A stretch of 64,000 bases of DNA from Alphaproteobacteria bacterium (lineage in GTDB: Bacteria; Pseudomonadota; Alphaproteobacteria; RF32; CAG-239). How positions within the stretch are numbered: position 1 is the stretch's first letter; the number at the start of each line of letters is the position of its first letter. This document shows positions 1-64,000 of the stretch, one piece after another. The stretch spans positions 16,174 to 80,173 of the forward strand of contig JAFUSA010000017.1 in NCBI GenBank assembly GCA_017480745.1, given 5' to 3'. The position numbers and the translations under genes are program-made. The notes beneath the pieces are model-generated. The model was given only the letters and a program-made list of their open reading frames with translations. It was not told where the DNA came from and did no database searches.

Positions 1-227
1 AAAAGATAGTGGAAGAAAAAGGGTTGAAACAAGTAACAGATATATCGGCAATAGAAAAAATAATTGATGATGTTATTGCATCTAATGCTGAAAATGTTGC
101 TGCATACAAAAACGGTAAGACTAATTTATTGGGATGGTTTGTGGGACAAATTATTAAAGCTTCTCAAGGTAAGGCTAATCCGTCTATTGTGAATAAATTA
201 CTCAAAGAAAAGTTAGATGGTGCATAA
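1..227 (+). CDS. gatB: Asp/Glu-tRNA amidotransferase subunit B, C-terminal end (partial, begins upstream of window)
   Basis: The frame is open from the window edge. It has a GatB/YqeY-type tail ...[31 protein letters not shown]. The TAA stop at 225-227 overlaps the next ATG. Confidence 0.8.
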
Positions 228-2113
228 TGGAACAAAATGATTTAAATTCTGAGGAAAGAATAATATCTCCGTTGAGGCATGATATGAGCGGGAGATTTTC
301 TCGCAAAGGCAAGCCTGTTAAAGAAAAAAAAGATCATAGCAAACTAAATGAAAGTTTATATATAGCGCTTTTCATGTTTTGTATTATTTTGGCTGATATA
401 GTATTGTTTGCCTATTCGCGTGATATATCTCTGTTTATGGAAAACGGTATGCTCATAAAGCCGTTTTTAATAATTGCCGGGATATCATTATCGGCTTCGC
501 TTATTCTATCTCTTGTTTTATTTAATTTTAGAGTTGTCCGCAGTATTTTGGTTGCTGTTTTTGTTAGTTTTTTCATTTTTGTATTTTTCAAACAATTTGC
601 TATGTTTACGCATGATATTACGTTCGGAGAGCACACTGTTCCTCTATCGGCATTAATAGGTGTAAGCGGAGGAGTGTTGACTTATGCTGTACTTGCTCAG
701 AATAATGTATTATATAAGCTTCTTTTGCTTGTCTCTTCGGTGATCCTATTATTACACATAGCATCTGCATATATCTTTGGCCACAATAAAATATCTGACT
801 ATATTGAAGTAAGAAATGAGCAACCAAATGGTATAGGTAAGGGAAAGCGCTTTGTTTATGTGTTTTTACCTAATTTATCTTCTTATCAGTATATGAGCAG
901 TATTCGCACCCCGTATGCTATAAACACCCAACATATTATGCAGGGTTTTTTCCAAAAAAACAATTTCACAGTATATAGCCGCGCATACAACAAAGACGTT
1001 GATTATATTCAGACAGTGGTGAGAATGCTAAATCCATCAACAAAGAATGGATTAAAAGGTCATTTGATGAATACTAAATTGATTAAAGATTATTGGAAAT
1101 TCCGTAATTTGCGAGATGACTTTATATACCTTAAAGACAATGAGTTGTATGATTATCTGCAAGCAAAAGGCTATACTGTGTCGGCATATAAATCAAAAGA
1201 CATAGACTTATGTAGCAAAAAACATAAAGATTCCGTCGCTCGATGTGTAGAAAAAACAACAAAAGCTTTTAATGTAAATAATCAGTTGTTAACTTTGCAA
1301 CAAAATTTACGTATTTTTGCTATTCAGTGGTTAATGGGATCTCATTTGTTTAAGGATTATAATTCTTTGCTGAAAATGTTTGCAGAATATTTACCTATAT
1401 CAGATTTACCGATTATCGGAACGAACTATAACAATGTTTACACTCTAAACTCGGTAGATGTTTTTGATATTTTGTTGGAAGATATGAAAAAAGACAGCGG
1501 AAAACAAGCATATTTTGTTTTAACGGATACTCCATCCAATATATTTGTATATGATGAATATTGTCGGGTTAAACCGCTTGATAAATGGCTTAACATATCG
1601 CAAATAAATTGGCTTAGCAATCCGCAAGACGGTTCATTACAGAAAGCTTATTTACAACAGACGCGTTGTTTGTTTGGAAAATTGGAAGATTTTATAAGTA
1701 AATTGCGCCAAAACGATTTGTGGAATAATACATCAATAATAATTCAGGGTGTTTCTTCTGTTAATGATTTCGAAATCGAGCATACCAACAATGTTAAAGT
1801 TTCTTTCGTTAACGAGCATCTTACCACAATGGCTATACATGATGAAAGTATGAAAAATAACAAAGTGGATGATGGTATTTGTCCGACAAACGTTATTTTA
1901 TCAGACTATTTATTCGGAACTCATAAGTGTAAAGACGAAAAGTTGAGTTTTAATGAGGTTGTAGTAAAAGATATTGTTGCCAGAATAAATCGCTATTCCC
2001 AAGGATTTTCAGACAATTATATTAAAAAGTTTGAAAATTGGTATAAAAAATGGCAAGAACGCAACAATATTTCTGAGGTTTTAACAAATGATGATATGGG
2101 GATAGATTTGTAA
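227..2113 (+). CDS. Polytopic membrane protein with large extracytoplasmic domain; sulfatase/phosphoethanolamine-transferase-like architecture, function unproven
   Basis: 628 aa. About five hydrophobic helices fall in the first ~190 aa, followed by a ~430-aa soluble domain. I could not identify a catalytic motif with certainty. Confidence 0.4.
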   Translation: MEQNDLNSEERIISPLRHDMSGRFSRKGKPVKEKKDHSKLNESLYIALFMFCIILADIVLFAYSRDISLFMENGMLIKPFLIIAGISLSASLILSLVLFNFRVVRSILVAVFVSFFIFVFFKQFAMFTHDITFGEHTVPLSALIGVSGGVLTYAVLAQNNVLYKLLLLVSSVILLLHIASAYIFGHNKISDYIEVRNEQPNGIGKGKRFVYVFLPNLSSYQYMSSIRTPYAINTQHIMQGFFQKNNFTVYSRAYNKDVDYIQTVVRMLNPSTKNGLKGHLMNTKLIKDYWKFRNLRDDFIYLKDNELYDYLQAKGYTVSAYKSKDIDLCSKKHKDSVARCVEKTTKAFNVNNQLLTLQQNLRIFAIQWLMGSHLFKDYNSLLKMFAEYLPISDLPIIGTNYNNVYTLNSVDVFDILLEDMKKDSGKQAYFVLTDTPSNIFVYDEYCRVKPLDKWLNISQINWLSNPQDGSLQKAYLQQTRCLFGKLEDFISKLRQNDLWNNTSIIIQGVSSVNDFEIEHTNNVKVSFVNEHLTTMAIHDESMKNNKVDDGICPTNVILSDYLFGTHKCKDEKLSFNEVVVKDIVARINRYSQGFSDNYIKKFENWYKKWQERNNISEVLTNDDMGIDL

Positions 2114-2126
2114 GACAGGTGTAACA

Positions 2127-3140
2127 ATGCGTTGGAATGAAAATGTAGAGCGTTTCAAAAATAATCGACGTGCGGTTTGGTCCTTGTTTTTGTTTGTTAC
2201 AATATTTATTGTTTCCTTATTTTCAGAACTTATAGCAAATGATAGGCCTTTGGTCATAAAGTATAATAACAAAATATATTTTCCCGTTTTTTCTGATTTA
2301 AGTGATGTGTTTTTGGGTGGAGATTTTCCAACTTCGGCGGATTATGGTGATCGATTGATAATTAATAATATTCAATCATCAGGCGGGTGGATGATTAAAA
2401 CTCCGATAAATTATTCTTTTAACACTGTGGATTATTATTTGGATACACCGACCCCCTCTGCTCCGGATCATCAACATTGGCTGGGAACGGATGAAGAGGG
2501 GCGTGATGTGTTGGCACGTATTTTATATGGTGTAAGGTTATCAATAATTTTTGCTTTTTTACTGACTTTTATATCATCATTATTGGGTATATTTATCGGA
2601 GCCATACAGGGATATTTTGGCGGCAAAACAGATCTGTTTTTGCAACGTTTTATTGAAATATGGGACTCATTGCCTCAACTTTTTATTTTAATTATTATTG
2701 CCAGTGTGTTTTTACCAACATTTTGGAGTTTGCTAATTATATTGTTGTTGTTTTCTTGGACCGGATTAACCGGCATGGTGCGGGCGGAATTTTTGCGTTT
2801 GCGTAACTTCGAATTTGTTAAAGCAGCCAAGGTTTTGGGTGTTAGTGATTTTCGTATTATGTTTCGCCATATATTGCCAAATGCATTGGTAACCTCTATA
2901 ACATTTATTCCGTTTATTATGGCAGAAGCAATCACTGCATTGAGTGCGCTTGATTTTTTAGGTCTTGGATTACCGACTGATTATCCGTCATTAGGAGATT
3001 TGGTTCGTCAGGGAAAAGATAATCTGCATGCTCCGTGGATCGGGGTGAGCATTTTCATTGTTCTCTCCGGATTGCTTTCTATGTTGATATTCATAGGTGA
3101 GGGAATAAGAGATGCTTTTGATACAAGGAAAAATAAATGA
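2127..3140 (+). CDS. yejE: ABC transporter permease, YejE-like (oligopeptide/microcin C type)
   Basis: 337 aa. N-terminus NRRAVWSLFLF...ELIANDRPLVIKYNNKIYFPVF is typical of YejE. It has a BPD-transporter core and a 4-nt overlap with the next gene. Confidence 0.8.
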   Translation: MRWNENVERFKNNRRAVWSLFLFVTIFIVSLFSELIANDRPLVIKYNNKIYFPVFSDLSDVFLGGDFPTSADYGDRLIINNIQSSGGWMIKTPINYSFNTVDYYLDTPTPSAPDHQHWLGTDEEGRDVLARILYGVRLSIIFAFLLTFISSLLGIFIGAIQGYFGGKTDLFLQRFIEIWDSLPQLFILIIIASVFLPTFWSLLIILLLFSWTGLTGMVRAEFLRLRNFEFVKAAKVLGVSDFRIMFRHILPNALVTSITFIPFIMAEAITALSALDFLGLGLPTDYPSLGDLVRQGKDNLHAPWIGVSIFIVLSGLLSMLIFIGEGIRDAFDTRKNK

Positions 3141-4717
3141 ATATGCTAACAATCAAACATCTCTCGGTAAATTTCAAAAGCAAAAAAAATAATGATTTTC
3201 AAGCAGTTAAAGATGTTAATTTAAGTCTTGATACAGGGAAAATTCTTGGAATTGTAGGTGAATCCGGTTCAGGGAAGTCTGTAACCGCCTTATCAATATT
3301 GGGTTTGTTACCATATCCTAAGGCATATCATTCTAAAAACAGCTCTATTATCTTTAACAATCAAGAACTTATAGGACTATCTGAAAGTGAATTTCAAAAG
3401 ATACGTGGTAATCAGATTGCTTTTATATTTCAAGAGCCGATGTCATCTCTAAATCCTTTACATAAAATCGGTCACCAAATCGCTGAAAGTATTGAGATGC
3501 ATCAGCATTTAAGTCAGGCAGAAATAAAAAAACGAACACTAAATTTATTAAAACTCGTTAAAATACCGCATCCGCAGGAAAAAATAAATGCTTATCCGTT
3601 TGAGCTTTCCGGAGGTCAGCGCCAAAGAGTAATGATTGCAATGGCTATTGCTAATAATCCGCAAATTTTAATCGCCGATGAGCCGACAACAGCGCTGGAT
3701 GTTACTATTCAGGAACAAATAATAAATTTGTTATTGGAATTAAAGCAGAAAATAGGTATGTCTGTTATATTCATTAGTCATAATCTCCATTTGGTTCATA
3801 AAATAGCCGATGATATTGCTGTTATGTATAAGGGAGAATTAGTTGAATACGGTTCAGCCAAGCAAGTATTTGAAGCCCCTAACCATAGCTACACTAAAAA
3901 GTTAATAAACTCGGTTATGCCTTTGAATAAGGCTGATAATATTGATAAAAATATAGTTTTGAAAGCGGAAAAAATAAATGTTGCCTTTCCTTTGAAAAAA
4001 AATATATGGGGTAGGGTAATCGAGCAACTAAAAGCCGTAAACAATGTTAGCTTCAATTTAAAAACAGGAGAAACAATCGGTATTGTAGGTGAATCCGGTT
4101 CAGGTAAAACAACTTTGGCTATGTCTATTGTTAATTTAATAAAACACGATGGAAAAATATATGTAAAAAACAACAAGTTATTTAATGAAGTTAATTGCTT
4201 TAATAAAGATTTACAATTAGTTTTTCAAGATCCTTATAATTCACTCAATCCGCGTATGAATATTGCTGAAATTATTGGAGAAGGTTTGAATATTCATTAT
4301 AAAAATTTAAGCAAACAAGAAAAAACGGAAAAAATAATACGCATATTGAAAGAAGTTGAATTAGATGAAAGTGTTCTGAATAAATATCCGCACGAATTTT
4401 CCGGAGGTCAACGCCAAAGAATATCTTTGGCACGTGCTCTGATTTTGAATCCGCAAATAATTATATTAGATGAACCAACGTCGGCTTTAGATGTTACAGT
4501 GCAAGCACAAATAATAAAATTACTGAAACATTTGCAACAAAAACTTAAACTGTCTTATATTTTTATTTCGCACGATATGAATGCAATTAAAGCAATTTCG
4601 CACAGAGTTATGGTAATGAAAGACGGAAAAATAGTTGAACAAGGAACGGTAAAGCAGATTTTTCAAAGTCCGCGTCATAGTTACACTAAAAACCTGATTA
4701 AGGCTACAAAACTATAA
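3137..4717 (+). CDS. yejF: ABC transporter ATP-binding protein with two fused ATPase domains, YejF-like
   Basis: 526 aa. Two Walker A motifs (GESGSGKS, GESGSGKT), two LSGGQRQR signatures, two Walker B motifs (ILIADEPT, IIILDEPT). Confidence 0.85.
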   Translation: MNMLTIKHLSVNFKSKKNNDFQAVKDVNLSLDTGKILGIVGESGSGKSVTALSILGLLPYPKAYHSKNSSIIFNNQELIGLSESEFQKIRGNQIAFIFQEPMSSLNPLHKIGHQIAESIEMHQHLSQAEIKKRTLNLLKLVKIPHPQEKINAYPFELSGGQRQRVMIAMAIANNPQILIADEPTTALDVTIQEQIINLLLELKQKIGMSVIFISHNLHLVHKIADDIAVMYKGELVEYGSAKQVFEAPNHSYTKKLINSVMPLNKADNIDKNIVLKAEKINVAFPLKKNIWGRVIEQLKAVNNVSFNLKTGETIGIVGESGSGKTTLAMSIVNLIKHDGKIYVKNNKLFNEVNCFNKDLQLVFQDPYNSLNPRMNIAEIIGEGLNIHYKNLSKQEKTEKIIRILKEVELDESVLNKYPHEFSGGQRQRISLARALILNPQIIILDEPTSALDVTVQAQIIKLLKHLQQKLKLSYIFISHDMNAIKAISHRVMVMKDGKIVEQGTVKQIFQSPRHSYTKNLIKATKL

Positions 4718-4759
4718 AATAAGCCACAAACAATAAATATTTGCATTTAGATGATTAAA

Positions 4760-4787
4760 ACTATACATAATATTCATTATGCGACAA
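4760..4787 (-). other. dif-like XerC/D recombination site (left prophage junction)
   Basis: Minus strand reads TTGTCGCATAA-TGAATA-TTATGTATAGT. 20 of 28 positions match E. coli dif GGTGCGCATAA-TGTATA-TTATGTTAAAT, including the inner CGCATAA / TTATGT half-sites. Confidence 0.6.
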
Positions 4788-4789
4788 AT
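4767..4789. repeat. Direct repeat, left copy (ATAATATTCATTATGCGACAAAT)
   Basis: Identical 23-mer at 13001-13023. Partial identity continues 3' (a GT dinucleotide and a further A match). Confidence 0.95.
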
Positions 4790-4964
4790 TGTAAACTCAC
4801 CCAATATATAAAATTATTGTATTTTAATAAGTTGCTCTATACTATCTAAGCTAATACTTTATTTTTTTAATTATTTTAATAATTCTTACGCAAAATAATT
4901 TTATTGCCTCTTCGCAATTTTTTATATACATATATAACAAAATAATTAAATAAGAGTTAATAAA

Positions 4965-5414
4965 ATGATTGATTATGAACAGATAAGTTATATAGAACAA
5001 TTGCTTTATAAAGCGTTGGATGATTTACAATATGCACTTGACGATTGCAATTTCAAAGAGATTTTGAATATGTCGCGAAAATATAAATACGAAAATAGTA
5101 TTTCATTGGATCACTACCTAACTGGACATAATAAAATGATGTGGAGACTATATACCTACCTTATCAATGGAATTCACACCGATGATGCTAAAAGAATGCT
5201 TTATCAGGAATTCCATCTTGAACCGATTATATGCACAAGGTTGGTTGATGACGTTTATGTCAGGCAACGCCGACAAATGATGCCAAATAAAATATACGCA
5301 GCGCACATGATGAAAAGAGCTGGTATAACAAATAAAAAAATCGCAACCGTCTTAGAAGTTTCATCATCTACGGTTGCTACATATTTAAAGGTTAATCTTA
5401 CAGTTAAAAATTAA
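4965..5414 (+). CDS. Prophage HTH DNA-binding protein (putative regulator)
   Basis: 149 aa. C-terminal helix-turn-helix KRAGITNKKIATVLEVSSSTVATYLK. It is the only plus-strand gene in the element. Confidence 0.55.
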   Translation: MIDYEQISYIEQLLYKALDDLQYALDDCNFKEILNMSRKYKYENSISLDHYLTGHNKMMWRLYTYLINGIHTDDAKRMLYQEFHLEPIICTRLVDDVYVRQRRQMMPNKIYAAHMMKRAGITNKKIATVLEVSSSTVATYLKVNLTVKN

Positions 5415-5779
5415 TTTTCACATATAGGTGTTAAATTGTATAAATCTCTTCGTGCTGGACGCCACCAATCCCATGAAAAATATTTTTCCGGAACATAAAA
5501 CAAATTAAATGGGTTTAATACCATAGGTGTATCAAATTCATAATCCGGATGCAAAATAGCAGTTTTACATCCTTTTTTACGCCCCTCTAATATTGTATTT
5601 TTAATTCCTTTATAAGGAAGCTTTGCTTGTGTATGATTTATGCCTTGAAGCTCATTATTCATGTATAAATCTGTATACTTTTCATAACTTAATAGTGTTA
5701 CAAGGTTTTTTGCGTCGTTTTCACTGTTGGCACATCCGAAAAGTGTTAAAACTGCCGCAATTAAATAAATTTTTTTCAT
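5411..5779 (-). CDS. Prophage-encoded lipoprotein (moron candidate)
   Basis: 122 aa. Lipobox MKKIYLIAAVLTLFGC. Own promoter-like TTGACT-17 nt-TACACT upstream at about 5812-5840. Confidence 0.6.
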   Translation of the reverse strand: MKKIYLIAAVLTLFGCANSENDAKNLVTLLSYEKYTDLYMNNELQGINHTQAKLPYKGIKNTILEGRKKGCKTAILHPDYEFDTPMVLNPFNLFYVPEKYFSWDWWRPARRDLYNLTPICEN

Positions 5780-5858
5780 ATTTATACACTCCTACAGAAA
5801 CTACTTCCAAGAGTGTATAAATATGTATTAAGAAAGTCAACACTAATTAATGACATTG

Positions 5859-6005
5859 TTAATCATTCCAGAAAGAATCCCAAAAAGAACGATGTTTTGC
5901 CTGTTTTTTGCCTCCTGTGCGCGTTGTTTTTCTTTTTGTAATAGTCTTTGTTTTACTAACTTTGCAACGCTTGGAAGCCGTTTTTCTTTTTCTATGTGTA
6001 GCCAT
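5859..6005 (-). CDS. 48-aa highly basic mini-protein (not in ORF track)
   Basis: Translated by hand: MATHRKRKTASKRCKVSKTKTITKRKTTRTGGKKQAKHRSFWDSFWND. SD is TAGGAGGGTAAT-ATG. Confidence 0.55.
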   Translation of the reverse strand: MATHRKRKTASKRCKVSKTKTITKRKTTRTGGKKQAKHRSFWDSFWND

Positions 6006-6006
6006 A

Positions 6007-6147
6007 TTACCCTCCTATCAATTTAATCAATTCAATCATAAAATCAGGCGCCGATAATGAACCGCCAACTAATCCGGCCAAAGCAGTTAAAACCCCTGCC
6101 CAAAACCCTTTATTTTTTACCTTTTCCTTTAATTCCGAAATATGCAT
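6007..6147 (-). CDS. 46-aa single-TM mini-protein (holin-like position)
   Basis: MHISELKEKVKNKGFWAGVLTALAGLVGGSLSAPDFMIELIKLIGG. SD is GGAGGGGAG. Its stop abuts the next gene's start. Confidence 0.5.
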   Translation of the reverse strand: MHISELKEKVKNKGFWAGVLTALAGLVGGSLSAPDFMIELIKLIGG

Positions 6148-6268
6148 CTATACTCCCCTCCAGCCGCGATAATCTTTCGTTCATATCCGATATTTTGCGC
6201 AGATACCATAACAGCACCACGAAAACAGGAGAATTTATCAACATTTGATTAAACAGCTCTTGTGTCAT
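6110..6268 (-). CDS. 52-aa single-TM mini-protein
   Basis: MTQELFNQMLINSPVFVVLLWYLRKISDMNERLSRLEGSIDAYFGIKGKGKK. Starts 4 nt after the upstream stop and overlaps the next mini-ORF in another frame. SD is weak. Confidence 0.4.
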   Translation of the reverse strand: MTQELFNQMLINSPVFVVLLWYLRKISDMNERLSRLEGSIDAYFGIKGKGKK

Positions 6269-6272
6269 ATCA

Positions 6273-6458
6273 TTATTTCTTTGTCAAAAGTTTGTAACCA
6301 AAGAATAAAGCCGCAGCCAATATAACATATTTACCGAAAGTTGCCTCCTTAGCGTCTTGCACTTCTTCTGCTTTGCTCTCTTTATACGAGTCAACTGCAT
6401 AATCTATTCCGATTGTTGCCAATATTGCACCGCCTAATTTTGCCAATGCTCCCCACAT
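6273..6458 (-). CDS. 61-aa two-TM mini-protein (holin-like)
   Basis: Internal start of the 100-aa track ORF: AAGGAGGTAAAA-ATG, MWGALAKLGGAILATIGIDYAV...VILAAALFFGYKLLTKK. Confidence 0.6.
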   Translation of the reverse strand: MWGALAKLGGAILATIGIDYAVDSYKESKAEEVQDAKEATFGKYVILAAALFFGYKLLTKK

Positions 6459-6468
6459 TTTTACCTCC

Positions 6469-6615
6469 TTACTTAAAAAATTTTTTATATACAAAATAGA
6501 TAATAATACCTTGCACGGCCGCGGCCGCCAAATTAAAAGCCGGCTGTGTGCTTTGCTTTTTATCCCAAATAGCAAAGCCTAACGCGCCGCCTAAAAAACT
6601 GACTAAATACCCCAT
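6469..6615 (-). CDS. 48-aa two-TM mini-protein
   Basis: MGYLVSFLGGALGFAIWDKKQSTQPAFNLAAAAVQGIIIYFVYKKFFK. SD is GTAGGAGATAATC-ATG. Directly downstream of the lysin. Confidence 0.55.
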   Translation of the reverse strand: MGYLVSFLGGALGFAIWDKKQSTQPAFNLAAAAVQGIIIYFVYKKFFK

Positions 6616-6624
6616 GATTATCTC

Positions 6625-7080
6625 CTACACATAAAAAACATGATTACCGATGGTTACAGTCTTTGTCATTGAAGCCGCCCAGTACGGCATAACAGATTTT
6701 GCATGATAATGTGTTGCCCCTCCGGTTATATCCTGTAATGTTCCGGCAATCGCTTGTTTAGCAATATTGAGCTCTGTTGCTAATTGTGCCGGAGTTGCCG
6801 CGATAATCTTTGCACGATTCGGATCATCCGTATTCCAACAGCTGAATTGATAAGGTTTTAAAACAACATCTTTTACACTAGCACCATACCATCCACCGGC
6901 TTTAACTCTATTCATTATCACATTTGCTACGGCCTGCATACCTTTTATTCCCTCGCCTCGTGCTTCGCCGTAAATTGTGCGTGCTAAATAATCTGCTTGG
7001 TCTTCCGTCATATCATATCCTTTTTTTAATAACCTATAACCTATATAAACTGCCCCTATTATTAAAAACGTTCTAAGCAT
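6625..7080 (-). CDS. Cell-wall hydrolase, SleB/Hydrolase_2 family, with N-terminal signal-anchor (endolysin)
   Basis: 151 aa. TM helix MLRTFLIIGAVYIGYRLL, then ARTIYGEARGEG...AVANVIMNRV...PYQFSCWN, typical of the SleB-type domain. Confidence 0.8.
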   Translation of the reverse strand: MLRTFLIIGAVYIGYRLLKKGYDMTEDQADYLARTIYGEARGEGIKGMQAVANVIMNRVKAGGWYGASVKDVVLKPYQFSCWNTDDPNRAKIIAATPAQLATELNIAKQAIAGTLQDITGGATHYHAKSVMPYWAASMTKTVTIGNHVFYV

Positions 7081-7083
7081 CGT

Positions 7084-7404
7084 TTAACCCTCTAATTCGT
7101 TAATCTCTGCCCGCCATCCTTGGCGTTTTGCAATAACATCAGCATATTGTTCAGCTGTTGCCGCACCCTCAGCGATTTTGATAATTGCATAATCTGTTTG
7201 TTGAAGTAATTTTTTTAACTCATTGATTCTGGATTGTTTAATTTTTTCTTCTATTGACCATGAATTTTTCACAACAGTGTAATATTCGCCTTGTTCTTCA
7301 ATATGATATTCCTGCCCATCATTACACCATTGGGCAACTTTGCTGTAATCCTCTTGTTTTTCCGATATATCTGTTTTTAATATTTTCCAATTGCTGTATG
7401 TCAT
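7084..7404 (-). CDS. 106-aa protein, possible fibre/spike assembly chaperone
   Basis: Start chosen at MTYSNWKIL (SD GGAGAAAATA). The C-terminal pattern ...AEQYADVIAKRQGWRAEINELE resembles tail-fibre assembly proteins. The position after the spike gene fits that role. Confidence 0.35.
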   Translation of the reverse strand: MTYSNWKILKTDISEKQEDYSKVAQWCNDGQEYHIEEQGEYYTVVKNSWSIEEKIKQSRINELKKLLQQTDYAIIKIAEGAATAEQYADVIAKRQGWRAEINELEG

Positions 7405-7415
7405 TATTTTCTCCA

Positions 7416-8015
7416 TCAGTAACCAATAGATATCCAATATCCGCCACCCTCACCGTAATTAGTAAGAGTAAACGAAGTTGTTGTTATTCCATTTATTGCG
7501 TCATTGTCATTCGTTCCGGAAGCGTTGTTGCGTGTAAATGTTACCACGCATCCGGTGGTAAATGGCATATGAAAATTATAAGTTCCACTTCCAGGAACTA
7601 ATCCCCATTGAATAATTATACCGTTACTCAATTTCATATAACCATATTGTCCAGTAACAGATGTTCCATTATTAGTTATGGGATAACCTAATCCTCCCTC
7701 CCCTCTAATTTGCGCCACACCTGTCGCATTATTAATTAACATTCCAATGGCATTGGTATTATATGATCCGTGCGGGTCATTTATGCTTGTTGGTAAAAAA
7801 TAAGTGTTATCACCATCATTTCTAATAAGAAAACCATATTTATTATATGAATCTATTGCTCTAAATTGAGCTGGGTTTTGAGCATTTGCTTGTACACTTA
7901 ATTCAGAATCAGTAAAAAATGTTTGATGTGTACTTGGTGTAAAAGTTTTTTGTCCATTAATCACTTGATTCCCAACCGTTCTGACTGAATTTATACCTCG
8001 CCCGACAAATCCCAT
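7416..8015 (-). CDS. Receptor-binding spike/fibre-like protein
   Basis: 199 aa. The motif GYMKLSNGIIIQWG...FHMPF is recurrent in the C-terminal knobs of phage fibre/spike proteins. SD is AGGAG. Confidence 0.55.
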   Translation of the reverse strand: MGFVGRGINSVRTVGNQVINGQKTFTPSTHQTFFTDSELSVQANAQNPAQFRAIDSYNKYGFLIRNDGDNTYFLPTSINDPHGSYNTNAIGMLINNATGVAQIRGEGGLGYPITNNGTSVTGQYGYMKLSNGIIIQWGLVPGSGTYNFHMPFTTGCVVTFTRNNASGTNDNDAINGITTTSFTLTNYGEGGGYWISIGY

Positions 8016-8027
8016 AATATCTTACTC

Positions 8028-8651
8028 CTAATAACCAATTGTGTAATTGTATGTACCGGCTGCTGTCACACTTATTTTTGATGGTAATGCAAGCGAACAA
8101 CTCCATGCTGCTCCCTCTGGCAATGTTAAACTACTGACTGCATAACTTTCACCAGATATATCAATCGTTACACTCCCTGCTGTAACCATTATATTAAAAT
8201 CGCATCCTCCAACATCGAAAAACTGACTTACAGAAGATACACCACCAACAAGATTATTTAATCTCACAGATTGCACGGGTAAAATTGAAGCAGCAGTCAC
8301 TGGTAAAGTTGAGGCTGCTGCAACATTTACAATACCTGAAACAGTTAATCGTGAATCTTTTATATCGCCGACACCGACAACAAAATGAGCAGTTATTTCA
8401 GAGTTGCTATCATTCCATAATTCTATAAATTCAACTGGTTCGGTTAACCTGTAACCTAAACCTGGTGTAAATGGTGTTTGAATCATTGTTCCACCAAAAG
8501 ATACTTTTAACGCATTTGGCTCAGAAACATCCAGAAGATGAAATGAATCCGTTACATAATCCAATTTAAAATGTTCGTTTTCTTTTAATGTTTTTGTGTA
8601 TTCCCAATACGGCGCTTGAGTCGAACCTAAATTAATTGTTTGTGCTACCAT
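8028..8651 (-). CDS. Virion structural protein (vertex/penton candidate)
   Basis: 207 aa, beta-rich, no TM. Ends ...YTIGY like the downstream spike, which ends ...ISIGY. Confidence 0.35.
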   Translation of the reverse strand: MVAQTINLGSTQAPYWEYTKTLKENEHFKLDYVTDSFHLLDVSEPNALKVSFGGTMIQTPFTPGLGYRLTEPVEFIELWNDSNSEITAHFVVGVGDIKDSRLTVSGIVNVAAASTLPVTAASILPVQSVRLNNLVGGVSSVSQFFDVGGCDFNIMVTAGSVTIDISGESYAVSSLTLPEGAAWSCSLALPSKISVTAAGTYNYTIGY

Positions 8652-9130
8652 TTTTTACCCCTAAAAATAAAATAAAAGATTGCCGCAATCATTGCATACA
8701 TTGCAATTGGTCTTATACCGTCAATTGTTCGCCGTAATTCGTCGTCACTTTCGGCATATGCCTGTGCGGTCGTATCCATTGCTTTTTCGGCTGAACTTTG
8801 AACACTTGAAACGGCTTTATCAAAAGTTTGCGACAATAACGATGAACTTTTATTGTAAAGCGTTTCTGCTGTTCCTAAAGCATCATAATTAAGTTTTCGT
8901 GCGGTTGTCATTGCATCTGAACTCAAAGTATTTACAGTCCCCAACAAGCTGTTTAAATTATCTCCGGTTATACCTTGCTCATTATATACAAGTGAACTGC
9001 CTGCGCCCAAAATCGTGTTGTCATGAGCAAGTGCACCAATTTCTGCGGCGTTGTTAATATCGGTTGAATTGTCTGTATATTGAGTTGTTGTGGAACTCGA
9101 TGATTTTGAATGTGAACTAAATAAACCCAT
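8645..9130 (-). CDS. Membrane-anchored virion protein (C-terminal TM)
   Basis: 161 aa. S/T-rich N-terminus, helical middle, C-terminal helix IAMYAMIAAIFYFIF. Confidence 0.4.
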   Translation of the reverse strand: MGLFSSHSKSSSSTTTQYTDNSTDINNAAEIGALAHDNTILGAGSSLVYNEQGITGDNLNSLLGTVNTLSSDAMTTARKLNYDALGTAETLYNKSSSLLSQTFDKAVSSVQSSAEKAMDTTAQAYAESDDELRRTIDGIRPIAMYAMIAAIFYFIFRGKKW

Positions 9131-9131
9131 T

Positions 9132-9401
9132 TTAACCTCTAACCTTACGAATCAACCAAAAACCCAAAAGAGCAACGCCTCCCCAAAGCAAAACCTGTTT
9201 AATAGATAAACTCGATGCACCACCCATGTTAAGTGTGTTGTTATGCACTCCCCAATCACGGCTAGACATACTCGATGCAGCACTTGAAGTTGCTGCTCCA
9301 AAATTATTCAAAAAATCATCAAGACCAATACTTGCTTCAATTTCCCCAATATATCCGCCTGTGTTTTGATTATTATCTTGGTTGCTTTGGTTTGATGCCA
9401 T
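9132..9401 (-). CDS. Small virion membrane protein (C-terminal TM)
   Basis: 89 aa. C-terminal helix LLWGGVALLGFWLI. Confidence 0.4.
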   Translation of the reverse strand: MASNQSNQDNNQNTGGYIGEIEASIGLDDFLNNFGAATSSAASSMSSRDWGVHNNTLNMGGASSLSIKQVLLWGGVALLGFWLIRKVRG

Positions 9402-9404
9402 AAC

Positions 9405-9656
9405 CTACCGCCTTTTCAGAACTGCCACTAGTAAAACCGTAATAATTGCCCCACCAGCAATCCATAACAGTGTTTTTTTATGCAAATCATACCCCAAAAA
9501 AGATAATGTTTCATCTTGCTGTTGTTGAGCCATTTCCAAAGCAGCCTGATTTGCTGACATGGTTACCTTTGAATTGAGTTTTGCTACATATAATCCGCCA
9601 GCAGTATTCGCTAACCATTGCCACCACCTTGTAGAATCTCCTGCATTATCTGCCAT
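9405..9656 (-). CDS. Small virion membrane protein (C-terminal TM)
   Basis: 83 aa. C-terminal helix LLWIAGGAIITVLLVAVL. SD is AAAGGGG. Confidence 0.4.
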   Translation of the reverse strand: MADNAGDSTRWWQWLANTAGGLYVAKLNSKVTMSANQAALEMAQQQQDETLSFLGYDLHKKTLLWIAGGAIITVLLVAVLKRR

Positions 9657-9671
9657 TGTTTACCCCTTTCA

Positions 9672-9700
9672 TGTAAAAGCAAGGCGGCGCACCGCCCTGC
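9672..9700 (-). terminator. GC-rich hairpin + U-run after the capsid candidate gene
   Basis: Minus-strand RNA GCAGGGCGG-UGCG-CCGCCUUGC followed by UUUUA. It stands out in AT-rich DNA. Confidence 0.55.
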
Positions 9701-9714
9701 CCGCTTTATAAACA

Positions 9715-10578
9715 CTATGCTGAAACTGCTTTTAACATAACTTCCGGCACGTTGCGAATAGATACAGCAATCAAGTCATATACACCGCTTGTCGGAGCTG
9801 TACCGAATGTCGTTTTTAAGCGTAATTCGGTTACACCCATCATTGGCAAAACACCTTTGATGCTACCATCGCTGAACGAATAATTAAAATTGCCTGAAAC
9901 AGCTGATAAACCGCGTGCATTAACAATATAATCATTAAGCGCTTGTGAAATCGGATCATAGATACTATTACCGTTTACGACACATTCTCCGCCGGTAATT
10001 GCCCCACCACCATTGTGTGCCAAGATTTCTAAGTACGCTTCGTTATTGTCTCGCGGTAATGTGTCAACTGTTGAAATACCAGTTGATGCCATTGTTTGCG
10101 GATAGTTGATTATTTTGATATATGAACCAAGTGCTTGCGCAGTTGAACGTCTAACAGTTGAAACCTGCAAATCCGTCAAACCGGTAACCGTTGAATTGCA
10201 ATAAACCTGTAATTGAATTGTTTGAATATTCGAACAGCCCCAAGCGAAAAAGTCTTCATTATTTGAATCCTTGAATAAATATCTTCCAATATTCAAACCC
10301 AAGCAATTTACAACATTTTGTGTAACTTCGACACCCAAAGATGAATAAACATCACACAAACGCGTGAATGGTACATTTATCACTTGTTCTCCGTTGATAT
10401 TTAATGCAACTTTACCAATACCGGATTTGATATTTGTCAAAGTTGCAGCCGCACCGCTATTAGTAAATTCCAATACTACGTCATCAATTGTGTCAAATGA
10501 TGGAATATTAAAGGTTAAAATTATACCCGCGGAAATCGGTTTACTTTCATGAACTAAAACTTTTTTTAATTGTGACAT
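9715..10578 (-). CDS. Major capsid protein candidate (jelly-roll type suspected)
   Basis: 287 aa, beta-rich, no TM. Lies immediately downstream of the ATPase module and upstream of the membrane mini-proteins, and is followed by a strong hairpin. The size is comparable to the PM2 capsid protein as I recall it. Confidence 0.5.
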   Translation of the reverse strand: MSQLKKVLVHESKPISAGIILTFNIPSFDTIDDVVLEFTNSGAAATLTNIKSGIGKVALNINGEQVINVPFTRLCDVYSSLGVEVTQNVVNCLGLNIGRYLFKDSNNEDFFAWGCSNIQTIQLQVYCNSTVTGLTDLQVSTVRRSTAQALGSYIKIINYPQTMASTGISTVDTLPRDNNEAYLEILAHNGGGAITGGECVVNGNSIYDPISQALNDYIVNARGLSAVSGNFNYSFSDGSIKGVLPMMGVTELRLKTTFGTAPTSGVYDLIAVSIRNVPEVMLKAVSA

Positions 10579-10590
10579 AGTACCCCCCTA

Positions 10591-10680
10591 TTAATCATTC
10601 TTGGATGTTGCTTGTCTGATGTATTGATATACATAAATTCCGGCCACCACTCCGGCCATAATTTTTAATAGGCTTTTCAT
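10591..10680 (-). CDS. 29-aa TM peptide (not in ORF track)
   Basis: MKSLLKIMAGVVAGIYVYQYIRQATSKND. SD is GGGAGAAG. Confidence 0.35.
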   Translation of the reverse strand: MKSLLKIMAGVVAGIYVYQYIRQATSKND

Positions 10681-10795
10681 TGTCTTCTCCCTGCTATAAA
10701 AAATAAAACCTACGTAAACATTACATAGGCTTTATTTTGTGTGCAAATGCGGCTTTTTCTACATATATATGTATATATATGTTATGTAAAAAATT

Positions 10796-11428
10796 TCATG
10801 CAACTATTCCTTGTTCATTTTTGTAATAATATTTATAGTTTTGCAGGTTCAGGATACCTCCTTTATATGGTGTACCTAACATTGAGATTGCTGTTTTAAC
10901 ATCATTCCAATCAGCTAAGCGAAAAATATATAAATCCGATAAATTTGCACGAAAAGGCATATCAACCAAGCTCATACGCTGTGAGACGCCGATAAGGTTA
11001 ACGCCGTAATGCCTGCCTTGGTTGCATAAAAAGCCGAATCCGTTATCAGGCTTTTTACGTGTTAAACCAAGAGGAAAACTCAGATTTAATTCATCAACAA
11101 AAAGCGTTATTTTTGCATTGTGTTGCTGAATTTTAAATCCTGTTTGTAACTCTCTTATAAATTTACTTAAATCTGATAAAGCTTTTATTTCTGAGCCATA
11201 CGGCGGTACATATGCTACTCGAAAACCTTTAACATAATTTTTGATTAAATAACTTTTCAAATCATCAAGAGATGTAAAACGGCGAAATTTACCAACAAAA
11301 TCATCCAGCGCATCAAAAACAATTAAACGTTGACATTTTGCAACCAATGTTAATGCTTTAGTTGTTTTACCGCTTCCGGATGCCCCAAAAATTCCAACCC
11401 GCCGACTATCTGTTATCTGTTTTTTCAT
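10796..11428 (-). CDS. P-loop ATPase, candidate genome-packaging ATPase (FtsK-HerA/A32-like or Zot-like N-domain)
   Basis: 210 aa from ATG 11428 (SD AAGGTG). Walker A GASGSGKTT, Walker B TLFVDE, later GRHYGVNLIGVSQR. No TM segment. Confidence 0.6.
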   Translation of the reverse strand: MKKQITDSRRVGIFGASGSGKTTKALTLVAKCQRLIVFDALDDFVGKFRRFTSLDDLKSYLIKNYVKGFRVAYVPPYGSEIKALSDLSKFIRELQTGFKIQQHNAKITLFVDELNLSFPLGLTRKKPDNGFGFLCNQGRHYGVNLIGVSQRMSLVDMPFRANLSDLYIFRLADWNDVKTAISMLGTPYKGGILNLQNYKYYYKNEQGIVA

Positions 11429-11942
11429 CTTTTTCACCTTTGCCAAAAAATTTACTCATAAAGCTATTTTCTTTTACTTGCTCACTGGATTTTTTCATAA
11501 ATTTGTGAACATATCCGCTTAATCCATTACCAGTAAAGCGTTTGCATGCAATATTTGCTTTGGCACCGACAAAACAAGAGATTGCAATCATATCACCAAA
11601 CCAACCGCCGCATGGCTCGATTAAGAAATGCATCATTTTGTATTTTTGGGCCATCATATACAGCTTGGCAGCTGATACTTTCGCACCTGCAAATTCAAAC
11701 GGTTTATCTTTTTGCACCTTAAAATCGGGCATATCCCATAAATCGCTGCATATATCAAATAATTCAATAAAATGCTGTTCAAATTGTTCTGGTGTTAAAA
11801 TGCCGACAGGATCCTGTGCGTTTTTTTGTTCTTCTTCCATTTTGGCTGCTATTACTGATTTTTCAATATTTTCTGCAAATTCTGCCGCTTGTTTGCTTGT
11901 CATATTTGCTCCATCATCTAAAATTACATTTTCTTCTGACAT
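11406..11942 (-). CDS. Prophage protein of unknown function
   Basis: 178 aa from ATG 11942. Acidic N-terminus and a cysteine-containing hydrophobic core. Overlaps the ATPase start. Confidence 0.4.
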   Translation of the reverse strand: MSEENVILDDGANMTSKQAAEFAENIEKSVIAAKMEEEQKNAQDPVGILTPEQFEQHFIELFDICSDLWDMPDFKVQKDKPFEFAGAKVSAAKLYMMAQKYKMMHFLIEPCGGWFGDMIAISCFVGAKANIACKRFTGNGLSGYVHKFMKKSSEQVKENSFMSKFFGKGEKDEKTDNR

Positions 11943-11963
11943 ATTTTTACCTTTCAAAAAAAA

Positions 11964-12236
11964 TTAAATATCTAAATCTTCTTCAAGATCATCACGTTTG
12001 CACGGTTGATTTATTTGCAAATTATCCTTAACTGCGCTAATTATACCGACTTTTTCCAAACATACGGCATGGCCGCGACGTAAAGTGGCTAAAGCAATCC
12101 GACTATATTTGCTATTTAATTGCCATTTACATCCATTATCGCAATAGCAATAAATCTTATTATTTTTGTTGACTTTCACATCTTGAAATTGTTCACCACA
12201 CACTGGACATGTTGCTCGCCCCACAATTTCCCCCAT
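11964..12236 (-). CDS. Zinc-ribbon protein
   Basis: 90 aa. CPVCGEQ...CYCDNGC. SD is AGGAGG. Confidence 0.5.
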   Translation of the reverse strand: MGEIVGRATCPVCGEQFQDVKVNKNNKIYCYCDNGCKWQLNSKYSRIALATLRRGHAVCLEKVGIISAVKDNLQINQPCKRDDLEEDLDI

Positions 12237-12247
12237 TTTATAACCTC

Positions 12248-12931
12248 CTAAAATTGTATATTAACTTCATTTAACCCATGTGTATTATAGTCATATGCTA
12301 TAATTTCACGATTGCACTTATCATTAAAGAAATTTTTAATTTCCGCCTCTGTAATAGCATCACGCATTGAAGCCGATAGTGGCCGAAAGCCTAAACACCC
12401 CCTTCCAGTCTTAAAAAAATTATAATTTTTTGCTTGCTTTACTGCCTCGTAACATGAAAGAATATCGTTTACATCCATCATGTCTACAACAGGCGCTACT
12501 TTGTTATTTGTTTGGCTATTCGCGCGCACACGTGCGCGCTGTTTTATAAAATTTAAATTTATATTTTTGTTTAAATGATTATTGTTCGATATGCCATCCG
12601 TGTCACTATGTAGTGACTCTGATGGCGCATTCCCCTGTGACAAATTTGCCACAGGGGAATCAGGTTCTAATCTCAAATAATAACCGTTTGACGAATAACC
12701 TCCATCATCACGTAAACGTTTTTCACGAGCTATAACACGACAAGCCTCTAATTTGGATAAACTGCGAAAAACGCTACGTCTACTGATACCACACTCATCT
12801 GCTATGCGAGAAACAGATGGAAAACAAAACCCATCTTCGTTTGCGAATCCTTGTATTGATAAATAAACTCTTATATCAACACTGCTTAAATCCTTATTTT
12901 TATAAACTTTTTTTGGACAAATTGAAAACAT
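12248..12931 (-). CDS. Winged-HTH replication-initiator-like protein
   Basis: 227 aa. N-terminal wHTH ...VYLSIQGFANEDGFCFPSVSRIADECGISRRSVFRSLSKLEACRVI resembles DnaD/plasmid Rep-type initiators. First gene of the leftward operon. Confidence 0.5.
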   Translation of the reverse strand: MFSICPKKVYKNKDLSSVDIRVYLSIQGFANEDGFCFPSVSRIADECGISRRSVFRSLSKLEACRVIAREKRLRDDGGYSSNGYYLRLEPDSPVANLSQGNAPSESLHSDTDGISNNNHLNKNINLNFIKQRARVRANSQTNNKVAPVVDMMDVNDILSCYEAVKQAKNYNFFKTGRGCLGFRPLSASMRDAITEAEIKNFFNDKCNREIIAYDYNTHGLNEVNIQF

Positions 12932-12993
12932 AGATACCCCCTTTTCAGGTGAGTATTTACGGATTTATTTATCTGATATTTTCCTTATTTTGT

Positions 12994-13021
12994 GGATAAT
13001 ATAATATTCATTATGCGACAA
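12994..13021 (-). other. Second dif-like site (right prophage junction), outer arm differs
   Basis: Minus strand reads TTGTCGCATAA-TGAATA-TTATATTATCC. The XerC-like arm and centre are the same as at 4760-4787. The XerD-like arm is different. Confidence 0.55.
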
Positions 13022-13023
13022 AT
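13001..13023. repeat. Direct repeat, right copy
   Basis: Identical to 4767-4789. Confidence 0.95.
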
Positions 13024-13417
13024 AGTGAGATACGCGTTTTAAGTCTTTTTATACAAAATTATGGCTATCTATTCTTCCGGTTCTATTTAGCTTATATTCT
13101 TCTGGTGCCGGTGCTGATATAGAAGCACCGGCAGAAACATTATAATTATTTGTATTTGATGAAAAATTGACAATCTCCATTGCAATCACAAGCAGTTGTT
13201 GCTTTATCAATCGGCATCGGAACGGAAATATTTTTACCGTTAGGACATGCAATAGATTGTCCTGTATCTGTGCTACCATCGCATCCAACAATGCCTTTTT
13301 TCTTGCCGATAATTCCTAAATATAAAACAAAAAAAGCTTTTTATAGTAGTAAAAAGCAATAATACAAAACACCCGATTTTTCAACCGAGTGTTTCTGTTC
13401 AACTATTATGAATTTAA

Positions 13418-13792
13418 TTACTTCAATTCAACTTTAGCTCCGGCTTCTTCCAACTTAGCTTTCATAGCGTCGGCATCAGCTTTGGCTACACTTTCTTTAA
13501 CAGTCTTCGGAGCGCCTTCTACCAAGTCTTTAGCTTCTTTCAAACCTAAACCTGTAATAGCGCGAACTTCTTTAATTACATTGATTTTGTTTGCACCGGC
13601 TTCAACCAATACAACATCAAATTCAGTTTTTTCTTCAGCGGCGGCTGCACCAGCAGCAGCTCCGGCACCGGCTACGGCAACAGCGGCAGCGGCGGAAACG
13701 CCCCATTTTTCTTCTAACATTTTTGATAATTCAGCAGCTTCCATAACTGTTAAAGCTGACAACTCATCTACTAATTTGGCCAAATCTGCCAT
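13418..13792 (-). CDS. rplL: 50S ribosomal protein L7/L12
   Basis: [32 protein letters not shown]...[16 protein letters not shown]...[11 protein letters not shown]. The start is trimmed from the longer track ORF. Confidence 0.95.
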
Positions 13793-13851
13793 TTTTTTTC
13801 TCCAATTAAAAAAATTAACTTTACAAATTAAATACAAAAACTGTTTTGCTA

Positions 13852-14334
13852 TTAAGCAGCTTCTTTTTCGCTATAAGCTTTGCAAACTCTTGCCATTTTA
13901 GCAGCAGGAGCTTGTAACAAGCCAACAAGTTTAGCACGCAATTCATCCATAGAAGGAATAGCAGCCAACTCTTTGATTTCGGCAATGGTTAATACTTTAT
14001 CTGATAAAGCACCACCCATAATAACCAATTTTTCATTTTCCTTAGCGAACTCAACACAAGCTTTGCAAGCGGCAATCGGATCGCTGGCATATGCTAATGC
14101 AATAGGACCTTTGAATAATTCCGTCAAGCCTTCAAATTTTGTGCCTTTTAATGCTAAACGAGCAATACGGTTTTTAGTAACTCTTAAAGAAGCGCCGGTT
14201 TCGCGAATCTTTTTTCTTAATGCTTCTGTCTCTGCAACTGTTAAGCCGATATATTCAGCAACAACCACAGACTCAGCACTCGAAAATATTCCGTTCAATT
14301 CACCGAGCAACTCTGTTTTTTCTTCGCGGTTCAC
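13852..14334 (-). CDS. rplJ: 50S ribosomal protein L10
   Basis: 160 aa, GTG start. ...[40 protein letters not shown]. Confidence 0.9.
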
Positions 14335-14600
14335 TTATTGTCTCCAAACGAATTGTTAAATTCCCACACCAAAAAATTATCAGCGCAAGAACTGTTACCA
14401 AACCCACACTTCCCTTTTTTAAAGGAAAACATGGAACCCAAATCTGTCCGAGGAGAAAAAGATTATAAAAAAATCAAATTCACTTTAGTCTGCGCAGGAT
14501 ATTAAGAACAAGGAAAACCTTTATCACCCGCGGTCTTGGACAGCAATGAATATGCTTTAACAGCACTCATTGACGGCATATATAAAACAATTAAAAAACG
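14335..14600 (-). promoter_or_regulatory. Long 5' UTR of rplJL (putative L10 autoregulatory leader) with upstream TTGACA/TATATA promoter
   Basis: About 270 nt lie between a sigma70-like promoter (TTGACA-16/17 nt-TATATA near 14585-14613, minus strand) and the rplJ GTG. Confidence 0.35.
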
Positions 14601-14693
14601 ATGTCAAGTCATAAAATACGTTTTGTGCAATTTTTTTAAACCAATTTTGCTTAGTGATGGGTAAGTGAAAAAAATAGGAACTATTTGCTTGTC

Positions 14694-15119
14694 TTAATTT
14701 CCGCCGAGCTTGGCTTTTAAAGATTTTAATTCGTTTATTGCGTCGGATATTTCTTTAAGTGCGTTACGGTCAAGCGACTTGTTTACGATATTTTCATCTG
14801 ATACAGCAATTTCTTCGTTAGGATTCGTAAAAAAGTCTTTTTGGATCTCCGTATCTCCAAGAAGCTTTTTTAGTCCCCTCTCCTTTATTAAATGTTGGGC
14901 GCCCTCAATAGTATATCTGCTACCATAAAGCAGACCTTTTATGAGTTTAAGGACCTCCACATCATCCGGACGATAATAACGCCGTCCGCCACTTGCTTTC
15001 ATTGGACGTATCTGATTAAATTTAGTTTCCCAAAAGCGCAAAACATGCGTCGCTACCCCAAGTTCCTCTGCAACTTCGGCAATAGTCTTAAACGCAGATT
15101 TCGACTTATTTACAACCAT
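14694..15119 (-). CDS. MerR-family transcriptional regulator
   Basis: 141 aa. [30 protein letters not shown]...[14 protein letters not shown]. Confidence 0.75.
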
Positions 15120-15125
15120 TTATAT

Positions 15126-15422
15126 TTACTTTTTACCTTTTTTATTTACTGCCTGACGCAAAATTTGCGAAGGTTTAAATGAAATAACTGTCCGCGGAGT
15201 AATTTCAGCTTCCTCACCGGTTTTAGGGTTGCGCCCCATTCTGGCCTTTTTTTCACGCAAGGCGAAAGTTCCAAATGAAGATATTTTAACATCGTTACCG
15301 GCAATTAACTCAGAACGAATTTCCTCAATAATCATATCCAACACATCGCCGGAATCTTTACGTGAAAGTCCGATTTCTTCATAAATAGCCTCTGTGATGT
15401 TAACCTTGGTTACAGTTTTCAT
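15126..15422 (-). CDS. ihfA: Integration host factor subunit alpha
   Basis: MKTVTKVNITEAIYEEIGLSRKDSGDVLD...FGTFALREKKARMGRNPKTGEEAEITPRTVISFKPS. Confidence 0.85.
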   Translation of the reverse strand: MKTVTKVNITEAIYEEIGLSRKDSGDVLDMIIEEIRSELIAGNDVKISSFGTFALREKKARMGRNPKTGEEAEITPRTVISFKPSQILRQAVNKKGKK

Positions 15423-15527
15423 TTTATCATTCCCAAACACTAAACATTATATACTACTAAGAGCATATAATACGAGGCGGCATAAAACAAAACCTCTTTA
15501 ATTAAATATTCACAATTTTTTTTAATT

Positions 15528-16658
15528 TTATGCTATAAATGATTTGATAAAACGCGGATTTTTACCTAAACGTGACAATAATTCATAACTTATGGTTCCG
15601 GCATCACGCGCCACATCATCCAAAGTATATTCATCAAACACAAAATGGGCAAAATCCCCTACTTCAACACCTTTAACGTCTGTGACATCACAAATTATGT
15701 TATCCATAGAAACACGGCCGATTATCCGAGCCTCGCACCAACGTGAAGACGATTTGAAAAATGCCTTCCCTACATTAGAAAGTGAGCGTGGTAAACCATC
15801 TCCGTAACCGATTGATATTATCGCTATTTTTCTATTTGTTCCCGCACGATAGGTTGCCGAATAACCTACAAAATCTCCTTTGGGTAGATCTGCAACTTGC
15901 AAAACAGGAGCTTTTAAGGTTATTATATTTTGCATTTGATTAGGGCGATACGGAGCAGTATTTATTCCATACATTGCTGCTCCCAAACGCACCATATCAC
16001 AACAAAAATCTTTTCCTAAAAATGCACCGTCGGAAGCCGAAAGTGAAGCCGGTAAATCAGGAAAATATTTTTTCCTTATATTTTTGAAAGTGTTTAATTG
16101 TTTTTCATTCATAAAGTGGTCTTTTTCATCAGCACACGCTAAATGACTCATTACAAGAGAAAAATTACGGCAATCTTTTGTGCTTAAACGCTGTAAATCG
16201 CTTTCACGAAAACCTAAACGATTAAGCCCTGTTTCAACGTGAATAACCGGACGAATCCCTTCTATCTGATGTTTTTTCCAAAAATGCCACATTTCCGGCG
16301 AAATGATTACCGGCACAAACTTATATTTTTGAAACAAGGATAAACTATCCGCCCCTATTCCCTGCAAAACAAATATACGCGCATCGGGAACAGATTTTAC
16401 TATTTTTTCTCCCTCTACGGCATGAGCAACCCAAAAATTACGACAATCAGCTTGTTCGTAAAGAGTTTTTGCCACCTTCTCGGCTCCCAAACCGTATGCG
16501 TCATCTTTCACCACAGCCGAAGGCATGGCAGGATCTATGATTTTTTCTAACAATTTATAATTGGCGACCAACCGTTTCAGACTGATTTCCATCACCGGTT
16601 GTGTAAAAATTTTGTTATCTGCTCTTGTAAAAATATTCATAACTGTTATTATCTCCAT
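15528..16658 (-). CDS. alr: Alanine racemase
   Basis: 376 aa. PLP-lysine region AVVKDDAYGLGAEKVAKTL. C-terminal ...GTISYELLSRLGKN. Confidence 0.8.
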   Translation of the reverse strand: MEIITVMNIFTRADNKIFTQPVMEISLKRLVANYKLLEKIIDPAMPSAVVKDDAYGLGAEKVAKTLYEQADCRNFWVAHAVEGEKIVKSVPDARIFVLQGIGADSLSLFQKYKFVPVIISPEMWHFWKKHQIEGIRPVIHVETGLNRLGFRESDLQRLSTKDCRNFSLVMSHLACADEKDHFMNEKQLNTFKNIRKKYFPDLPASLSASDGAFLGKDFCCDMVRLGAAMYGINTAPYRPNQMQNIITLKAPVLQVADLPKGDFVGYSATYRAGTNRKIAIISIGYGDGLPRSLSNVGKAFFKSSSRWCEARIIGRVSMDNIICDVTDVKGVEVGDFAHFVFDEYTLDDVARDAGTISYELLSRLGKNPRFIKSFIA

Positions 16659-16676
16659 AGCAAAGGATTAAAAAAA

Positions 16677-17417
16677 TTGTATTACTGCGATTCGCATATT
16701 CATTTTCAGGACTATAAATCACAAGACGTTAAAAATGTGATAAGTTCCGCCATACAAAATAAAGTTGAATTATTTATAAATGCGTCATCTCACCCTTCTG
16801 ATTGGGGTAAAATATCTGCACTTACTACAAAATATCCGCAAATTATACCGGCATACGGTGTGCATCCTTGGTATATTAACGAAGTAAAAGCAAAATGGGC
16901 TGAAATTTTGGAACTTACTTTACAGCAAAATCCAGCTGCTTTGGTAGGCGAATGCGGAATTGACAGAAACAAAAATTCAGACATCAGTGCGCAAATAGAT
17001 ATATTGCAAACACACATAAATTTGGCAAATAAATACCAACGCCCGTTAATTTTACATGCCGTAAAGGCCAACGAACAGTTTGCAGCATTATTTTCAGTTT
17101 TACCGAAACGCACGATTTTTCATTCTTTTACAGGTTCGCTTGAATGGGGACGTGAAATACAAAAACGCGGATTTTTCATAGGGCTCAATTTTTCTATTTT
17201 ACGTAAAAAAAATGTAAAAGAGATAATTAAATCATTGAATTTGCATCAAATATTGTTAGAAACTGACGGACCTTATCAAAATATTATTCCACATACGGAA
17301 ACTTTGCCGCAAAATTTACCGGATTTAGCAAACAAAATAGCAGTTGCGGCAGACATAAATTTGCAAGATTTTCAGCAGATTTTATTTGCGAATAAACAAC
17401 AATTTTTAGGAGTATAA
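16677..17417 (+). CDS. TatD-family metal-dependent hydrolase
   Basis: YYCDSHIHF motif at the N-terminus. The start is probably TTG 16677 (SD AAAGGA), because the longer track ORF overlaps the alr start. Confidence 0.7.
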   Translation: MYYCDSHIHFQDYKSQDVKNVISSAIQNKVELFINASSHPSDWGKISALTTKYPQIIPAYGVHPWYINEVKAKWAEILELTLQQNPAALVGECGIDRNKNSDISAQIDILQTHINLANKYQRPLILHAVKANEQFAALFSVLPKRTIFHSFTGSLEWGREIQKRGFFIGLNFSILRKKNVKEIIKSLNLHQILLETDGPYQNIIPHTETLPQNLPDLANKIAVAADINLQDFQQILFANKQQFLGV

Positions 17418-17418
17418 T

Positions 17419-18633
17419 ATGACACAAAACGCACCAAAATCTCTTCGTCTACACATAGCTTTGTTAGGACGAGTTAATACAGGAAAGTCCAGCTTTTTGA
17501 ATTTAGTCAGCGGACAACAGGCTGCAATTACTTCAGATATTGCCGGAACCACAACCGATGTGGTGGAAAAAGCGCAAGAGTTACCGCCACTTGGACCGGT
17601 TTTGTGGTTGGATACCGCCGGATTTGGTGATGTAAGCGAACTTTCGGAAAAACGTTTGGCCAAAACGCAACAAATATTAGATAAAACCGATGTTGCGTTA
17701 TTGATATGCGCCGGAGATCGTATAGGAGCCGAAGAGGAAAAAATTATGGCTTTGACGACAGAGCGAAAAATACCTCTGCTGAAAATATATAATCAGTCCG
17801 ATAAATTTCCAATTACTGCCACAGACGGTATAATAGTTAATTCTACCGATTTAGCCACACGTGATAAAGTTTTATATGAGCTTAAAAGTGCCTTAATAAA
17901 AATATGTCCGGAAAACTTTATAAATCCCTTGCCCTTACTGGGTGATTTAGCCCCGCAAAACAGCACGGTTATGATGATTATTCCGATAGATTACGAAGCC
18001 CCGAAAGGTCGCTTGATTATGCCTCAGGTACAAGCCATTCGCGACTGTTTAGACCATCAGCAAAATATAATGTTAGTCAAAGAAAATAATTATGTGGAGG
18101 CTTTGCAAAATCTACGTAATCCTCCGGCATTAGTAGTGTGTGATTCACAAGTAGTTGATAAAATGGTGTCGCAAACTCCCGACAATATTCTGTGCACAAC
18201 TTTTTCCATTTTAATGGCCCGTTTTAAGGGGGATTTAAGTATTATGGTTCAAGGTGCTGCCATAATAGATAAATTGCAAGACGGCGACAAGGTGTTGATT
18301 GCCGAAGCTTGCACACACCATGCCATGGAAGATGATATAGGACGAGTAAAAATACCTAATTGGCTACGCAAAAAAACAGGTAAGGATTTGATAATTGAAC
18401 ACCTGAGCGGTTGTGATTTTGCTACTGATTTAACAAAATATAAATTGGTTGTGCAATGCGGCGGTTGCACGCTAAATCGCCGCGAGATTTTATCACGTAT
18501 TTATAAATGTCGGCAAGCCGGAGTCGCTATAACTAACTACGGGGTTTGTATTTCTGAGCTTAAAGGCGTTCTATCTCGTGTGTTGCAGCCTTTTGGTGAT
18601 GTATATCAAGACTACATTAAGGCAAAAGAATAA
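17419..18633 (+). CDS. hydF: [FeFe]-hydrogenase maturation GTPase HydF-like
   Basis: 404 aa. G1 GRVNTGKSS, G3 DTAG. C-terminal cluster motif EACTHH...QCGGC. Confidence 0.65.
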   Translation: MTQNAPKSLRLHIALLGRVNTGKSSFLNLVSGQQAAITSDIAGTTTDVVEKAQELPPLGPVLWLDTAGFGDVSELSEKRLAKTQQILDKTDVALLICAGDRIGAEEEKIMALTTERKIPLLKIYNQSDKFPITATDGIIVNSTDLATRDKVLYELKSALIKICPENFINPLPLLGDLAPQNSTVMMIIPIDYEAPKGRLIMPQVQAIRDCLDHQQNIMLVKENNYVEALQNLRNPPALVVCDSQVVDKMVSQTPDNILCTTFSILMARFKGDLSIMVQGAAIIDKLQDGDKVLIAEACTHHAMEDDIGRVKIPNWLRKKTGKDLIIEHLSGCDFATDLTKYKLVVQCGGCTLNRREILSRIYKCRQAGVAITNYGVCISELKGVLSRVLQPFGDVYQDYIKAKE

Positions 18634-18706
18634 AAACATCGAAAAATATTTACCTCAATCTTTAATTAAAAAAATTGCGCCAAGAATCGCCGTTATCTAT
18701 CAAAAA

Positions 18707-18738
18707 CAAAGCGCTTTTCATATAAGAAAAGCGCTTTG
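18707..18738. terminator. Bidirectional hairpin between hydF and nfeD
   Basis: CAAAGCGCTTTT-loop-AAAAGCGCTTTG. Confidence 0.6.
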
Positions 18739-18758
18739 TCAGACATAATGAATATAAT

Positions 18759-19202
18759 TTATTCAATCAGCAAAATAAGACTGTCTTTAACTCCTACTAC
18801 CTTTGCGGTATCACCTTTTTTCAAAGTTTTTTCCGTATAGGCAACCCAATAAGAATCGCCAACTTTAACTTTTGTCTGATTATCGACAACATCTTCGGCC
18901 AAAGTTACCAAACGACCAACATTTTGCTCTGCCGAATTGTTAAGATTTTGATATTCTTTCGGCGTTTTTGTTTTTTCAAATATATAGCGATACACATATA
19001 ATCCGATAACCGCAAATATACCCGAAAATATGGCAAACCATATCAGTTGAGTAGTAACTTCCATAGGAATAAGCCATGTTATCAAACTCATAACAAAGCC
19101 GGCAAAACCAAACCAAATCAAGTAAACTCCCGGCACAACCAATTCTAAAACCGACAGCACTAACCCGATAATCAGCCACATTATAACCGGTGAATCAAAC
19201 AT
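18759..19202 (-). CDS. NfeD-family membrane protein
   Basis: 147 aa. Three to four TM helices plus a C-terminal OB-like domain. Immediately downstream of the SPFH gene. Confidence 0.75.
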   Translation of the reverse strand: MFDSPVIMWLIIGLVLSVLELVVPGVYLIWFGFAGFVMSLITWLIPMEVTTQLIWFAIFSGIFAVIGLYVYRYIFEKTKTPKEYQNLNNSAEQNVGRLVTLAEDVVDNQTKVKVGDSYWVAYTEKTLKKGDTAKVVGVKDSLILLIE

Positions 19203-19204
19203 TT

Positions 19205-20137
19205 TTATTTCTCCTTAGTTGATTTTTTACCGGAAATTTGCAATGTATCCTTAACCAATTCTGAAATTCCGGCAACAGTTCCCATAACTTGGGTTGTATC
19301 AACCGGTAACATAAGTAATTTTTCGTTTGGTGAAGTTACAATGCCTTGCAGGGCGTCAATATATTTTTGTCCCAAAAAGTAAGACAAAGCTTGTGGATTT
19401 CCGTTGGCGATTGCTTCGGATACCATTTGTGTAGCAGCGGCTTCGGCCTTAGCAGAGCGTTCACGTGCTTCGGCTTCGCGGAAAGCTGCCTCTTTTTGAC
19501 CTTCGGCTTCCAAAATAACTGCTTGTTTTTCACCTTCGGCTTTCAAAATCTCGGCCTGACGCAAACCTTCGGCCTCTAAAATATTTGCACGTTTATCACG
19601 TTCGGCTTTCATTTGACGTGCCATAGAATCAATCAAATCTGCTGGCGGAGTAATATCTTTAATTTCCACACGTGTAACTTTAACACCCCACGGAATTGTC
19701 GCAACATCAACTACATCCAACAATTTTTGGTTAATAACATTACGTTGCGACAACAGCTCATCAATTTCCATACTACCGATAACTGTTCTGATGTTGGTCA
19801 TAACCAAGTTCATAATAGCATAATCAAGGTTATCTACCTGATAAGCTGCTTTAACCGCATCTTGAATTTGATAAAACAGCACACCGTTAACGGTAACCAT
19901 GGCGTTATCTTTGGTAATAACTTCTTGTGAGGCAACCTCTAAAACTTGCTCTTTGCGATTTATGCGGGCACCTATGGATTCAAAAACCGGTATTAAAATA
20001 TGAAATCCCGGATCCAACTTACGGGTATATTTACCGAAATTTTCTACCGTATATTCATACCCTTGGCGCACAATAACTGCTGAGCGCAGAATGATTACCG
20101 CAACCAAAATCAAAAGAATTACTGCAATTGCTTCCAT
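19205..20137 (-). CDS. SPFH/band-7 (stomatin/paraslipin-like) protein
   Basis: 310 aa from ATG 20137. N-terminal TM, SPFH core, and an E/A-rich coiled-coil repeat EAEGLRQAEILKAEGEKQAVILEAEG. Confidence 0.85.
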   Translation of the reverse strand: MEAIAVILLILVAVIILRSAVIVRQGYEYTVENFGKYTRKLDPGFHILIPVFESIGARINRKEQVLEVASQEVITKDNAMVTVNGVLFYQIQDAVKAAYQVDNLDYAIMNLVMTNIRTVIGSMEIDELLSQRNVINQKLLDVVDVATIPWGVKVTRVEIKDITPPADLIDSMARQMKAERDKRANILEAEGLRQAEILKAEGEKQAVILEAEGQKEAAFREAEARERSAKAEAAATQMVSEAIANGNPQALSYFLGQKYIDALQGIVTSPNEKLLMLPVDTTQVMGTVAGISELVKDTLQISGKKSTKEK

Positions 20138-20315
20138 TTTGACTTTCCTTTCATAATTTGTTCGTGATTTTAACAGAGTTAATAATACACATTTTAGCGA
20201 AATAATCAAGGAAAAAATGTATTTAAGTATAAAAAAACATATGTTAGACGCTTTTCTTGATACAAAAAAATTTCCCTCTGTAAGCTCTTATGCTTACGGA
20301 GGGAAAATACTTACA

Positions 20316-21455
20316 TTAGGCTGCAAGTTGTTGCATCAGTGCAGCAAACAGGATGCTCTTTGATTTGACGATAGTATCAATCTCATCATTGAGCACACCA
20401 TGCTCAGGCTCATTTTTCAGAATGCGAGCCACCATTGGGTCATTTGCTTCTGAAGCTTTCTTGAAGAAGTGAACAATGGCACTTGCATCAAGACGATGAT
20501 CTGTGGCAAGGAAAACATCGTATTGATATTCATCCATGCACATTTGCGCCTCTGGGCAAATTTCCGGTGTGTTCTCACAGAAAGCCTTCCATTCTGCGGA
20601 TGCACCCTCTGTGCTTGATGTGAAAACACGTTGTGAATAGACATCAAGAGCCTTTTCAATAAGCTCTAACTCACCTGACTTAACGTCTTTATACAGATAC
20701 ATATCTGAAATCAAAGCACAATCTAAGCCATATCTTTTCACAACATACTGCACAACACGCATTCCCTCAGAACTTCCGGCAACTTTCGTATTCTTTGAAG
20801 TATTCAGCCTTGGATCATCAAACAATGCTTTGTTTAGTAACATCGCTACCTTTGTTGAGTCAGGAGTATTTGTTTTCACATAACTCCAAATTAGCGAGAA
20901 GGTATTCTTCCACAACAAATCAGCGAAACGCTCATTTGTCAGGACCCCCTCCTTAACGAACATTTTGAACAATGACAAATTACTGCTGAACATTTGACTT
21001 GTCCAAATTTGCTTGCGCGCCTCTTCGGTTAAGCAAGCCAAGCAGCAATTAAACTCGTTAAAGTAGCGAATCTGATCCTCTACCGAATACTCGCCGACAC
21101 CACGGTAAGTCATCCAATACTTCTTCCAGCGATAGGGCCATACATTGGCAAGGTAGCAATACTTTTTAACAATATTGCAAAACCAGTCACCCACCACATA
21201 GGCTAAAGTTTCCCTACCCTCACAGCACAATTTAGCGGCGCTATTCGGGCTAAAGAGCTGGATAAAGAACATCGTGAGCGGGTTGTAGACTAAGATGGCG
21301 ACGATGAAGAAAAAGGTATAAACCATCGCAAGGGCGAGATTCATCACACACCAAACAATTGCAAGGAGAATATTCCCTACAAACTTTCTCATAAAGTTCC
21401 ACACTGTGCTGAAAAATTTAGCAGCCTTTTTGTTGAAATTGAAATTCTGTGCCAT
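20316..21455 (-). CDS. Hypothetical membrane protein (two N-terminal TM helices, Cys-rich, helical C-domain)
   Basis: 379 aa. I recognise no family. C-ending codons (TTC, AAC, ATC, CTC) are much more frequent than in neighbouring genes. Confidence 0.5.
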   Translation of the reverse strand: MAQNFNFNKKAAKFFSTVWNFMRKFVGNILLAIVWCVMNLALAMVYTFFFIVAILVYNPLTMFFIQLFSPNSAAKLCCEGRETLAYVVGDWFCNIVKKYCYLANVWPYRWKKYWMTYRGVGEYSVEDQIRYFNEFNCCLACLTEEARKQIWTSQMFSSNLSLFKMFVKEGVLTNERFADLLWKNTFSLIWSYVKTNTPDSTKVAMLLNKALFDDPRLNTSKNTKVAGSSEGMRVVQYVVKRYGLDCALISDMYLYKDVKSGELELIEKALDVYSQRVFTSSTEGASAEWKAFCENTPEICPEAQMCMDEYQYDVFLATDHRLDASAIVHFFKKASEANDPMVARILKNEPEHGVLNDEIDTIVKSKSILFAALMQQLAA

Positions 21456-21725
21456 AATTGTAAAATTTTTAAGGGCACTCTCTGGTTTCCGACAGAGGTA
21501 ATTTGGTTAAGCCGTCAGGGAAACATGATAAAATCATACAGACGACTCCTCACATCAAATTAATTCAATATTCGGCCAAACCTCTTATCGTCAACTTTGA
21601 GCAGAACTCAAATCAACAACATAGATATTTAACTTAATAATTTACCATAATTTTTTGTAAGTAATTTTACCATACAACAATTTTTTTCTTTTGTCAATAG
21701 ATTTAACAAACTCGCTGATAAAATT

Positions 21726-21752
21726 CTACCGGCTCTGAAACAGAACCGGTAG
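21726..21752 (-). terminator. typA terminator hairpin
   Basis: CTACCGGTTCTG-TTT-CAGAGCCGGTAG on the minus strand. Confidence 0.55.
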
Positions 21753-21774
21753 TGCAATGTCAAAAAATTAAAGC

Positions 21775-23601
21775 TTATTCTTCTCCACTGGCCATTTTCG
21801 CACGTTTACGCGCTATCGGATCTAAAATACGTTTACGCAAACGCAACGATTTCGGTGTAACTTCCAAAAGCTCATCGGCTTGAATATATGATAAAGCCTG
21901 TTCCAAACTCAACTTACGAGGCGGCACCAAATCAATGGCTTCATCTTTGCCGGCAGCACGAATATTGGTCAACTGTTTAGATTTTGTAGGGTTCACATCA
22001 ATATCGTTATATTTATTGTGTTCACCGATAATCATTCCCACATAAACCGGACTGTTATGCTCAATAAACATTGGTCCGCGCTCTTGCAATTTCCATAACG
22101 AATAAGCAATAGCCTGCCCGTCTTCACTGGAAATCATCACACCATTGCGACGATCTTCAATTTCGCCCTTATATGGCTCAAAATCATAAAAAATACGATT
22201 CATGACTCCGGTTCCTCGTGTATCGGTTAAAAATTCCGAATGATACCCGATTAAACCGCGGGATGGTGCATGGAAAATCAAACGAACTTTGTTACCCACT
22301 TGCGATGGAATCATATCTGTCATTTCTGCACGGCGTTGCCCCAATTTTTCTACAACAGCACCGGAAAATTCCTCATCAACATCAACAACCACTTCTTCTA
22401 CCGGTTCTAAGAGCTGACCGTTTTCATCGCGTTTCATGATAACACGCGGACGTGAAATAGAAAGTTCAAATCCCTCACGACGCATGGTTTCAATCAAAAC
22501 ACCTAACTGCAACTCTCCACGACCGGCAACTTCAAAGCTATCGGTATTATCAGTGCGTGAAATTTTTAAGGCAATATTACCTTCCGCTTCTTTTTCCAAA
22601 CGAGACCAAATAACCCGCGAAGTTACTTTATCCCCTTCTCTTCCGGCAAGCGGAGAATCATTTACCGAAAATGTCATAACCAAAGTCGGCGGATCAATAG
22701 GCTGAGCGTTAATATAGTCGGTTGCCGGCACATCAAGCGCGCAAATAGTATCCGCCACAGTGCCTTTTACCACTCCGGCCACAGCAACAATATCTCCTGC
22801 GTGTGCTTCATTAAGAGCAACTCGCTCCAACCCTTGATAAGCCATAATTTTAGTAATTTTTGTGCGTTCAACTTCACCATCTTTATTTATAACCTTAACG
22901 GTGTCATTAACTTTAACGCTACCGCTTTGAATTTTTCCGGTCAAAATGCGGCCGACGAATTTATCTGCCTCCAAAGTTGTGGCAAGCATACGGAAAGGCT
23001 TATCCGGCTCACACACCGGCTCACTAACATAAGATAAAATTGTTTCAAACAGAGGTGTTAAATCCTTGTGTTCATCTTCCAACTCGCGCACTGCCCAACC
23101 ATTGCGCCCAGAAGCATAAAGTGTAGGAAAATCCAACTGTTCATCGTTAGCATCTAAGCTTACAAACAAATCAAAAATTTCATTCAAAACCTCATCAGGA
23201 CGAGCATCAGGCTTATCTGCTTTATTAATAACCACAATCGGTTTCAAACCTATTTTGAGCGCTTTACCCAACACAAATTTCGTTTGTGGCATAGGCCCTT
23301 CGGAAGCGTCAACCAACAAAACAACTCCGTCAACCATAGAAAGTATACGTTCTACCTCACCACCAAAATCAGCGTGTCCCGGAGTATCTACAATATTGAT
23401 ATGAGTGCCGTTCCAGTCAACAGATGTGCACTTGGAAAGAATGGTAATTCCTCTCTCGCGCTCCAAATCATTACTATCCATCACGCAATCTACAACTTTT
23501 TGATTATCGCGAAAAGTTCCGCTTTGCCGCAACAATCCATCAACCAAGGTTGTTTTTCCATGATCTACGTGCGCAATGATAGCAATATTTCTCATACTCA
23601 T
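21775..23601 (-). CDS. typA: Translational GTPase TypA/BipA
   Basis: MSMRNIAIIAHVDHGKTTLVD..., DTPGHADFGGEVER, NKADK. The start is trimmed to 23601 because the longer ORF overlaps the tRNA. Confidence 0.95.
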   Translation of the reverse strand: MSMRNIAIIAHVDHGKTTLVDGLLRQSGTFRDNQKVVDCVMDSNDLERERGITILSKCTSVDWNGTHINIVDTPGHADFGGEVERILSMVDGVVLLVDASEGPMPQTKFVLGKALKIGLKPIVVINKADKPDARPDEVLNEIFDLFVSLDANDEQLDFPTLYASGRNGWAVRELEDEHKDLTPLFETILSYVSEPVCEPDKPFRMLATTLEADKFVGRILTGKIQSGSVKVNDTVKVINKDGEVERTKITKIMAYQGLERVALNEAHAGDIVAVAGVVKGTVADTICALDVPATDYINAQPIDPPTLVMTFSVNDSPLAGREGDKVTSRVIWSRLEKEAEGNIALKISRTDNTDSFEVAGRGELQLGVLIETMRREGFELSISRPRVIMKRDENGQLLEPVEEVVVDVDEEFSGAVVEKLGQRRAEMTDMIPSQVGNKVRLIFHAPSRGLIGYHSEFLTDTRGTGVMNRIFYDFEPYKGEIEDRRNGVMISSEDGQAIAYSLWKLQERGPMFIEHNSPVYVGMIIGEHNKYNDIDVNPTKSKQLTNIRAAGKDEAIDLVPPRKLSLEQALSYIQADELLEVTPKSLRLRKRILDPIARKRAKMASGEE

Positions 23602-23631
23602 AAATTTTATCCTTACTCTGTTTTGTTTAAC

Positions 23632-23708
23632 TGGCGTACCCGGCGAGGCTCGAACTCGCAACCTTTGGCGTCGGAGGCCAACACTCTATCCAATTGAGCT
23701 ACGGGTAC
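23632..23708 (-). tRNA. tRNA-Arg (anticodon CCG)
   Basis: Folded by hand into a 77-nt cloverleaf. Acceptor GTACCCG/CGGGTAC, D arm GCTC/GAGT, anticodon loop CT-CCG-AC, T arm GCGAG-TTCGAGC-CTCGC, encoded CCA. Promoter TTGACA-17-TAATAA at 23721-23749. Confidence 0.95.
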
Positions 23709-23868
23709 TAAACGAGCCGATTATTACAATGCTTTTTTTCGCTTGTCAATAAATTTTGTATAAAAATCTGTGCATTTTTATTGGTTTATAAATATGTTAT
23801 TTTCATATTTGCAAAAATTAAACAGAATAGATTCATTTTTTTGTTGTTATGTACCCGATTTTTGCCGT

Positions 23869-24348
23869 TCACTTCACAATATATTCTGCTATTAACGGAG
23901 CAAACTCTGCTAATGCTTTTTTATAAGCCTCTTTTTTGAACTCTACAATCAAATCATATGCTTCTTGCATACTTCCCCAGCGATATGAAGAAAACTCCGG
24001 CTCTGCCGTATGCAAATTTATTTCACTTTCATTTCCGGAAAAATAAAAAAGCGACCAAAACATCTCCTGCCCTATGTTTTTAAAACCTCGTTTTTGCATA
24101 GAAAGCAGAATATTTTCCGGAAAACAATACCTCACACCGTCTGTCAATGTTTTAACTAACATTACATTTTCCAAAGATGTTTCTTCTTTAAGTTCGCGTT
24201 TTGCAGCCTGCGCCGGAGTTTCTCCCTCCTCTATTCCTCCTTGCGGAAATTGCCAAGCATCCGCAACATCATTACGCAAACAAAGCAACACCTTGCCGGA
24301 AGAGTTAAAAACAACCACACCTGCGTTGCGACGAAAAGTTCCGCTCAT
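23869..24348 (-). CDS. rppH: RNA pyrophosphohydrolase (Nudix)
   Basis: Nudix box GGIEEGETPAQAAKRELKEETSL. Confidence 0.85.
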   Translation of the reverse strand: MSGTFRRNAGVVVFNSSGKVLLCLRNDVADAWQFPQGGIEEGETPAQAAKRELKEETSLENVMLVKTLTDGVRYCFPENILLSMQKRGFKNIGQEMFWSLFYFSGNESEINLHTAEPEFSSYRWGSMQEAYDLIVEFKKEAYKKALAEFAPLIAEYIVK

Positions 24349-24350
24349 CG

Positions 24351-25736
24351 TTATTTTTTCTTCTCCTGTTTCGGAGCCGACTTTGCATCAGCAATTTTCT
24401 GTGATTCTCTTTCTTTTGCTACGATATTATTATCATTTTGCCCATATAAATACAACGCTTTAACTAAATCAAGCGCACGAACTAACTGATAATCTTTCAT
24501 ATCATCATTTTTCTCGTCAGCCTTTTTATCATTCTTTTGAGAGGAAGCTTTTTTCTTGTCTTTTTCACTAATTTGCTCGTTTTTCAAGGCGCCTTTTAAG
24601 TTGGCTTCGCTGATATTATAATCATCATTATCAAACTCTTCCAATTTGGCTGGTTTAACAACTAAATCCGGTTCAATTCCTTTGGCTTGAATAGAACGTC
24701 CCGATGGAGTATAATAACGTGCCGTTGTAATACGCATTGCCGCATTGTTACGCAAAGGAATAACCGTTTGCACCGAACCTTTACCAAAAGATTTTTCGCC
24801 TAAAATAACTGCCCGATGGTGATCTTGCAAGGCTCCTGATAAAATCTCCGACGCGGAAGCAGAACCTTCGTTAATCATAACAACAATCGGTAAATTATTT
24901 GCTATATCACCGGGAGTTGCCGAAAATTTTATAGTATCTTCATCATTACGCGAGCGAGTAGAAACAATTTCCCCCTGTTCCAAAAATAGATCAGAAACTT
25001 TAACCGCCTGATCCAAAAGACCTCCCGGATTGTTACGAACATCAATTACCAAACCGGCTAATTTGTTTTTCAAATTCTTCTGCGCATCTTTTACCGCTTT
25101 TGTAATATCTTCGTCTATATCTTCATTAAAGCTTGATATACGAACATATAAAATATCGTCATTTTTAATTTCACTCTTAACCGACTGAATCTTAATTTCA
25201 TCGCGTTTCAACGTTACGTCAAAAGGTTTTGTGTTGGCTCGACGAATGGATACTTTTACTTTTGTTCCTATTTTTCCGCGCAATTTGCTAACAACTTCAT
25301 TCAATGAAAGTCCGATAACTGTCTCATCATCAATATCGGTAATATAATCTCCGGCTTTTATTCCGGCTTTTGCTGCCGGAGTATCATCAATCGGCGATAT
25401 TACTTTAACCACACTGTTTTCCATGGTAATTTCAATACCTAAACCACCAAACTTACCCTTTGTTTGTTCGTTCATATACTTAAAATCTTCGGCATTTAAA
25501 TAGCTCGAATGCGGATCTAATGCCGTTAGCATGCCATTTATCGCGGATTCGATTAATTTTTTGTCGGAAACATCTTCAACATAAGTTGCTTTTGTTCGCT
25601 CCATAACTTCGCCAAAAATATTGAGCAATTCATAAGTGTTTATTTGATCCTCTTCAACCTTTTTATCTTTTGCTTGCACTATTCCGGCAAACAAAGTAAA
25701 AACAGCAATATAAACAATCAATGATTTTTTCAGCAT
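24351..25736 (-). CDS. ctpA: Carboxy-terminal processing protease (S41)
   Basis: 461 aa. Signal peptide, PDZ region, and S41 core ...MINEGSASASEILSGALQD...GEKSFGKGSVQ. Confidence 0.9.
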   Translation of the reverse strand: MLKKSLIVYIAVFTLFAGIVQAKDKKVEEDQINTYELLNIFGEVMERTKATYVEDVSDKKLIESAINGMLTALDPHSSYLNAEDFKYMNEQTKGKFGGLGIEITMENSVVKVISPIDDTPAAKAGIKAGDYITDIDDETVIGLSLNEVVSKLRGKIGTKVKVSIRRANTKPFDVTLKRDEIKIQSVKSEIKNDDILYVRISSFNEDIDEDITKAVKDAQKNLKNKLAGLVIDVRNNPGGLLDQAVKVSDLFLEQGEIVSTRSRNDEDTIKFSATPGDIANNLPIVVMINEGSASASEILSGALQDHHRAVILGEKSFGKGSVQTVIPLRNNAAMRITTARYYTPSGRSIQAKGIEPDLVVKPAKLEEFDNDDYNISEANLKGALKNEQISEKDKKKASSQKNDKKADEKNDDMKDYQLVRALDLVKALYLYGQNDNNIVAKERESQKIADAKSAPKQEKKK

Positions 25737-25748
25737 TTTTTTATTCCT

Positions 25749-26978
25749 TTAATTTTTTACCATCCATTCATTCGGATCAACCGGATGATTATTTTTTCTG
25801 ATTTCCATGTGTAGCTTAGCATTATTACCGGCCGGCATAGTTCCAACAGGTTCGCCTGCCAAAAGTGTTTGTCCCACTTTGGCGTCTGCCTCTCCCAAAC
25901 CGCTCAACAGCGAAGTATATCCTTCACCATGGTCAATAATCAGCAAATTAGCAAAGTTTTTAAACGGACCGGAAAAAATAACCGTGCCGTCGTATGGTGC
26001 GATTATTTGCGCATTGCCGGCTGTTTTAATATCTATACCGTTAGACACAACACCTTTGGAAAGTTCTTGATGAAACTTGGTAACAAGTGTGCCACGTGCC
26101 GGACGAGATAATTTACCTTTAGCTTTGCTAAACCCGACATTAATCTCTTTATATTCCCCCATATCATAACTATGGTTGTTGCTTTTGCGCAAATTTTCCA
26201 CTGCTCGATTGCGTGCCAAACGTTCTTTTTCGGCCAACTGACGTTGAGCTTGTTTTTGTTTTTCCAACTTATCCAATAAATCACGTAAATTTCCTGCCTG
26301 ACTGGCCAAAGCTTTGGCTTTTTCTTCGGCATCTTTACTTTGAGAGGAAAGCCGGCTATACATCTGACTTTTTTGTTTAACTAAGCCTTTCATTTCCGCT
26401 TGTTGAGTAGCCAAAGCAGTATTTTCACGCTCTAAATCTTTAAGGCGTTCGGCTATTTCATTTTTTTGATTATTAATATCTTCAATGCTTTCGCGTATGC
26501 TTTCGGCACGATTTTTGAGGGCATGCACTCCTCCGCGTAATAAAATACTGCTACGCATAACTTCAACCGGTGACAACGGCTGAACCAAAACGGCTTCCGA
26601 AGGTCTCAATGCCAAGCTTTGCAATGCACTCAATGTTTCAATTAGCATTCCGTGCTCGGCTTCAAATTTTTCTTCCGAAATTTTTAAATGTTGTTGCAAA
26701 TGTTCCAAATCTTCGGTTTTTTGCCTAACCTCATCTTCACCGTTTTGAATTTTCTTCGCCGCCGCTATCATTTTGCGGTTTAAATCGGATAATTCCGTTT
26801 TTACCCTTTTGGCCTGTTCATCTATTTCCTTTTGTTCTTGCGCTGCACGCTTTGCCTCGGCTTCAATCTGAGCCAAATCTTTTGCCGAAACTTTTTTTGA
26901 GCCCATAGGCGCCGCCACGGCAACAGAATTAACTCCGACCGCAATACCCAAAAGCATCAAACAAAAAAGTTTATTCAA
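25749..26978 (-). CDS. Coiled-coil M23/LytM-domain protein (EnvC-like murein hydrolase activator)
   Basis: 409 aa. Signal peptide, a long coiled coil, and a C-terminal LytM domain ...LLIIDHGEGYTSLL...LHMEIRKNNHPVDP. Confidence 0.8.
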   Translation of the reverse strand: MNKLFCLMLLGIAVGVNSVAVAAPMGSKKVSAKDLAQIEAEAKRAAQEQKEIDEQAKRVKTELSDLNRKMIAAAKKIQNGEDEVRQKTEDLEHLQQHLKISEEKFEAEHGMLIETLSALQSLALRPSEAVLVQPLSPVEVMRSSILLRGGVHALKNRAESIRESIEDINNQKNEIAERLKDLERENTALATQQAEMKGLVKQKSQMYSRLSSQSKDAEEKAKALASQAGNLRDLLDKLEKQKQAQRQLAEKERLARNRAVENLRKSNNHSYDMGEYKEINVGFSKAKGKLSRPARGTLVTKFHQELSKGVVSNGIDIKTAGNAQIIAPYDGTVIFSGPFKNFANLLIIDHGEGYTSLLSGLGEADAKVGQTLLAGEPVGTMPAGNNAKLHMEIRKNNHPVDPNEWMVKN

Positions 26979-26989
26979 TAGTCCGTTCC

Positions 26990-28522
26990 TTATTTTTCTA
27001 TCAGTGACTGTCCGGTCATATCTGTCGGTTTGTCTATGCCTAACAAATCCAATAATGTTGGCGATACATCGGCTAAACGACCGTTTTTCAATCCTTTCAC
27101 CGTTTCCGGTGCATTGAATAACACGGCTTGAACTTTGCCCACGGTATGTGCTGTATAAGGTTGACCACTGATTTCATCAACCATTTTTTCAACATTACCA
27201 TGGTCTGCTGTTACAAACAACACTCCGTTAACATTTTTTATGGCTTGCATAACTCGACCGAGAGATTTATCAACTGCGGAAACCGCTTGCAACGCCGCCT
27301 CCATAATACCGGTATGACCAACCATATCTCCGTTGGCAAAATTGCAAATAATCGTATCATACTTTTTGCTTTCAATGGCTTCAATTAGCGCATCGGTAAC
27401 TTCATAAATACTCATTTCCGGTTTCAAATCATAAGTTGCCACTTTCGGACTATTAATCAAAATGCGATCTTCCCCTTCAAACATACGCTCTTCACCACCA
27501 TTAAAGAAAAACGTAACATGTGCGTATTTTTCTGTTTCGGCAATGCGAAGTTGTTTCATTCCGTGTTTGGCAATGATTTCTCCGTAAATATTTGTCAGTT
27601 GTTCAGGCGCAAAAACAGTTTTCATAAAGCGGTTATGATCAACCGAATATTCAGTCATACCGACATTTATGGAAAAATCAACTTTTTTATTGCGCGCAAA
27701 ACCTTCAAATTTTTCGTCAGACAGAGCATATAAAATTTCTCTTGCTCTATCTGCCCTAAAATTTGCCATAAATACGGCGTCGCCATCTTCGGCGCCTTTA
27801 TAATCACCGATTACACACGGCACGACAAATTCGTCTGTAACATTAGCGGCGTATGATTTATCCATAGCCTCATCAATCGAAGCATATCTCTCACCGTTAG
27901 CGGATACGATATTATTGTACGCAAGTTCAATTCTGTCCCAGCGCTTATCTCTATCCATTGCATAAAAACGACCGGATAAAGTTGCCACCTCAACATTTTG
28001 CATATTTTTAACGGCAGCGGAAAACTCGTCTAAAAATCCTTTCGCAGATGTCGGTGGAGTATCGCGACCATCTAAAAACGCGTGAACCTTTACCTTTATA
28101 CCGTTGCGATTCAAAATATCGCATAATGCCACAATATGTTCCTGATGCGAATGCACACCGCCCGGAGACATAAGACCCATTAAATGACAAACCTTCTTGT
28201 TATTTTTCAAAGTATCGATAAGTTCAAGCAAAACAGGATTTTTTTCCAAAGTATGTTCTTTTATTGCCTGATCTATTTTAGGTAAATCTTGCATAACAAC
28301 GCGGCCGGCACCCAAATTCATGTGTCCAACCTCAGAATTTCCCATCTGTCCGTCCGGTAATCCGACATCTAAACCGGAAGTCTCCACAAAGCAATGCGGA
28401 CAAGTTTTTAATAAACTATGCCAATTAGGCGTATTTCCTTTTTCTATTGCATTATCATCAGTAACTTTTTCTCTATATCCCCAACCGTCCAAAATAAGCA
28501 ACATAACCGGTTTTTGCATCAT
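26990..28522 (-). CDS. gpmI: 2,3-bisphosphoglycerate-independent phosphoglycerate mutase
   Basis: 510 aa. LLILDGWG, NSEVGHMNLGAGR, TADHGN. Confidence 0.95.
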   Translation of the reverse strand: MMQKPVMLLILDGWGYREKVTDDNAIEKGNTPNWHSLLKTCPHCFVETSGLDVGLPDGQMGNSEVGHMNLGAGRVVMQDLPKIDQAIKEHTLEKNPVLLELIDTLKNNKKVCHLMGLMSPGGVHSHQEHIVALCDILNRNGIKVKVHAFLDGRDTPPTSAKGFLDEFSAAVKNMQNVEVATLSGRFYAMDRDKRWDRIELAYNNIVSANGERYASIDEAMDKSYAANVTDEFVVPCVIGDYKGAEDGDAVFMANFRADRAREILYALSDEKFEGFARNKKVDFSINVGMTEYSVDHNRFMKTVFAPEQLTNIYGEIIAKHGMKQLRIAETEKYAHVTFFFNGGEERMFEGEDRILINSPKVATYDLKPEMSIYEVTDALIEAIESKKYDTIICNFANGDMVGHTGIMEAALQAVSAVDKSLGRVMQAIKNVNGVLFVTADHGNVEKMVDEISGQPYTAHTVGKVQAVLFNAPETVKGLKNGRLADVSPTLLDLLGIDKPTDMTGQSLIEK

Positions 28523-28702
28523 TATTCCCTTTCATTCAACTAAATATCACTTTGCTTACATTATATATAATAAAATAAAATTAAAAAGCACTATTTATTA
28601 TTTTATAAACAGGCTTACGTTAATTACGCAAGAGTTTTAAGAATTTTATTGACATCTTGCCTGATAATTAATAAACTATGTTAAAATTTTAGGGTTTAAA
28701 GT

Positions 28703-29818
28703 ATGAAAAAATATTTACTTTTATTTTCTATGGTGTTTGTAACCTCTCAGGCCGCAGCCGGTGAGGTTATTTATGATTATTCCGGATTTGCTAACGGTTT
28801 TTACGGTTACAGCAATTACAGCGATAAATACCGACAAAAATATAAGCATCATCACACTCCGGTAAGCGCAGAAATATATACTTCGGCAGGATATCAATTT
28901 GACAATGATAATATATTGAAGTTAGGTGCAGACTTTCAAATTGCCGGCGGAAAAGAAATTGAAGATTATAATCATGGAACATGGGGAGAAAATTTGTATG
29001 CTTCATATTTTTCCGAATACGGAGAGTTGAGTGTCGGACAAATATATAACGCTGCATATCAATTAGCAGTCGGTGCGCCGGCTGTTGGTGCATTTCGCGT
29101 TAATAATTCGCCGATAACAGATTTTATAGCCAACCCTAACTGGCAACGTCACAGCCGTATTACATCGTATCGCACTCTTAATTCAACGTTTCTAAATACA
29201 GATGCAGACGCTTTCAAATTCAGTTATATTTCTCCCGAATTTTATCATAGCAAAATAGCCGTATCATACACACCTGATAGTTATTCTAAAGCAGGTTTAA
29301 TAAACAAACACAGTAAGTATGATAATCGCAGTTCTTATTCAGCCGGTTTATATAATGATTTTGACTTGGATTTTGTAGAAATAGAAACTTCATTGGGTTA
29401 TGCATATAACCGCAAAAACAATCAGGAAATATCAGCCGGACTGAGTTTATATCGCAAAGGATGGACTTTGGGCGGGTCATATCGTAAAAGTTTTACCACC
29501 GGTAACGATTATGAACTAAATTTGCAATCTTCTGATTTTACGCCTTATTATTTTGACGGCTACCGTCGCTCGCAAGCTTTTAATGCGGGAATAAGTTACG
29601 AAATAGGTCCGCTTACCACCGGAATATCTTATTTTTACTCGATGGCTGACAAAACAGATAATAAGGATAAAATATTGACTTTTGCCAACCGTTTTGCTTT
29701 TAATAAATATTTAGCACTGTATTTAACCGCTGCTTATGCCGAGTATTCCGGCAACAAAGATTATGTTTCCGGCAATCGAGGATATGCCTTTATAAGTGGT
29801 ATTGAGCTTAATTTTTGA
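28703..29818 (+). CDS. Outer-membrane beta-barrel porin-like protein
   Basis: 371 aa. Signal peptide, alternating aromatic/polar beta pattern, C-terminal ...GIELNF. Confidence 0.5.
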   Translation: MKKYLLLFSMVFVTSQAAAGEVIYDYSGFANGFYGYSNYSDKYRQKYKHHHTPVSAEIYTSAGYQFDNDNILKLGADFQIAGGKEIEDYNHGTWGENLYASYFSEYGELSVGQIYNAAYQLAVGAPAVGAFRVNNSPITDFIANPNWQRHSRITSYRTLNSTFLNTDADAFKFSYISPEFYHSKIAVSYTPDSYSKAGLINKHSKYDNRSSYSAGLYNDFDLDFVEIETSLGYAYNRKNNQEISAGLSLYRKGWTLGGSYRKSFTTGNDYELNLQSSDFTPYYFDGYRRSQAFNAGISYEIGPLTTGISYFYSMADKTDNKDKILTFANRFAFNKYLALYLTAAYAEYSGNKDYVSGNRGYAFISGIELNF

Positions 29819-29828
29819 GGAATAACCG

Positions 29829-30437
29829 ATGGTAAATATTATGCTTTGTTCAGATAATACCGATTTTGCCGACGATTTACAAAATCAAATCAGTCGCTTT
29901 GTAACTAAGGCATCTTTTTCAGCGGAATTGCCGGATATCATAATAATAGACGACAATTTATCGGCCTACGCCCAACAAAGGGAAAAACACTCCTCTGTTC
30001 CGATTATTTTTATGGCCGGAAAAAACTCTATAAATCAGGATAATCTGAACATAGCCATACGCAAACCTTTTTCCCTGATAAAGCTGTTAGATATCATTAA
30101 AGCCGCAAACAACAAATTAGATAATTCTACCGATGGATACTTAATCTTTAACGGCTATGAATTACACCCGAATAAGAGAGAAATCCTTGATTTAGAAAGC
30201 AATGAAACCACTAAATTAACAGAAAAAGAGGTTGATATTATAAAATACCTATATAAGGCGTATCCTGAATATGTCAGTAAAACCGATTTACAGACAAATG
30301 TTTGGAAATATAACGGAGATGTGGCAACGCATACTATTGAAACTCATATTTATCGCTTGCGTCAAAAAGCAGAAAAAAATTCTTCTCATCGTTTAATTCT
30401 AACCGAAAATGGCGGATATAAACTTAATGCGGACTAA
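29829..30437 (+). CDS. OmpR/PhoB-family response regulator (no cognate kinase adjacent)
   Basis: Receiver features IIIIDD, IRKPF. C-terminal winged helix ...HTIETHIYRLRQK. Confidence 0.65.
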   Translation: MVNIMLCSDNTDFADDLQNQISRFVTKASFSAELPDIIIIDDNLSAYAQQREKHSSVPIIFMAGKNSINQDNLNIAIRKPFSLIKLLDIIKAANNKLDNSTDGYLIFNGYELHPNKREILDLESNETTKLTEKEVDIIKYLYKAYPEYVSKTDLQTNVWKYNGDVATHTIETHIYRLRQKAEKNSSHRLILTENGGYKLNAD

Positions 30438-30440
30438 AAA

Positions 30441-31211
30441 ATGCCCAAGAATATGACCTTAAAACAAGAAAAAAAGCTTCATCTGCGTGCACAAAAAATA
30501 TTTAAAGAAGCGAATCGCTTTCTTGTTACAAACTTTCGCTTTGTATCGTGTGTATTTATTATTAACATGATATATATGCTGGTATTTAAAGCTATAATCG
30601 GTGGAATTTCAAACCCTTTAAGTATTTTATGGATTATTTCCTATTATATTTTCTGGTGTTCGTTTTATCGATATTACTATCACCTCAAACCCTATATATT
30701 AAGCAAAACAATTTTCGGCAGTCTGAATCCGTCTGTTAAAGCGCTGGTTATTTTATTTTCTCTGACAATTACTATTGCCCTGATTCCGATGATTCCGTTT
30801 TTCTTAGGATTTAATGACCTATATATAAATATCTACGAAAACTATTTACAAAAACTAAGCCAAATATCAGACAATAGTGCCGAACCGGCAGATATAGCCA
30901 CGATTTTAACTATTTACGGACTTATGGCACTTGCTTCACCAACATTGATTTGTAAGCCTTATTTGGCGTGGATATCTTCTTTACGAGGGATGAATTCATC
31001 GTTTAAAAAAGTTGCGAATCGAGCCGGTGGAAATTATTGGCAATTTGTTATTATCTCTGCCGTGTTGCTATATGTTGAAGCATTTGGCAACCAATTAGAT
31101 AAAATAATGCAATGCCAAAACTGGCTTCAATACACTATCAGCACCACTGTGTTTGTATATACCAATATTGTTTTTGCTAAAATTTATGATTTCTTTTATA
31201 TAAAGCACTAA
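30441..31211 (+). CDS. Polytopic membrane protein, unknown function
   Basis: 256 aa, about six hydrophobic helices. Confidence 0.45.
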   Translation: MPKNMTLKQEKKLHLRAQKIFKEANRFLVTNFRFVSCVFIINMIYMLVFKAIIGGISNPLSILWIISYYIFWCSFYRYYYHLKPYILSKTIFGSLNPSVKALVILFSLTITIALIPMIPFFLGFNDLYINIYENYLQKLSQISDNSAEPADIATILTIYGLMALASPTLICKPYLAWISSLRGMNSSFKKVANRAGGNYWQFVIISAVLLYVEAFGNQLDKIMQCQNWLQYTISTTVFVYTNIVFAKIYDFFYIKH

Positions 31212-32182
31212 TGCCTCTGATGCCACATCAAACACAACAGGCGACATTTGCTTTTAAACGATAAATGATTGAAATTTACTATATTTTCCGCGGTTAACTT
31301 TTTATATTCTTTTTTGAAGTATTTTTCTAATTCGTCGCGATTCTCTGCACTTTTAGATATTTTGGAAAGCACCATTTTTAACGAAACACTGACACGTTTG
31401 TTTTGCACCAACTTCCATTGCTCTGCATCGCCTTTCTGTTGAAAATAATTATATACATGATATATCCCGACCATATAGTCGTGTATTTTTTTCACAGAAA
31501 ACGGGCTACGGGTAATAGACGGACATCCGGCATTATACATATACAATTTTTCATTAATAACAGCCATAGTTTTTAACGATGAAACCAAACAGGTTATAAA
31601 AGGCCAATCTTCAAACGATATTCCTTCAATAAAACGAGCCGATTTAATACAGTCGGCACGAAAAAGCTTATTCCATGCCACAGAAGAAACAATTCTGTAT
31701 TTATACAAATCTCGCAAAGGGTTTGCACTTAATTTATATTTAGTATCTTGTACCGGCAAAAAATTGTCGGAAATTACATAATTTTCATCATAAAATTTAT
31801 TAAAATCAGATGAAATAATTAAAGGAGCGTTTGTTTTGAGCGCCACATTATAAAAAATATCAAGCGTTTGCGGATGCAAGAAATCATCAGAATCCAAAAA
31901 GAAAATATACTCCCCGTTAGCCATATCAAGACCGACATTACGTGCTGCTGATAGTCCTCTGTTAGGTTGTGAAACGATTCGTAAACGTTTATCCTTGGCA
32001 GCATATTCTTTTAAAATTGTTGGACAACCGTCTTCCGAACCGTCATTTATACAAATAATCTCTATGTTGGTAAAAGTTTGCATAAGCACACTATCCAAGC
32101 AACGCGGTAAAAATTTTTCCACGTTATAAACCGGAATAACCACAGAAATATCACACTTTGGATTGCTTACCATTTTTCTCAA
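31208..32182 (-). CDS. Family-2 glycosyltransferase
   Basis: ISVVIPVYNVEKFLPRCLDSVLMQTF...INDGSEDG...FLDSDD. Confidence 0.85.
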   Translation of the reverse strand: MRKMVSNPKCDISVVIPVYNVEKFLPRCLDSVLMQTFTNIEIICINDGSEDGCPTILKEYAAKDKRLRIVSQPNRGLSAARNVGLDMANGEYIFFLDSDDFLHPQTLDIFYNVALKTNAPLIISSDFNKFYDENYVISDNFLPVQDTKYKLSANPLRDLYKYRIVSSVAWNKLFRADCIKSARFIEGISFEDWPFITCLVSSLKTMAVINEKLYMYNAGCPSITRSPFSVKKIHDYMVGIYHVYNYFQQKGDAEQWKLVQNKRVSVSLKMVLSKISKSAENRDELEKYFKKEYKKLTAENIVNFNHLSFKSKCRLLCLMWHQRH

Positions 32183-32283
32183 AACTCAATACAACTTTTT
32201 ATTACATATAATAGTCTTTTGTATAAAAGTCAAACAAAATATCTAAACAAAAAGAACTTTTTTCTCTGCCCCAAAAAAGAATA

Positions 32284-33081
32284 TCACTTCCAATAGTTCC
32301 TAATCCATGTGGTTGGTAAAACATGCTTATATATTTTTTTTAATCCATGGGGAGCTTTTATATTTTCCTCCTTACACCAAATTCCATGCAACGCTTCCGG
32401 AATGCCGGTAACTCCATGAAAAACAATCATTTTTAGTCCGACAACTTTCGGTATTTTAGGAACAATAAAATATCTTAACAACGGATGCGGCATACAATGA
32501 AAGCGAAAACTTTTGAACCAATTATCCGGCCAAAATTTTAAATTGCCATACTTTTCTATAACTTTGGCAGATAAATACTCTTGCGAAGCAGTTCCGTATT
32601 TTTGCCACACTTCATCAGAATGTTTTTCAAAATATTCTTTCACAAAACCCAATGTCCCCACAACAAAAGAATAACAACTTGCCTGTCCTACTGTATTTTT
32701 TCGCCTTCCGTGCCGATGTCTCCAATCATTGATAATGTAAAAATTTTCATTTTGCGGATACCGGAATAATTCATCTAAATTATCAACAATTAAAGAATCT
32801 AAATCAAAGAAAAATACTCTTTTTCCGCCTAAATTTCCTAAATTATTATCACACAAAGCTGCTTCTTTCAAATATCCGCTATATTGATATTTTTCATTCA
32901 CGGCAAATTCCGGCAAAGGTTTAACAATAATTTCTTGTTCCAAATTTATACAATCATCTGTAAAGCAATAAAAATCAATATCATACGAAGTATTTCGTTT
33001 AATGGCACGAAACAATTTATTTACATCATCTGCGTTGTAACATGTTCCCCATTTTATACAAATAACATTAATCGCCGTCAT
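32284..33081 (-). CDS. Putative nucleotide-sugar transferase (DxD)
   Basis: 265 aa. VICIKWGTCYNADDVNKL... and FFFDLDSLIV (DxD-like). 1-nt overlap with the upstream GT2. Confidence 0.4.
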   Translation of the reverse strand: MTAINVICIKWGTCYNADDVNKLFRAIKRNTSYDIDFYCFTDDCINLEQEIIVKPLPEFAVNEKYQYSGYLKEAALCDNNLGNLGGKRVFFFDLDSLIVDNLDELFRYPQNENFYIINDWRHRHGRRKNTVGQASCYSFVVGTLGFVKEYFEKHSDEVWQKYGTASQEYLSAKVIEKYGNLKFWPDNWFKSFRFHCMPHPLLRYFIVPKIPKVVGLKMIVFHGVTGIPEALHGIWCKEENIKAPHGLKKIYKHVLPTTWIRNYWK

Positions 33082-34040
33082 TACTTTATTCCTTTCAATA
33101 ACATTTCAGGACAACCTTTTTTTAAACTTAAAATAACAATACCCATTTTCCATAAACGATATTTTGTTTTAAGATTTAAAGCAGATATTTCTATAATATT
33201 TTCAGCGCAAAGCTTGAAAATTTCACTATGTAAATATCTGACTAAATCTTTATCTGATTTACTTTTATAAACTTTGTTAACCAACATGTTTATTGCTCGT
33301 AAAATTCGGCAATTTGCCAATTCAAGCAAATCTGTATGTTTGAAAAAGTTATATACATAGCGCACACCGATAATGTAACTTTTTATTTTGTGTAAGTTAA
33401 ACGGACTGCGTGTTGTAGAAATGTGGGAAGTATCGTAAATATATAATGGTATGGAGATTGAAGCATAATTTTTAATTGTTCCAAACAACGTTGTAATAAA
33501 CGGCCAATCTTCAAAATATATTCCTTCAATAAAACTTTTTTCCTTGATAACCGAAGCTTTGTATAATTTATTACAGGCGGAAGACGCTATTTTCGGGTGT
33601 TTTACAAGTTCCGAAAGAGGAAAATCATATAACTTCCAAGCAAACTTATATACATGATAAATATTTTCTTTTTCCGCCGGTAAAATTTCATCAGAAACAA
33701 CAACATCAGCCTGTGATAAATTTGCTGTTTTTATAAATATTTCCAAAGCTTCTCTCGGTAAATAATCATCAGAATCTAAAAAAAATACATACTCGCCTCT
33801 TGCTTTTTCAAGACCTCTGTTACGAGCTACTGATTGTCCGGCATTTGCTTGATTAATCAATTTAAATTTATTGTTTTTTGTGGTATATTCCTCTAAAATA
33901 TGCAGGCTTCCATCTGTGGAACCATCGTTTATTAAAATAACTTCATAATCGCTGAACGTCTGTTGCAATAATGAATCTAAACAGCGTTCCAGCAGTGTTG
34001 CCGTATTATAAACAGGAATAATTACAGATATCTTAGGCAT
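33081..34040 (-). CDS. Family-2 glycosyltransferase
   Basis: ISVIIPVYNTATLLERCLDSLLQQTF...INDGSTDG...FLDSDD. Paralogue of 31208-32182. Confidence 0.85.
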   Translation of the reverse strand: MPKISVIIPVYNTATLLERCLDSLLQQTFSDYEVILINDGSTDGSLHILEEYTTKNNKFKLINQANAGQSVARNRGLEKARGEYVFFLDSDDYLPREALEIFIKTANLSQADVVVSDEILPAEKENIYHVYKFAWKLYDFPLSELVKHPKIASSACNKLYKASVIKEKSFIEGIYFEDWPFITTLFGTIKNYASISIPLYIYDTSHISTTRSPFNLHKIKSYIIGVRYVYNFFKHTDLLELANCRILRAINMLVNKVYKSKSDKDLVRYLHSEIFKLCAENIIEISALNLKTKYRLWKMGIVILSLKKGCPEMLLKGIK

Positions 34041-34063
34041 TTTATCTCCTTAATTGGTTGCAT

Positions 34064-34257
34064 AAAAAACCGCCAAACGGCGGCCGGGAGTTGAAAAATC
34101 ATGCAATACTATGTGATCCTGTTAGTCTTTAGGTTGACACCCCGTACATCCACCAACAGCTCCCAACCAAAGTCGGAAACACATTTATAAACCTTATAAC
34201 GATGCAGTCAGCACCGAGTATTGCAAGAGCTTTTCAAGGCCCTGAACCGAAGTTCTG
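34064..34257 (-). promoter_or_regulatory. Structured 5' leader, copy D (riboswitch-like, ends in terminator) upstream of the glycosyltransferase operon
   Basis: Same helices and conserved loops as the copies at 37031, 44307 and 58386. Terminator GCCGCCGTTTGGCGGT + T6 lies about 20 nt before the RBS. TATAAT-type -10 at about 34263-34275. Confidence 0.7.
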
Positions 34258-34364
34258 TATTTATTATATTATAATCTCAGCAAAAGTAAAGCTCTTTTTA
34301 CACAAGTCACAACAAAAGCACCGCCGATAAAAACCGGCGGTACATATTGATTTTGTGTCAAAAA

Positions 34365-34976
34365 CTATAAATCACCGAAATTATATCTCAAACCGGCTAA
34401 AATTTCATGCGCTTCTGATTTGAAAGTTGATTTTTCATAAGCACCTAAGCTATTGGTATGAGTTCTGTTAGAATCTAAATATCTGACATAACGGTAACCA
34501 AAATCAAAAGACAAATTTTCATTTATATCATAAACAACACCGGCACCTAAATTATAAGCAAAATCATCGCGATTTTTCTTATATGTCGGAGTTACAAACT
34601 GAGCACGTCCGTAACCGATACCACCACCGATATAAGGCATAACCGGCTGATTTATATCAAAATCGAAGTATGTATTGAGAAAGAAAGCTTGCGTCTTGGC
34701 AATATTATTATGATTATTTTTCTTTTTTTCCGCATTAGCATTTTTAGCATATTCAATTTCTGTGCGCCAATTACCGGCGTTGAAAGATTTTTGAAGACCG
34801 GCAGCAAAATTGGCACCGACAACATTGTTGTCTATTTTATATGCTTTACCATTTTGGACTTTAACCGAATTTTGCGAAAAAACCATTTTTGCTTTTGCAC
34901 TGATATAAGGAGAAACTGCGTAAGAGTTAGTGGCCACGAAGCAGGACAAAGCAATTAATAACGCTGTTTTTTTCAT
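34365..34976 (-). CDS. Small outer-membrane beta-barrel protein (OmpA-like/Omp25-type barrel)
   Basis: 203 aa. Signal peptide, beta-strand periodicity, C-terminal ...AGLRYNFGDL. Confidence 0.65.
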   Translation of the reverse strand: MKKTALLIALSCFVATNSYAVSPYISAKAKMVFSQNSVKVQNGKAYKIDNNVVGANFAAGLQKSFNAGNWRTEIEYAKNANAEKKKNNHNNIAKTQAFFLNTYFDFDINQPVMPYIGGGIGYGRAQFVTPTYKKNRDDFAYNLGAGVVYDINENLSFDFGYRYVRYLDSNRTHTNSLGAYEKSTFKSEAHEILAGLRYNFGDL

Positions 34977-35135
34977 AATATGTTCCTTTCATAAATTGCA
35001 ACTGTGTTCCTTGTATAATACTTTTTTACGTATGTCAAATATTTTTATTCAATAATAAGTAGAAAATTTTAGTTGCAGTTTATGATATTGCGTATATAAT
35101 GAACAAAAAGATAATTTTAATGGGGGAATAATACA

Positions 35136-35510
35136 ATGGAATTTTACAAATGCAACCGTTGCGGTAATATAATTGCTTACGCTAAAAAATCGGGTGTTGC
35201 GGTTGTTTGCTGTGGTGAACCTATGCAACAAATCAGCGAAAACACAGTTGAGGCCTCGCACGAAAAGCATATTCCGGTTGTTGCTCGCGATGGTATGAAA
35301 ATAACCGTAAATGTAGGAAGTGTAGCGCACCCGATGGAAGCTGCTCATTATATTGAATGGATAGCCATTGAAACAGATAACGGCAATCAACGCAAAGTAT
35401 TAAATCCGGGAGATTCGCCGGAAGCGGTTTTTTATGTGGCCGAAGACACAAAATTGATCAAAGCTTGCGCTTATTGCAATTTACACGGTTTGTGGAGCGT
35501 TTCCTTTTAG
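35136..35510 (+). CDS. dfx: Desulfoferrodoxin (2Fe superoxide reductase)
   Basis: N-terminal desulforedoxin CNRCGN...VCCGEPM. SOR centre ...EKHIPV...HPMEAAHYIEWI...CNLHGLW. Confidence 0.9.
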   Translation: MEFYKCNRCGNIIAYAKKSGVAVVCCGEPMQQISENTVEASHEKHIPVVARDGMKITVNVGSVAHPMEAAHYIEWIAIETDNGNQRKVLNPGDSPEAVFYVAEDTKLIKACAYCNLHGLWSVSF

Positions 35511-35522
35511 TTGAGGTTTAAA

Positions 35523-36065
35523 ATGAGTTTTTACGATTACGAAATAATTACTCCGAAAAATGAAAAAATATCTTTGCAAAAATATGCCGGCAAAGTTGTT
35601 TTGGTGGTAAACACGGCAACCGGTTGCGGCTTTACTCCTCAATATGAACAGTTGCAAAAATTATATGACAAATTTCATGAACAGGGATTGGAAATTATAG
35701 ATATTCCATGTAATCAATTCTATGGTCAGGCACCGGGAAGTGATGACGAAATTCACGAATTTTGCACTTTGCACTATAACACTAAGTTTCCGCAAATGAA
35801 AAAATCTGATGTTAACGGTGCAAACGCCCTGCCATTGTTTACATTTTTGAAGGCCGAAAAAGGTTTTACCGGATTTGGCGAAAGTAAAGAAGCGGAAGAT
35901 TTTGCCCGTTTCATTAAAAGTGTTTTTAACGACTACGAAGAAACAGATGATATTAAATGGAACTTTACCAAGTTTGTTATAGATCGTAACGGGCGTGTAC
36001 GTGCTCGTTTTGAACCAATTATAGATATGCAGGAACTTGAAGAATATATTGAAGCTATAATTTAA
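35523..36065 (+). CDS. Glutathione peroxidase-family peroxidase
   Basis: VVLVVNTATGCGFTPQYEQLQKLY, ...WNFTKFVIDRNG. Confidence 0.9.
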   Translation: MSFYDYEIITPKNEKISLQKYAGKVVLVVNTATGCGFTPQYEQLQKLYDKFHEQGLEIIDIPCNQFYGQAPGSDDEIHEFCTLHYNTKFPQMKKSDVNGANALPLFTFLKAEKGFTGFGESKEAEDFARFIKSVFNDYEETDDIKWNFTKFVIDRNGRVRARFEPIIDMQELEEYIEAII

Positions 36066-36086
36066 CATTTTTCATAGTAAACTTCT

Positions 36087-36111
36087 GCCGGCGCTTATGA
36101 TGAGCGCCGGC
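36087..36111. terminator. Bidirectional GC hairpin
   Basis: GCCGGCGCT-loop-AGCGCCGGC between convergent genes. Confidence 0.65.
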
Positions 36112-36135
36112 GGATTTGCTTAAATGTCTTTATTT

Positions 36136-36996
36136 TTAATCATCGTATGTTGTTAAGCCGTCCGACCACAAAGAATAATCGACATCAAACATAAAAGAGA
36201 TGTATTTACCTTCTGCGTCTCCTTCTGACTCAAACAGATCTGCACAGAATTTAACGGCATTATCTACCGATAGCGGAACTTTGGCAGTTATTTCTCCGGA
36301 TTTTGCCACATCGGTATAAACAAACACGACTCCGGCCGATGTCCAATCTTGGCTCAACAGTTCAATACATGCTTCTTCATTATCTCCAATAGTATAATTG
36401 ATGTAAAACGCCTGACGATCACCATCTTTGGCTTTATCTGCTGCATATAAACCAACCCCACCACCGAAAGGATTGGTAATAGACATAATCTTACCATCAG
36501 TTACGGTAATCATTTCATCAGGGAATATTTTGGCTTTTTTAACTATCGGACAGCCATTGTTATCATGGGTTGGTTTTCCGTCTGCATCAACGGAAGCTCC
36601 ATCGCAACCGGAGGCGATGCAAGTGCCATCACTATTACTATCACAACGCGCCCCGATATAGTTCTTCTGTGGTCCCCAAAAGGCACGAATATTACCGGCA
36701 ATGAGAGTTATTTGCTCAATGGTTTTGTTGATGCGATATTTAGTCATCGCCTTGCTGTATCCGGCGATTCCTCCAACAGAGAGAACGCCAATAATGGCTA
36801 ACACGCCCAACATCTCAATCATTGACCGTCCGGACTGCGTGGCAAAACCACACTTATAGTCATGCCTCGATTCCGCAGGAATCGTCAAGGCATCTTCCGC
36901 TTGATTAAAATTAATTTGAAGATCCCTTGATGCATTCGCCTTTGCAAGGCTATGCGAGGGATGACTCTTTATATTTTTAATTTCTAAGTTTCTCAT
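36136..36996 (-). CDS. Type IV pilin-like protein (prepilin-type N-terminal domain) with unusually long 56-aa leader
   Basis: ...QSG|RSMIEMLGVLAIIGVLSVGGIAGYSKAM: Gly-1, Glu+5, and a hydrophobic helix. Cys-rich variable C-domain. Paralogues at 43627, 58617 and 63839. Confidence 0.7.
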   Translation of the reverse strand: MRNLEIKNIKSHPSHSLAKANASRDLQINFNQAEDALTIPAESRHDYKCGFATQSGRSMIEMLGVLAIIGVLSVGGIAGYSKAMTKYRINKTIEQITLIAGNIRAFWGPQKNYIGARCDSNSDGTCIASGCDGASVDADGKPTHDNNGCPIVKKAKIFPDEMITVTDGKIMSITNPFGGGVGLYAADKAKDGDRQAFYINYTIGDNEEACIELLSQDWTSAGVVFVYTDVAKSGEITAKVPLSVDNAVKFCADLFESEGDAEGKYISFMFDVDYSLWSDGLTTYDD

Positions 36997-37030
36997 AATT
37001 TCATCTCCTAAAATTAAGTGTTAACACATT

Positions 37031-37230
37031 AAAAAATTGACCGTCAAACGGCGGTCGGGAGAGTTGATAAATCATAGAGTTTGATATGATCTCCCTATTC
37101 TTTAGAATAAAATTCCTGAACATCCAATAGAGACTCCCCGCCCAAAATCGGAGATAAATCACACATTTTCATAACGATGCACCGCACCGCAAACTCTAAG
37201 AGCTTATCAAGGCTCCGAACCGAAGTTCTT
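37031..37230 (-). promoter_or_regulatory. Structured 5' leader, copy A, with terminator
   Basis: Promoter TTGACT (37258-37263) / TATCAT (37236-37241). UUCG hairpin at 37217-37228. Terminator GACCGCCGTTTGACGGTC + T-run at 37031-37056. Confidence 0.7.
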
Positions 37231-37438
37231 AGTCTATGATATCATAAATTCGGCAAAAGTCAAATAAAAAATATAAACTTTACCAAAAAAGCAGGCAATA
37301 CCGGATAATATAACCGACAATAAGCCTCTCAACTATCAGAAAGCCAACTTTTTGTATTTTTATCTTTACTTTCTTTTTAAAGGAGAGTATAATAGCGTGT
37401 AAATTAAAATTATTATAAACCTCAAAAAAATACGCATT

Positions 37439-38122
37439 ATGAAAAAAATTATGTTTCTTATGTTTTCTGCTTTATGTTTGGTGGCCTGTGAACCTTATCC
37501 TGATTATTATGATCATGATTACGATTACATGCGTTCGGATAATGACCATCGCAATGACGGCAATAATTCCGGTAACAATGATGATTCCGGCGACAATGGC
37601 GACAATGGCGACAATACCGGCAGCACCAATACTTTCGGAATAACCAAGCTCTATTCGGTAGTGATGCGCCGTGAGCTTCCCTACCCGTTCAAAGCCTATG
37701 TTTTGCAAATCAGTAACGGTCAATATTTTTATATGATGCGTTATCGGCTGAACGAGGATTTGCACGTGGGTGATGTTATCAAGTTTTCGGTGTATGCAAA
37801 TTGCCCTAATGAAATTGCCGTTATCAACGGACATGACATAAGTGGTGATGAAAATGCCTTACCGACAGGCTCTGTTGATGCCGGAGAATATTTGGTGGCA
37901 AGTGATCCGATTGAAGCAGAAGTGAAAAACATGTTTTTGATGAAAATACGTTACAGTTTGTCTTTCCTGCCATTAGATACATGGTTTATAGAAACAACAG
38001 ACGGTAATTTGATTTTCATTAAAAAGAGTAAGCTAAATGTCAATCTCAGTACAGGGGATAGGATTGTATACAATGTATATACATTGTTCCCGAACGAGAT
38101 TTTAGCACTTAAAAAGCTTTAG
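37439..38122 (+). CDS. Lipoprotein with D/N/G-rich linker and duplicated C-terminal module
   Basis: Lipobox FSALCLVAC. (GGCGACAAT)x3 at 37589-37615. Repeated ...GD-I-F/Y-VY...PNEI... modules. Confidence 0.55.
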   Translation: MKKIMFLMFSALCLVACEPYPDYYDHDYDYMRSDNDHRNDGNNSGNNDDSGDNGDNGDNTGSTNTFGITKLYSVVMRRELPYPFKAYVLQISNGQYFYMMRYRLNEDLHVGDVIKFSVYANCPNEIAVINGHDISGDENALPTGSVDAGEYLVASDPIEAEVKNMFLMKIRYSLSFLPLDTWFIETTDGNLIFIKKSKLNVNLSTGDRIVYNVYTLFPNEILALKKL

Positions 38123-38356
38123 TAAAAAAAGGAATCCGGATTTGTGTTCGGGTTCTTTTTTTTACTTCAACTTGATTTTATACACATTTATTTATTACAC
38201 AGTCATTTGAAATATCGTTATTTTTTTCCAATGTATGCTAAATATTTATGCAAAAATAAAAATAATGCTTGTCAAATCAATTTTTTTTTGTTAAGCAGAA
38301 AGCACAGACGGTGTGTCTGAAGAATTTGTTTTAATTTTATATGAGGTTAATTTATA

Positions 38357-38590
38357 ATGACTGAAACCGCAGAACGCGTTAAAAAGATTGTTGCGAAACA
38401 CTTAGGTGTTGATGAAGCAAAAGTTGTTGAAACTGCCAGCTTTATTGATGATTTGGGCGCAGATAGTTTGGATACAGTTGAATTGGTTATGGCTTTTGAA
38501 GAAGAATTCGGTTGCGAAATTCCGGATAAAGCTGCTGAAAAAATCTTGACTGTAAAAGACGCAATTGATTATCTTTCAAAAAATGCGTAA
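38357..38590 (+). CDS. acpP: Acyl carrier protein
   Basis: [21 protein letters not shown]. Confidence 0.95.
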
Positions 38591-38670
38591 GTCGTAAGGC
38601 TTTATTGAATTAAACTCGCTATAAGTTATTACGGCGAGTTTTTTTTCTAAAACAAAGGATTGATGTATAA

Positions 38671-39951
38671 ATGAGAAGAGTTGTAATAACCGGTTTGGGA
38701 GTTGTATCTCCGCTGGGGCGTGGTGTTGACTATAACTGGCAATGCCTGCTTGAAGGAAAATCAGGTATTCGTCAAATTCAAGGAATTGATTTAAAAGATA
38801 TTCCGGTAACTATTGCCGGTCAGGTTCCGTTTGGTGAAGGCGAACATGAGTTTAATCCGGATACGGTAATGGCGCCGAAAGACCAAAAAAAGGCCGACCG
38901 TTTTATTTTATTTGGTGTTGCCGCTGCAAATGATGCTTTGAAAGATGCAGCGTATGAACCAAAGGATTTAAGCGAAGAAGAGCAATGCAGAGCCGGCGTT
39001 ATGATGGGTTCAGGCATCGGCGGATTGAATAATATATATGAGAATTCAATCTCGTTTAATGAAGTTGGTATCAAGCGGATTTCTCCGTTTTTTATTCCGT
39101 CTTGCCTGATTAACTTAATTTCGGGCACAGTTTCCATAGACCATAGTTTACGCGGACCGAATCATGCTTGTGTTACAGCCTGTTCTACGGGGACTCACGC
39201 CATTGGTGATGCTGCTCGCATTATTGCCATGGGTGATGCTGATGTAATGGTTGCCGGCGGTGCGGAATCAGCGGTTAATGTTCTTGGTTTGGCCGGTTTT
39301 GCTCGTATGAAAGCCATTACTGCCGAATTTAACGATTGTCCGGAGAAAGCTTCGCGTCCGTGGGATAAAGATCGTAGCGGGTTTGTTATGGGTGAAGGCG
39401 CCGGAGCCGTTGTTTTGGAAGAATTAGAACACGCCAAAGCGCGCGGAGCACATATTTATGCCGAAGTTGTCGGTTACGGTATGAGTGGCGATGCTCACCA
39501 TATAACAGCGCCTTGTCCGGATGGAAATGGAGCATATCGAGCCATGAAAATGGCTGTTGAACATGCCAAAGAACATGGTGTAGAAATTGCCGATATTAAC
39601 TATGTTAATGCTCATGGAACATCAACTCCGCTTGGTGATGTTGGTGAAGCTCAAGCCGTTCGTCGCTTGTTTGGTGAGAACTTATCAACCATGTCTATGT
39701 CGTCCACAAAATCGTCAATCGGCCATTTATTAGGAGCGGCCGGAGCAGTTGAAGCCGTTTATACTGTTAAAGCCATAGAGGAACAAACTTGCCCGCCTAC
39801 CCTTAATTTAGAAAACCCTGATGATGAGGTTAAGGACATAGATTTAGTTCCGTTAAAGCCTAAGAAAAAGCCTATTAAAGCGGCTATGTCAAACTCTTTC
39901 GGCTTTGGTGGCACAAACTCATCAATTATATTCAAAAAATATACAGATTAG
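38671..39951 (+). CDS. fabF: 3-oxoacyl-ACP synthase II
   Basis: 426 aa. ...ACVTACSTGTHAIGDA..., NAHGTSTPLGD, SFGFGGTNSS. Confidence 0.95.
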   Translation: MRRVVITGLGVVSPLGRGVDYNWQCLLEGKSGIRQIQGIDLKDIPVTIAGQVPFGEGEHEFNPDTVMAPKDQKKADRFILFGVAAANDALKDAAYEPKDLSEEEQCRAGVMMGSGIGGLNNIYENSISFNEVGIKRISPFFIPSCLINLISGTVSIDHSLRGPNHACVTACSTGTHAIGDAARIIAMGDADVMVAGGAESAVNVLGLAGFARMKAITAEFNDCPEKASRPWDKDRSGFVMGEGAGAVVLEELEHAKARGAHIYAEVVGYGMSGDAHHITAPCPDGNGAYRAMKMAVEHAKEHGVEIADINYVNAHGTSTPLGDVGEAQAVRRLFGENLSTMSMSSTKSSIGHLLGAAGAVEAVYTVKAIEEQTCPPTLNLENPDDEVKDIDLVPLKPKKKPIKAAMSNSFGFGGTNSSIIFKKYTD

Positions 39952-39960
39952 GGAAATAAA

Positions 39961-40917
39961 ATGAAAAAGCTGTTGTTTCTGTTGCTGATATGCTTGGGAA
40001 CAGCAGCTTTTTTGTGTGTAAAGTTTCAGCAAATTGTTAATACCCCGCAAAAAATTGAGGGCGAAAAAATTTTGCAAATTAATAGCGGAGATTCTTTGCT
40101 TAATGTGGCAAGTTCGCTTTATGAACAAAAGTTGATAAACCAAAAATGGCAATTCATTTTATATATGAAAATCAACCGGTTATATCCAAATGTTAAAGCT
40201 GGAGAATATCTTGTTGATAAAGATATTTCCATAGTTGAATTAGGAAATTTAATAACCTCTGGCAAAGCTTTTTTGCGCAAAATAACTTTTGCTGAAGGAT
40301 TAACCTCACGAGAGATTGCAAATATTTTACTTAATAACAATTATTTATCTAATGATTTTAAATCATTTAATGAAGGGTATGTATTACCTGAAACATATAC
40401 TTTTTCACGTGGAGATACTCGGCAAAAAATAGTCAACAAAGCCCATGCGGCATTAAAAGAAACATTGCAACAGGCTTGGGACGAACGCGATGCTGATTTG
40501 CCGCTTAAAAACAAAGAAGAAATGCTGATTTTAGCCTCTATTGTTGAAAAAGAAACAGGCGTTGCCAACGAACGTCCGCAAGTTGCTTCTGTGTTTATCA
40601 ATCGTTTACGGAAGGGAATGTTACTACAAACAGATCCTACGGTAATTTATGCTTTAACGCAAGGCAAAACGGATTTGCGACGTAAACTGACACTCAAAGA
40701 TTTAGAAACAGATAACCCATATAACACCTATAAATATGCCGGATTGCCACCAACTCCCATTTGCAACCCAGGCAAAGCCGCTATCATGGCAGTTGCTCAT
40801 CCGGATAAAACTCCGTATTTGTATTTTGTTGCTTCCGGCAACGGCGGACACAACTTTGCTCGCACTCTTGCCGAACATAACGACAATGTTCGCCAATGGC
40901 GACGCTTGAATAAATAA
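39961..40917 (+). CDS. mltG: Endolytic murein transglycosylase MltG (YceG-like)
   Basis: 318 aa. N-terminal TM, ...LASIVEKETGVANERPQVASVFINRL...LQTDPTVIY...YNTYKYAGLPPTPICNPG. Confidence 0.9.
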   Translation: MKKLLFLLLICLGTAAFLCVKFQQIVNTPQKIEGEKILQINSGDSLLNVASSLYEQKLINQKWQFILYMKINRLYPNVKAGEYLVDKDISIVELGNLITSGKAFLRKITFAEGLTSREIANILLNNNYLSNDFKSFNEGYVLPETYTFSRGDTRQKIVNKAHAALKETLQQAWDERDADLPLKNKEEMLILASIVEKETGVANERPQVASVFINRLRKGMLLQTDPTVIYALTQGKTDLRRKLTLKDLETDNPYNTYKYAGLPPTPICNPGKAAIMAVAHPDKTPYLYFVASGNGGHNFARTLAEHNDNVRQWRRLNK

Positions 40918-40918
40918 C

Positions 40919-42349
40919 TCAATCTAAATATTTGCTGTTGTCAATATTCCAAATATTCTCCTTATCCTGCAAGTTATGTGCAATATTTTCCGCCACAGCC
41001 ATACCGCTTAAAACAGCGTGATCCATATTGATATATTTATGCATTCCGTTGCGTCCGATCAAATAGAGATTTTTCACACTATCGGTATAATTTTTTATTT
41101 GTTCAAATTGCAAATAACTGCCAAAATACGCCGGATAAGCTTTTTCCAGCTTAAATGAGTATGCTTCAATCACATCCTTGTCATCAATTAGGCTGATTTT
41201 TTCCGCTTCTGCAATAGCCATAGCCGTAAATTTTTCATCTGACATTTGCCACAAATTATCGTTATCACCGCAAAAATATTCCAAAGCCAACAGAACTTTT
41301 GTTCTATCTGCCAGCAAATCAGCTGACCAATTATTATAAACTTGTATGCGTCCAATTTTTACATCGCTTTCTTGAATATAAAGCCAAGTATCCGGCAAAA
41401 TATGCGTTTTAAGCATTTTATTCAGTAAAACAACAGCACTGCGAAAATTGCGATATTGCAGACCTGCGGCAATTTGTCTGATATTTTGCGGAACATTTGG
41501 TAACATAGTAATTAAGTCCTTAACCGGCAGGGAAGATATAAAATAATCCCCTTCAATAGTTTGCTCAGAACCATCTGCCATACGAATAACCGCAGAAATA
41601 ATTTTATCTCCGGAAGTATTGAGGCGCACCACTTCGGCGTTAAAAGTAAACTCTCCGCCTTGTTTAAGCACTTTATCGGCAACTTTTTGCCAAAGCTGCG
41701 CCGGTCCGTATTTAGGATATAAGAAAGTATCTTTTATTTTTGGCCGAAAAGCTTTTAAGACAGAAAGCACAATCTCGCGTAAATGAATCCCGCGAATACG
41801 TTCCCTGCCCCATTCGGCAGAAATCTCGCGACAAGAAATTCCCCACAGTTTTTCGGTATAATCTTTGAAAAACGTACGATAAAGTACTTTACCAAAAGTG
41901 TTAATTAAAAAATCTTCGGCAGATTTTTCCGGCTTTATCGGATGCAATTTTGCACGCAAATAAGAAGCGATGATATTTAGCATACGCTTTAACCCTAAGC
42001 CGTGAAAAGTACGCAGATTCAACGCTACCGGATAATCAAAAAAACGTCGCAGATAATATATGCGCGAAAGACGATTTTGCGTAATAAAAGTATCTGTTGT
42101 ATTCGGAGCATCAAGTGGCAAAAATTGCAACCACCAATCGTGCACTTTGCTAAATTTAGTAAAAAAGCGATGTCCGCCGATATCCGCCAAATTATCACCG
42201 GCGCGAGCGGTTAAACACAAACCGCCGACAAACGGATTTTTCTCTACCACCAGCGGTTGCACCTCACTCTGCTGCAAAAGCTCATACGCCGCAGTCAATC
42301 CGGCGGGACCGGCACCCAAAATAACCGCCCTAACCTTGCGTTTGTGCAT
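40919..42349 (-). CDS. FAD/NAD(P)-binding oxidoreductase (amine-oxidase / UDP-galactopyranose-mutase-like fold)
   Basis: 476 aa. N-terminal dinucleotide fold VRAVILGAGPAGLTAAYEL. Overlaps the upstream membrane-protein gene by 20 nt. Confidence 0.65.
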   Translation of the reverse strand: MHKRKVRAVILGAGPAGLTAAYELLQQSEVQPLVVEKNPFVGGLCLTARAGDNLADIGGHRFFTKFSKVHDWWLQFLPLDAPNTTDTFITQNRLSRIYYLRRFFDYPVALNLRTFHGLGLKRMLNIIASYLRAKLHPIKPEKSAEDFLINTFGKVLYRTFFKDYTEKLWGISCREISAEWGRERIRGIHLREIVLSVLKAFRPKIKDTFLYPKYGPAQLWQKVADKVLKQGGEFTFNAEVVRLNTSGDKIISAVIRMADGSEQTIEGDYFISSLPVKDLITMLPNVPQNIRQIAAGLQYRNFRSAVVLLNKMLKTHILPDTWLYIQESDVKIGRIQVYNNWSADLLADRTKVLLALEYFCGDNDNLWQMSDEKFTAMAIAEAEKISLIDDKDVIEAYSFKLEKAYPAYFGSYLQFEQIKNYTDSVKNLYLIGRNGMHKYINMDHAVLSGMAVAENIAHNLQDKENIWNIDNSKYLD

Positions 42350-43640
42350 TATCTGCCTCCTTTGACTTAATATACCAAAAGTTCAGCATAACAATCAGCG
42401 GAAAAAAGGTTGCCACCCATAAGCGATAGGTATAACTTGCATGTTGCAACGGATGTCCACCGACAATAAAACACCAAAACAAAGTAGAAGTCGCTATTGC
42501 CACAAACGGCAACAACGTAACGCTGTTATTTTTTGCATAGAGCCACGTTTTTTTCGCGCGCCAAACCAAAGGCGCTAAGGAAAGAATAAAACTCCAAGTT
42601 GCCGCGGCAACCGTTTCCGGTATGGCAAACAACACCCTCCATGTTGCCACAATAGCAAAACCGCGCGTATATTCGGTAATAACTTCTTTGCCTTTAAGAA
42701 CATAGCGCATTTGTGAAGTAGAACGATTTAAGAGCGCATTAAAAACATCGGCAACCACATTTTGCTCAGTCAACAGCGACGCCAAAATCCATTTGAGCAC
42801 CCACATACCAACATAAGCTCCGCCAAAACATAAGGTTAAAACCAATAGTCGTTTAAACATTGACTTAAACTCAGTTTCCGGTTCTAAATAAAAAAGCAAT
42901 GTCAATGAAGTTGCCAACGGCACAATCGGATAAGTGAGAAAATCAAAAAAGCAAGTGCAAATCCCTATCATGGCAAAAAATATCGGGTAGCCGAGGCGCT
43001 CCTTTATCCATTCACGGCAGGTCAGCATTAAAATCATAGATACTGCGCTGACATAATAAAGAATGGAATAAGTCATATTCATTGCCATGGCTTCGGGGTT
43101 AAAAATAAAGTAACTGAGCGCCCAACCAAGCATCAGCCCTTTGGCTTTATTTTGCCACATTAGCCACAAAATCAGCCCGAACAGCCACACTTGCAGATAT
43201 AAATTAATTTGCCGGATGTGCTGATAATCAGTGAAATAAAGCAGCGGACGCAAAAAAATCTGATACCCGTGCCAATAGCGCGGATAGTATATTTTATAAT
43301 ACTCCAAATCATCGCGGCAGATAGTTTCAAGCGGAAAAATATCTATCCAATCCGGTTGTTGTTTATAAACCGTATAGAGCGGATTATTGAAAAAAGTTTG
43401 CCAACCGGCTTCGTCTTTTACTCCGTTTGCCACCAACATCATTGTCGCATCGGTATAGTTATCAAGAATGCGACCGGCAACCGACGGATGATAATCTTCC
43501 GCCATATATAACGAACAGGCATTTTTGCTGTGCGCAACACCCTTAGTCGGCGGCACATATTGCACCGCCATACCTAAGAAAACAAAACAACATATCATAC
43601 CTAATATGTATGATAAACGTATCATTTTATTTAATGACAA
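42330..43640 (-). CDS. Polytopic membrane protein, GT-C-like glycosyltransferase suspected
   Basis: 436 aa, at least 10 hydrophobic helices, extracytoplasmic loop with YPRYWHGYQ. Overlaps the pilin-like gene by 14 nt. Confidence 0.4.
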   Translation of the reverse strand: MSLNKMIRLSYILGMICCFVFLGMAVQYVPPTKGVAHSKNACSLYMAEDYHPSVAGRILDNYTDATMMLVANGVKDEAGWQTFFNNPLYTVYKQQPDWIDIFPLETICRDDLEYYKIYYPRYWHGYQIFLRPLLYFTDYQHIRQINLYLQVWLFGLILWLMWQNKAKGLMLGWALSYFIFNPEAMAMNMTYSILYYVSAVSMILMLTCREWIKERLGYPIFFAMIGICTCFFDFLTYPIVPLATSLTLLFYLEPETEFKSMFKRLLVLTLCFGGAYVGMWVLKWILASLLTEQNVVADVFNALLNRSTSQMRYVLKGKEVITEYTRGFAIVATWRVLFAIPETVAAATWSFILSLAPLVWRAKKTWLYAKNNSVTLLPFVAIATSTLFWCFIVGGHPLQHASYTYRLWVATFFPLIVMLNFWYIKSKEADNAQTQG

Positions 43641-44259
43641 AAACTATACCATTATGATCAATAGAACAAAGAGTAATAGCATCCTCTACGCCACCTGAAT
43701 ATGCCGAACCGTTAATTTCCATACTTTCCGGATTTAAGGCGCTCCAATCCTGAGAAGCTATATCAATGCAAGCCTCCATAGGAATATCAAATACACCTAA
43801 AGATAGAGTTTTATCACCATCCATGGAACTAAAACAAATTCCTCCACCAAAAGCATTTATAACATTTGTACTGTCAGTCTGATTTTCCAATCCGTGACTC
43901 CCATCTACCCTTGCGACTATAAAAGTCTGTTTTGGTGAAACTAATGTTTCATCTGGCACCAGATGTGCTTTTCGCACTACATCACTTACGCTATCCATTC
44001 CCGATTCATATGCAAGTCCTCCGCATCCCATCCATATTCCTGCATACCTCCTATCAGCCGGTTGGCTGGCAGTGAAAGAACGCATATTGCCGGCAATTAA
44101 GGTAATTTGTTCAATTGTTTTGTTAATGCGATACTTCATCATCGCTTTACTGTATCCGGCGATTCCGCCAACAGAAAGCACGCCGATAATTGCCAAAACG
44201 CCTAACATTTCGATCATTGAGCGTCCGTTTTGATGATTTTTTATTTCAAAATTTTTCAT
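43627..44259 (-). CDS. Type IV pilin-like protein (short 12-aa leader)
   Basis: MKNFEIKNHQNG|RSMIEMLGVLAIIGVLSVGGIAGYSKAMMKYRINKTIEQITLIAGN. Confidence 0.75.
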   Translation of the reverse strand: MKNFEIKNHQNGRSMIEMLGVLAIIGVLSVGGIAGYSKAMMKYRINKTIEQITLIAGNMRSFTASQPADRRYAGIWMGCGGLAYESGMDSVSDVVRKAHLVPDETLVSPKQTFIVARVDGSHGLENQTDSTNVINAFGGGICFSSMDGDKTLSLGVFDIPMEACIDIASQDWSALNPESMEINGSAYSGGVEDAITLCSIDHNGIVFVIK

Positions 44260-44306
44260 ATTATATTTCCTCTAAATTCAATAAATAAGCATTAAATTTC
44301 ATAATT

Positions 44307-44499
44307 AAAAAGACCACCAAATGGTGGTCGGAGAGGTAGAAAATCACACGGTTTAAGCTGATTTCTGTAACCTTTAAGCTAAATGCTCTGTACATCCGCT
44401 ACAGACTCCCCAACCCAGTCGGAGATATTATTAAACACCATAACGATGCAAAGCACCGTAAACCGTAAGAGCTTTCTACAGCTCCGAACCGAAGTTCTG
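44307..44499 (-). promoter_or_regulatory. Structured 5' leader, copy C, with terminator
   Basis: Promoter TTGACA (44527-44532) / TAACAT (44505-44510). UUCG hairpin at 44486-44497. Terminator GACCACCATTTGGTGGTC + T5. Confidence 0.7.
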
Positions 44500-44551
44500 A
44501 ATCTATGTTAGCATAATTTTTGCAAATGTCAAACAATTTTTGCAAACAATT

Positions 44552-45292
44552 TCAATACATAACCTTATTAAGGTATAAACCACACGCCGGAGCACTGATT
44601 CCGGCTTGAGCCCGATCCTTTGCCGCTAAAATCCTTTCCACATCGGTCGGCGCCAACTTTCCATTGCCAACCTGCACCAATGTGCCAACCATATTGCGCA
44701 CCTGATGATATAAGAAAGAGCGCGCTTCTACCGTAAAAATAATTTCATCATTCACACGTTCAATATCTAATTTATCCAAGGTTTTGAGCGGAGAATTGGC
44801 TTGACATCCGGCACCGCGAAAAGATGTAAAATCATGGTAACCCAACAAATATTTCGCCCCCTCTTGCATGGCTGCCAAATCCAAATTATAGCTCACCGGC
44901 CACACGCGATTGAGCCTTAACGGACTGTTGCCGCGCCGGTTCAATACTCGATAGATATATCCGCGCCCAATGGCAGAAAAACGGGCGTGAAAGTCGTTGT
45001 TCACCTTCTCTGTTTGCCACACGGCAATCGGAGCTTGCAACTCGCGCAACAAAGCATTCAAGCTTTCTTGTATTTTATATTCGCTTAAATCAGTATCAAG
45101 ATCAAAATGCGCCACCTGTCCCAACGCATGCACGCCGGCATCGGTTCGTCCGGCTCCAAAAACATCTGCCTTTTGATGCGAAAAACCTGTAATTGCTTTT
45201 TCTAAAAATTCTTGCACACTCGGTCCGTCTTTTTGTTTTTGCCAACCGACTAAATTCGTGCCGTCATATTCTACGGTAATTTTGTAACGCAT
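44552..45292 (-). CDS. truA: tRNA pseudouridine(38-40) synthase
   Basis: MRYKITVEYDGTNLVGWQKQ...GAGRTDAGVHALGQVAHFD. Confidence 0.9.
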   Translation of the reverse strand: MRYKITVEYDGTNLVGWQKQKDGPSVQEFLEKAITGFSHQKADVFGAGRTDAGVHALGQVAHFDLDTDLSEYKIQESLNALLRELQAPIAVWQTEKVNNDFHARFSAIGRGYIYRVLNRRGNSPLRLNRVWPVSYNLDLAAMQEGAKYLLGYHDFTSFRGAGCQANSPLKTLDKLDIERVNDEIIFTVEARSFLYHQVRNMVGTLVQVGNGKLAPTDVERILAAKDRAQAGISAPACGLYLNKVMY

Positions 45293-45411
45293 ATCTTTTC
45301 CCTTTTGATGGCAGATTAAAAAATCTTGGTGCAAAAGTCAAATAAAAAACCGATTGTAATAACAAAATAAGGAGGCCTTACAGCCTCCGTTACAAACTTT
45401 TGCTGAAAAAA

Positions 45412-45828
45412 CTATTTAGCAAAAACGTTTTTAAGATTTTCCAAATCCTGTTTAGCTTGTGCGGCATTTTCTTTTGCCGAACTTACCTTTTCCGCAACCT
45501 CAGATAATTTTTCCGAAGTAGCGCCACTTTCATCGGCAACCGCAGCCGAAACAGCTTTTTCAGCTGCAGCTGACTTAGCATTTGCTATTTTTTCATTAAC
45601 TGCGGCTTGCGTGTCATCAATTTTGGCATTAACGGCATCAACTTTTTCTTTTGCGGCTTCAACAGTAACTGCATTGCCAACTTCCGCTTGGGTTGTATCA
45701 ACCGTTGCATTAACAGAATCTATTTTTTCCTGTGCGGTTTGAGCCGCCGAAAGAACATCTGCAACACCTGCATCGGCAACCCCTGTAAACATCATTAACG
45801 ACGCAACAACAACTAATATTTTATTCAT
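45412..45828 (-). CDS. Secreted Ala-rich helical repeat protein
   Basis: 138 aa from ATG 45828 (SD AAGGAG). Signal peptide. Repeated VD-VNA--D-TQA-V units. Terminator hairpin GGAGGCTGTAAGGCCTCC downstream. Confidence 0.5.
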   Translation of the reverse strand: MNKILVVVASLMMFTGVADAGVADVLSAAQTAQEKIDSVNATVDTTQAEVGNAVTVEAAKEKVDAVNAKIDDTQAAVNEKIANAKSAAAEKAVSAAVADESGATSEKLSEVAEKVSSAKENAAQAKQDLENLKNVFAK

Positions 45829-45921
45829 TACAAGTCTCCTTAAACAAATCAAAATTCCTTGTTATTTTAGCACGCAAATAAACAAAAAACAAATTTTATT
45901 TTGTTTTTTTAGTCAGAAATT

Positions 45922-48621
45922 TTACATTCCGCCACGTTCGGTTCCCACGCGTACAGCAACACTGCGAACTTCTTTTTCTGTTTTAGCAACGGCGGAATCC
46001 CCGTCATCTTTTGCCAAACGAGATGCGTTATAATCCGGCACAACTTGTGGCTGTCCACCTGTTGGAGTATTCGGCTGATTATTTCCGGCATTGCCTCCGT
46101 TAGTGTTCGGCTGGTTGTTATTTGGTTGTTGAACCGGTTGATTATTGCGATTCGGTTGCGGATGTGTACGCATATAATCCGGCAGATAATTATTAACAAA
46201 GTCACCGATTTCCAACGGAACATTAAATGACTTTATCATATCTATTTCATCCAGCCCCAAAGACTTCAAGTCTTCGTTAATACCGTCACACATATTGCGT
46301 GCATTATTATATATATCTTTAACAATAATCTGATCGGCTCGCTTGGCGCCTATATTAGGGTTAAAACGAACATCTATCAATTCACGATATACATCATCCT
46401 TGGCTATTTGCTGTTGGCGCGGATATAAAATATCAAACACTTGCTCCAATTGTTGAGTGCTCATCTTATCTACCGAACCGCCTAAACCGGCATTTTGCAA
46501 AGCTTGTTTTTCAGCCATACTTAACTTATCCGAAGACAATAACGGACGACCTGCAACATCATGAAAATAGTTGGATTTCGGTGCCACATCATTATACGCA
46601 TCAAACAAAACACGCAAAGTGCGAAACGCGGCAATTTTATCCACTGCGCCGGTATCCGGATTAGAAGTGCGCAATATTGTTTTGATTTTAGGTTTTAAAG
46701 TTTCGGCATAGCCATTAGTAAAGGAACGATAGTGATAAGAGTTTATCAAACCATCTATATACGACTGCTCGGAATCATCCAAACGCTTATGCTTCTGACG
46801 ATTATTCTTTTGCGCCTGAGTGCCCAAACGAAACTTAAATAATGCATATTTTTCATCCGAAAGTTTCGGTGGTTTGCCGGCTTCAAGCATACCAGTCATT
46901 TTAGAACGATCCAAACCAATACCAACCGGAATCATTCCTTTTTCAGCCAGAGCTTTGCGCCACAAACCTTTTTCAGCATCAGGCATACCCATAGGGAAGT
47001 TAACATGCGTTATTCCCAAACTTTCAAGTTGCCCGATAATTCCGTTAATATACGCTTCATCAAGCTTTTTGTTGTTAGGTGTGCGATACCCTATTTGAAT
47101 GGTTCCGTTTTTTTCACGAACAAACAATTTGAAAGAATAAAGATACGGCGATATTTTGCCCTTATCATCAACTTTGCCCTCTTTACGGCGCTGTTCATCT
47201 GTAACTTCACCATCATAAACAGTATAAACCGTCCATCCGGTGCCAAACCAACCAGAATGCTTTTTGAACAATGTTTTACCTAAAACCTTATTCAAACCTT
47301 TTGAAGTTCCAATCCATTCATCAAATTTTTCCTCTGCATCAGCACGCCTTACACGGCGGCGGCGATGTGGCGCCGGTGCATTCTGCCCTTGTGGCGCCGG
47401 CGGAGTATTTGGAGTTTGGTTATTACCATTACCGGCAGGCTGTTGCGCAGGCTGATTATTATTGTTATTGTTGCGACGATGAAACCATGAAAAAATAGAA
47501 TTTTGTGCAACATCTTTATCATCTATATCAATAACAGCCGTTTCTTCCTCACTAAATCCAACCACACCGATTTCTCCGGCAGTAGGTAAATCCGGTGTAA
47601 TATCGTTTTTATCAGGTTTTGACGAACTGCTGTTCTCGGCATTTTTTTTATCGTTTGGATTTTGTGCATCGGCTTTTTCTTCTGTATTTAACTCAGTTTT
47701 TTCGGAAACCGTATTTTCAGTTTGTTGTTCATCATGTGTTTTGCCGCCGTTGGCAATAATTTCCTGATACTCTTTATCTAATTCTTTTTGATGCTCTTCC
47801 CTTATTTGTGTTTCGCCTAAATCTTTTTGCTCTCCTTGAGCTTTCTGCTCGGCTTTTAATTCTTCAATAAGTGCTGATATTCGTTCTTTGGCTGCAATTA
47901 TTTCCTCATCTGTTTCACTCTCACCGGCACGAACTTCCATTTTATCCGTTTCAAATCCGCTTTTTTCGCAAAAATCCAAAACTTCGCCAAGTTGCTCCTT
48001 ATCCAAATCTGCTGCCACTTGTTCGGAAAAAGTTATTTGCATTTTAAGCTTTTGCTCTTCTTCATTTGGAACATCATATTCCATAATTCCAAGACTAAAC
48101 TTAAACGGCTGCTCCTCCCCATTTTCTGCCGGAACTTCAACTTGCAATGCCAACTGTTTCAAACGTCCTTCCGGATCGGCATTCATCTTAAAATATTGTT
48201 CTTGCGTTAAAATATCTCCGTTGTCAATAATATCTTCTTCCACAAAGGAAACATTTTCCGCATATCCTTTTTTGATATGCTCTTCACGAATGCGATATAA
48301 CTGCGAAAATGTAGGGCCGTATTCTTGCAAATAAGAATATTCCTGTTTCAGCACATTGAACTCTTTACTCAGTTTATGGTTTTCAGAATCCACCTTTTCT
48401 CTGTTTTGTCGTATTTCTTCCGGCGCAAAAATTTTGTTTTCACTCGTTGCGTTAGCATCATTATATTCTGCCAAAGACAACTCATCAGATGCCTCCATAT
48501 TTTCTCGCAAAAGCTCATTTAGTGAAACCAACTGCTGTGCAAACTTGCGTTTTAAGGACTGTTCGCTGTATTCTTCCGGAAGTTCGGAAATTAAGGTGTT
48601 TTCAATATAAGTTCTTGCCAT
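45922..48621 (-). CDS. Large hypothetical protein with acidic coiled-coil N-half and N/Q/P-rich linkers
   Basis: 899 aa, no signal peptide or TM. NNNNNNQPAQQPAGNGNNQTPNTPPAPQGQNAPAP and a C-terminal NQPVQQPNNNQPNTNGGNAGNNQPNTPTGGQPQ. Confidence 0.5.
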   Translation of the reverse strand: MARTYIENTLISELPEEYSEQSLKRKFAQQLVSLNELLRENMEASDELSLAEYNDANATSENKIFAPEEIRQNREKVDSENHKLSKEFNVLKQEYSYLQEYGPTFSQLYRIREEHIKKGYAENVSFVEEDIIDNGDILTQEQYFKMNADPEGRLKQLALQVEVPAENGEEQPFKFSLGIMEYDVPNEEEQKLKMQITFSEQVAADLDKEQLGEVLDFCEKSGFETDKMEVRAGESETDEEIIAAKERISALIEELKAEQKAQGEQKDLGETQIREEHQKELDKEYQEIIANGGKTHDEQQTENTVSEKTELNTEEKADAQNPNDKKNAENSSSSKPDKNDITPDLPTAGEIGVVGFSEEETAVIDIDDKDVAQNSIFSWFHRRNNNNNNQPAQQPAGNGNNQTPNTPPAPQGQNAPAPHRRRRVRRADAEEKFDEWIGTSKGLNKVLGKTLFKKHSGWFGTGWTVYTVYDGEVTDEQRRKEGKVDDKGKISPYLYSFKLFVREKNGTIQIGYRTPNNKKLDEAYINGIIGQLESLGITHVNFPMGMPDAEKGLWRKALAEKGMIPVGIGLDRSKMTGMLEAGKPPKLSDEKYALFKFRLGTQAQKNNRQKHKRLDDSEQSYIDGLINSYHYRSFTNGYAETLKPKIKTILRTSNPDTGAVDKIAAFRTLRVLFDAYNDVAPKSNYFHDVAGRPLLSSDKLSMAEKQALQNAGLGGSVDKMSTQQLEQVFDILYPRQQQIAKDDVYRELIDVRFNPNIGAKRADQIIVKDIYNNARNMCDGINEDLKSLGLDEIDMIKSFNVPLEIGDFVNNYLPDYMRTHPQPNRNNQPVQQPNNNQPNTNGGNAGNNQPNTPTGGQPQVVPDYNASRLAKDDGDSAVAKTEKEVRSVAVRVGTERGGM

Positions 48622-48831
48622 TTTTGCCCCCTATCATTCGATATCGGCGCTATAATAACACATTTTTTTGCCGTTTGCAAGGTTTTTATGACAAAAATTT
48701 GTATAAAATTTATACTTTTTTTTGTTTTAAAAAAATTCTTATTAAATCGGCTGATAAGCTAAAAGTTACGATTTACATTTACAAAAAAGTATATTAAAAT
48801 GAATTTGATTTGTAATCAGTTGAGGTTTAAA

Positions 48832-49251
48832 ATGGAAAATCAATACTATACTTTAATGGAAAAACAAGACTTTTTTGAGGTTATTGAAAATAAATATGGC
48901 GAATTGGCAATTTTTATTGATTCGCGTGATGGTTCGCCGGTTGAACCTGTGTTGAAATTTGACGGCAAAAAAACCGCTCTGTTACGCCGAGATACCCGTC
49001 GCTCCATTATTCTTGACAATATTGACGCAGAAACTCGCAATGTTTTAGCCGAATCCGAAGTAGTGATGATTGTAGAACTTCATGCCGAAATGGTGGAAAG
49101 AATCTATGCCGTACCGGTTGAAAATGTGGAGGAAATTATTTTAGACGGTCGCCGCGTACGAGCTGATGAGATATTCCGAGCCAAAAGCAAAGATGAATTG
49201 CTTAAATCTTTCGGCGCTGTTAAAACTTGGATAGGCGGTATGGTAAAATGA
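48832..49251 (+). CDS. Hypothetical protein upstream of PTS genes
   Basis: 139 aa from ATG 48832 (SD GAGG). ATGA overlap with the EIIA gene. No Walker motif, so not HprK. Confidence 0.45.
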   Translation: MENQYYTLMEKQDFFEVIENKYGELAIFIDSRDGSPVEPVLKFDGKKTALLRRDTRRSIILDNIDAETRNVLAESEVVMIVELHAEMVERIYAVPVENVEEIILDGRRVRADEIFRAKSKDELLKSFGAVKTWIGGMVK

Positions 49252-49655
49252 TAGGAATAGTATTGGTTACACACGGCAATTTGGCGTGTGAATTTGTGGC
49301 AGCAATGGAGCATGTGGTTGGTAAACAGGAAAAAGTTGAGTGTGTCTGCATAGGACCTGATGATGATATGGAAGCTCGCCGCAGTGAAATTATGCAAAAA
49401 GTTAAATCCGTAGATGACGGAAGCGGCGCTGTTTTGCTTACAGATATGTTTGGTGGCACACCTTCTAATTTAGCAATGTCGGTTATTGGTCATGGTAATT
49501 ATGATGTTGTTGCCGGAATTAACCTGCCGATGTTAATAAAGTTAGCTTCGGTTCGTAAGGATATGCCTTTGATAAAATGCGTTGAATGTGCGCAGGAAGC
49601 CGGAAAAAAACATATAAACGTAGCATCGCAATTGTTGGGCGGAGCCTCAAAATGA
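49248..49655 (+). CDS. PTS EIIA component, mannose-type
   Basis: MIGIVLVTHGNLACEF...LLTDMFGGTPSN. Confidence 0.8.
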   Translation: MIGIVLVTHGNLACEFVAAMEHVVGKQEKVECVCIGPDDDMEARRSEIMQKVKSVDDGSGAVLLTDMFGGTPSNLAMSVIGHGNYDVVAGINLPMLIKLASVRKDMPLIKCVECAQEAGKKHINVASQLLGGASK

Positions 49656-49927
49656 ACAAGATTGAAACCGAATTACTGATTTGTAACCAAAAAGGTTTAC
49701 ATGCTCGGGCGGCAGCGGCTTTTGTTAAGTGTATTGCCGATACTGATGCAGAGGTTGTGGTCGAAAAAGACGGTCAGGAGGTTGACGGCTCTTCTATTCT
49801 CAGCTTAATGATGTTAGCAGCTTCAAAAGGAACAAAAATAAAGGTTACAGCCAGCGGAAACGAAGCACAAAAAGCCATTGATGATTTAACGTTATTGATT
49901 AATTCTCGTTTTGGCGAAGATATGTGA
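49652..49927 (+). CDS. ptsH: HPr-family phosphocarrier protein
   Basis: 91 aa. ...NQKGLHARAAAAFVK (active-site His). ATGA overlap with EIIA. Confidence 0.85.
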   Translation: MNKIETELLICNQKGLHARAAAAFVKCIADTDAEVVVEKDGQEVDGSSILSLMMLAASKGTKIKVTASGNEAQKAIDDLTLLINSRFGEDM

Positions 49928-50096
49928 AAAATTTTTTGTTATATATCAATATGATAAGCTGTTTTATGTTCATTTTTTATAAATCAGTATATTGCAAGAA
50001 TTTATGATTGTCGGCGTCTGTATATCCATGCTTACATTGTTATAAAAACTAAAAGCAAATGGAAGCGATAAGACTTCCATTTACTTTGTTTTTGAT

Positions 50097-50579
50097 TTAT
50101 ATTTTAAAATAAAATTCTATTCCATCTGGTGCATCATATTTAGTGAAATCAATGCAATATTTTACCGCATCGTCTATGTTTATAGGAAATTTGGTAAAAC
50201 CATGTGCGTCATTGTTTTCATCGTATAAATAAATTGTTTCTATATTTGCAACAGACCAATCTTGAGTTATTAATTCAATACAATAATCTTCCGTAATTTC
50301 ATTCAACTGTATAAAATATCTTCTGTCATAATCATATATAATATCAATATGTTGTGCGCTTATAGGAACATATAGCTGACCTTCATTCCACATATCATCA
50401 GGAGCCAATTTTGCTTTTTTTAAAATAGTATATAACAATGTGTCATTACTAACCATCGTCTTCTGATGACCGAAAAAAGCATGCATATTTTGTGTTAATA
50501 AAGTAATCTGCTCAAATGTTCTATTTAATTGTTGGTTAATATAGTTATGATTGCAATTTTTTGAGTAGGCTATTGACAA
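50097..50579 (-). pseudogene. N-terminally truncated pilin-like paralogue (lacks leader and hydrophobic helix)
   Basis: Aligns to the paralogues from ...YSK-----NRTFEQITLLTQNMHAFFG onward, and shows EDYCIELITQDWS and PINIDDAVKYC. Only a TTG start is available. No upstream structured leader. Confidence 0.55.
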
Positions 50580-50653
50580 GTAAAAAAATTTCGTCTACAT
50601 CATGGGCAATTAATTATAATTAAGGTATATTTTTAAATTTAAATCTTTTAGTT

Positions 50654-50875
50654 ATGTCTGGTAGTCTTAACAACGTAGCTTACCGCTTGTGGCTCTACAA
50701 AGCCGGTTTAGAAAATCTTTTGCAACAGTTTAATGCTGATTTTGCCAACAAGCTGTGGAGTGATGTGTGTAGTTATTCCGAGTGCTATATGGTTGAAACC
50801 AAAGCCACTAAGGAAGAAAAGAAAGAGCTCCTACATTTGATTGATGAATTGACATTACTCACAACCAAAGCATAA
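50654..50875 (+). CDS. Hypothetical 73-aa protein
   Basis: ORF followed by a hairpin terminator (AATCCC...GGGATT + T-run). No recognisable motif. Confidence 0.3.
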   Translation: MSGSLNNVAYRLWLYKAGLENLLQQFNADFANKLWSDVCSYSECYMVETKATKEEKKELLHLIDELTLLTTKA

Positions 50876-50943
50876 GGTTGTTGATAACAAAAAAATCCCC
50901 GCTGAACTTATACGTTTCGCAGGGATTTTTTTATGCAGTATAC

Positions 50944-53217
50944 TTACTGTTTTTGCCCTAACAATTCGGCTAAATCAATTTCTTCATATTCTTGTTTGGG
51001 CCGATCAGTCGAGGAGTTCTCATTATTTTCGGGCGTATCACGCAATATTTCCAAGTCAGCCATTTCCGCGGCAAACTGTTCGTTAAAAATACTGTCTAAA
51101 TTTACTTGAGCATTTTCTGAACTATCACTCGTATTTGTATTTAGCATTGAAGTTGATTCGGAATAGTCATTTAAGTTTATTTTCGGTAGGTTATCACCGT
51201 TTTCCGGAGCTTCATTTGAATAATGATTTTCGCCGAAAGGAGTATCAGCTGCATATTGATTGAGATCAATCGGTGCTTCTGTCGGTACTAAATCATTATC
51301 TGCTGTTCCGAAAGGATCATCAGATTGATATTGTGCCGGATTTACAGGTGCTGGCATATCCGGTAAATCAGCCGCTTTGGAATATATACTCTGAGAGCCG
51401 AATGGTTGTTCGGAAGCATAAGCAGACATATCTATTGCCGGCTCCAAATAAGGCATATGATCTGCCAAAGGATTATCAGCCTTAACACCGAAAGGGTTAT
51501 CTGTTGTATATGCCGGACGATCAGCAACAACTTCATCTGGTTCGTTGTTTATAGAGCTTATATCCTCGTTTATAGGAGTATATTCCGGAATATTATTTTC
51601 CGAATATGAACTTTGCGCCGGATCTGCCAAAATCGGTGTATATTCCGGCTCTTCTTCGTGATAAAGATTAACATCTGTTTCGGCAGATTGGGAATATTGT
51701 TCTTCGGATTCATCAATGTATGGAGTATCTATATAGTAGCCACCATTTTGAATTGGAGCTTCATATTCCGTATTTGGTTCAACTTCCGGTTCATTAATCT
51801 GTTCCGGCTCTGGTTCAAACTCAGACTCCGATTTAGGTTCAAGAGCAGGCGCAGGCTCCGGCTCCGGCTCAGGTTCCGATTCATAAACAAGCGCCACTTC
51901 CGGTTCATTAATCTGTTCCGGCTCTGGTTCAGACTCAGATTCCAATTTAGGTTCAAGCGCAGGCTCCGGCTCAGATTCCGATTCATAAACAAGCGCCACT
52001 TCCGGTTCGTTAATCTGCTCTATCTCAGGTTCCGGTTCTGGTTCCGGCGCATCAATAATCTCCGGTTCAGTAGTCTCTGCCACTACAAAATTATTTTGCT
52101 CTTTAGGATGTTTATGCTTTTTGTTTTTCTTACGACGCTTAGGATTTTCAATTTCCGAATTTTCTGTTTCTTCTGCCTGATTTATGTTTAAATCATCATC
52201 AGTAAAATCTTCTTCATTTTCAATATCTGCATTTTCTTCAGCAACATGTTCATCATAAATATCTTCGTTTATGTCATGTTCTTCGATAATACTCTGTTCT
52301 TCAATAACCGTATGTTCTTGTTCAGGATCGGAAACATTTATTTCGTCATTTTCTCCACTGTCTTCTCCTAAAATAAGACTCAATACTTTGTTCGTTTTTT
52401 CTACGGAAGTCTTCACTTGTTCGGCAAGTTTGGCATAGTCATCTTTAAGCGTAATAAATTCTTTGTGTAAATTAAGCATAGAGCCGAATGTGCGCTTATT
52501 CAAATTTTGAACATCACTCCGCAAAATATTCAATTTTTGTTCAAAAATATCGCTATTGGAATCATCTTTTTCTTTTGTCAGCACTTTTTGGCTGATTTCT
52601 TTTTGTTCGTTTAGCAATGTGGTCAAACCAGACATTAACGCAGACAAAGCATCCACATTGGCCAAAGACTTATTGAGTTGTTCATTCTTATTCAACGCAG
52701 CCGATTGTAGCTCATCAAAGCGATTATTGAGATTTTCCAGCCCTAAGTTAAGAGTCTTACCGGTATTATCACTAAATTCTCCTAATTGTGAGGTTATAGC
52801 GTTCAAAAGTTGTTCGCCGTCCGGAGAATTATTTTGCAGAGAAGCTTTAAGACTCTCTATGTTTTCATGTATATCGTTATTATCACGGAGACTGACAGTT
52901 TTTTCAATATGCAAAAGCCGGTCCTTTATTTCGGCAAGTAGAGTGCTGTTGTCTGTATTATTATTTTGCGACTTTTGAAAAGTTGGTATTACATTAGTAT
53001 TTTTGGCATCCATACCGATAAAGCCGAGAGCTAATACAACCGATGAAACCACAAACAAAAACATCGAAATATTTGCAGCCGAGGCAAAGCTCTGCGGGTC
53101 TTGTTGCTTCATATAACTAAAATACAAAAAAGCGCACAACAGGCAAGCAACCAAAAAAATACTCAGGAATTTAACCAATGATATAACGAACTTCACAGTG
53201 AATCTCCTTTTTTGCAT
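50944..53217 (-). CDS. Membrane-anchored coiled-coil protein with hyper-acidic repeat region
   Basis: 757 aa. Two N-terminal TM helices, a coiled coil, E/P/D-rich repeats, and four x-PFG motifs in the C-terminal third. Confidence 0.5.
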   Translation of the reverse strand: MQKRRFTVKFVISLVKFLSIFLVACLLCAFLYFSYMKQQDPQSFASAANISMFLFVVSSVVLALGFIGMDAKNTNVIPTFQKSQNNNTDNSTLLAEIKDRLLHIEKTVSLRDNNDIHENIESLKASLQNNSPDGEQLLNAITSQLGEFSDNTGKTLNLGLENLNNRFDELQSAALNKNEQLNKSLANVDALSALMSGLTTLLNEQKEISQKVLTKEKDDSNSDIFEQKLNILRSDVQNLNKRTFGSMLNLHKEFITLKDDYAKLAEQVKTSVEKTNKVLSLILGEDSGENDEINVSDPEQEHTVIEEQSIIEEHDINEDIYDEHVAEENADIENEEDFTDDDLNINQAEETENSEIENPKRRKKNKKHKHPKEQNNFVVAETTEPEIIDAPEPEPEPEIEQINEPEVALVYESESEPEPALEPKLESESEPEPEQINEPEVALVYESEPEPEPEPAPALEPKSESEFEPEPEQINEPEVEPNTEYEAPIQNGGYYIDTPYIDESEEQYSQSAETDVNLYHEEEPEYTPILADPAQSSYSENNIPEYTPINEDISSINNEPDEVVADRPAYTTDNPFGVKADNPLADHMPYLEPAIDMSAYASEQPFGSQSIYSKAADLPDMPAPVNPAQYQSDDPFGTADNDLVPTEAPIDLNQYAADTPFGENHYSNEAPENGDNLPKINLNDYSESTSMLNTNTSDSSENAQVNLDSIFNEQFAAEMADLEILRDTPENNENSSTDRPKQEYEEIDLAELLGQKQ
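51782..52020. repeat. Coding tandem repeat, 114 + 102 + 23 nt
   Basis: ACTTCCGGTTCATTAATCTGTTCCGGCTCTGGTTCA... recurs at 51782, 51896 and 51998. It encodes (minus strand) EQINEPEVALVYESE-EPEPE units. Confidence 0.85.
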
Positions 53218-53436
53218 AAGAATATATATATCATAAAACCGATTTACTAAAAAAGCAATAAAAAATGAAGAAAATATAACATTTAAAGATACATTTTCTA
53301 TAAGACAGTTGACATTTAAGTATGTTTATCGTAAAAGTGTGTGAGTTTATAACTGAATAAGAATATAAAATTCTGAACAAAATATTTAGGTTAATAACTT
53401 CACCTTTATACTTGAACTTTTATCAAAGGACAGTGC

Positions 53437-53739
53437 ATGAAAAAAATTTTAATTTGTATAGGACTTACTTTAATGTTATCTGCTTGCGGTAGTGATCATA
53501 TTATCCGTTTTAATCTTGCCCAACAGCAACCAAATATGGTAACAGAGCCTTCATACCAAGGTAGAAGCCATTTTTTCTTATGGGGAATGTGGCAAAAGAA
53601 AAACTATAATTTGATAAATGCTTGCCAAGCAACAGGTATTAATGCCATAGAATCTCATTGGACATTTTATGATTCCTTGATGGGCGGTTTGACAATGGGA
53701 ATTTATGCGCCGGAAAGCTATTCAATATATTGTAATTAA
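53437..53739 (+). CDS. Bor/Iss-family lipoprotein
   Basis: 100 aa. Lipobox LMLSACG, ...HFFLWGMWQKK...C...GGLTMGIYAPESYSIYC matches the lambda Bor pattern. Confidence 0.75.
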   Translation: MKKILICIGLTLMLSACGSDHIIRFNLAQQQPNMVTEPSYQGRSHFFLWGMWQKKNYNLINACQATGINAIESHWTFYDSLMGGLTMGIYAPESYSIYCN

Positions 53740-53789
53740 TTCCGAAATCATCGTTCAGGGCATATGCAACATAGTTTGAAGTTGGAAAG

Positions 53790-54620
53790 CTACTTCATCA
53801 TTGTTTGATATAATATTCGCACACGTTGGAAGAAATTTAAATGCGGCTTAGGGGAGATGATTTCCCATCCGCGTTTTTTCATAATATCAAATTGACATTG
53901 GCTGATATTTTTTATTAGGCGGAAAGATAAAGTTTCATTACGATTCATCTTATTCAATAACCTCTCGCTTTTGTTATAACAACTTTCAGCCAAAAGTGCA
54001 AATTTTTCCCGTGCCGAAGCAATATTCTTATCTCCTAACATATTAAGCGGAGTATTTTTGGCAATTTGCGTTTCTTGCAATATTTCTTGCGGAATATAAA
54101 AACGGTTGTGTTTGGCGTCATCTTTCAAATCACGCAACATGTAGGTAATTCCAACTGCTTGCCCCAAATTTTTTGCCATTTCCATATTTGCCTTTGGGTG
54201 ATCATTATCTATAATCATCAAAGCCAACGCAAACGGAACAATAATAGAACCGTTTATATATTGCTCAAACACATCAATCTTAGGGGCTTGTAACGGATTT
54301 TCGGCATTTAAAAAAGCACTATTCAATATTTCACTCCACAGCTCTTTGGGCAAGTTGAAACGCATGCAATTTTTGTATATTTTGCGCCCGATATTTGTTT
54401 GCGGAACACTCTTATCATAAATATTATCAAGTTCTTCCCGCCAAGCTTTCAATAGCTCAGTTTTTTCGTTGACAGGTATATCGGAATAAAGCACATCGCC
54501 GATATGACGACTGAACGCAAAAAGTGTAAAAACTGCCTCGCGTTTATATTTTGGCAGACTGCGCATACACCAAAACAACAAAGGTTGATCTTTTTTTATG
54601 ATATTGCCGATAGAAAGCAT
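53790..54620 (-). CDS. Squalene/phytoene-synthase-family protein
   Basis: 276 aa. FAFSRHIGDVLYSD (divergent first Asp motif), YMLRDLKDDAKHNRFYIPQE (second motif). Confidence 0.55.
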   Translation of the reverse strand: MLSIGNIIKKDQPLLFWCMRSLPKYKREAVFTLFAFSRHIGDVLYSDIPVNEKTELLKAWREELDNIYDKSVPQTNIGRKIYKNCMRFNLPKELWSEILNSAFLNAENPLQAPKIDVFEQYINGSIIVPFALALMIIDNDHPKANMEMAKNLGQAVGITYMLRDLKDDAKHNRFYIPQEILQETQIAKNTPLNMLGDKNIASAREKFALLAESCYNKSERLLNKMNRNETLSFRLIKNISQCQFDIMKKRGWEIISPKPHLNFFQRVRILYQTMMK

Positions 54621-55349
54621 TCAAATTTCCTTTTTGCTGACTGTGCGATGACGTATTGTTACAAATTGGAAAACACTATAAACTAAAATCTTTAACCAGT
54701 CAAGTAAACCTATTGTTAGTTGTTTATTGTTTTGTTCGTTGTCTATTTGTATCCGCAAGCGGTTAAACAATAGTGCCAAACGAAATTTAAGACTTTTAGA
54801 ATTAACAATTTGCAGCAATACAACCGAATTTTTCAATAATCCGCGCAAATATTGGCTTTTACGTTTGTTTCCCCACTTTACGGCGTAAGGTATGAAAGTT
54901 TTGTCTGTAAATATTTTACGAAAATACAACAAAGAAATTAGAGATGTCATTGCCAAATAAGAACTTGGTGTTTCGTTATTCAAAACCATAATCAAACGTG
55001 CCGACGGAGAAGAAAGATATCCAACAACATCTGCGGCCTGTTTTTCTGTTTTAATGATTTTATCATTTGCCAAATATCGCCATGCAATCAGAGGATCAAG
55101 CAGTAGATATAACGACAAATTTTCCGCCACAAACATTTTTTGCAAGCGCGCTATAATGTTATTTTTTAGCGGAAAATCTTTACGAATTGCTCTTTCTAAT
55201 AAACTTATTTGTTCAAACCGAATTTGTTTATCTATTTTTTTGTTGGTAAAATGTTTATGTAAAAGATTAATATATTGCATATATATATTAAATAACTCGA
55301 TGTTTTTTGCAGGTATGAGCTGTTGAAGTTCTTTTTCAAGCATCGGCAC
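54621..55349 (-). CDS. Divergent squalene/phytoene-synthase-like protein (tentative)
   Basis: 242 aa, all-helical, abuts the previous gene. The similarity is only pattern-level. Confidence 0.3.
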   Translation of the reverse strand: MPMLEKELQQLIPAKNIELFNIYMQYINLLHKHFTNKKIDKQIRFEQISLLERAIRKDFPLKNNIIARLQKMFVAENLSLYLLLDPLIAWRYLANDKIIKTEKQAADVVGYLSSPSARLIMVLNNETPSSYLAMTSLISLLYFRKIFTDKTFIPYAVKWGNKRKSQYLRGLLKNSVVLLQIVNSKSLKFRLALLFNRLRIQIDNEQNNKQLTIGLLDWLKILVYSVFQFVTIRHRTVSKKEI

Positions 55350-56682
55350 GGCTCATCCATTGTTTGAAGTCTTGTAAAGCTCTTAAACTATAAGCTTCTT
55401 TGCGCTCGGCACCTTTAATTTTACGGAATTTTCCGTTAGAGGTAATTTCTCCCTTTATATCTGGTAGCAAACCAAAATTTATATTCATCGGCTGATATTC
55501 ACCGGTTGTATCTTGTAAATGTTTAAGCATGGCTCCGGTTGCTGTTGTTTCCGGCGGAATAAGCGGCTGTTTTCCTTTTAATAAACAAGCAGCAAAATAT
55601 CCGGCCATCATTCCGACATTAGCACTTTCCACATAACCTTCACAACCGCTTATTTGTCCGGCAAACATTATATTTGTTTGACTTTTAAGCTGTAAAAATG
55701 TATTTAAAAGGTGTGGACTATTGATAAAAGTGTTTTTATGAATACCTCCAAGGCGGGCAAATTGAGCATTTTCCAACCCCGGGATCATTCTAAAAATACG
55801 TTCTTGTTCACCGTGTTTCAGTTTGGTTTGAAATCCCACAATATTGCGCAATGTATCTTCCTTATTATCCTGTCTTAATTGCACTATGGCGTATGGCTTT
55901 TCGGTAGAATGCGGATTTGTTAGTCCTACCGGTTTCATCGGCCCGAACAATAGAGTATCACGTCCACGCTCTGCCATAACTTCAATGGGTAAACATCCGT
56001 CAAAATAATTAGGCTTTTCAAAATCATGAAACGGCATTTTTTCCGCCGCTGTCAATTCGTCAATGAAGTGGTAATATTGTTCTTCGTTCAGCGGGCAGTT
56101 TATATAATCGTATTTATCACCTTTATCATAACGTGATTGATACCAAGCTTTTGAAAAATCAATACTTTCTTTATAAACAACCGGTGCGATTGCATCATAA
56201 AACGAAAGAGAATCATTATCAATTTTTTGTAAGATGGCATTTATTAACTTATCCGAAGTAAGGGGACCTGTGGCAATAATTGTCAGCGGTGAATCCGGAG
56301 ACGGTAATTGAGTAACCTCACCTTTTTCCACCTCAATCATCTCAGTTTGTAAAAGTTTTTGTGTAACAAGTTCGGCAAAACCATTTCTATCTACGGCCAA
56401 AGCTCCACCGGCCGGAACTCGGCTGGAATCTGCGCATTGCATAATAAGCGAGTCAAATAAACGCATTTCTTCGTGCATTAAGCCGACGGCATTATGTGCT
56501 GCATCATCGGCGCGAAAAGAATTTGAGCATACCAACTCGGCAAAATTCGGATTTTTATGTGCCGGAGAGAACTTTTGAGGTTTCATCTCAAATAATTTAA
56601 CCTTAATGCCTCTTTTGGTTAATTGCCAAGCTGCTTCTGTTCCGGCTAATCCGGCTCCTATTATATGCACAATTTCCATCAT
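55336..56682 (-). CDS. trmFO: Methylenetetrahydrofolate-tRNA-(uracil-5-)-methyltransferase TrmFO
   Basis: MMEIVHIIGAGLAGTEAAWQL... over the length of a typical TrmFO. SD GAGGTG before ATG 56682. Confidence 0.9.
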   Translation of the reverse strand: MMEIVHIIGAGLAGTEAAWQLTKRGIKVKLFEMKPQKFSPAHKNPNFAELVCSNSFRADDAAHNAVGLMHEEMRLFDSLIMQCADSSRVPAGGALAVDRNGFAELVTQKLLQTEMIEVEKGEVTQLPSPDSPLTIIATGPLTSDKLINAILQKIDNDSLSFYDAIAPVVYKESIDFSKAWYQSRYDKGDKYDYINCPLNEEQYYHFIDELTAAEKMPFHDFEKPNYFDGCLPIEVMAERGRDTLLFGPMKPVGLTNPHSTEKPYAIVQLRQDNKEDTLRNIVGFQTKLKHGEQERIFRMIPGLENAQFARLGGIHKNTFINSPHLLNTFLQLKSQTNIMFAGQISGCEGYVESANVGMMAGYFAACLLKGKQPLIPPETTATGAMLKHLQDTTGEYQPMNINFGLLPDIKGEITSNGKFRKIKGAERKEAYSLRALQDFKQWMSRADA

Positions 56683-56807
56683 AAACACCTCATGCCGGCA
56701 AAATAATATTATTTTATCGATTTGTAAACCATCAACCGCTCAGTTATTAAATATTTTTTAAGTTAAATTGATTAAAATAATGGAAAATGTTAATTTTGAG
56801 AATAAGA

Positions 56808-57668
56808 ATGCGTATTTATCAACTAATATCATTGCTGTCGCTTTGTTTGCTTATGTCTCAGCCAGCCGTGGCGGCTGATGGTGCAGAGCAGAATAATGCA
56901 AATGAGCAACAGGGGGAATCTTTGGCAGATTTTATTCAAAAAAATAATGGAGAGACTCCGCAAACGGAAGGAAACTCTTCATCATGGTTAGGGAATATTG
57001 TTGACAAGGTGGCAGAAAAAGGTGCGCAAGCCTTCTCTGAAAATGAGGTACAACCGGTTGGTAAACGTTCCAATGCCGCTGTATTTGATATTTCCGGTAT
57101 TATGTTGCGAATGGATTTGCCTCAGGTTTACGAAGCAATGCAAAAACGCGGATATCGCAAAACGCATGAAGTTTTGGAAATACCTAATTTTATTCGTTGG
57201 CGCTATGAGGAACAGTGTCGCAATCAGGGAATTATCGGCTTTGAAAGAATATCCGGTTGTGTAAACATTTTGGCTCGCAAAAATAATCATCAATATATTC
57301 AACAAATGACCTTTGATAATTTTTATACTCGCGAAAATATTGTGATATTTTTAACCAGCAATTTTACCGGTAACAAGGTTTATCATATAATTTACAAAAC
57401 TGAGGCGGCCAATATAACCGGTAGCGGCCCGAAAGCAGAATATTTGCGTAATTTGAAAGTATTTGATTTTTGGAAAAAGATAAACCAAAAATACGGAGTT
57501 CCGGATAATAAAGAGCAAATAGTTTGGGGGTTGGGTGATAAAAAGCCAAGCCTAAAAGCCAAAACCGGACAGCTTGAACTGGATGATCCTATGCTTTTGG
57601 AGCTTGATTATACTCGAATGTCGCGAGAAGATCAAAAGTTTATGAATACCGCCGTTTATACATTTTAG
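56808..57668 (+). CDS. Secreted hypothetical protein
   Basis: Signal peptide MRIYQLISLLSLCLLMSQPAVAADG. Confidence 0.45.
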   Translation: MRIYQLISLLSLCLLMSQPAVAADGAEQNNANEQQGESLADFIQKNNGETPQTEGNSSSWLGNIVDKVAEKGAQAFSENEVQPVGKRSNAAVFDISGIMLRMDLPQVYEAMQKRGYRKTHEVLEIPNFIRWRYEEQCRNQGIIGFERISGCVNILARKNNHQYIQQMTFDNFYTRENIVIFLTSNFTGNKVYHIIYKTEAANITGSGPKAEYLRNLKVFDFWKKINQKYGVPDNKEQIVWGLGDKKPSLKAKTGQLELDDPMLLELDYTRMSREDQKFMNTAVYTF

Positions 57669-57677
57669 GAGCAAGAA

Positions 57678-58286
57678 ATGTTTTATGATGATTTGCAATT
57701 ATCTGAAATAGTAGCTACACGTATGAGCCATGATTTGATCGGCAATATGGGAGCACTTTCCAATGCTTTGGAGCTTATTGCCGATAATGATGATGCGTTG
57801 GATGAGTGTTCGCTGAGTATTTTAAAAACAGCAACATTTACCCTGAATGCTCGTCAAAAGTTTTTCCGTTTAGCTTTTGGTGTAGATAGTAAAAAAATTG
57901 AAATGGCAACACTTAAAAAGATATGTGATGATTATTTACAAACATGCACTAATCGGACAGATAGCTTCTCTTTATCTTTTAACGGCGTTCGGCCGGAAAT
58001 GGCAAAGTTTGTGTGTTTGGGAGTGATGACTGCGGCAGAGGTGTGTATTCGTGGTGGTAATATTGAAATATGTATCAATAAAGACAATATGATTATCTCT
58101 GTTTCGTCGGCATACAATCTTTCCGCGGTTAAAATTGCTATTTATGAAGATGTGTTGAAAGGAGCCGAAATTAAAGATGATGTGCCTCAATACGCTCATC
58201 TGATTTATTTGCGGAAGTTGTTGGGTAACGAAATAAAAATGCAGCTTATCAGCGATGAAAAGAATATGAAGATCGTTATAGGGTAG
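57678..58286 (+). CDS. chpT: ChpT-like histidine phosphotransferase
   Basis: N-terminal IVATRMSHDLIGNMGALSNALELI matches the HPTransfase/ChpT His motif. Confidence 0.65.
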   Translation: MFYDDLQLSEIVATRMSHDLIGNMGALSNALELIADNDDALDECSLSILKTATFTLNARQKFFRLAFGVDSKKIEMATLKKICDDYLQTCTNRTDSFSLSFNGVRPEMAKFVCLGVMTAAEVCIRGGNIEICINKDNMIISVSSAYNLSAVKIAIYEDVLKGAEIKDDVPQYAHLIYLRKLLGNEIKMQLISDEKNMKIVIG

Positions 58287-58385
58287 AAAATATCTATCCT
58301 ATAACGTTGTTATTGAACAGTATGGATTTTTTACCTATACAGTAAAAATAGTTTGACTTTTATTTTTTTTATGATATAGTAAACT

Positions 58386-58582
58386 CAGGACTTCGGTTCA
58401 GAGCTTTCATCGGCTCATGTACAACTCGGTGCACTGCATCGTCACAGAAGTATTGAATATCTCCGACTTGGTCGGGGAGTCCGTGATGGATGTTCAAGGT
58501 GTTTACCTAAAGATTACGGAAGTCATATAGTTGTACATGATTGATGAACTCTCCCGACCGCTGTTTAGTGGTCAATTTTTTT
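58386..58582 (+). promoter_or_regulatory. Structured 5' leader, copy B, with terminator
   Basis: Promoter TTGACT 58353-58358 / TATAGT 58375-58380. Helices are listed in the first finding. Terminator GACCGC-UGUUUA-GUGGUC at 58556-58573 + U7. Confidence 0.75.
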
Positions 58583-58616
58583 AATGTGTTAACACTTAAT
58601 TTTAGGAGATGAAATT

Positions 58617-59354
58617 ATGAAAAACTTAGAAATAAAAAATCTTCAAAGTAATTTTAATCAAGCGGAAGATGCCTTGACGATTCCTGTGGAATCAAGGCAT
58701 GACTATAAATGTGGCTCTGCCACGCAGTCCGGACGCTCAATGATAGAGATGTTGGGTGTGCTGGCTATAATCGGTGTTTTGTCGGTAGGTGGTATTGCAG
58801 GATATAGTAAGGCAATGCAAAAATATAGAATCAATAAAACCATTGAGCAGATAACCTTAATTGCCGGTAATATACGTGCGTTCTTTGGACCACAGAAGAA
58901 TTATATCGGGGTGAGTTGTAGTTGTGGTGGTGGAAGTTGTCCTCACAATGGTTGTCCGGTAATTAAAAAAGCCAAGATATTGCCCGATGATATGCTTACC
59001 GTAACTGATGGCAAGATTATGTCTATTACCAATCCTTTTGGTGGTTGGGTTAGTTTACGTATATTAGATAAAGCCAAAAACGGTGATAATCAGGCGTTTG
59101 AAATTGCTTTAACCGATCTTCCTCAGGAAGCTTGTATTGAACTTTTGAGCCAAGATTGGAGCAATAGCAATGTAAGTATTATTCGTCTGCAAAGAGATAC
59201 AGATACGGAATATGTGTTTTTTCATAATTTTCCAGCATCTATTGATAATGTTACTGAATCATGTGTGCATAATAACCATCTAGAATTACTATTTGATACT
59301 GATGTAAATTTTATGAAAAATGATGAGAAGTATGGGGAAATGACTTGGTATTAG
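58617..59354 (+). CDS. Type IV pilin-like protein (37-aa leader)
   Basis: MKNLEIKNLQS[27-aa insert]G|RSMIEMLGVLAIIGVLSVGGIAGYSKAMQKYRINKTIEQITLIAGN. C-domain shows QEACIELLSQDWS and PASIDNVTESC. Confidence 0.75.
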   Translation: MKNLEIKNLQSNFNQAEDALTIPVESRHDYKCGSATQSGRSMIEMLGVLAIIGVLSVGGIAGYSKAMQKYRINKTIEQITLIAGNIRAFFGPQKNYIGVSCSCGGGSCPHNGCPVIKKAKILPDDMLTVTDGKIMSITNPFGGWVSLRILDKAKNGDNQAFEIALTDLPQEACIELLSQDWSNSNVSIIRLQRDTDTEYVFFHNFPASIDNVTESCVHNNHLELLFDTDVNFMKNDEKYGEMTWY

Positions 59355-59534
59355 CCACTGCCAGCAAATTTTATAGACTTGTATGATTCTTGCGGAACTT
59401 ATAAACTTCCTGTATCTATTGAAGATGCTGTTCAAGGATGTTCTTGTATGAGCAATAGCGGAAATTCTCTAAACGAAATTGATCTAATACAGTTAGATTT
59501 TTTCTTTGCTAATCCAAAATTATTCGGCTTATAA
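59355..59534 (+). pseudogene. Fragment of a pilin-like 3' end, in frame behind the TAG stop
   Basis: ...YKLPVSIEDAVQGCSC...IDLIQLDFFFANP parallels the C-terminal module (P-x-S-I/V-D/E-N/D-AV..C ... F-F) of the paralogues. Confidence 0.5.
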
Positions 59535-59539
59535 AAAAA

Positions 59540-60160
59540 TTACTCCAACTTTTGCACGCCTTTTTCGCCGCATGATTCGAGGTGCACGCAAGGATAGTGC
59601 TCAATGATGTATTTATAGCGCGGACATTCGGAACCGTGATCATTTATAATACCGCAAGCTTGCAGGTGTGAATAAACGGTTACGGCGCCTAAAAACTTAA
59701 ATCCGCGCTGTTTCAAATCTTTACTGATTTTTTCCGACAAAGAATTGCTTACCGGAATATATCCTTCGCTGTGTTTGTTGTAAATAATTGTTTTACCGTT
59801 AGAATATTTCCATAAATAAGCACTAAAACTCCCAAACTCGGCACAAATTTTTTGCACACATTTGGCGTTATTGATTATGGCGGCAATTTTGCGCGGCGAT
59901 TTTATCATACCATCGCTGTCCATAATTCGCATCACATCGGTTTTGTCATAAGCGGCAATTTTGTTAAAATCAAAATTATCAAAACAACTGCGAAAAATTT
60001 CACGTTTTTTAATTATTAAATCCCAGCTTAACCCGCATTGCATAACCTCCATCATTAAAAATTCAAATTGTTTGATATCATCATGCAAAGGCACGCCCCA
60101 CTCTTTATCGTGGTAACGCATATTTTGAGCCGAAGTATTACCCCATTCGCAATATGCCAT
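59540..60160 (-). CDS. tag: DNA-3-methyladenine glycosylase I
   Basis: YHDKEWGVPLHDD...MMEVMQCGLSWDLIIKKREIFRSCFDNFD. Confidence 0.9.
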   Translation of the reverse strand: MAYCEWGNTSAQNMRYHDKEWGVPLHDDIKQFEFLMMEVMQCGLSWDLIIKKREIFRSCFDNFDFNKIAAYDKTDVMRIMDSDGMIKSPRKIAAIINNAKCVQKICAEFGSFSAYLWKYSNGKTIIYNKHSEGYIPVSNSLSEKISKDLKQRGFKFLGAVTVYSHLQACGIINDHGSECPRYKYIIEHYPCVHLESCGEKGVQKLE

Positions 60161-60161
60161 T

Positions 60162-61898
60162 TTATGCTTTCAGCATAACCTCGGGAGCTTCAATTCCCAA
60201 TAAGTTGAGCAACATAATCAAAACATCTCGGGTTAATTTAGATAATCTTAAACGTGAAGCGGCTAATTCTCTGCTTTTGGCATTCATAATAGGACATGCA
60301 TTATAAAAAGTGCTGAAACATTGAGCCAAAGTATAAGCATAATCGGCAATAAAGCTCGGTTCTTTTTCATTATGTGCTCGCATAATTACGCTGTTGAGCT
60401 GAGATAATTTAAGAGCCAAATTACGTTCTTCATCAGAACATAAAACAATTTTATCTGCCTTTAATCCATTTTCCGCTGCTTTACGCAACACAGAATTGAT
60501 ACGCGCTATCGCATATTGAATATAAGGTCCGGTTTTACCCTCAAATTTAGCGAAATCTTCCAAATCAAAAACATATCCCGAAGCAATGGAGTTTTTTAAG
60601 TCTTGAAATTTAATGGCGGCAACGGCAATTTGCGAAACAAGCTTCTCAATTTCCGCTCTGTCATAACCTTTAACTTCTCCCGGTTTAGGTAAAGATTCGC
60701 GTACTTTGCTTTTAGACATTTCAATCAGCGCTTCCAAGGTCATCACGCCCCCATCACGTGTTTTGAACGGTTTTCCGTCGGCTCCGTTAACAGTGCCAAA
60801 AACAATGTGCTTTAATTCAACATTCTGAGCAATTCCCAGCTTTTTTACTACCTCAAATATTTGTTCAAAATGTAATGTTTGCCGACTGTCGGTAAAATAA
60901 ACAATTTCCTGAGCGCCTAATTGTTCAACCCTCATTTTAACAGTGGCGATATCAGTTAACTGATATCCGAAACCGCCATCAGATTTAACTAAAATTACCG
61001 GCGGTTTAGGCTTATTTGTTTGCTCTAAACGAATAATTTCCGCACCTTCGTCAATTTCCGAAAGTCCTTGTTGACGAGCAATTTTCACTATTTCTCCACA
61101 TGTTTTATGTGCATCGCTTTCACCCCACCAAAGGTCAAAATTAACATCTAATTGCTGATAATTATATTTAATGGCGTCAACCGATTCGCTGCGCAAATGC
61201 AACCATGCTTTTTTGTATTCTAAATTGCCGTCTTGTAATTCGGCAGTTATTTTACTTGCAGCCTTACGCGCTTCTTCATTTTCCTTGCAACGAATATTGG
61301 CTCGTTTATAAAAATCGGTAATTTGTGTAATATTGTAAAAAGGTACCTTAGATAAATCTTTGTCTTTGAAAATAATTTCTCCTAAAATCATTCCCATAGG
61401 AGTTCCCCAATCGCCCAAATGCACATCGCTGATCACATCATTACCGACAAAACGCTCAATTCGCGATATGGCTTCACCAATAACCCCTGAGCGCAAATGA
61501 CCAACGTGCATTTCTTTTGCAACATTCGGTCCGCCATAGTCAAGTACAACTTTGTGCGGATTTTCCACCTTGCCACACCCCAAACGTCTGTCTTTGGATA
61601 TAGCGTCAATATGCTCAGCAATAAAATTATTTTTCAGTTTAATATTGATAAAACCCGGACCATCAACAGTTATATTTTCGGCAAAATCATATTGTTCCAA
61701 TTCTTGGGCAATGGCAGAGGCTATTTCACGCGGATTTTTATGCTCAATTTTAGCCAAAGCAAGCGCTCCGTTACATTGAAAATCGCTCAAATCCGGTCTA
61801 TCCGATATTTTTACAAAAGCAAATTTTTCATCTAAGCCTAATTTTTTAAACACCTTGCTTAAAGTTTCGTTCAATTCATTTTCCAACAATAAATTCAT
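60162..61898 (-). CDS. argS: Arginine-tRNA ligase
   Basis: 578 aa. HVGHLRS (HIGH-type motif) and a DALR anticodon-binding tail. Confidence 0.95.
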   Translation of the reverse strand: MNLLLENELNETLSKVFKKLGLDEKFAFVKISDRPDLSDFQCNGALALAKIEHKNPREIASAIAQELEQYDFAENITVDGPGFINIKLKNNFIAEHIDAISKDRRLGCGKVENPHKVVLDYGGPNVAKEMHVGHLRSGVIGEAISRIERFVGNDVISDVHLGDWGTPMGMILGEIIFKDKDLSKVPFYNITQITDFYKRANIRCKENEEARKAASKITAELQDGNLEYKKAWLHLRSESVDAIKYNYQQLDVNFDLWWGESDAHKTCGEIVKIARQQGLSEIDEGAEIIRLEQTNKPKPPVILVKSDGGFGYQLTDIATVKMRVEQLGAQEIVYFTDSRQTLHFEQIFEVVKKLGIAQNVELKHIVFGTVNGADGKPFKTRDGGVMTLEALIEMSKSKVRESLPKPGEVKGYDRAEIEKLVSQIAVAAIKFQDLKNSIASGYVFDLEDFAKFEGKTGPYIQYAIARINSVLRKAAENGLKADKIVLCSDEERNLALKLSQLNSVIMRAHNEKEPSFIADYAYTLAQCFSTFYNACPIMNAKSRELAASRLRLSKLTRDVLIMLLNLLGIEAPEVMLKA

Positions 61899-62254
61899 TC
61901 TTGGTTCCTCTTATTTTTTACACATTTATAGTGGGCGTGATTCGGCAGCAACAGTTTGCCGTCCAAATAAGTTTTTTTAACAAACTCTGCTTTATCTCCC
62001 GTTGCTTGTTTAACACACTCGTTATCGGCCATTTCTTGTAGCTGTTCATCATCTGTCCACAGGCCGTTAAAACAAATCACCGGAGCCTCGGGAGTTGACG
62101 GACCGGAATAAAGACGGCTTAAATCTTGTGCACCGGCGTTTCTTTGCCTATCTACGTATGGATTAAGCAAGCTGCAACCGCTTAAAATAAAAAATAAACC
62201 GCTTAAAAGTAATTTTTGACTGGACAATTTAAAAAACTCCATTAAATTATACAT
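61895..62254 (-). CDS. Lipoprotein, unknown function
   Basis: Lipobox FFILSGCS. 4-nt overlap with argS. Confidence 0.5.
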   Translation of the reverse strand: MYNLMEFFKLSSQKLLLSGLFFILSGCSLLNPYVDRQRNAGAQDLSRLYSGPSTPEAPVICFNGLWTDDEQLQEMADNECVKQATGDKAEFVKKTYLDGKLLLPNHAHYKCVKNKRNQE

Positions 62255-62284
62255 AGGTTAATTATAATAACAGAGAATACAAAA

Positions 62285-62884
62285 ATGAAAAGCGAAAATC
62301 AATACATTGGGGATGATAAATTTAAAAAATTTTTGCAACACTATAATTGTCCCACTCCTTTGGAGGTGGTAAAAATGCGTTTTGCCGGCGCAATTTGCAG
62401 TCCTAACAAGGATTTGCGCCCCACAGATGTTATTACATCTTTTTGGCCGGAAGGCAAAACTCCGCGTTTAGAAACCAAAAAAGAAGCAGAACTATTTTTT
62501 AAGTTTTTTATGGGTTTATGGGATGAAATGTTTGCTCATGTGACGGAAAATAAGTTAACTTTGCCACGTATATCACCGCAAAATAATTTGATTGAAGTGT
62601 GTCAAAATCGTTATGACATGGTTGAACAAGGCTTTATTGAAGGATTTTGGGGTGGAGAAGATAACTTAAAAATTCCGGCATATATTGCACAAATTGTCGA
62701 TTCGCTTAGTGAAATAGCTCTGCACTATAAATCAATGATTGATAAAATAAATCCTGATAAAGAGAATAAAAATGTATTTGACGCCGTAATAAATTGTGAT
62801 AAAATGGCAACAAAGTCCATTGCTTTTATTGTGGAAAACTACGTCTTACCACATATTGAAGAGTTAAAAAGAACGGTTAATTAA
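62285..62884 (+). CDS. Hypothetical cytoplasmic protein
   Basis: 199 aa, helical. I am not confident of any motif. Confidence 0.4.
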   Translation: MKSENQYIGDDKFKKFLQHYNCPTPLEVVKMRFAGAICSPNKDLRPTDVITSFWPEGKTPRLETKKEAELFFKFFMGLWDEMFAHVTENKLTLPRISPQNNLIEVCQNRYDMVEQGFIEGFWGGEDNLKIPAYIAQIVDSLSEIALHYKSMIDKINPDKENKNVFDAVINCDKMATKSIAFIVENYVLPHIEELKRTVN

Positions 62885-62893
62885 GGAGAGAAT

Positions 62894-63508
62894 ATGAAAA
62901 AGTTTTTGTTGTTTTTGAGTTTAGGCATGTTTTATACCTCATGTGCTTATGCAGATAAAGCCGATTTGAACAAAATTGAAAATTATCTGAACAATATAAA
63001 ATCATTACAGGGCAGTTTTGTGCAAATTGCCAGTAATGGCGGGACTTCTGAAGGAAAAATATATATTTCAAAGCCCAGTAAAATTCGTATGGAATATACT
63101 AATCCGGAGCCGTTGCTTATTGTTGGAAACGGTGATTATATAATCTATAATGATAAAGAGTTGGATCAAATTACCAATATTGATTATAAAGATATTCCGG
63201 CCACTATAATTTTAACTAAAAAAATAAACTTTAATGATGGCAGTTTGAAGATAGTGGATTTGTATAAAGACAGCGGACAAACTTCCATTACTGTGGAAAT
63301 GCCTAAAAATCCAGGGGTTAAACCGATTACTTTAATTTTTGAAAATGAGCCGTTTCGTTTGAAGCAATGGAAAGTTATAGACCAACAAAATATTGAGATA
63401 ACGGTTTCATTATTTGATATTGAGCAAGACGTGGCTATAAACGACGGGTTGTTCAAATTTGATAAGAGTAGCAGTCGTTCAGCGCAGTCCAAAACAAAAA
63501 GGAAGTAA
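62894..63508 (+). CDS. lolA: LolA-like outer-membrane lipoprotein carrier
   Basis: Signal peptide. ...LQGSFVQIASNGGTSEGKIYISKPSKIRMEYTNPEPLLIVGNGD. Confidence 0.75.
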   Translation: MKKFLLFLSLGMFYTSCAYADKADLNKIENYLNNIKSLQGSFVQIASNGGTSEGKIYISKPSKIRMEYTNPEPLLIVGNGDYIIYNDKELDQITNIDYKDIPATIILTKKINFNDGSLKIVDLYKDSGQTSITVEMPKNPGVKPITLIFENEPFRLKQWKVIDQQNIEITVSLFDIEQDVAINDGLFKFDKSSSRSAQSKTKRK

Positions 63509-63631
63509 AATCACAACAAATATATAATATCCGCCGGAGCTTTTTATAACTCCGGCGAGAAGTTTGTGCTTATTAATAATTTTTGAAAAAAAACAGTTTG
63601 ACTTTGGATTTTTTTGTGATATAGTAAAATC

Positions 63632-63801
63632 AAGATGAGGTAACTTGTCTGAGGCCTGCAAGCCTCTTTAAGTCCGTCTTAATAGACGTAAAATTTTCCA
63701 GCGTGGCTGGATGGTTGCGGAATAAATTTTATTATGAATACGCAACGCTATTGACTTAAATAGTTTGCAGCTTCCAGCCGCCTCAAAAGGGCGGTTATTT
63801 T
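63632..63801 (+). promoter_or_regulatory. Different multi-hairpin 5' leader with terminator upstream of the fifth pilin-like gene
   Basis: Promoter TTGACT 63598-63603 / TATAGT 63620-63625. Hairpins GAGGC..GCCUC, CGUCU-UAAU-AGACG, CCAGC-GUG-GCUGG, UUGCG..CGCAA. Terminator CCGCC-UCAAAAG-GGCGG + U-rich at 63778-63801. Confidence 0.5.
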
Positions 63802-63838
63802 ATGTAGTATCAACAATTCATATGAAAGGAAGTTTACT

Positions 63839-64000
63839 ATGAGAAACTTAAAAATTAAAAATAATGAATCCGGACGCTCAATGATAGAAATGTTGGGCGT
63901 GTTGGCTATCATCGGTGTATTATCGGTTGGTGGAATCGCCGGATATTCTAAGGCAATGATGAAATATCGTATTAATAAAACTATTGAGCAGATAACTCTC
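63839..64000 (+). CDS. Type IV pilin-like protein, N-terminal part (runs off window)
   Basis: MRNLKIKNNESG|RSMIEMLGVLAIIGVLSVGGIAGYSKAMMKYRINKTIEQITL. Confidence 0.75.
   Translation, partial: MRNLKIKNNESGRSMIEMLGVLAIIGVLSVGGIAGYSKAMMKYRINKTIEQITL

Follow-up and report, generated by a model that had tools for sequence, protein, structure and literature searches.

Gene content of the prophage

In the window, the whole 64,000-nt stretch of DNA that was analysed, positions 4767-13000 (minus strand) hold a prophage of 8,234 bp. This length comprises one copy of a 23-nt crossover core plus unique sequence, and it follows from the spacing of two flanking repeats and from the breakpoints of empty sites. 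The repeats (4767-4792 and 13001-13026) differ at a single one of their 26 positions and start 8,234 bp apart; their identical core covers 23 nt (4767-4789 and 13001-13023). A preliminary description had listed about 20 tightly packed genes between two repeats, with which our ORF set agrees, and gene callers return an identical gene set on independent contigs carrying the element. All ORFs between the repeats lie on the minus strand, except for a single 149-aa gene on the plus strand. Domain and family searches of all element ORFs were negative for integrase, large terminase, portal and tail-tube domains, in line with the lack of integrase, terminase, portal and tail genes described earlier, and also for recombinase domains.

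The first gene on the minus strand encodes a 227-aa replication initiator (12248-12931) with an N-terminal winged HTH of the DnaD/lambda O-like type, which matches Pfam HTH_36 (1.1e-12), PHROG replication-initiation families (to 1e-17) and, weakly, the Jorvik replicase. Inside this rep gene, beside an A+T-rich tract, a G+C-rich dyad, GCGCGCACACGTGCGCGC (12522-12539), is a candidate origin of replication; 10 relatives have a dyad of different sequence at the equivalent position. The following 90-aa Zn-ribbon protein (11964-12236) is a counterpart of the PM2 transcription factor P14, as its profile matches P14 (hmmsearch 9.2e-7, hhalign 77%) and NO16 gp23 (9e-6) and its gene has the position of P14. 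By position only, a 178-aa protein (11406-11942) fills the slot of PM2 ORF h/PRD1 P10, a membrane-vesicle assembly factor. It was negative against PM2 gp h in hhalign and weakly matched Jorvik gp06 (hmmsearch 0.0094); ORF_h also lies upstream of the ATPase in gut Vinavirales (Yutin et al. 2022, PMC9502842). The 210-aa packaging ATPase (10796-11428) is an FtsK/HerA-A32 type homologue of PM2 P9 (Pox_A32, 2.5e-4; phrog_2666, 1.7e-16). In hhalign, its profile scored 98.3% against both the NO16 ATPase and Jorvik P9 and 95.7% against PM2 P9, and a tblastn search of deposited phages retrieved an ATPase match from NO16 alone (27% identity, E-value of 4e-6). The comparison with PM2 P9 proposed earlier places the protein with the packaging ATPases of these three phages; its profile did not match conjugation or partition ATPases.

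A 29-aa hydrophobic peptide (10591-10680) occupies the slot of PM2 P7 (34 aa), a slot described by Yutin et al. (2022, PMC9502842), and has no significant sequence similarity to PM2 P7. Next to it lies the major capsid protein of 287 aa (9715-10578). Its AlphaFold2 model (pLDDT 91, pTM 0.90) is a confident double jelly roll whose best PDB structure match is PM2 P2 (2vvf_A; E-value of 2.7e-18, TM 0.77/0.82), followed by the STIV, PBCV-1 and PRD1 capsid proteins, so that the structure check suggested in the preliminary description came out in its favour. At the sequence level, Pfam P2_C scored 24.9 bits against a cut-off of 25, and the best PDB match was the NO16 capsid protein (9t9v). The strong hairpin already reported after this gene (9677-9702, minus strand) has an 11-bp G+C-rich stem followed by UUUU and is a probable terminator or attenuator; relatives have an equivalent hairpin in the same place.

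Three small proteins of 83, 89 and 161 aa (8645-9656) each have a C-terminal hydrophobic helix by hydropathy. From their position, they are presumed to be virion membrane proteins in the slots of PM2 P3, P8 and P10/gp j; their profile matches are weak, but each is to its own positional counterpart. The 207-aa protein (8028-8651) is a candidate penton base: its model (pLDDT 79) has two beta-sandwich domains separated by a flexible linker, the layout of NO16 GP14. Its best viral fold matches were autolykivirus proteins (7e-9 and 6e-8), the STIV A223 penton was also among them, and no similarity to PM2 P1 emerged. A 199-aa fibre or spike (7416-8015) combines a trimerisation domain (Pfam Gp34_trimer, 6e-9) with a C-terminal knob (Gp53-like_C, 6e-8); it also matched PHROG tail-fibre families and corresponds to the clade A 'fiber' gene.

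The adjacent 106-aa protein (7084-7404) had been called chaperone-like, which we could not support: it has no significant family match and no assigned role. Lysis may involve a 151-aa SleB-type cell-wall hydrolase with a hydrophobic N-terminus (6625-7080; Pfam Hydrolase_2, 1.3e-26; PHROG endolysin, 1e-28), an enzyme typical of clade A (Yutin et al. 2022, PMC9502842). Five mini-proteins of 48, 61, 52, 46 and 48 aa (5859-6615) in the PM2 P6/P17/P18 slot presumably act in lysis and at the membrane. One of them is very basic (17 K+R in 48 residues) and the other four are hydrophobic; as the single profile hint, the 52-aa protein weakly matched PM2 gp k. The transmembrane helices reported earlier passed a strict hydropathy filter for the proteins of 83, 161, 48 and 46 aa, but not for the rest, which are visibly hydrophobic and Gly/Ala-rich. 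A 122-aa protein (5411-5779) has a lipoprotein-type signal (LTLFGC), and its sole match was to the signal-peptide part of the Cor-like phrog_1119. The 149-aa regulator (4965-5414, plus strand), encoded by the sole divergent gene at the prophage end adjoining attR, has a C-terminal HTH. Weak HTH matches, size and position make it the counterpart of clade A TR_Z1, a double HTH protein in the HHpred run of Yutin et al. (2022, PMC9502842); it showed no similarity to PM2 P15, NO16 gp07 or Jorvik gp07.

These results support the reading of the element as a prophage that lacks an integrase and belongs to a tailless, PM2-like virus with a double-jelly-roll capsid protein. The preliminary description had proposed such a virus, and the capsid fold, the ATPase profile and a gene order collinear with PM2 bear it out. 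It had also named three observations that would speak against it, and we found none of them: the 287-aa protein has no other fold, the ATPase is not of a conjugation or partition type, and no homologues with tail, portal or terminase genes were encountered. The virus belongs to the Vinavirales, which are tailless and icosahedral, enclose an internal membrane and build their PM2-like capsid from double-jelly-roll proteins; for the present virus, the membrane and the double-stranded genome are assumed from the family. Having neither a P5-type lysin nor a P15 regulator, it falls outside the corticoviruses proper.

The flanking repeat and the host dif site

Six conspecific contigs without the element have a single 28-bp dif at the empty host site, TTGTCGCATAA-TGAATA-TTATGTATAGT. 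They are 98.2-99.6% identical to the window flanks, and alignment stops precisely at 4789 and 13001, the two ends overlapping by 23 nt. In the window, attR (4760-4787, minus strand) is a complete 28-bp dif, TTGTCGCATAA TGAATA TTATGTATAGT, identical to the unoccupied site and resembling published alphaproteobacterial dif sites. The hybrid attL (12994-13021, minus strand), TTGTCGCATAA TGAATA TTATATTATCC, shares the XerC arm and hexamer of dif and has a phage-derived, degenerate XerD arm (7/11). The XerC arm of the empty site matches the Bartonella dif at 10 of 11 positions and the Agrobacterium dif at 9 of 11, and the site coincides with the peak of the cumulative GC skew, with skew values of +0.139 and -0.152 on its two sides. 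What flanks the prophage as a repeat is the host dif, which the insertion splits; this explains the missing integrase. The preliminary description had observed the repeats and missed their identity as dif.

The same layout recurs in five other host backgrounds (L005-L008 and L015) with unrelated flanks. The central hexamer differs between hosts and is identical within each pair, except for one base in L007 (TATATG vs TATATA), and the XerD arm (TTATGTATAGT/ACT) is conserved on the downstream copy only. Three circular relatives of 8.3-8.4 kb (L003, L004 and L038) have one dif-like attP each, upstream of rep; L035 and L037, relatives whose early module differs, lack it. As the 5-7 kb flanks of L006-L008 contain no sign change in GC skew, placement at the terminus is shown for the present host species only. 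Neither xerC nor xerD was found among the scanned window ORFs; these genes are normally located elsewhere in the genome.

Proposed integration and alternative readings

Judging from its gene content, the genome would form a circle of about 8.2 kb, replicated by the DnaD/O-like initiator, possibly from the dyad in its own gene, and packaged into the capsid by the P9-type FtsK/HerA ATPase. Trimers of the 287-aa protein would surround a vesicle studded with small membrane proteins, with the two-domain penton (207 aa) and the trimeric fibre (199 aa) at the vertices, and the SleB-type hydrolase and small membrane proteins would mediate release. In the predicted attP, which would lie between rep and the divergently oriented gene of the 149-aa regulator, the XerC arm and central hexamer would be copies of those in the host dif, and the XerD arm would be degenerate. 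Host XerC and XerD, the presumptive enzymes for the observed site, would recombine this attP with the dif that the chromosome carries at its replication terminus. On the regulator side, integration would regenerate an intact dif and so preserve chromosome dimer resolution; on the rep side it would leave a hybrid site whose poor XerD arm probably damps excision. Judged by its sequence, the element, which has no recombinase of its own, is therefore most likely an IMEX (integrative mobile element exploiting Xer) that depends on the XerCD of its host. For NO16, Jorvik and the Vibrio dif-type double-jelly-roll phages, earlier work has suggested integration by XerCD at dif (PMC9966536, PMC10589892, PMC12715192, PMC13552765). 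We assign a probability of about 0.8 to the whole reading, an intact temperate Vinavirales virus of the clade A/HGV type that integrates as an IMEX via host XerCD at dif.

A decayed or domesticated remnant, fixed at dif and no longer forming particles, would be consistent with several observations. All ten contigs with an identical flanking ABC-transporter protein carry the prophage, which may therefore be mostly quiescent; the search for an excised form, suggested earlier, yielded no circular or attP junction of the exact element, L021 being only a prophage-length fragment; and few free-virus contigs occur in the gut according to Yutin et al. (PMC9502842). Conversely, all genes of the conserved set are intact, with lengths equal to those in circular relatives. 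The element is present or absent among contigs about 98-99.6% identical, and the clean empty site in conspecific strains this similar suggests a recent gain or loss. The assemblies of four relatives close into circles, with terminal overlaps of 141, 141, 30 and 30 nt, and circles occur among relatives with 85-88% capsid identity. We regard a remnant as improbable.

Somewhat less probable still is integration by an unrecognised enzyme of the element, such as rep or the 149-aa double-HTH protein, with an incidental likeness to dif. The 149-aa protein resembles the HTH part of IS630 transposases, TR_Z1 matches HTH_Tnp_IS630 and paired-box HTH domains, HGV-2 relatives contain an IS630-type DDE transposase (PMC9502842), and the Jorvik attB lies away from the terminus (PMC10589892). 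Yet the 149-aa protein is an HTH protein only, with no catalytic domain, and the target, which lies at the skew apex and comprises a full XerC arm, a spacer of 6 bp and an XerD arm, is conserved across hosts with unrelated flanks. The crossover also falls inside the site, with no transposase-type target-site duplication. We give next to no credence to a non-viral element, either an integrative plasmid or a conjugative one, with a P-loop ATPase acting in DNA transfer or partition. Weak Pfam matches of the ATPase to TrwB_AAD_bind and Zot point that way, against a capsid protein with PM2 P2 as best structural match, ATPase profile matches of 95.7-98.3% to packaging ATPases of three Vinavirales phages, and the absence of relaxase, secretin and T4SS genes.

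Comparison with known relatives

By gene content, the element belongs to the clade A/HGV type of Yutin et al. The preliminary description had considered such a virus new in an AT-rich, anaerobic alphaproteobacterium, which does not hold, as the group was catalogued in 2022 (PMC9502842). That study reported 176 gut Vinavirales contigs, mostly prophages of Alphaproteobacteria, and proposed the family name Mestraviridae; its clade A comprises groups HGV-1 to HGV-3. Abundant relatives in Alphaproteobacteria were also described with Jorvik (PMC10589892). Clade A shares with the element a gut alphaproteobacterial host, a genome of about 8 kb and the lack of an integrase. Their common gene order runs from rep (DnaD-like wHTH) through P14-like, ORF_h, ATPase, P7, capsid protein, P3/P8/P10-like, spike/penton, fibre, SleB hydrolase and small lysis proteins to TR_Z1, with no substantive difference in gene content. 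How clade A integrates was stated to be unclear (PMC9502842); here the attachment site is the chromosomal dif, which our analysis adds to the published description.

Rhodobacter phage Jorvik (Mestraviridae, ICTV 2025; PMC10589892) likewise has an alphaproteobacterial host, a circular genome (8.8 kb), no integrase and a dif-like attP/attB with proposed XerCD use; its packaging ATPase is homologous (hhalign 98.3%), and its replicase shows weak similarity. It differs in an inverted packaging module, in its lysins (M15 peptidase and Slt instead of SleB), in a 328-aa capsid protein barely detectable by profile, and in an attB in the RuBisCO operon, with location reported as variable, whereas the element lies at the skew-defined terminus.

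Like the element, NO16 (Asemoviridae) and the Vibrio dif-type double-jelly-roll prophages (PMC9966536, PMC12715192, PMC13552765) are integrase-less IMEXs at dif with attP between a terminal regulator gene and early genes, and the NO16 vertex also pairs a two-domain penton with an adjacent trimeric spike. Their hosts are marine Gammaproteobacteria, their lysin is different, and their lysogeny module (P16/RstR and P15/XafT) is not detectable in the element, where no ORF showed a XafT/DUF3653 domain. PM2 (Corticoviridae), from Pseudoalteromonas, shares the capsid fold, P9 ATPase, P14 factor and collinear gene order. Its rolling-circle Rep (P12), P5 LytD-type lysin, one-piece P1 spike and P15/P16 regulators have no detectable homologues in the element, and it has a 10-kb genome and a marine gammaproteobacterial host.

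The filamentous IMEXs CTXphi, VGJphi and TLCphi and the gonococcal genetic island (GGI) have virions and genes unrelated to the element. With it they share the host dif as attB, the lack of a recombinase of their own, the restoration of one dif and possible tandem arrays (L009 among the relatives of the element). Its predicted attP, identical throughout the central region and degenerate in the XerD arm, presumably resembles the TLCphi/GGI type.

Gene content and affiliation of the element

A 26-nt repeat occurs twice in the window (4767-4792 and 13001-13026). Its two copies agree at 25 of 26 positions and are spaced 8,234 bp apart. They enclose about 20 close-packed ORFs, all on the minus strand except one, and gene callers returned the same gene set on independent contigs of the element. 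G+C content is approximately 35-41% within the element, compared with 28-35% just left of it. The preliminary description had reported this layout, with the same ORF sizes and order, and had found no terminase, portal, tail or integrase genes. Both observations were upheld, as Pfam and PHROG scans of all element ORFs detected no integrase, transposase, terminase, portal or tail domains. The gene order is collinear with that of PM2 (rep, P13/P14, gp h, P9, P7, P2, P3, P4, P8, gp j, P1, P5, P6, gp k and gp l).

The capsid protein of 287 aa was modelled with AlphaFold2 from a 29-sequence alignment (pLDDT 91.1, pTM 0.90). The model is a double jelly roll, and a Foldseek search of the PDB returned PM2 P2 first (2vvf_A, E-value of 2.7e-18, TM 0.77/0.82), followed by the double-jelly-roll capsid proteins of STIV, PBCV-1, an iridovirus and PRD1/PR772. 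At the sequence level, the protein scored 24.9 bits against the Pfam family P2_C (cut-off 25), which covers the C-terminal domain of P2, the PM2 coat protein. Its best PDB matches by sequence were 9t9v_A (E-value of 0.029), verified to be the NO16 capsid protein, and PM2 P2 (profile E-value of 0.071). More than 215 close homologues were found; gut MAGs labelled Alphaproteobacteria bacterium, 'Azospirillum sp. 47_25' and 'Acetobacter sp.' are among their sources. A profile search across 1.84 billion representative proteins matched 241 families. A tblastn search of 50,697 GenBank phage records with the capsid protein gave no matches, and a scan of IMG/VR found no relative.

Directly 3' of the capsid stop codon lies a G+C-rich hairpin (9677-9702), which is likely a terminator, an attenuator or an mRNA-stabilising element setting capsid-protein dosage. 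Its position but not its sequence is kept in six related contigs (L001, L003, L006, L008, L015 and L037).

The only sequence-level link between the element and cultured phages is the 210-aa ATPase, which matches Pox_A32, HerA and phrog_2666. In a tblastn search of the same 50,697 phage records, its single match, at 27% identity (E-value of 4e-6), was to the ATPase of Vibrio phage NO16. The profile built from its orthologues aligned in hhalign to PM2 P9 (95.7%), the NO16 ATPase (98.3%) and Jorvik P9 (98.3%). Like other Vinavirales, the element carries this P9-type FtsK/HerA packaging ATPase gene just upstream of the capsid gene. Between the two, as in PM2, is a gene for a small membrane peptide that resembles P7 in position and hydrophobicity; the small proteins showed no significant sequence homology to their PM2 counterparts. 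The 90-aa Zn-ribbon protein is related to the PM2 transcription factor P14 (hmmsearch 9.2e-7, hhalign 77%). Pfam and PHROG scans further identified the 227-aa protein as a DnaD/O-like winged-HTH initiator and a fibre trimerisation domain plus knob in the 199-aa protein, and the 151-aa protein is a SleB-type hydrolase (Hydrolase_2, 1.3e-26). For the 178-aa protein, hhalign against PM2 gp h was negative; we assign it as the gp h counterpart by its position and a published HHpred result.

The 207-aa protein encoded with the fibre is a candidate penton protein. Its model consists of two beta-sandwich domains, spanning residues 15-93 and 134-206, with a low-confidence linker between them. In the PDB it matched generic double beta-barrel proteins as well as the turret/penton protein A223 of STIV. 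No similarity to PM2 P1 or Jorvik P1 could be detected. The two strongest full-length matches in a search of predicted viral structures (7e-9 and 6e-8, with TM scores kept low by the flexible linker) were 187-201-aa proteins of Vibrio phages 1.249.B and 1.057.O, both Autolykiviridae of the order Vinavirales. In a comparison with 31 proteins, the top yet weak match of the 207-aa profile was NO16 GP14 (E-value of 0.035). The 2026 cryo-EM study of NO16 describes GP14 as a penton base in which a proximal jelly roll is flexibly linked to a distal one, with the trimeric spike GP13 encoded beside it. The 207-aa/199-aa pair has the same layout and gene order, from which we infer a penton base plus trimeric fibre.

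Capsid fold, ATPase match and gene order support the interpretation of the element as a PM2-like tailless virus; from the family, icosahedral particles with an internal lipid membrane would be expected, roughly as large as PM2 (about 55-60 nm). The claim that such an element would be new in an AT-rich, apparently anaerobic alphaproteobacterium fails, because the group and its architecture were already described by Yutin et al. (2022, PMC9502842), who screened 23,119 metagenomes of the human gut. That study catalogued 176 Vinavirales contigs, 142 of them prophages and mostly in Alphaproteobacteria, as groups HGV-1 to HGV-3 of clade A, and proposed the family name Mestraviridae, which the ICTV ratified in 2025 with Jorvik and YY as exemplars. 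The architecture reported there is that of the element, and the clade hallmarks are a SleB hydrolase, a fibre gene and the clade-specific regulator TR_Z1, a double HTH protein according to the authors' HHpred run. A SleB-superfamily hydrolase is indeed encoded at the P5 position of the element, and the place and size of its 149-aa divergent HTH gene fit TR_Z1, whose alignment spans 141 columns. The virus family is thus not new. We regard the element as a further member of a described group, and its integration site as a modest new point.

Other affiliations fit the gene content less well. Corticoviridae in the strict sense (PM2 clade B) share the collinear gene order, but the lysin of the element is of the SleB/Hydrolase_2 type instead of the LytD type of P5, the P15/P16 regulators were not detected, and comparison of the element with PM2 P5, gp a and gp c revealed no similarity. 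An inovirus was rejected on the lack of a Zot with a TM segment and of pI or pIV, and conjugative element and microvirus readings were likewise rejected.

The attachment site and its empty counterpart

On the coding strand, the left copy of the flanking repeat (attR, 4787 down to 4760, on the regulator side) reads TTGTCGCATAA-TGAATA-TTATGTATAGT and the right copy (attL, 13021 down to 12994, on the rep side) reads TTGTCGCATAA-TGAATA-TTATATTATCC. Both are laid out 11-6-11, with a XerC arm and a XerD arm on either side of a central hexamer, and the XerC arm matches published dif sites of Bartonella quintana at 10 of 11 positions and of Agrobacterium at 9 of 11.

A look-up by the neighbouring rplL protein retrieved six same-species contigs without the element (L023, L026, L027, L028, L030 and L032). 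Each holds one site, ...gcgtatctcactat TTGTCGCATAA TGAATA TTATGTATAGT tttaatcatc..., in which the right flank of the window is joined to its left flank via a single complete site. In blastn alignments, these contigs were 98.2-99.6% identical to the window flanks, with breakpoints at exactly 4789 and 13001 and a 23-nt overlap. Insertion was therefore base-precise: attR is identical to the empty-site dif, so that a complete dif is restored at the regulator end, and the rep end carries a hybrid site. The predicted attP of the element is ...GAGTTTACAAT-TTGTCGCATAATGAATA-TTATATTATCCACAAAAT... With its matching central region and degenerate XerD arm, it resembles the class of TLCphi and the gonococcal island.

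Cumulative GC skew along the empty-site contig L023 reaches its maximum at the site (+0.139 upstream, -0.152 downstream), and the same switch is seen in the window, placing the insertion at the skew apex. GC skew has been used as a criterion for dif by Carnoy and Roten. Judged by its sequence and this skew, the flanking repeat is the chromosomal dif at the terminus of this host species; the terminus claim is limited to this species, as the flanks of the prophages in L006-L008 show no GC-skew switch within 5-7 kb.

The surrounding host locus has features of its own. Beside dif, the empty-site contigs L023 and L026-L028 encode a 221-aa pilin-like protein with a PilS domain (L023 10797-11462). 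About 800 bp of this gene are missing in the window (13049-13291, minus strand), L030 and L032, leaving a 76-80-aa remnant ORF. As the loss is found both with and without the element, this terminus-proximal locus varies independently of the prophage. The host flank (window 15528-20209; flanks of L019 and L023) also contains an rplJ-rplL pair right beside the terminus dif, an unusual placement, and encodes HydF, an [FeFe]-hydrogenase maturation protein that fits an anaerobic lifestyle.

Related prophages, circular forms and activity

Similar sites were found in related prophages. Five of these with different host flanks and 62-84% capsid identity (L005, L006, L007, L008 and L015) have two sites each, 7.9-8.3 kb apart and oriented like the capsid gene. 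In the copy on the rep side the XerD arm is degenerate, and the far copy has TTATGTATAGT or TTATGTATACT. Within each prophage pair the central hexamer is the same, but it differs between hosts (TGTCTA, TATATA, TCTATA); the exception is L007, whose two hexamers differ by one base (TATATG / TATATA). Circularity was seen in relatives only, namely in four assemblies of 8.3-8.5 kb with terminal overlaps of 141 nt (L003 and L004) or 30 nt (L037 and L038); Vinavirales genomes are circles of about 8-10 kb. In L003, L004 and L038, only one dif-like attP is present, located between rep and the divergent regulator gene; its XerC arm is perfect and its XerD arm degenerate.

Other arrangements exist among the relatives. 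L035 and L037 (about 81-83% capsid identity) have a different replication/early module and an extra divergent 134-aa gene. No dif-like attP was found in either, and L037 is nonetheless circular, so these two may be non-integrating or use another mechanism. In the more distant L011, L012 and L014 (58-62% capsid identity), the dif-type site (L011 15172, L012 4444, L014 7415) lies opposite to the structural genes, on the minus strand relative to the capsid gene. The L012 site is a 'right-armed' variant with a degenerate XerC arm (7/11) and a perfect XerD arm. L009 contains two phage-type dif-like sites (7052 and 14989), 7,937 bp apart and with identical downstream sequence, which suggests either prophages in tandem or an attP junction captured in the assembly. 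The record titles of L004, L005, L011 and L012 name MAGs labelled Acutalibacteraceae, Bacteroidaceae, Lactobacillales and Elusimicrobium, probably through binning errors affecting small, circular or prophage-bearing contigs.

Is the element active? Its full gene set is intact, same-species strains differ by its presence or absence, and close relatives are circular. Against this, the prophage was present in all 10 contigs encoding an identical ABC-transporter protein, and an exact-pattern search of JGI metagenome contigs gave no matches to the excised-circle junction of this exact element, a negative that says little because its relatives come mostly from ENA and Logan. Samples carrying the element include ERZ27256836, SRR12529340 and SRR12529373, and a 344-kb contig of the host exists. 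L021 (8,294 bp, identical capsid protein), considered as an excised circle, proved to be a prophage fragment bounded by the two dif copies with a little host flank. Most likely the element is a temperate virus that is functional and induced at a low rate, which agrees with the 2022 survey (Yutin et al.).

Inside rep (12248-12931), a perfect G+C-rich dyad, GCGCGCACACGTGCGCGC (12522-12539), adjoins an A+T-rich tract in this A+T-rich element. A dyad occurs at the equivalent place in ten relatives (L001, L003, L005-L008, L015 and L038, as well as L035 and L037 with another rep), where the sequence differs and the symmetry is preserved. The dyad is a candidate origin; in phage lambda, ori likewise lies inside a replication gene, O.

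Proposed Xer-dependent integration and comparison with dif-type phages

The missing integrase gene is explained if the repeat is the host dif. Pfam and PHROG scans of all ORFs found no recombinase of the element's own, as is typical of mobile elements that integrate by exploiting Xer (IMEXs), and xerC and xerD were absent from the nine window ORFs of about the right size. The exchange would be carried out by host XerC/XerD inside the stretch of 23 identical nt. Chromosome dimer resolution would keep working through the restored dif, and the poor XerD arm of the hybrid site would limit excision.

With the chromosomal dif as their integration site, the gut elements would qualify as IMEXs. We consider it somewhat probable (around 60%) that clade A/HGV viruses are true IMEXs targeting the terminus dif with a 'left-armed' attP, consisting of a XerC arm, a matching hexamer and a degenerate XerD arm, and that TR_Z1, encoded beside attP, is a non-homologous functional analogue of the Xer-activation factor XafT/P15. 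We also weighed whether the 149-aa regulator is an actual P15/XafT homologue. Its position is analogous, but sequence gave no support: a P15/XafT homologue was not detectable in the element, and the regulator showed no similarity to PM2 gp a/gp c, NO16 gp06/gp07 or Jorvik gp01/gp07.

Several practical consequences follow. A dif-motif search yields exact borders for prophages that standard finders cut badly, and dif integration accounts for the fragmentation of assemblies into ~8-kb contigs at these loci. Caution is also needed, since 8-kb circles of this group get binned into unrelated MAGs.

The integration mechanism of the gut group was described as unclear by Yutin et al. (2022). The base-precise att site shows the group inserting at the chromosomal dif and fills this gap; it also aligns the group with Jorvik, NO16 and the dif-type phages of Vibrio. 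An XerCD/dif strategy has been proposed for NO16 and for the alphaproteobacterial phage Jorvik, the attB of which is not at the terminus. In Vibrio, 'dif-type DJR phages' have been formalised, with P16/RstR and P15/XafT as their lysogeny module. If our reading is true, dif-type lysogeny would reach beyond marine Vibrio phages and include the mammalian gut's main varidnavirus group.

Follow-up and report, generated by a model that had tools for sequence, protein, structure and literature searches.

How did an element of about 8 kb, made up of phage genes, come to lie between yejF and rplL of a bacterial chromosome when it carries no gene for an integrase? The question is posed by a 64-kb window (the whole stretch of DNA analysed, 64,000 nucleotides), for which the initial annotation had proposed Xer-mediated, IMEX-type integration at a dif site of a probable replication terminus, in the manner of CTX/VGJ-type elements. 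Our comparisons strongly support Xer/dif-mediated integration as judged from sequence, and they revise both the kind of phage and the design of its attachment site.

The host is an uncultured low-GC gut/rumen alphaproteobacterium. A search of species-representative genomes with YejF yielded the host clade and five orthologous putative dif sites: the closest homologues (59–73% identity, best match 73%) belong to metagenome-assembled genomes that bear the label Rhodospirillaceae or Alphaproteobacteria, and a rumen origin is evident from the labels of at least two (RUG772 and yak omasum). The presence of HydF within the window suggests that the host is an anaerobe.

Table 1. Features of the yejF–rplL locus, in window coordinates.
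Feature	Position	Strand	Remarks
yejF	3137..4717	(+)	left chromosomal flank, last gene of the plus-strand block; NF011713, E = 1e-188
attL	4760..4787	(-)	intact 28-bp dif-like site TTGTCGCATAA-TGAATA-TTATGTATAGT; 28/28 identical to the empty-site attB
direct repeat, left copy	4767..4789	(.)	exact 23 bp; crossover inside
prophage body	4790..13000	(-)	inserted unit 8,234 bp; boundaries from attB/attP/attL/attR alignment
149-aa all-helical protein, C-terminal HTH	4965..5414	(+)	terminal gene, on the opposite strand to the other phage genes
endolysin, SleB/Hydrolase_2 type	6625..7080	(-)	PF07486, E = 1.3e-26; phrog_938
spike or receptor-binding protein, tail-fibre-like C-terminal domains	7416..8015	(-)	Pfam, PHROG
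double-jelly-roll major capsid protein, 287 aa	9715..10578	(-)	PF25513 P2_C, AF2 model and Foldseek
packaging ATPase, FtsK/HerA-A32 type, P-loop	10796..11428	(-)	phrog_2666, E = 1.7e-16; weak Pox_A32, DUF87
replication initiator, winged-helix (HTH_36, DnaD/O-like)	12248..12931	(-)	PF13730, E = 1e-12; phrog_270 and others; adjoins attR
attR	12994..13021	(-)	hybrid site TTGTCGCATAA-TGAATA-TTATATTATCC
direct repeat, right copy	13001..13023	(.)	exact 23 bp
pilS-like gene remnant	~13049-13291		between attR and rplL; deleted version
rplL	13418..13792	(-)	right chromosomal flank, first intact gene of the minus-strand block

Two dif-like sites flank the element

A repeat search returned 4767–4792 and 13001–13026, which are identical at 25 of 26 positions, exactly so over 23 nt, and lie 8,234 bp apart. 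The coordinates and letters originally given for this repeat proved accurate: it sits within two 28-bp sites of 11-6-11 dif layout, attL and attR, which read ACTATACATAATATTCATTATGCGACAA and GGATAATATAATATTCATTATGCGACAA on the plus strand, respectively. Their XerC-like arm and spacer are the same and the XerD-like arm alone differs, again as first described. The XerD-like arm of attL is chromosomal and lies on the yejF side, and attR is composed of a chromosomal XerC-like arm, the shared spacer and a degenerate, phage-derived XerD-like arm. On recomputation, the left site again agreed with E. coli dif at 20 of 28 positions (XerC arm 7, spacer 5, XerD arm 8).

A loose dif core motif alone is not significant in AT-rich DNA. 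Such a motif (CGCATAA-N6-TTATG, at most one mismatch), searched across the whole 64 kb, occurs at the attL and attR positions only; about 0.9 occurrences are expected by chance, and at least two were obtained in 24 of 100 shuffles. The pair is placed beyond chance by the exact 23-mer repeat and by other contigs, which carry a matching empty site or the attP junction.

The empty site and the phage attachment site form a reciprocal set

For comparison, contigs from other metagenome samples were retrieved by their exact RplL protein. Among these conspecific, RplL-identical contigs the prophage is present in L005 and L006 and absent from L004, L007–L009, L011 and L013. Every prophage-free contig contains one uninterrupted TTGTCGCATAATGAATATTATGTATAGT, the attB, between yejF and rplL, with a pilS-like gene or its remnant on the rplL side, and attL matches this single site at 28 of 28 positions. 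The dif-like empty site that the initial annotation had anticipated in relatives lacking the prophage is thereby found.

A further contig (L102), retrieved through a look-up with the phage Rep protein, contains attP: the yejF-proximal inner end of the phage (…GGGTGAGTTTACAAT) passes through TTGTCGCATAATGAATATTATATTATCC into the rplL-proximal inner end (ACAAAATAAGG…). This junction depends on the first 29 nt of the contig, which belong to one phage end, and a circular phage and a tandem prophage array are equally possible sources of it. In a four-way alignment, attL equals attB-left plus attP-right and attR equals attP-left plus attB-right, with a common core of 23 bp; attB, attP, attL and attR are an exact reciprocal set. 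The alignment fits the topology first suggested: the left side keeps the chromosomal XerD-like arm, and the XerC-like arm common to both sites lies to the right. Prophage-bearing contig L101 has a different base immediately beyond the XerC-like arm (…ACAAG, then TTGTCG), so identity past the 28-mer is incidental. Since the insert boundaries are exact, a larger element with its integrase just outside the window, a case that had been raised against Xer-mediated integration, is ruled out.

Gene content and a capsid model point to a PM2-like phage

Apart from the genes in Table 1, the element encodes a lipoprotein and several small ORFs of 46–161 aa, some of which look hydrophobic on inspection. 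Compared by sequence with the PDB, the capsid protein gave non-significant double-jelly-roll (DJR) matches only (E = 0.03–0.25), which made a structure prediction necessary, and its score against the Pfam family P2_C (PF25513) was 24.9 bits against a cut-off of 25. An AlphaFold2 model built from a 13-homologue alignment (pLDDT 81) found PM2 P2 (2vvf) as its best Foldseek match in the PDB (E = 1e-14, TM 0.76/0.81), followed by the capsid proteins of PBCV-1, STIV and PRD1. As the modelled fold is closest to PM2 P2, the predicted structure identifies the element as a PM2-like (Vinavirales-type) DJR tailless phage and not as a filamentous phage of the CTX/VGJ type with which the initial annotation compared it.

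The claim that the element lacks an integrase held up. Pfam and PHROG searches of the 17 longest ORFs and three small ones gave no match to an integrase, transposase or resolvase catalytic domain, and tblastn with two tyrosine recombinases (E. coli XerD and one from L098) gave no match in the window or in L001–L023. Genes for the XerC, XerD and FtsK of the host are likewise absent from the 64-kb window.

The insertion site resembles dif in layout and conservation

In the five closest species (YejF 59–73% identical), the 28-mer lies directly downstream of yejF. The XerC-like arm TTGTCGCATAA is invariant among them, and the XerD-like arm matches at 8–11 of 11 positions, being TTATGTATAGT in three species, TTATGCATACT in one and TTATGTATCTA in one. 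Spacers across species are TGAATA, TATATA, TGTATA, TGTTTA or TCTATA; conserved arms around a species-specific spacer are the pattern of dif (PMC2731167). The combined two-arm score reaches 19–22 in the five relatives versus at best 17 of 22 in ~1.2 Mb of more distant loci. Judged from this conservation, the site is dif-like and under selection.

Comparison with published dif sequences (PMC2731167) gives the XerC-like arm 9 of 11 matches to Mesorhizobium and Agrobacterium, and the XerD-like arm 10 of 11 to Caulobacter and 9 of 11 to R. sphaeroides; the assignment of the arms to XerC and XerD follows from such similarities. Two unlike arms in an 11-6-11 arrangement point to a XerC/XerD two-recombinase system and not to the single-recombinase XerS, XerH and XerA systems, which use different sites (PMC5357621). 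On this reading, the alignment defines a putative dif of the clade as TTGTCGCATAA-N6-TTATGTATAGT, which should help to orient and close metagenome-assembled genomes and to find further IMEXs.

In a metagenome scan, the 21-mer core matched five unrelated contigs, of which some are GC-rich and one is clostridial. We set these aside as evidence on the element: the arm and spacer are coincidental there or belong to dif-like sites of the contigs' own. The exact 21-mer core had no match in IMG/VR.

Genes converge on the site

Around the site, gene orientation is as initially claimed, with the left genes on the plus strand and 14 of the 16 ORFs to the right, from 13049 to 28522, on the minus strand. 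When the upstream DNA of L001, identical over the overlap, is joined to the window, ten consecutive plus-strand genes extend over 11.6 kb on the left. Genes also converge on the orthologous site in two related species (L014 and L017).

When the prophage is deleted in silico, a 62.6-kb composite (left flank ~11.6 kb) reaches its cumulative G-C maximum at a distance of 107 bp from the site. The KOPS-like motif GGGNAGGG occurs four times, once on the left and three times on the right, and each copy is directed at the site. On either side of the site the coding strand has a GC skew of about +0.17, and plus-strand genes to the right have a positive skew equal to that of the plus-strand genes to the left, so skew mirrors the coding strand and contributes little that gene orientation does not already show. 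Right of the site, coding-strand skew is alike in genes of both orientations, and we rejected GC skew as independent evidence of a terminus. An unbiased search for polar 6- and 7-mers returned coding-strand words only. A location at the replication terminus, as suggested in the initial annotation, is consistent with these data, though unproven.

Related phages occupy dif-like sites in other hosts

Homologues of the capsid protein fall into 215 clusters, all functionally unnamed. Contigs of 8.0–8.6 kb carry many of them and long contigs others, and the few sources that have a name are labelled Alphaproteobacteria, 'Azospirillum sp. 47_25' or Acetobacter. Neither tblastn of the capsid protein against 50,697 GenBank phage records nor a capsid pattern scan of IMG/VR produced a relative; the capsid clusters thus expose a large family of ~8-kb phages with no GenBank phage or IMG/VR relative by the scans run.

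Relatives with 62–77% capsid identity occur in three other host backgrounds (L106/L109, L112 and L113–L116), where they are flanked by a full dif-like site and a one-armed hybrid; we infer which flank is chromosomal in these hosts. The P0076 phages (L106 and L109, 69% capsid identity) adjoin a yejF homologue. In L109 the yejF side reads TTGTCGCATAA-TATATA-TTATGTATAAA and the far side TTGTCGCATAA-TATATA-TGTTGTGATTC, the same topology as in the window, and the junctions of L106 are …CCCGTTTTT-TATATA-TTATGTATAAA and TTGTCGCATAA-TATATA-TTATGCGAACA. The two share their chromosomal flanks and a phage core that is 98% identical, and they differ in their att-proximal modules and are inserted in opposite directions; the palindromic host spacer TATATA would impose no orientation. 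On the bolder and rather doubtful proposal given below, such phages, with the good arm on opposite sides and opposite orientations at a palindromic spacer, would make the family a natural system in which to ask which half-site and which recombinase initiate exchange.

The L112 phage (77% capsid identity), at a different chromosomal locus, is bounded by TTGTCGCATAA-TATATG-TTAAGCTCAAA and TTGTCGCATAA-TATATA-TTATGTATAGT, and those of L113–L116 (62% capsid identity), beside adk, by TATACATAA-GATAAA-GTTTATCACAC and AGTATTCATAA-GATAAA-TTATGCGACAA, with the degenerate arm in the XerC position. The spacer is equal at both junctions in three of four cases, as expected of a tyrosine-recombinase crossover within the spacer, and differs at one base in L112. 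Taken at their junction sequences, these phages form a family that targets dif-like sites generally, through a one-armed attP of either polarity. A recombinase is encoded in none of the phages examined (the window phage and its L106/L109, L112 and L113 relatives). The 149-aa protein is kept at the equivalent terminus in the relatives, with 33% identity to the L112 protein, and a Cro/CI-type HTH gene occupies the other terminus in L106, L109 and L113.

Other readings of the site

Here the arm assigned to XerC varies less than the other, whereas proteobacteria in general conserve the XerD arm better (PMC2731167). We therefore considered that Xer is used with the arms reversed, such that the invariant TTATGCGACAA would bind XerD and the degenerate attP arm would be the XerC arm; the chemistry would then be unlike that of TLCphi and the gonococcal island, with XerD-side exchange at a poor XerC site. 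The shared arm is invariant across nine host sites, the conserved A at position 25 is retained in this orientation (PMC2731167), and relatives in L106 and L113 carry the good arm of attP in the opposite position. Published sites divide on the matter. Magnetospirillum dif, as listed in PMC2731167, has TTATGCGACAA in the XerD position, and the Magnetospirillum and Bartonella entries fit better when flipped (22 and 21 of 28), whereas dif of E. coli, Agrobacterium, Mesorhizobium, R. sphaeroides, Rickettsia and Ehrlichia favours the original orientation. The flipped Bartonella site agrees with those of other Rhizobiales, which suggests that some sites of that table stand on the opposite strand; the Magnetospirillum and Bartonella entries are probably listed in this way. 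We regard reversed arms as unlikely.

It is more improbable still that the 28-mer is not the dimer-resolution site and merely resembles dif, being the attachment site of another host tyrosine recombinase or of an unrecognised phage enzyme. Jorvik-like phages are reported to have a dif-like attB at variable genomic locations (PMC10589892), and the L112 and L113 prophages are not beside yejF. Such an explanation would nevertheless have to accommodate an exact 11-6-11 site whose two distinct arms match published alphaproteobacterial XerC and XerD arms, whose arms are kept and spacer varied in five species at a point of gene convergence, which is present as one intact copy per locus, and which is used by phages that all lack a recombinase as far as examined. 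That the repeats are remnants of an old, immobile insertion in a decaying cryptic prophage with no present-day Xer recombination is scarcely credible: the prophage is indeed present in 10 of 10 contigs with the exact YejF protein, but its genes are all intact and keep their order from contig to contig, occupied as well as empty sites are seen among RplL-identical strains and with either state of the pilS gene, and an attP-type junction is found in a metagenome.

A model of integration and its activation

We consider it very likely that the 28-mer is the host dif and that a tailless phage with a dif-mimicking attP was inserted there by the XerC and XerD of the host, which would be the acting enzymes. 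The phage would present TTGTCGCATAA-TGAATA-TTATATTATCC, in which the XerC-like arm and 6-bp spacer are those of the host site and the XerD-like arm is degenerate, and XerC/XerD would recombine it with dif. Integration would leave an intact dif on the yejF side, so that dimer resolution is retained, and a crippled hybrid next to rplL. If TLCphi and the gonococcal island are a guide, the hybrid attR should limit FtsK-driven excision and so stabilise the prophage; recombination between the flanking sites would release a circular phage and restore a clean dif.

The locus also varies on its rplL side. Between rplL and dif the pilS-like gene is intact (221 aa) in some contigs and carries a ~813-bp deletion in others, including the window, and all four combinations of prophage presence or absence with pilS intact or deleted exist (L104 and the window versus L004 and L011), which implies repeated integration or excision, or recombination.

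As to the order of strand exchange, we lean slightly, at about even confidence, towards a XerC-first, FtsK-independent reaction completed by XerD or by replication, because the XerC arm is perfect, the L112 mismatch is on the XerD side and no activator of XerD was found. A XerD-first reaction, in which FtsK or an unrecognised activator from the phage drives the exchange, seems to us plausible but somewhat less probable.

TLCphi requires the phage-encoded factor XafT (DUF3653) (PMC6744903, PMC9226527, PMC5357621), and in dif-type DJR phages of Vibrio and Pseudoalteromonas a P16/RstR-P15/XafT module flanks attP (PMC12715192). In a Pfam scan in which PM2 P15 matched DUF3653 as a positive control, the domain was found neither at E <= 1 in 10 ORFs of the element nor at E <= 0.01 in the remaining ORFs scanned, nor among the terminal proteins of the relatives; without a XafT/DUF3653 protein, a TLC-like XerD-first route would have to operate without its known factor. 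We also considered the 149-aa terminal protein as a XafT and rejected it: Pfam detected no DUF3653 among 20 of its homologues, BLASTP showed no similarity to PM2 P15, hhalign gave P15 a probability below 2%, and its model (pLDDT 92, long helices and a C-terminal HTH) had no significant Foldseek neighbour in the PDB or BFVD beyond the generic C-terminal HTH. The protein is an analogue of P15 in position only and, by its position, a candidate regulator or Xer accessory factor.

A bolder and rather doubtful proposal is that this widespread, undescribed lineage of gut-alphaproteobacterial tailless phages hijacks Xer without XafT/DUF3653, either through a new, unrelated terminal factor for Xer activation or synapsis or because a one-armed attP with a perfect spacer may suffice. 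The candidate for a new factor would then be the conserved terminal coiled-coil and HTH protein of ~140–150 aa. In either case, the missing XafT homologue turns the activation of Xer into a testable question.

Comparison with known Xer-exploiting elements

IMEX classes are set by attP, which in CTXphi is folded single-stranded DNA with two inverted sites, in VGJphi a duplex site with XerD-side spacer mismatches, and in TLCphi a site that agrees with dif in the XerC arm and spacer and diverges in the XerD arm (PMC5357621). The present element shares with CTXphi and VGJphi the lack of an integrase and dif integration, putatively by host XerC/XerD. Unlike CTXphi, it has a single duplex site, the arm being matched in the window at attL and attR only, and in contrast to VGJphi its spacer TGAATA is the same at 6 of 6 positions in attP and attB; the one XerD-side spacer mismatch of the L112 relative recalls VGJphi. 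CTXphi and VGJphi are filamentous inoviruses, whereas the virion type here is DJR, which in PM2 and its relatives is paired with a dsDNA genome.

Compared with dif, the attP of the window phage matches at 11 of 11 positions in the XerC arm, 6 of 6 in the spacer and 6 of 11 in the XerD arm, so that the CTX/VGJ design assigned at first is incorrect and the design is that of TLCphi and the gonococcal island, in both of which attP likewise agrees in the XerC arm and central region and has a degenerate XerD arm. The gonococcal island is bordered on one side by dif and on the other by a dif-like site, and FtsK-dependent excision is blocked by the degenerate XerD arm of the latter (PMC6744903). These systems differ from the present one in that TLCphi is a filamentous satellite and the gonococcal island a 57-kb island, whereas the present element is predicted to be an icosahedral dsDNA phage; in the XerD arm, which deviates at 5 of 11 positions here versus eight in TLCphi; and in the need of TLCphi for XafT, which was not detected in the element by the searches above.

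The closest counterparts are the dif-type DJR (PM2-like, Vinavirales) prophages of Vibrio and Pseudoalteromonas (NO16-like 'Asemoviridae', PM2 and Cr39582) and Jorvik of Rhodobacter (PMC9966536, PMC12715192, PMC10589892). Proposals or accounts of Xer use by DJR phages date from 2023 onwards (PMC9966536, PMC10589892, PMC11630473, PMC12715192), and dif-type DJR phages have been treated as IMEXs (PMC9966536, PMC10589892, PMC12715192); the principle is thus already known, and what is new here is the host clade and a phage lineage without a known activation factor. The locus provides the full set of attB, attP, attL and attR for a dif-integrating tailless phage beyond marine Gammaproteobacteria and Rhodobacter. 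Unlike its counterparts, the present phage resides in an uncultured low-GC anaerobic gut/rumen alphaproteobacterium, replicates with a predicted winged-helix initiator where PM2 has a rolling-circle nickase, and has at its termini the 149-aa HTH protein and the replication initiator in place of the P16/RstR and P15/XafT (DUF3653) lysogeny module, which was not found. Like them, it is small (8–10 kb in the group) and tailless, with a DJR capsid, an FtsK/HerA-type ATPase and no integrase. It also shares with them a dif-like attP and the arrangement after integration, in which dif and a hybrid flank the prophage and one junction regenerates dif. The 'left-armed' and 'right-armed' attP sites of the Vibrio phages have their parallel among the relatives of the present phage, in which the good arm likewise lies on either side.

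Orientation of related phages at a shared dif site

Two contigs from another host background, L106 and L109, carry related prophages with cores 98% identical and different att-proximal modules. The same dif site, adjoining a yejF homologue, holds these two phages in opposite orientations. The host spacer at this site is TATATA, which is palindromic, and the good arm of attP, the phage site with dif layout, lies on one side of the spacer in one phage and on the other side in the second.

In L112, a third contig with a related prophage, two hexapeptide-repeat transferase genes flank the element, and an exact repeat of 30 nt is common to both. One copy seems to be internal to the element, and so may represent cargo or a duplicated target-adjacent gene.

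Coordinates of features in the window and in related contigs
Feature	Location	Remark
L106 phage	L106 6985-15530	dif site beside yejF homologue
L109 phage	L109 6914-15570	dif site beside yejF homologue
Two transferases with hexapeptide repeats, 151 and 150 aa	L112 6506-6961 and 14529-14981	bracket related prophage
149-aa terminal protein	window 4965-5414	small family
pilS-like gene, 221 aa	L004 10797-11462	PilS domain PF08805, type IV pilin-like
pilS-like remnant ORF	window about 13049-13291, within 13022-13420	~813-bp deletion

The 149-aa terminal protein

Searches with the terminal protein of the window's prophage returned 25 cluster representatives at E ≤ 0.001, mostly ~135-160 aa in length. 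A C-terminal HTH is common to the 20 short family members aligned. The predicted structure of the window's protein is all-helical (pLDDT 92); the searches gave neither a named family nor a structural neighbour for the N-terminal two-thirds.

The dif-like site and its surroundings

The exact 21-nt core ATAATATTCATTATGCGACAA was also present in five unrelated metagenome contigs (L094-L098), some of them GC-rich, and one of these, Clostridia-like, has a gene for a XerC-like recombinase at a distance of about 3 kb from the core. These copies are probably dif-like sites of other taxa with the same arm and spacer.

Coding-strand GC skew was about +0.15 to +0.2 for either gene orientation and on either side of dif (window 1-64000 and positions 1-10000 of L001, the contig supplying upstream DNA). 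Local skew in this genome tracks the direction of transcription, not replication.

In some strains, the rplL-dif interval contains the 221-aa gene with a PilS domain, which carries the deletion in the window and in the prophage-free contigs L011 and L013. All four combinations of intact or deleted pilS-like gene with prophage presence or absence were found among the contigs. Strains keeping the gene have ~300 bp of non-coding, structured-looking sequence 5′ of it (L004, prophage-free, 10490-10790), missing from the window because of the pilS-region deletion.

At the end of the rplJ-rplL operon, a few hundred bp away from dif, is a hairpin resembling a terminator. The pair (window 13418-14334) stands without rpoB-rpoC after it; in most bacteria, rplJ-rplL is followed by rpoB-rpoC.

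Follow-up and report, generated by a model that had tools for sequence, protein, structure and literature searches.

In SAM-I/S-box RNAs and similar terminator-type OFF riboswitches, one strand of an aptamer helix can alternatively pair with the region of the terminator 5′ arm. Attenuators of the trp type use 1:2, 2:3 and 3:4 pairings, and ANTAR and T-box leaders anti-terminate. The group IV pilins of Pseudomonas aeruginosa have a pilin-linked glycosylation locus, pilA-tfpW-tfpX, and we know of no RNA leader for the Pseudomonas pilin glycosylation loci. RNA leaders ahead of pilus genes are found elsewhere: c-di-GMP-II precedes pilA1 in Clostridioides difficile, and GEMM-I precedes pilus and polysaccharide genes (reviewed in PMC11477304).

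The leader RNA described here stands ahead of a glycosyltransferase unit and of pilin-like genes in a stretch of alphaproteobacterial DNA of 64 kb (the window). It represents what we consider a real and new family of riboswitch-like attenuators, with two sub-types, located mainly upstream of type IVb pilin-like genes. Like the SAM-I/S-box RNAs, it combines a multi-helix junction with covarying stems and invariant junction nucleotides, folding of the domain would permit termination, and several copies per genome define a regulon. It differs from them in lacking a match to any Rfam family, in having a second alternative hairpin (Alt1) that involves the internal loop of helix P1, in occurring as two sub-types with differing P4 loops, and in its targets, which are surface-filament subunits and glycosyltransferases rather than a biosynthetic pathway. 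Furthermore, P1 is very long (~20 bp), so that a ligand-dependent closure is less obvious than in SAM-I/S-box RNAs.

In biological terms, the c-di-GMP riboswitches ahead of pilin genes come closest to the leader, without structural similarity. In both cases, an RNA leader with a terminator precedes type IV pilin genes, and the pili and exopolysaccharide transferases that are united there in one second-messenger regulon have their counterpart here in pilin and glycosyltransferase genes. However, cmscan at permissive thresholds revealed no similarity of the leader to GEMM-I or GEMM-II. The RNA also differs in size (about 170 nt) and in architecture (four-way junction), and its host is an alphaproteobacterium. 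Binding of c-di-GMP by the leader is purely hypothetical.

Leader D and its homologues

According to the original prediction, one copy of the leader, copy D, heads a GT2 gene instead of a pilin-like gene. The minus-strand segment from 34295 to 34041 indeed comprises a promoter, a structured leader of ~190 nt, an intrinsic terminator and a ribosome-binding site (RBS), directly followed by the GT2 gene:

34263–34290, minus strand: sigma-70-like promoter of leader D, with −35 box TTTACT (34290–34285), a 16-nt spacer and −10 box TATAAT (34268–34263)
34065–34257, minus strand: leader RNA D, type 1 (covariance model R1: 176 bits, E 1e-46)
34255–34244, minus strand: P0, UUCG hairpin
34242–34239, minus strand: S1, identical with the 5′ strand of P1a
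34237–34231, minus strand: outer P1, 5′ strand
34230–34227, minus strand: S2 (GCUC)
34225–34217, minus strand: inner P1, 5′ strand
34216–34200, minus strand: P2
34179–34160, minus strand: P3
34159–34119, minus strand: P4, with the GGAUGU/CUAAAG loops
34110–34102, minus strand: inner P1, 3′ strand
34101–34097, minus strand: UGAUU
34097–34091, minus strand: outer P1, 3′ strand
34082–34090, minus strand: switch segment CUCCCGGCC, predicted to pair with S1 and to form part of the terminator base in the terminator fold, or to pair with the P3 3′ strand in the anti-terminator fold
34061–34085, minus strand: intrinsic terminator, consisting of the hairpin GGCCGCCGUUUGGCGGUU at 34085–34068 and U6
34051–34046, minus strand: Shine-Dalgarno (SD) sequence AAGGAG of the GT2 gene, whose ATG is at 34040
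33081–34040, minus strand: GT2 glycosyltransferase gene, 319 aa (Pfam, E 3.5e-37), first gene after leader D
32284–33081, minus strand: gene for a 265-aa GT-A-fold (DxD) glycosyltransferase-like protein, overlapping the GT2 stop codon (TAATG)
31208–32182, minus strand: second GT2 gene (Pfam), after a gap of 101 nt

The terminator has a 7-bp stem with five G-C pairs, a GUUU loop and a subsequent UUUUUU tract. Leader D is intact, as the promoter, both alternative pairings and the terminator are all there. The upstream gene, which encodes an outer-membrane beta-barrel protein (OMP), ends at its own terminator at 34343–34318, and leader D thus begins a separate transcription unit. Equivalent −35 (TTGACT/TTGACA) and −10 boxes belong to the conserved block of every leader copy.

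Five homologous leaders are present in the window, four of type 1 (A–D) and one of type 2 (E). The copies other than D are located as follows:

58386–58576 (58343–58576 with promoter), plus strand: leader copy A, type 1, upstream of the pilin-like gene 58617–59354
37036–37230 (37036–37263 with promoter), minus strand: leader copy B, type 1, upstream of the pilin-like gene 36136–36996
44309–44499 (44309–44541 with promoter), minus strand: leader copy C, type 1, upstream of the pilin-like gene 43627–44259
63637–63799 (match to R1; whole element 63598–63806), plus strand: leader copy E, type 2, upstream of a fifth pilin-like gene, which starts at 63839 and continues past the window end

Copies A, B and C are 62–68% identical to D (~70% in blastn and core-pattern searches), and the core pattern of the leader gave no match in 100 shuffles of the window. 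The covariance model R1, built from eight copies, recovered A–D as well as the divergent fifth copy E; with filters off, it found no copies beyond these five in the 64-kb window. Copy E had been overlooked in the original prediction. The gene content of the window also includes ChpT-like and TrmFO genes, which, together with the names borne by homologues, indicate an uncultured low-GC alphaproteobacterium of gut metagenomes as the source.

When the whole window was searched with Rfam 15 at the gathering threshold, only a tRNA passed. In leader D, the sole overlap at E ≤ 10 was with an unrelated lncRNA model (16.9 bits, gathering score 34), and around leader E there was no match at E ≤ 1. Of the Rfam 15 models, which include c-di-GMP-I/II, T-box, glmS, ydaO, raiA, cobalamin and lysine, none came near its gathering score in these two leaders. 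Judged by these sequence searches, the leader family is new and lies outside every Rfam 15 family.

A strict pattern scan of 185,579 species representatives yielded 24 loci, of which a single one, L012 in the alphaproteobacterial metagenome-assembled genome SIG50, was real. The remaining 23 were rejected after follow-up with nhmmer as chance matches in high-GC genomes, and the one match each from the JGI metagenome contigs and the viral scan was likewise due to chance. All other loci were reached by protein anchors, mostly pilin or glycosyltransferase, and the counts of target genes given below are therefore biased. Locus L030 was discarded as an independent species, since a nucleotide identity of 94–97% identifies it as a strain of the window species. 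The same species is probably also the source of L028 and L035, given a shared 344-kb contig, and probably of L037 and L038, for which shared sample sources are the only indication. Besides the window species, the sample thus holds two truly different species, represented by L031/L032 and L012, and the leader copies compared here are mostly paralogues from one species.

Structure of the leader RNA and its alternative folds

RNAalifold, applied to a plain MAFFT alignment, gave 59 base pairs. They form the P0 hairpin, P1 as a long helix with interruptions, the helices P2, P3 and P4/P4a of a four-way junction, and the terminator. Paired cells amounted to 98.3%, compared with 83% in column shuffles and 37–48% with slid partners, and compensatory (two-sided) changes were observed in 27 of the 59 pairs, compared with 5–8 in the slid controls. 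Single-sequence minimum free energy folds reproduced this architecture in seven of seven leaders, including those of L031 and L012 and the type-2 copies. Invariant unpaired nucleotides are located in the internal loop of P4 (GGAUGU...CA / AAAG), in J4/1 (UCA) and in the internal loop of P1 (GCUC / UGAUU). Within type 1, the motifs GGAUGU, CUAAAG, UCA and UGAUU are kept in at least 12 of 13 aligned members. The leader is a conserved, structured 5′ UTR domain with covariation support.

Type 2 comprises window copy E and eight sequences from the fetched loci. Its elements follow each other in the same order as in type 1, namely P0-S1-P1-P2-P3-P4-P1′-switch-terminator. P0 differs in sequence (AGAUGAG-GUAA-CUUGUCU), the loops GAAUAR, AAUAYGC and AUAGUU take the place of the type-1 loops, and the switch reads CUUCCGGCC. 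R1 matched the type-2 copies with 33–52 bits, and the two types are thus homologous. For type 2, RNAalifold paired the P0 region with the 5′ arm of the terminator; guided by the analogy with type 1 and by the single-sequence folds, we judged this pairing less likely than P0 plus terminator. A short form (L028, 18900–19027) retains P0, S1/S2, P1 and the terminator; its P2–P4 core is replaced, and P3 and P4 are missing.

The leader has a predicted expression platform in which terminator and anti-terminator pairings exclude each other. P1a, P1, P3 and the terminator make up the terminator fold, Alt1 and Alt2 the anti-terminator fold, and each of the two folds is supported by covariation. In Alt1, S1 (GRGSY) pairs locally with S2 (GCUC/RCCUC), which is otherwise an internal-loop strand of P1. 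Predictions for the nascent 46 nt contain this hairpin in 25 of 29 leaders, and its two strands covary (GGAGC/GCUCU, GGGU/ACCC, GAGGC/GCCUC, GGGGU/ACCUC). In P1a, the S1 bases have the 5′ end of the switch as their partner instead. Changes of the fifth S1 base are accompanied by changes of the bases with which it pairs in Alt1 and in P1a, the three being either C:G:G or U:A:A.

Alt2 is formed by the 3′ strand of P3 and the switch segment at the base of the terminator. In leader D, the switch CUCCCGGCC pairs with GGUUGGGAG of the P3 3′ strand (34168–34160) over 9 bp, with a duplex ΔG of −17.5 kcal/mol. Examples of such strand pairs are GGUCGGGGAG with CUCUCCCGACC, GGCUGGAAG with CUUCCGGCC, GGUCUGG with CCAGACC, and GGUCGGGGGA with UUCCCCGACC. 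Alt2 tracks the changes between subtypes (CCGAC, CCGGC, CCAGC, CCAGAC), and its mean ΔG is −15.7 kcal/mol for cognate as opposed to −12.5 kcal/mol for non-cognate strands. In 22 of 22 leaders, the Alt2 duplex has a more favourable free energy (−13 to −21 kcal/mol) than P3 (−9 to −14 kcal/mol). Formation of Alt2 takes 3–4 base pairs out of the terminator.

Nearest-neighbour energies of nested structures favoured the terminator fold by 8–17 kcal/mol, and by 3.5–14 kcal/mol before the 3′ arm of the terminator exists. The nested Alt2 state is costly because P1 is excluded. As enforced Alt2 came out worse by the full 8–17 kcal/mol in nested folding, we rejected the anti-terminator as the thermodynamic ground state. 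An unassisted anti-terminator would thus need kinetic trapping or a pseudoknotted form. By our own estimate, a pseudoknot that keeps the inner P1, replaces the outer P1/P1a by Alt1 and P3 by Alt2 would have approximately the same energy as the terminator fold when the switch leaves the polymerase.

The leader shares with trp-type attenuators a set of four segments (P3 5′ strand, P3 3′ strand, switch and terminator 3′ arm) with mutually exclusive pairings. Unlike in these attenuators, segments 2 and 3 are separated by P4 and the P1 3′ strand, a structured stretch of about 75 nt, and a conserved leader peptide is lacking. Attenuation by translation would imply that an SD-like GGGGAG in the P3 3′ strand and the AUG within GGAUGU start a mini-ORF, whose translation picks the fold. 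An SD-like motif, an AUG and a six-codon ORF that ends in CUAAAG do occur in 8 of the 12 type-1 leaders with the GGAUGU AUG. In the other 4 of these 12, however, loop-length changes of 1–2 nt break the frame. The peptide sequence is not conserved, and the substitutions are stem-compensatory rather than codon-periodic. The AUG is absent from type 2 and from the SIG50 copy (L012). We consider a leader peptide very unlikely and rejected the mini-ORF on account of the frame breaks and its absence from type 2 and L012.

Proposed mode of action

Every copy points at an ORF whose start codon lies only 25–45 nt past the U-run, which leaves no room for a second promoter, and the downstream genes thus depend on read-through. 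The leaders might instead be free-standing small RNA genes, with transcripts of ~200 nt that act in trans and an incidental adjacency to pilin and glycosyltransferase genes. As expected of such genes, every copy is equipped with a strong promoter and with a terminator; the products of termination would be plentiful and include strands that resemble SD and anti-SD sequences. The short distance to the ORF and the conserved competing pairing that flanks the terminator make this explanation highly improbable.

The best explanation as a whole, to which we assign a probability of roughly 0.55, is that the leader functions as an effector-triggered OFF attenuator and that the GT2/GT-A unit is co-regulated with the pilin-like genes. 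The leader would decide whether RNA polymerase stops at the leader terminator or continues into the GT2/GT-A genes. In the predicted terminator fold, the P0 tetraloop hairpin and the interrupted P1, which closes the four-way junction, are followed directly by P1a and the terminator hairpin. In the predicted anti-terminator fold, S1 folds back onto the GCUC strand (Alt1), and the pyrimidine-rich switch is bound by the 3′ strand of P3, which is rich in purines (Alt2), so that the terminator is lost. A putative effector, most likely a small molecule, would bind to the conserved junction and internal-loop nucleotides GGAUGU, CUAAAG, UCA, UGAUU and GCUC. By locking P3 and P1, it would cause termination, which corresponds to an OFF switch with a SAM-I-like logic. 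If the effector is absent, Alt1, which is kinetically early, and Alt2, which is the stronger pairing, would lead to read-through. The GT2/GT-A products may then act together with the pilin-like proteins, plausibly by glycosylating them, which would account for the shared control. The leader is a concrete RNA for ligand screening, and the P3/switch/terminator model is directly mutable.

The P4 loops differ between the two types and the short form has neither P3 nor P4, an uncommon situation for one metabolite pocket that would agree just as well with a protein factor or with more than one effector. Factor-dependent anti-termination would turn the leader into an ON switch, with the terminator fold as the default and a protein or RNA in trans that captures the P3 5′ strand or stabilises Alt1/Alt2. 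Given a terminator fold that is 8–17 kcal/mol more stable in nested folding, activation by a factor would be energetically natural. The inner domain is not conserved across type 1, type 2 and the short form; P0, S1/S2, the UGAUU/UAGUU loop and the switch all are, which would suit the recognition of a common platform. Moreover, dozens of copies per genome ahead of paralogous surface proteins resemble dedicated anti-terminator regulons. On the other hand, no candidate RNA-binding regulator adjoins any of the copies. The leader also differs from ANTAR and T-box leaders in lacking their signatures, as inspection revealed no ANTAR-type dual hexaloops and a T-box match was not obtained. Finally, a covarying four-way junction with invariant loop nucleotides exceeds the needs of a simple protein site. 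An ON switch is possible, but we regard it as rather unlikely.

Genes behind the leader

The coupling of the GT2 gene to the gene for the 265-aa protein was predicted correctly, with the two reading frames overlapping through TAATG. The label of the latter product as DxD transferase-like was borne out, too. The 265-aa protein has no match in Pfam, NCBIfam or PDB sequences, a profile search of the PDB included, and none of its 588 homologues is named. An AlphaFold prediction from the single sequence was unusable (pLDDT 33). The model calculated from a 27-sequence alignment reached a mean pLDDT of 92, and Foldseek aligned it with GT-A retaining glycosyltransferases, namely LARGE1, the catalytic domain of UGGT, the blood group enzymes GTA/GTB and alpha-1,3-GalT (E about 1e-8, probability 1.0, TM 0.5–0.6). 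The residues D93 and D95 (FFFDLDS) are invariant in the alignment, and the homologues are always located among glycosyltransferase genes. The predicted structure supports the assignment as a GT-A-fold, DxD transferase-like protein.

The second GT2 gene had been described as following this pair. It is present, but probably constitutes a separate transcription unit with its own promoter. The preceding gap holds a promoter-like TTGACT-N17-TATATG, and the gene is absent from the leader-GT2 unit of the second species (L031/L032). Therefore, only the GT2 and GT-A genes were counted as leader-controlled.

In that second species, a leader (93 bits, E 6e-24) stands ahead of a GT2 gene and a gene for a 266-aa protein. 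The GT2 proteins of the two species are 54% identical, their GT-A partners 73%. No leader was found at the orthologous GT2+GT-A pairs of L033 and L050, the latter having a tRNA and a short UTR upstream, nor at the more distant GT2 homologues (L034, L042–L049), which reside in different operons. The homology of leader D to the other copies stops at the terminator. Copy D shares only 62–68% identity with these copies, and a second species has the same arrangement although its GT2 is just 54% identical; a recent transposed duplication is therefore rejected as the origin of D, in agreement with the original prediction.

By their motifs and profile matches, the main targets of the leader are a type IVb pilin-like family. 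All five pilin-like proteins of the window have the prepilin-type N-terminus G|RSMIEMLGVLAIIGVLSVGG, that is, G|xxxxE with a hydrophobic helix, and the proteins behind copies A, B, C and E have PilS/Bundlin-like domains. Those behind copies A and B match Pfam PilS and/or Bundlin above the cutoff. The protein behind copy C matches Pfam N_methyl below the cutoff and TIGR02532 with 16.6 bits, just above the cutoff of 16.3.

The window and the fetched loci together contain about 24 distinct leaders, about 20 of which precede pilin-like genes. Two head a GT2+GT-A pair (window copy D and L031/L032), one precedes a gene for a secreted Cys-rich protein (L012), and one, the short form of L028, precedes genes for uncharacterised proteins of 276 and 176 aa. 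Of the pilin-like genes seen in these sequences, all carry a leader of type 1 or type 2 upstream. One leader family thus stands before both the unit of GT2 and GT-A-fold protein and the pilin-like genes, as proposed. The proposed composition of the gene set, filament subunits plus sugar transferases, holds insofar as both occur; however, pilin-like genes prevail, and the targets in L012 and L028 have no evident glycan link. The leader is mainly a pilin-family leader, and the glycosyltransferase operon is a recruited member. We conclude that the GT2/GT-A unit truly belongs to a pilin-centred regulon, albeit in a lineage-restricted manner, and that the pilin-like genes and the glycosyltransferase operon probably share one RNA-based on/off control. 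Its presence behind a leader in both species gives a first indication of the non-pilin functions that the regulon includes. As a basis for the originally proposed "glycan-status" signal, for example a nucleotide sugar or a second messenger, one glycosyltransferase operon is thin; it is simpler to assume that the unit modifies the pilin-like proteins and is controlled together with them for that reason.

In the pilin copies, leader, spacer, RBS and N-terminal codons have been copied along with the gene, and in A and B the spacer after the terminator is identical. Duplication thus explains most of the copies, and for the pilin copies the original preference against a 5′ UTR copied with gene duplication is not supported. 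Taken further, this could mean that the leader is a non-sensing 5′ UTR, either a constitutive partial terminator or an mRNA-stability or processing element, which spread with pilin duplication and was captured by the glycosyltransferase genes by chance, and that the alternative pairings play no part in regulation. Its absence from two of four orthologous GT2+GT-A pairs would agree with such a history. However, three-way covariation shows that all subtypes, in three species, have retained both alternative helices, which is hard to reconcile with a lack of selection for switching. In the second species, leader and GT2 have stayed linked although the GT2 protein has diverged by 46%, and the copy C leader is 99% identical between strains whose pilins have an unalignable C-terminal domain. 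A non-sensing element is thus improbable.

Of the surface-protein family to which the pilin-like proteins belong, >7,900 homologues can be detected, with many paralogues in a genome. A more speculative reading, which we put forward tentatively and consider doubtful, takes types 1 and 2 as two new riboswitch classes, related but separate, each with a signal of its own. They would choose among dozens of hypervariable pilin-like paralogues and glycosylation enzymes and thereby provide RNA-based surface variation. Termination and possibly access to the RBS would be gated, by signals such as a second messenger or an envelope or glycan precursor. If the preferred model of an effector-triggered OFF attenuator holds, a new riboswitch-like attenuator family would control this surface-protein family, which has expanded greatly, in a gut lineage documented by metagenomes alone. 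The leader would then offer a handle on the regulation and diversification of pilus-like appendages and their glycosylation.

A possible connection between pilin-like proteins and glycosylation is also seen behind copy C, where two genes follow the pilin-like gene:

42330–43640, minus strand: second gene of the copy C operon, 436-aa protein, no family match
40919–42349, minus strand: third gene of the copy C operon, PRK07208-type FAD oxidoreductase

The 436-aa protein, a putative GT-C-like membrane protein according to the original prediction, gave no match in Pfam or NCBIfam even at E ≤ 10. The operon resembles pilA-tfpW-tfpX in that genes for a large protein, of the proposed polytopic-membrane kind, and for sugar-pathway enzymes come directly after a pilin gene, an order that fits co-expression of transferase and pilin; it differs in that its 436-aa protein lacks a detectable family. 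Operon C also hints that the GT2/GT-A unit possibly modifies the pilin-like proteins by glycosylation, which would explain the shared control. The predicted order of pilin-like gene, large second gene and flavoenzyme behind copy C was found, and the flavoenzyme proved to be an FAD oxidoreductase of the PRK07208 type.

Pairing of the switch segment with the Shine-Dalgarno sequence

The leaders are structured 5′ RNAs (~190 nt in copy D) with a promoter and an intrinsic terminator, the base of which overlaps a switch segment. Shine-Dalgarno (SD) regions were compared at the following sites:

Window, 58603-58610
Window, 63826-63833
Window, 34046-34051
L031 (a different species), ~9995
L012 (also a different species), ~300

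Across the leaders, the switch segment and the true SD sequence covary, the SD/switch pairs being GGAGA/UCUCC in type 1, GGAAGU/ACUUCC in type 2, GGAGAG/CUCUCC in L031, and GGGGA/UCCCC in L012. Minimum free energy folds of the full UTRs of copy A and L012 placed the switch in a pairing with the SD. Taken together, covariation and folds suggest an additional translational layer in read-through transcripts.

Leaders and pilin-like genes

A fifth leader, E, represents a distinct "type 2" subfamily and is additional to copies C and D named in the original prediction. Its locus and a truncated pilin-like ORF are as follows:

63598-64000 (+), type-2 leader E with its own TTGACT promoter and a pilin-like gene
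50097-50579 (-), truncated pilin-like ORF, 160 aa

The gene downstream of leader E is the fifth pilin-like gene (MRNLKIKNNESGRSMIEML...) and extends past the window end. The truncated ORF has no prepilin signal, hydrophobic helix, promoter, or leader; possible readings are a pseudogene and a silent cassette.

Pilin-like genes A (58617-59354, +) and B (36136-36996, -) have identical post-terminator spacers and ribosome-binding sites, and their prepilin leader peptides carry an insertion of ~38 aa when compared to C and E (...SNFNQAEDALTIP.ESRHDYKCG..TQSG|RSMIEML). For pilin-like gene C, we compared the window with L030, a strain of the same species. Its C-terminal half (window 43789-44039, L030 10221-10462) was unalignable as DNA, and the proteins shared 56% identity overall. 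The flanks of the gene were 94-97% identical and leader C was 99% identical. This pattern suggests that a conserved leader precedes a pilin domain that is hypervariable or has been exchanged.

Second GT2 gene of the window and leader variants in L028

Three further features were located in the window and in L028, which is probably the same species:

Window 32183-32283 (-), gap 5′ of the second GT2 gene, with promoter-like TTGACT-N17-TATATG and an A/U-rich hairpin
L028 6809-6884 (-), partial type-2 leader, its 3′ half running from P4 through the terminator (nhmmer score, 53 bits)
L028 18900-19027 (+), short leader variant

Given the promoter-like site and the hairpin, the second GT2 gene (31208-32182) is probably outside the control of leader D. 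The type-2 half lies directly 3′ of the ftsK stop codon and looks like a leader remnant acting as the ftsK terminator. The short variant has kept P0, S1/S2, P1, and the terminator, with P3/P4 missing; the 276-aa and 176-aa proteins downstream of it gave no family match.

Other genes in the window

45922-48621 (-), low-complexity protein, 899 aa
50944-53217 (-), low-complexity protein, 757 aa
53790-55349 (-), two neighbouring ORFs adjoining a TrmFO-like gene (55336-56688)

Both large low-complexity proteins contain acidic and EPEPEP-type repeats and are conserved in L030. The first of the two ORFs is the counterpart of an L030 gene of the squalene/phytoene synthase family, a hint that this gut alphaproteobacterium makes hopanoids or squalene.

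Follow-up and report, generated by a model that had tools for sequence, protein, structure and literature searches.

The window, by which we mean the whole stretch of 64 kb that was analysed, has a G+C content of about 37% and encodes an outer-membrane beta-barrel protein, ChpT, HpnC/D-like enzymes, TrmFO, HydF, and ordinary housekeeping proteins, as well as several type IV pilins. A first-pass annotation of this DNA had proposed that four loci share a structured 5' leader of about 195 nt. All four copies were found at the positions and on the strands given there, each with a sigma70-type promoter and a hairpin/U-run terminator. They are designated c58, c37, c44, and c34, belong to one sequence type (type 1), and have a mean identity of 76% in a full-length alignment. 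Three signature patterns each match exactly these four places, with a chance expectation of 0.01-0.13. The count of four holds for type 1; a fifth leader of a second type was added at 63632-63803 on the plus strand. The leaders and the genes which follow them are:

58353..58380, plus strand: promoter of c58 (TTGACT, 16-nt spacer, TG-n-TATAGT, i.e. an extended -10 region; promoter scan)
58386-58582, plus strand: leader c58, type 1
58556-58573 with U run to 58582, plus strand: intrinsic terminator of c58 (GACCGCU-GUUU-AGUGGUC; terminator scan)
58617..59354, plus strand: type IV pilin gene (245 aa), putative target of c58, processing motif G/RSMIEMLGVLAIIGVL
37031..37263, minus strand: leader c37, type 1 (promoter 37263-37236, RNA ~37229-37031, terminator stem 37056-37039)
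36136..36996, minus strand: pilin gene after c37 (286 aa)
44307..44532, minus strand: leader c44, type 1 (promoter 44532-44505, RNA ~44499-44307, terminator stem 44329-44312)
40919..44259, minus strand: operon after c44 for a pilin (210 aa), a 436-aa protein without Pfam match, and an FAD amine-oxidase-like protein (476 aa)
34064..34290, minus strand: leader c34, type 1 (promoter 34290-34263, RNA ~34257-34064, terminator ~34084-34064)
31208..34040, minus strand: operon after c34 with two GT2 glycosyltransferase genes on either side of a gene for a 265-aa protein of unknown function
63598..63803, plus strand: fifth leader, type 2, divergent (promoter 63598-63625, RNA ~63632-63803, terminator stem 63778-63794)
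63839 to beyond the window end, plus strand: pilin gene after the fifth leader

Promoters, terminators, and downstream genes

The promoter is kept in all type-1 copies of the alignment, and transcription of c58 presumably starts near position 58387, at the foot of the hairpin GGAC-UUCG-GUUC. At the other end of the leader, a G+C-rich hairpin (58556-58573) stands directly before the U run AAUUUUUUU, as is characteristic of intrinsic terminators, and equivalent hairpins are present in all leader copies. The terminators are located 20-45 nt 5' of the ribosome-binding site of the pilin or pilin-related gene. The gap between terminator and start codon is usually 9-45 nt, and the promoter scan revealed no credible second promoter within it. 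No regulator gene was found near the leaders in the gene annotation of the window.

Three of the four genes after type-1 leaders encode paralogous type IV pilins with the motif G/RSMIEMLGVLAIIGVL (Pfam PilS and Bundlin), whereas the fourth leader, c34, precedes the GT2 glycosyltransferase operon. More than 7,800 relatives of the pilin family were found, the closest being labelled "MAG: Alphaproteobacteria bacterium". The DNA thus probably stems from an uncultured, anaerobic gut alphaproteobacterium, perhaps a member of the order Rs-D84 (PMC12306168). From DNA fetched around pilin relatives, a set of 30 leaders from gut and rumen metagenomes was obtained, which comprises three sequence types: 13 distinct leaders of type 1 (including the four of the window), 16 of type 2 (including the fifth leader of the window), and a single one of type 3. 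Types 1 and 2 occur together in single genomes. Genes of one type IV pilin family directly follow 27 of the 30 leaders on the same strand; the remaining three leaders precede the GT2 operon, a gene for a sulfatase-family membrane protein, and one unresolvable open reading frame. Most of the further pilin loci in the metagenome scan (L008-L086) have upstream regions that are unrelated to the leaders. A pattern search of genome contigs with the type-1 core gave four matches, all of them in high-G+C taxa and none in the source species, which were taken as chance.

Two alternative folds of the leader RNA

The predicted terminating fold, Fold A, is the minimum-energy structure in 29/29 leaders folded. 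RNAalifold and single-sequence folding agree on the order of its elements, which is a 5' hairpin P1, a long-range helix P2 of about 23 bp around P3, P4, and P5, and the terminator abutting P2. In c58, the parts of the leader are:

58388..58399, plus strand: P1, 5'-terminal hairpin GGAC-UUCG-GUUC (helix 1, 100% paired)
58400..58426, plus strand: 5' strand of P2, composed of AGAGC (P2a), UUUCAUCG (P2b), GCUC, and the locus-specific AUGUACAACU (P2c)
58427..58441, plus strand: P3, hairpin CGGUGC-ACU-GCAUCG (helix 3, double changes in 4/7 pairs)
58460..58479, plus strand: P4, hairpin UCUCCGAC-UUG-GUCGGGGAG, the putative anti-antiterminator
58480..58520, plus strand: P5, covarying helix UCCGUGAU/AUUACGGA, which encloses the internal loop GGAUGUUCA / UAAAG and a small hairpin
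58521..58548, plus strand: 3' strand of P2 in Fold A, composed of AGUCAUAU, the 3' variable strand AGUUGUACAU, and GAUUGAUGAA
within 58521..58548, plus strand: P6 and junction in Fold B (UCAU/AUGA stem with the variable strand in the loop)
58549-58559, plus strand: C-rich foot CUCUCCCGACC, which overlaps the terminator at 58556-58573 (whole part 58549..58582)

In the alignment of the 13 type-1 leaders, 96.7% of the cells of Fold A are paired, and double changes were found in 30 pairs and 138 cells; none of 500 shuffles scored as high, and slid controls had about 40% paired cells and at most 22 double-change cells. The covariation is thus strongly supported with more homologues aligned. For 12 type-2 leaders, the corresponding values are 94.5% paired cells and double changes in 16 pairs and 56 cells. 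Within type 1, P2 (helix 2) accounts for 23 pairs, 14 of them with double changes, and is 98.7% paired, and P5 (helix 5) has double changes in 7/8 pairs.

Most of the elements of the first-pass annotation, namely the 5' tetraloop hairpin, the long-range helix differing in every copy, the hairpin P4, the second covarying helix (P5), the C-rich segment mimicking P4, and the terminator, are present as they had been described, and the proposal of a structured leader with compensatory changes and a competing terminator and antiterminator holds with much stronger support from 30 homologues. Two elements had to be redefined. The GAGC-N8-GCUC hairpin is not free-standing in the dominant fold, where it is part of P2, and can form as a hairpin in the alternative fold only. 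As its loop covaries with the 3' segment GAUGAA, the long-range helix comprises about 23 bp and not 8-10 bp. The CGGUGC/GCAUCG hairpin (P3), described as invariant, is so in the window but covaries in the relatives (UGGUGUU/AACAUCA, CGGCGU/ACGUCG, AGGUGU/ACACCU).

When the 3' domain was folded in isolation, the same three-way junction, designated Fold B, was obtained for 29/29 leaders. The closing helix of this predicted antiterminating fold consists of the 3' strand of P4 (GGUCGGGGAG) and the C-rich foot, including the 5' half of the terminator stem. The junction further contains P5, which is formed in Fold A and Fold B alike, and an additional hairpin, P6, which carries the locus-specific 3' strand of P2 in its loop, while GAGC and GCUC of the P2 5' strand form a local hairpin instead. 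Fold B applied to type 2 has 99% of its cells paired and a covarying closing helix (U-A to C-G; G-C to A-U), and slid controls yielded zero double changes. The stem of P6 is type-specific in sequence yet complementary (AUCAU/AUGAU, ACUAU/AUAGU, GCCGU/ACGGU), and the local hairpin of the P2 5' strand likewise varies yet stays complementary (GAGC/GCUC, GRGG/CCUC, GGG/CCC).

The segments paired in both folds, including AUCAU, which is unpaired in Fold A, have an identity of 0.85-1.0, whereas helices with a single partner have an identity of 0.55-0.81 and covary freely; conservation of the former and variability of the latter fit a dual use. The internal loop of P5 has the sequence GGAUGUWCA/UAAAG in type 1, where its identity is 0.95-0.98, and RRAAUA/AAUA in type 2, and it is A-rich in types 2 and 3 and in sRNA-Xcc1 (see below). 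A candidate pairing of the strand J3/4 (AUAUC) with the P5 loop (GAUGU) comprises just 4-7 bp and shows no covariation. CsrA, whose SELEX consensus resembles the GGAUGU of type 1, was considered as a binding protein, but GGA is not conserved in type 2b. The inverted repeat was not taken for an inverton or MITE, as its arms differ in each copy and the promoter lies outside the arms.

The alternative helix between the P4 3' strand and the foot has a mean energy of -17.2 kcal/mol versus -11.3 kcal/mol for P4 and is stronger in 22/26 leaders; in the type-2b subgroup, P4 equals it in stability. For each copy, the calculated energy favours Fold A over Fold B, by 1-23 kcal/mol with a mean of 9 kcal/mol, and in many copies a bound factor could bridge this gap. 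Given this difference and the earlier transcription of the competitor strands, Fold B may need a factor to be populated at all. Pairing of the P4 3' strand with the foot while P2 persists would create a pseudoknot.

Relationship to sRNA-Xcc1

At the gathering thresholds of Rfam 15, the leaders had zero matches, and riboswitch and attenuator families (c-di-GMP-I/II, c-di-AMP, T-box, PyrR, and others) gave none even at E values up to 10. This agrees with the first-pass annotation, in which the leader could not be matched by consensus to the riboswitch classes considered. The label of a candidate new class holds in part, but the leader is not unrelated to all known RNAs: judged by covariance models, sRNA-Xcc1 (Rfam RF02221) is distantly related to its 3' domain as folded in the antiterminator state. 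This assignment is based on RF02221 matches below the gathering score of 53 bits together with a reciprocal detection. RF02221 matches type 2 with 30.1 and 29.0 bits (E 0.03-0.06) and type 3 with 30.4 bits (E 0.0012), and these alignments fall exactly in the register of Fold B; the type-1 leader c58 and the type-2 copy of the window gave no RF02221 match at E values up to 10. In the reverse direction, a covariance model (R1) built from type-2 Fold-B domains only was used in a search space of 578 kb, with genuine Xcc1 elements of 69-73 bits for comparison. R1 detected a genuine Xcc1 of Aeromonas (L093) with 29.7 bits (E 4.6e-4), type 3 with an E value of 1.6e-5, and type-1 copies with E values of 0.003-0.005. 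It ranked genuine Xcc1 elements at the top in 4/4 of their loci (E 1.6e-5 to 0.09) and, again in the Fold-B register, recovered the window's type-1 leaders (4/4).

With sRNA-Xcc1, the leaders share the architecture of the three-way junction: the closing helix measures about 9 bp, the first of the two hairpins carries an asymmetric, A-rich internal loop, and a junction of 6 nt (U..A) leads from the second one to the closing strand. The closing helix of Pseudomonas Xcc1 (GUCGGGAG/CUCCCGAC) nearly equals the alternative helix of type 1. Both RNAs are located in the 5' leader of a gene on the same strand, and each has in its second hairpin a loop with a complementary segment elsewhere in the transcript. 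Only the pilin leaders possess a true intrinsic terminator and an additional 5' domain of 85-110 nt (P1, P2 5' strand, P3, P4 5' strand) which is predicted to be able to unfold the junction; no such competitor domain was present in the four genuine Xcc1 members examined (L090-L093). These latter elements start about 50 nt past the terminator of the upstream gene in three cases and about 90-150 nt past a terminator-like hairpin in the case of L090.

Genuine Xcc1 elements start shortly 3' of a promoter and sit 40-70 nt before antirepressor, BRO, KilA-N, or ORF6N genes of phages, plasmids, and genomic islands. They also precede symE in integron cassettes (bioRxiv 10.1101/2025.06.18.660453). Phage antirepressor, BRO, KilA-N, or SymE genes take the place that pilin genes have here. 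In Xanthomonas, sRNA-Xcc1 accumulates as a discrete RNA of 88 nt (PMC2996969). In 9/10 genuine Xcc1 elements examined, the Shine-Dalgarno/start-codon region of the downstream gene has a complement of 6-11 nt in the loop of the second hairpin, with a different sequence each time. This suggests that Xcc1 elements are cis-regulatory leaders whose loop would base-pair with the region of translation initiation in antirepressor genes. In the pilin leaders, by contrast, the loop has as its partner the upstream variable segment, i.e. the core of P2, and P6 loops have no consistent complementarity to the pilin ribosome-binding sites, just inconsistent AT-rich matches. As the loop is thus directed at the translation start region in Xcc1 and at the upstream variable segment in pilin leaders, the family seems to follow a common principle, in which a structured junction exposes a variable antisense loop for pairing with a target in its own transcript. 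In the literature reached, we found neither a pilin leader of this kind nor a mechanism for Xcc1.

Putative mechanism and alternative explanations

The leader is real, recurrent, and neither a product of chance nor a known riboswitch, and its function as a pilin-gene attenuator is structurally well supported by the fold models. Comparative and modelling evidence makes it probable that each unit is a cis-acting bistable transcription attenuator related to sRNA-Xcc1, in which two mutually exclusive folds are under selection. In Fold A, the C-rich foot would be left free, so that the terminator forms and the gene is OFF. In Fold B, pairing of the P4 3' strand with the foot, including the 5' half of the terminator, would block the terminator and turn the gene ON. 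Pairing between the upstream variable segment and the P6 loop may nucleate P2, and termination would be the default, given the greater stability of Fold A and the earlier synthesis of the competitor strands. For read-through, some factor (a small molecule or a protein) would have to stabilise the three-way junction or mask the 5' competitor, and the conserved internal loop of P5 would be its likeliest contact. The differences in this loop between types coexisting in one genome suggest two specificities or a protein partner rather than one universal metabolite.

As in trp-type leaders and the PyrR-controlled pyr leader of Bacillus, three competing helices can be built in the pilin leaders from four segments, namely the 5' and 3' strands of P4, the foot, and the 3' strand of the terminator; the middle one of these helices is the strongest. 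In the Bacillus pyr leader, a factor stabilises the anti-antiterminator. The pilin leaders have no leader peptide, and leader-peptide attenuation was rejected because, among the four copies, an AUG-led frame exists in c58 only and lacks a ribosome-binding site. Furthermore, no PyrR, RAT, ANTAR, or T-box motif was found in the leaders with Rfam, and the second layer of competition, between P2 on the one hand and the local GAGC/GCUC hairpin and P6 on the other, has no counterpart in the trp-type and pyr systems. In Clostridioides difficile, the type IV pilin gene pilA1 is under the control of a transcriptional leader with terminator, a c-di-GMP-II riboswitch. Its architecture is different, and the pilin leaders match neither the c-di-GMP-I nor the c-di-GMP-II model. 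The C4 antisense RNA of phages P1 and P7 (immI region; RF01695) is a structured RNA in the leader of the operon it controls. Its loops have a complementary target on the same RNA and vary from one related element to the next, which determines specificity. The locus-specific loop/target pairs of the pilin leaders and of Xcc1 are a parallel to this, but the target in C4 is at a ribosome-binding site, the output is translation and polarity, there is no overlapping intrinsic terminator, and no match by sequence or model was found.

Two properties of a riboswitch are present, namely a structured domain supported by covariation and an expression platform with mutually exclusive terminator and antiterminator, in which the foot is common to the alternative helix and the terminator stem. 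The P5 loop, conserved at 0.95-0.98 within type 1 and different in types 2 and 3, is a candidate pocket, and the genes concerned encode pilins, GT2 enzymes, and a sulfatase-family protein. The leader is a candidate riboswitch at most. A metabolite-dependent OFF switch would use the four-way junction of Fold A (P2, P3, P4, P5 with the strands J3/4 and J5/2) as aptamer, the ligand locking P4 so that the terminator forms, whereas read-through via the helix of P4 3' strand and foot would occur in its absence. The conserved single strands and the highly conserved P5 internal loop of Fold A, the retention in all types of P3, which has no role in Fold B, the systematic weakness of P4 relative to the alternative helix, as for a ligand-dependent anti-antiterminator, and the unpaired GG in the P4 loop, a possible toehold for the foot, agree with such a switch. 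We nevertheless regard it as unlikely, because the closing helix of about 23 bp is stable without ligand, the nucleotides of the candidate pocket differ between types 1 and 2 in one and the same genome, the targets are pilin genes without a metabolic theme, no known class matches, and the entire 5' half is missing from the genuine Xcc1 relatives.

It is highly improbable that P2 serves mainly as an RNase III site, at which cleavage would trim the leader from the read-through mRNA and set its stability or translation, with the alternative fold being irrelevant. P2 is indeed a nearly uninterrupted duplex of about 23 bp that is compensated in every copy, and typical substrates of RNase III have about this length, yet the complementarities AUCAU/AUGAU and GAGC/GCUC, the mimicry and covariation of foot and P4, and the relation to Xcc1 would be left unexplained. 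The promoter and strong terminator of every unit would also suit stand-alone genes for trans-acting sRNAs of the Xcc1 type which end at their own terminators and for which the position before pilin genes is incidental or gives low read-through only. The discrete 88-nt RNA of Xanthomonas (PMC2996969) and the 2011 description of sRNA-Xcc1, whose title as cited calls the RNA trans-acting, point in the same direction. Such genes are very unlikely here, as 27/30 copies are directly before one gene family on the same strand, the gap from terminator to start codon is usually 9-45 nt without a credible second promoter, and the RNA is closed on itself in Fold A. In addition, the variable segments have no second match in the window or in four related loci (L007, L087-L089), where a search for trans targets gave no significant extra matches.

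The leader defines an RNA family supported by covariation which precedes genes of a type IV pilin family that is greatly expanded (more than 7,800 relatives) in uncultured gut and rumen Alphaproteobacteria. It is also a natural case of an RNA whose helix nucleotides almost all find a partner in either fold, so that conservation versus covariation reads out the dual use, and it is linked to sRNA-Xcc1, which is annotated in many proteobacterial genomes and Stx phages. A further and rather doubtful possibility is that the Xcc1-type junction is an orphan sensor for a ligand or protein that is wired to two outputs, masking of the ribosome-binding site in phage antirepressor leaders and an intrinsic terminator in pilin leaders, with the locus-specific loop/target pair as an orthogonal address. 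If this were true, orthogonal addresses would let dozens of pilin paralogs in a very small genome switch independently, and the outcome would be an RNA-based phase or antigenic variation of pilins.

Pilin genes and leaders of the window

Four paralogous type IV pilin genes are located within 64 kb, and the gene starting at 63839 (+), which extends past the window end, is preceded by a fifth leader that represents the second sequence type and has its own promoter and terminator.

36136-36996, -, type IV pilin gene
43627-44259, -, type IV pilin gene
58617-59354, +, type IV pilin gene
63839-64000, +, type IV pilin gene
63598-64000, +, fifth leader and start of its pilin gene

The four pilins share an identical mature N-terminus but differ in the length of the pre-sequence (MKNLEIKN...) and in their C-terminal domains. 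These pilins have more than 7,800 relatives in the protein collection, with numerous paralogs in individual MAGs. Among the loci from human-gut and rumen metagenomes, type 2 is the commoner leader form. A scan of 185,579 species-representative genomes with the type-1 core pattern revealed no genuine type-1 copy, nor any from the window's own species; type 1 is either limited to lineages missing from the scanned collection or very narrowly distributed.

Within c58, a type-1 copy, the end of the J3/4 linker between P3 and P4 (GAAUAUC, 58454-58460, +) is complementary to the conserved internal loop of P5 (GAUGUUC, 58489-58495). In c58 this pairing spans 7 bp; most type-1 copies allow 4-5 bp (AUAUC/GAUGU). 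The pairing could form a tertiary contact or pseudoknot in the terminating fold (Fold A). Covariation supporting the pairing was not found.

The window contains a single tRNA, the only feature in it that reaches the gathering score of an Rfam family. No significant Pfam or NCBIfam family was obtained for two further genes, long open reading frames of 899 and 757 amino acids.

23632-23708, -, tRNA-Arg (CCG)
45922-48621, -, open reading frame, 899 aa
50944-53217, -, open reading frame, 757 aa

Genuine sRNA-Xcc1 elements

In nine of ten genuine elements of sRNA-Xcc1 (RF02221), a distant relative of the 3' domain of the leaders, the second-hairpin loop shows 6-11 nt of complementarity to the Shine-Dalgarno or start-codon region of the downstream antirepressor-type gene, which suggests that sRNA-Xcc1 is a cis-acting translational regulator. 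The loop and its target differ in each element (e.g. CUUUGUGA with UCACAAAG-GAGG; CUGUUUG with CAAACAG-GAG). These nine loci (L091-L099) originate from plasmids, phages, and E. coli; the sole exception, the element of Neisseria gonorrhoeae (L090), lacks complementarity of the loop to the ribosome-binding site, and about 140 nt downstream of it the leader-derived covariance model matches again, less strongly. No description of a cis-acting translational role for sRNA-Xcc1 was found in the literature.

L090 2709-2774, +, second leader-model match (E 0.054)

Other genes associated with type-1 leaders

The genes 3' of the c44 pilin gene, oriented in the same direction, encode a 436-aa protein having no Pfam match and an FAD amine-oxidase-like protein (476 aa), which are unusual company in a pilin operon. 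At the related locus L088, the gene behind the type-1 leader encodes no pilin but a membrane protein of the sulfatase family (PF00884).

Window 40919-43640, -, two genes behind the c44 pilin gene
L088 1982-2186, -, type-1 leader
L088 99-1955, -, sulfatase-family membrane protein gene

The pilin phosphoform transferase PptA is a member of the sulfatase family, and the regulon may therefore include pilin-modifying enzymes, with which the GT2 operon of the window (31208-34040) would fit.
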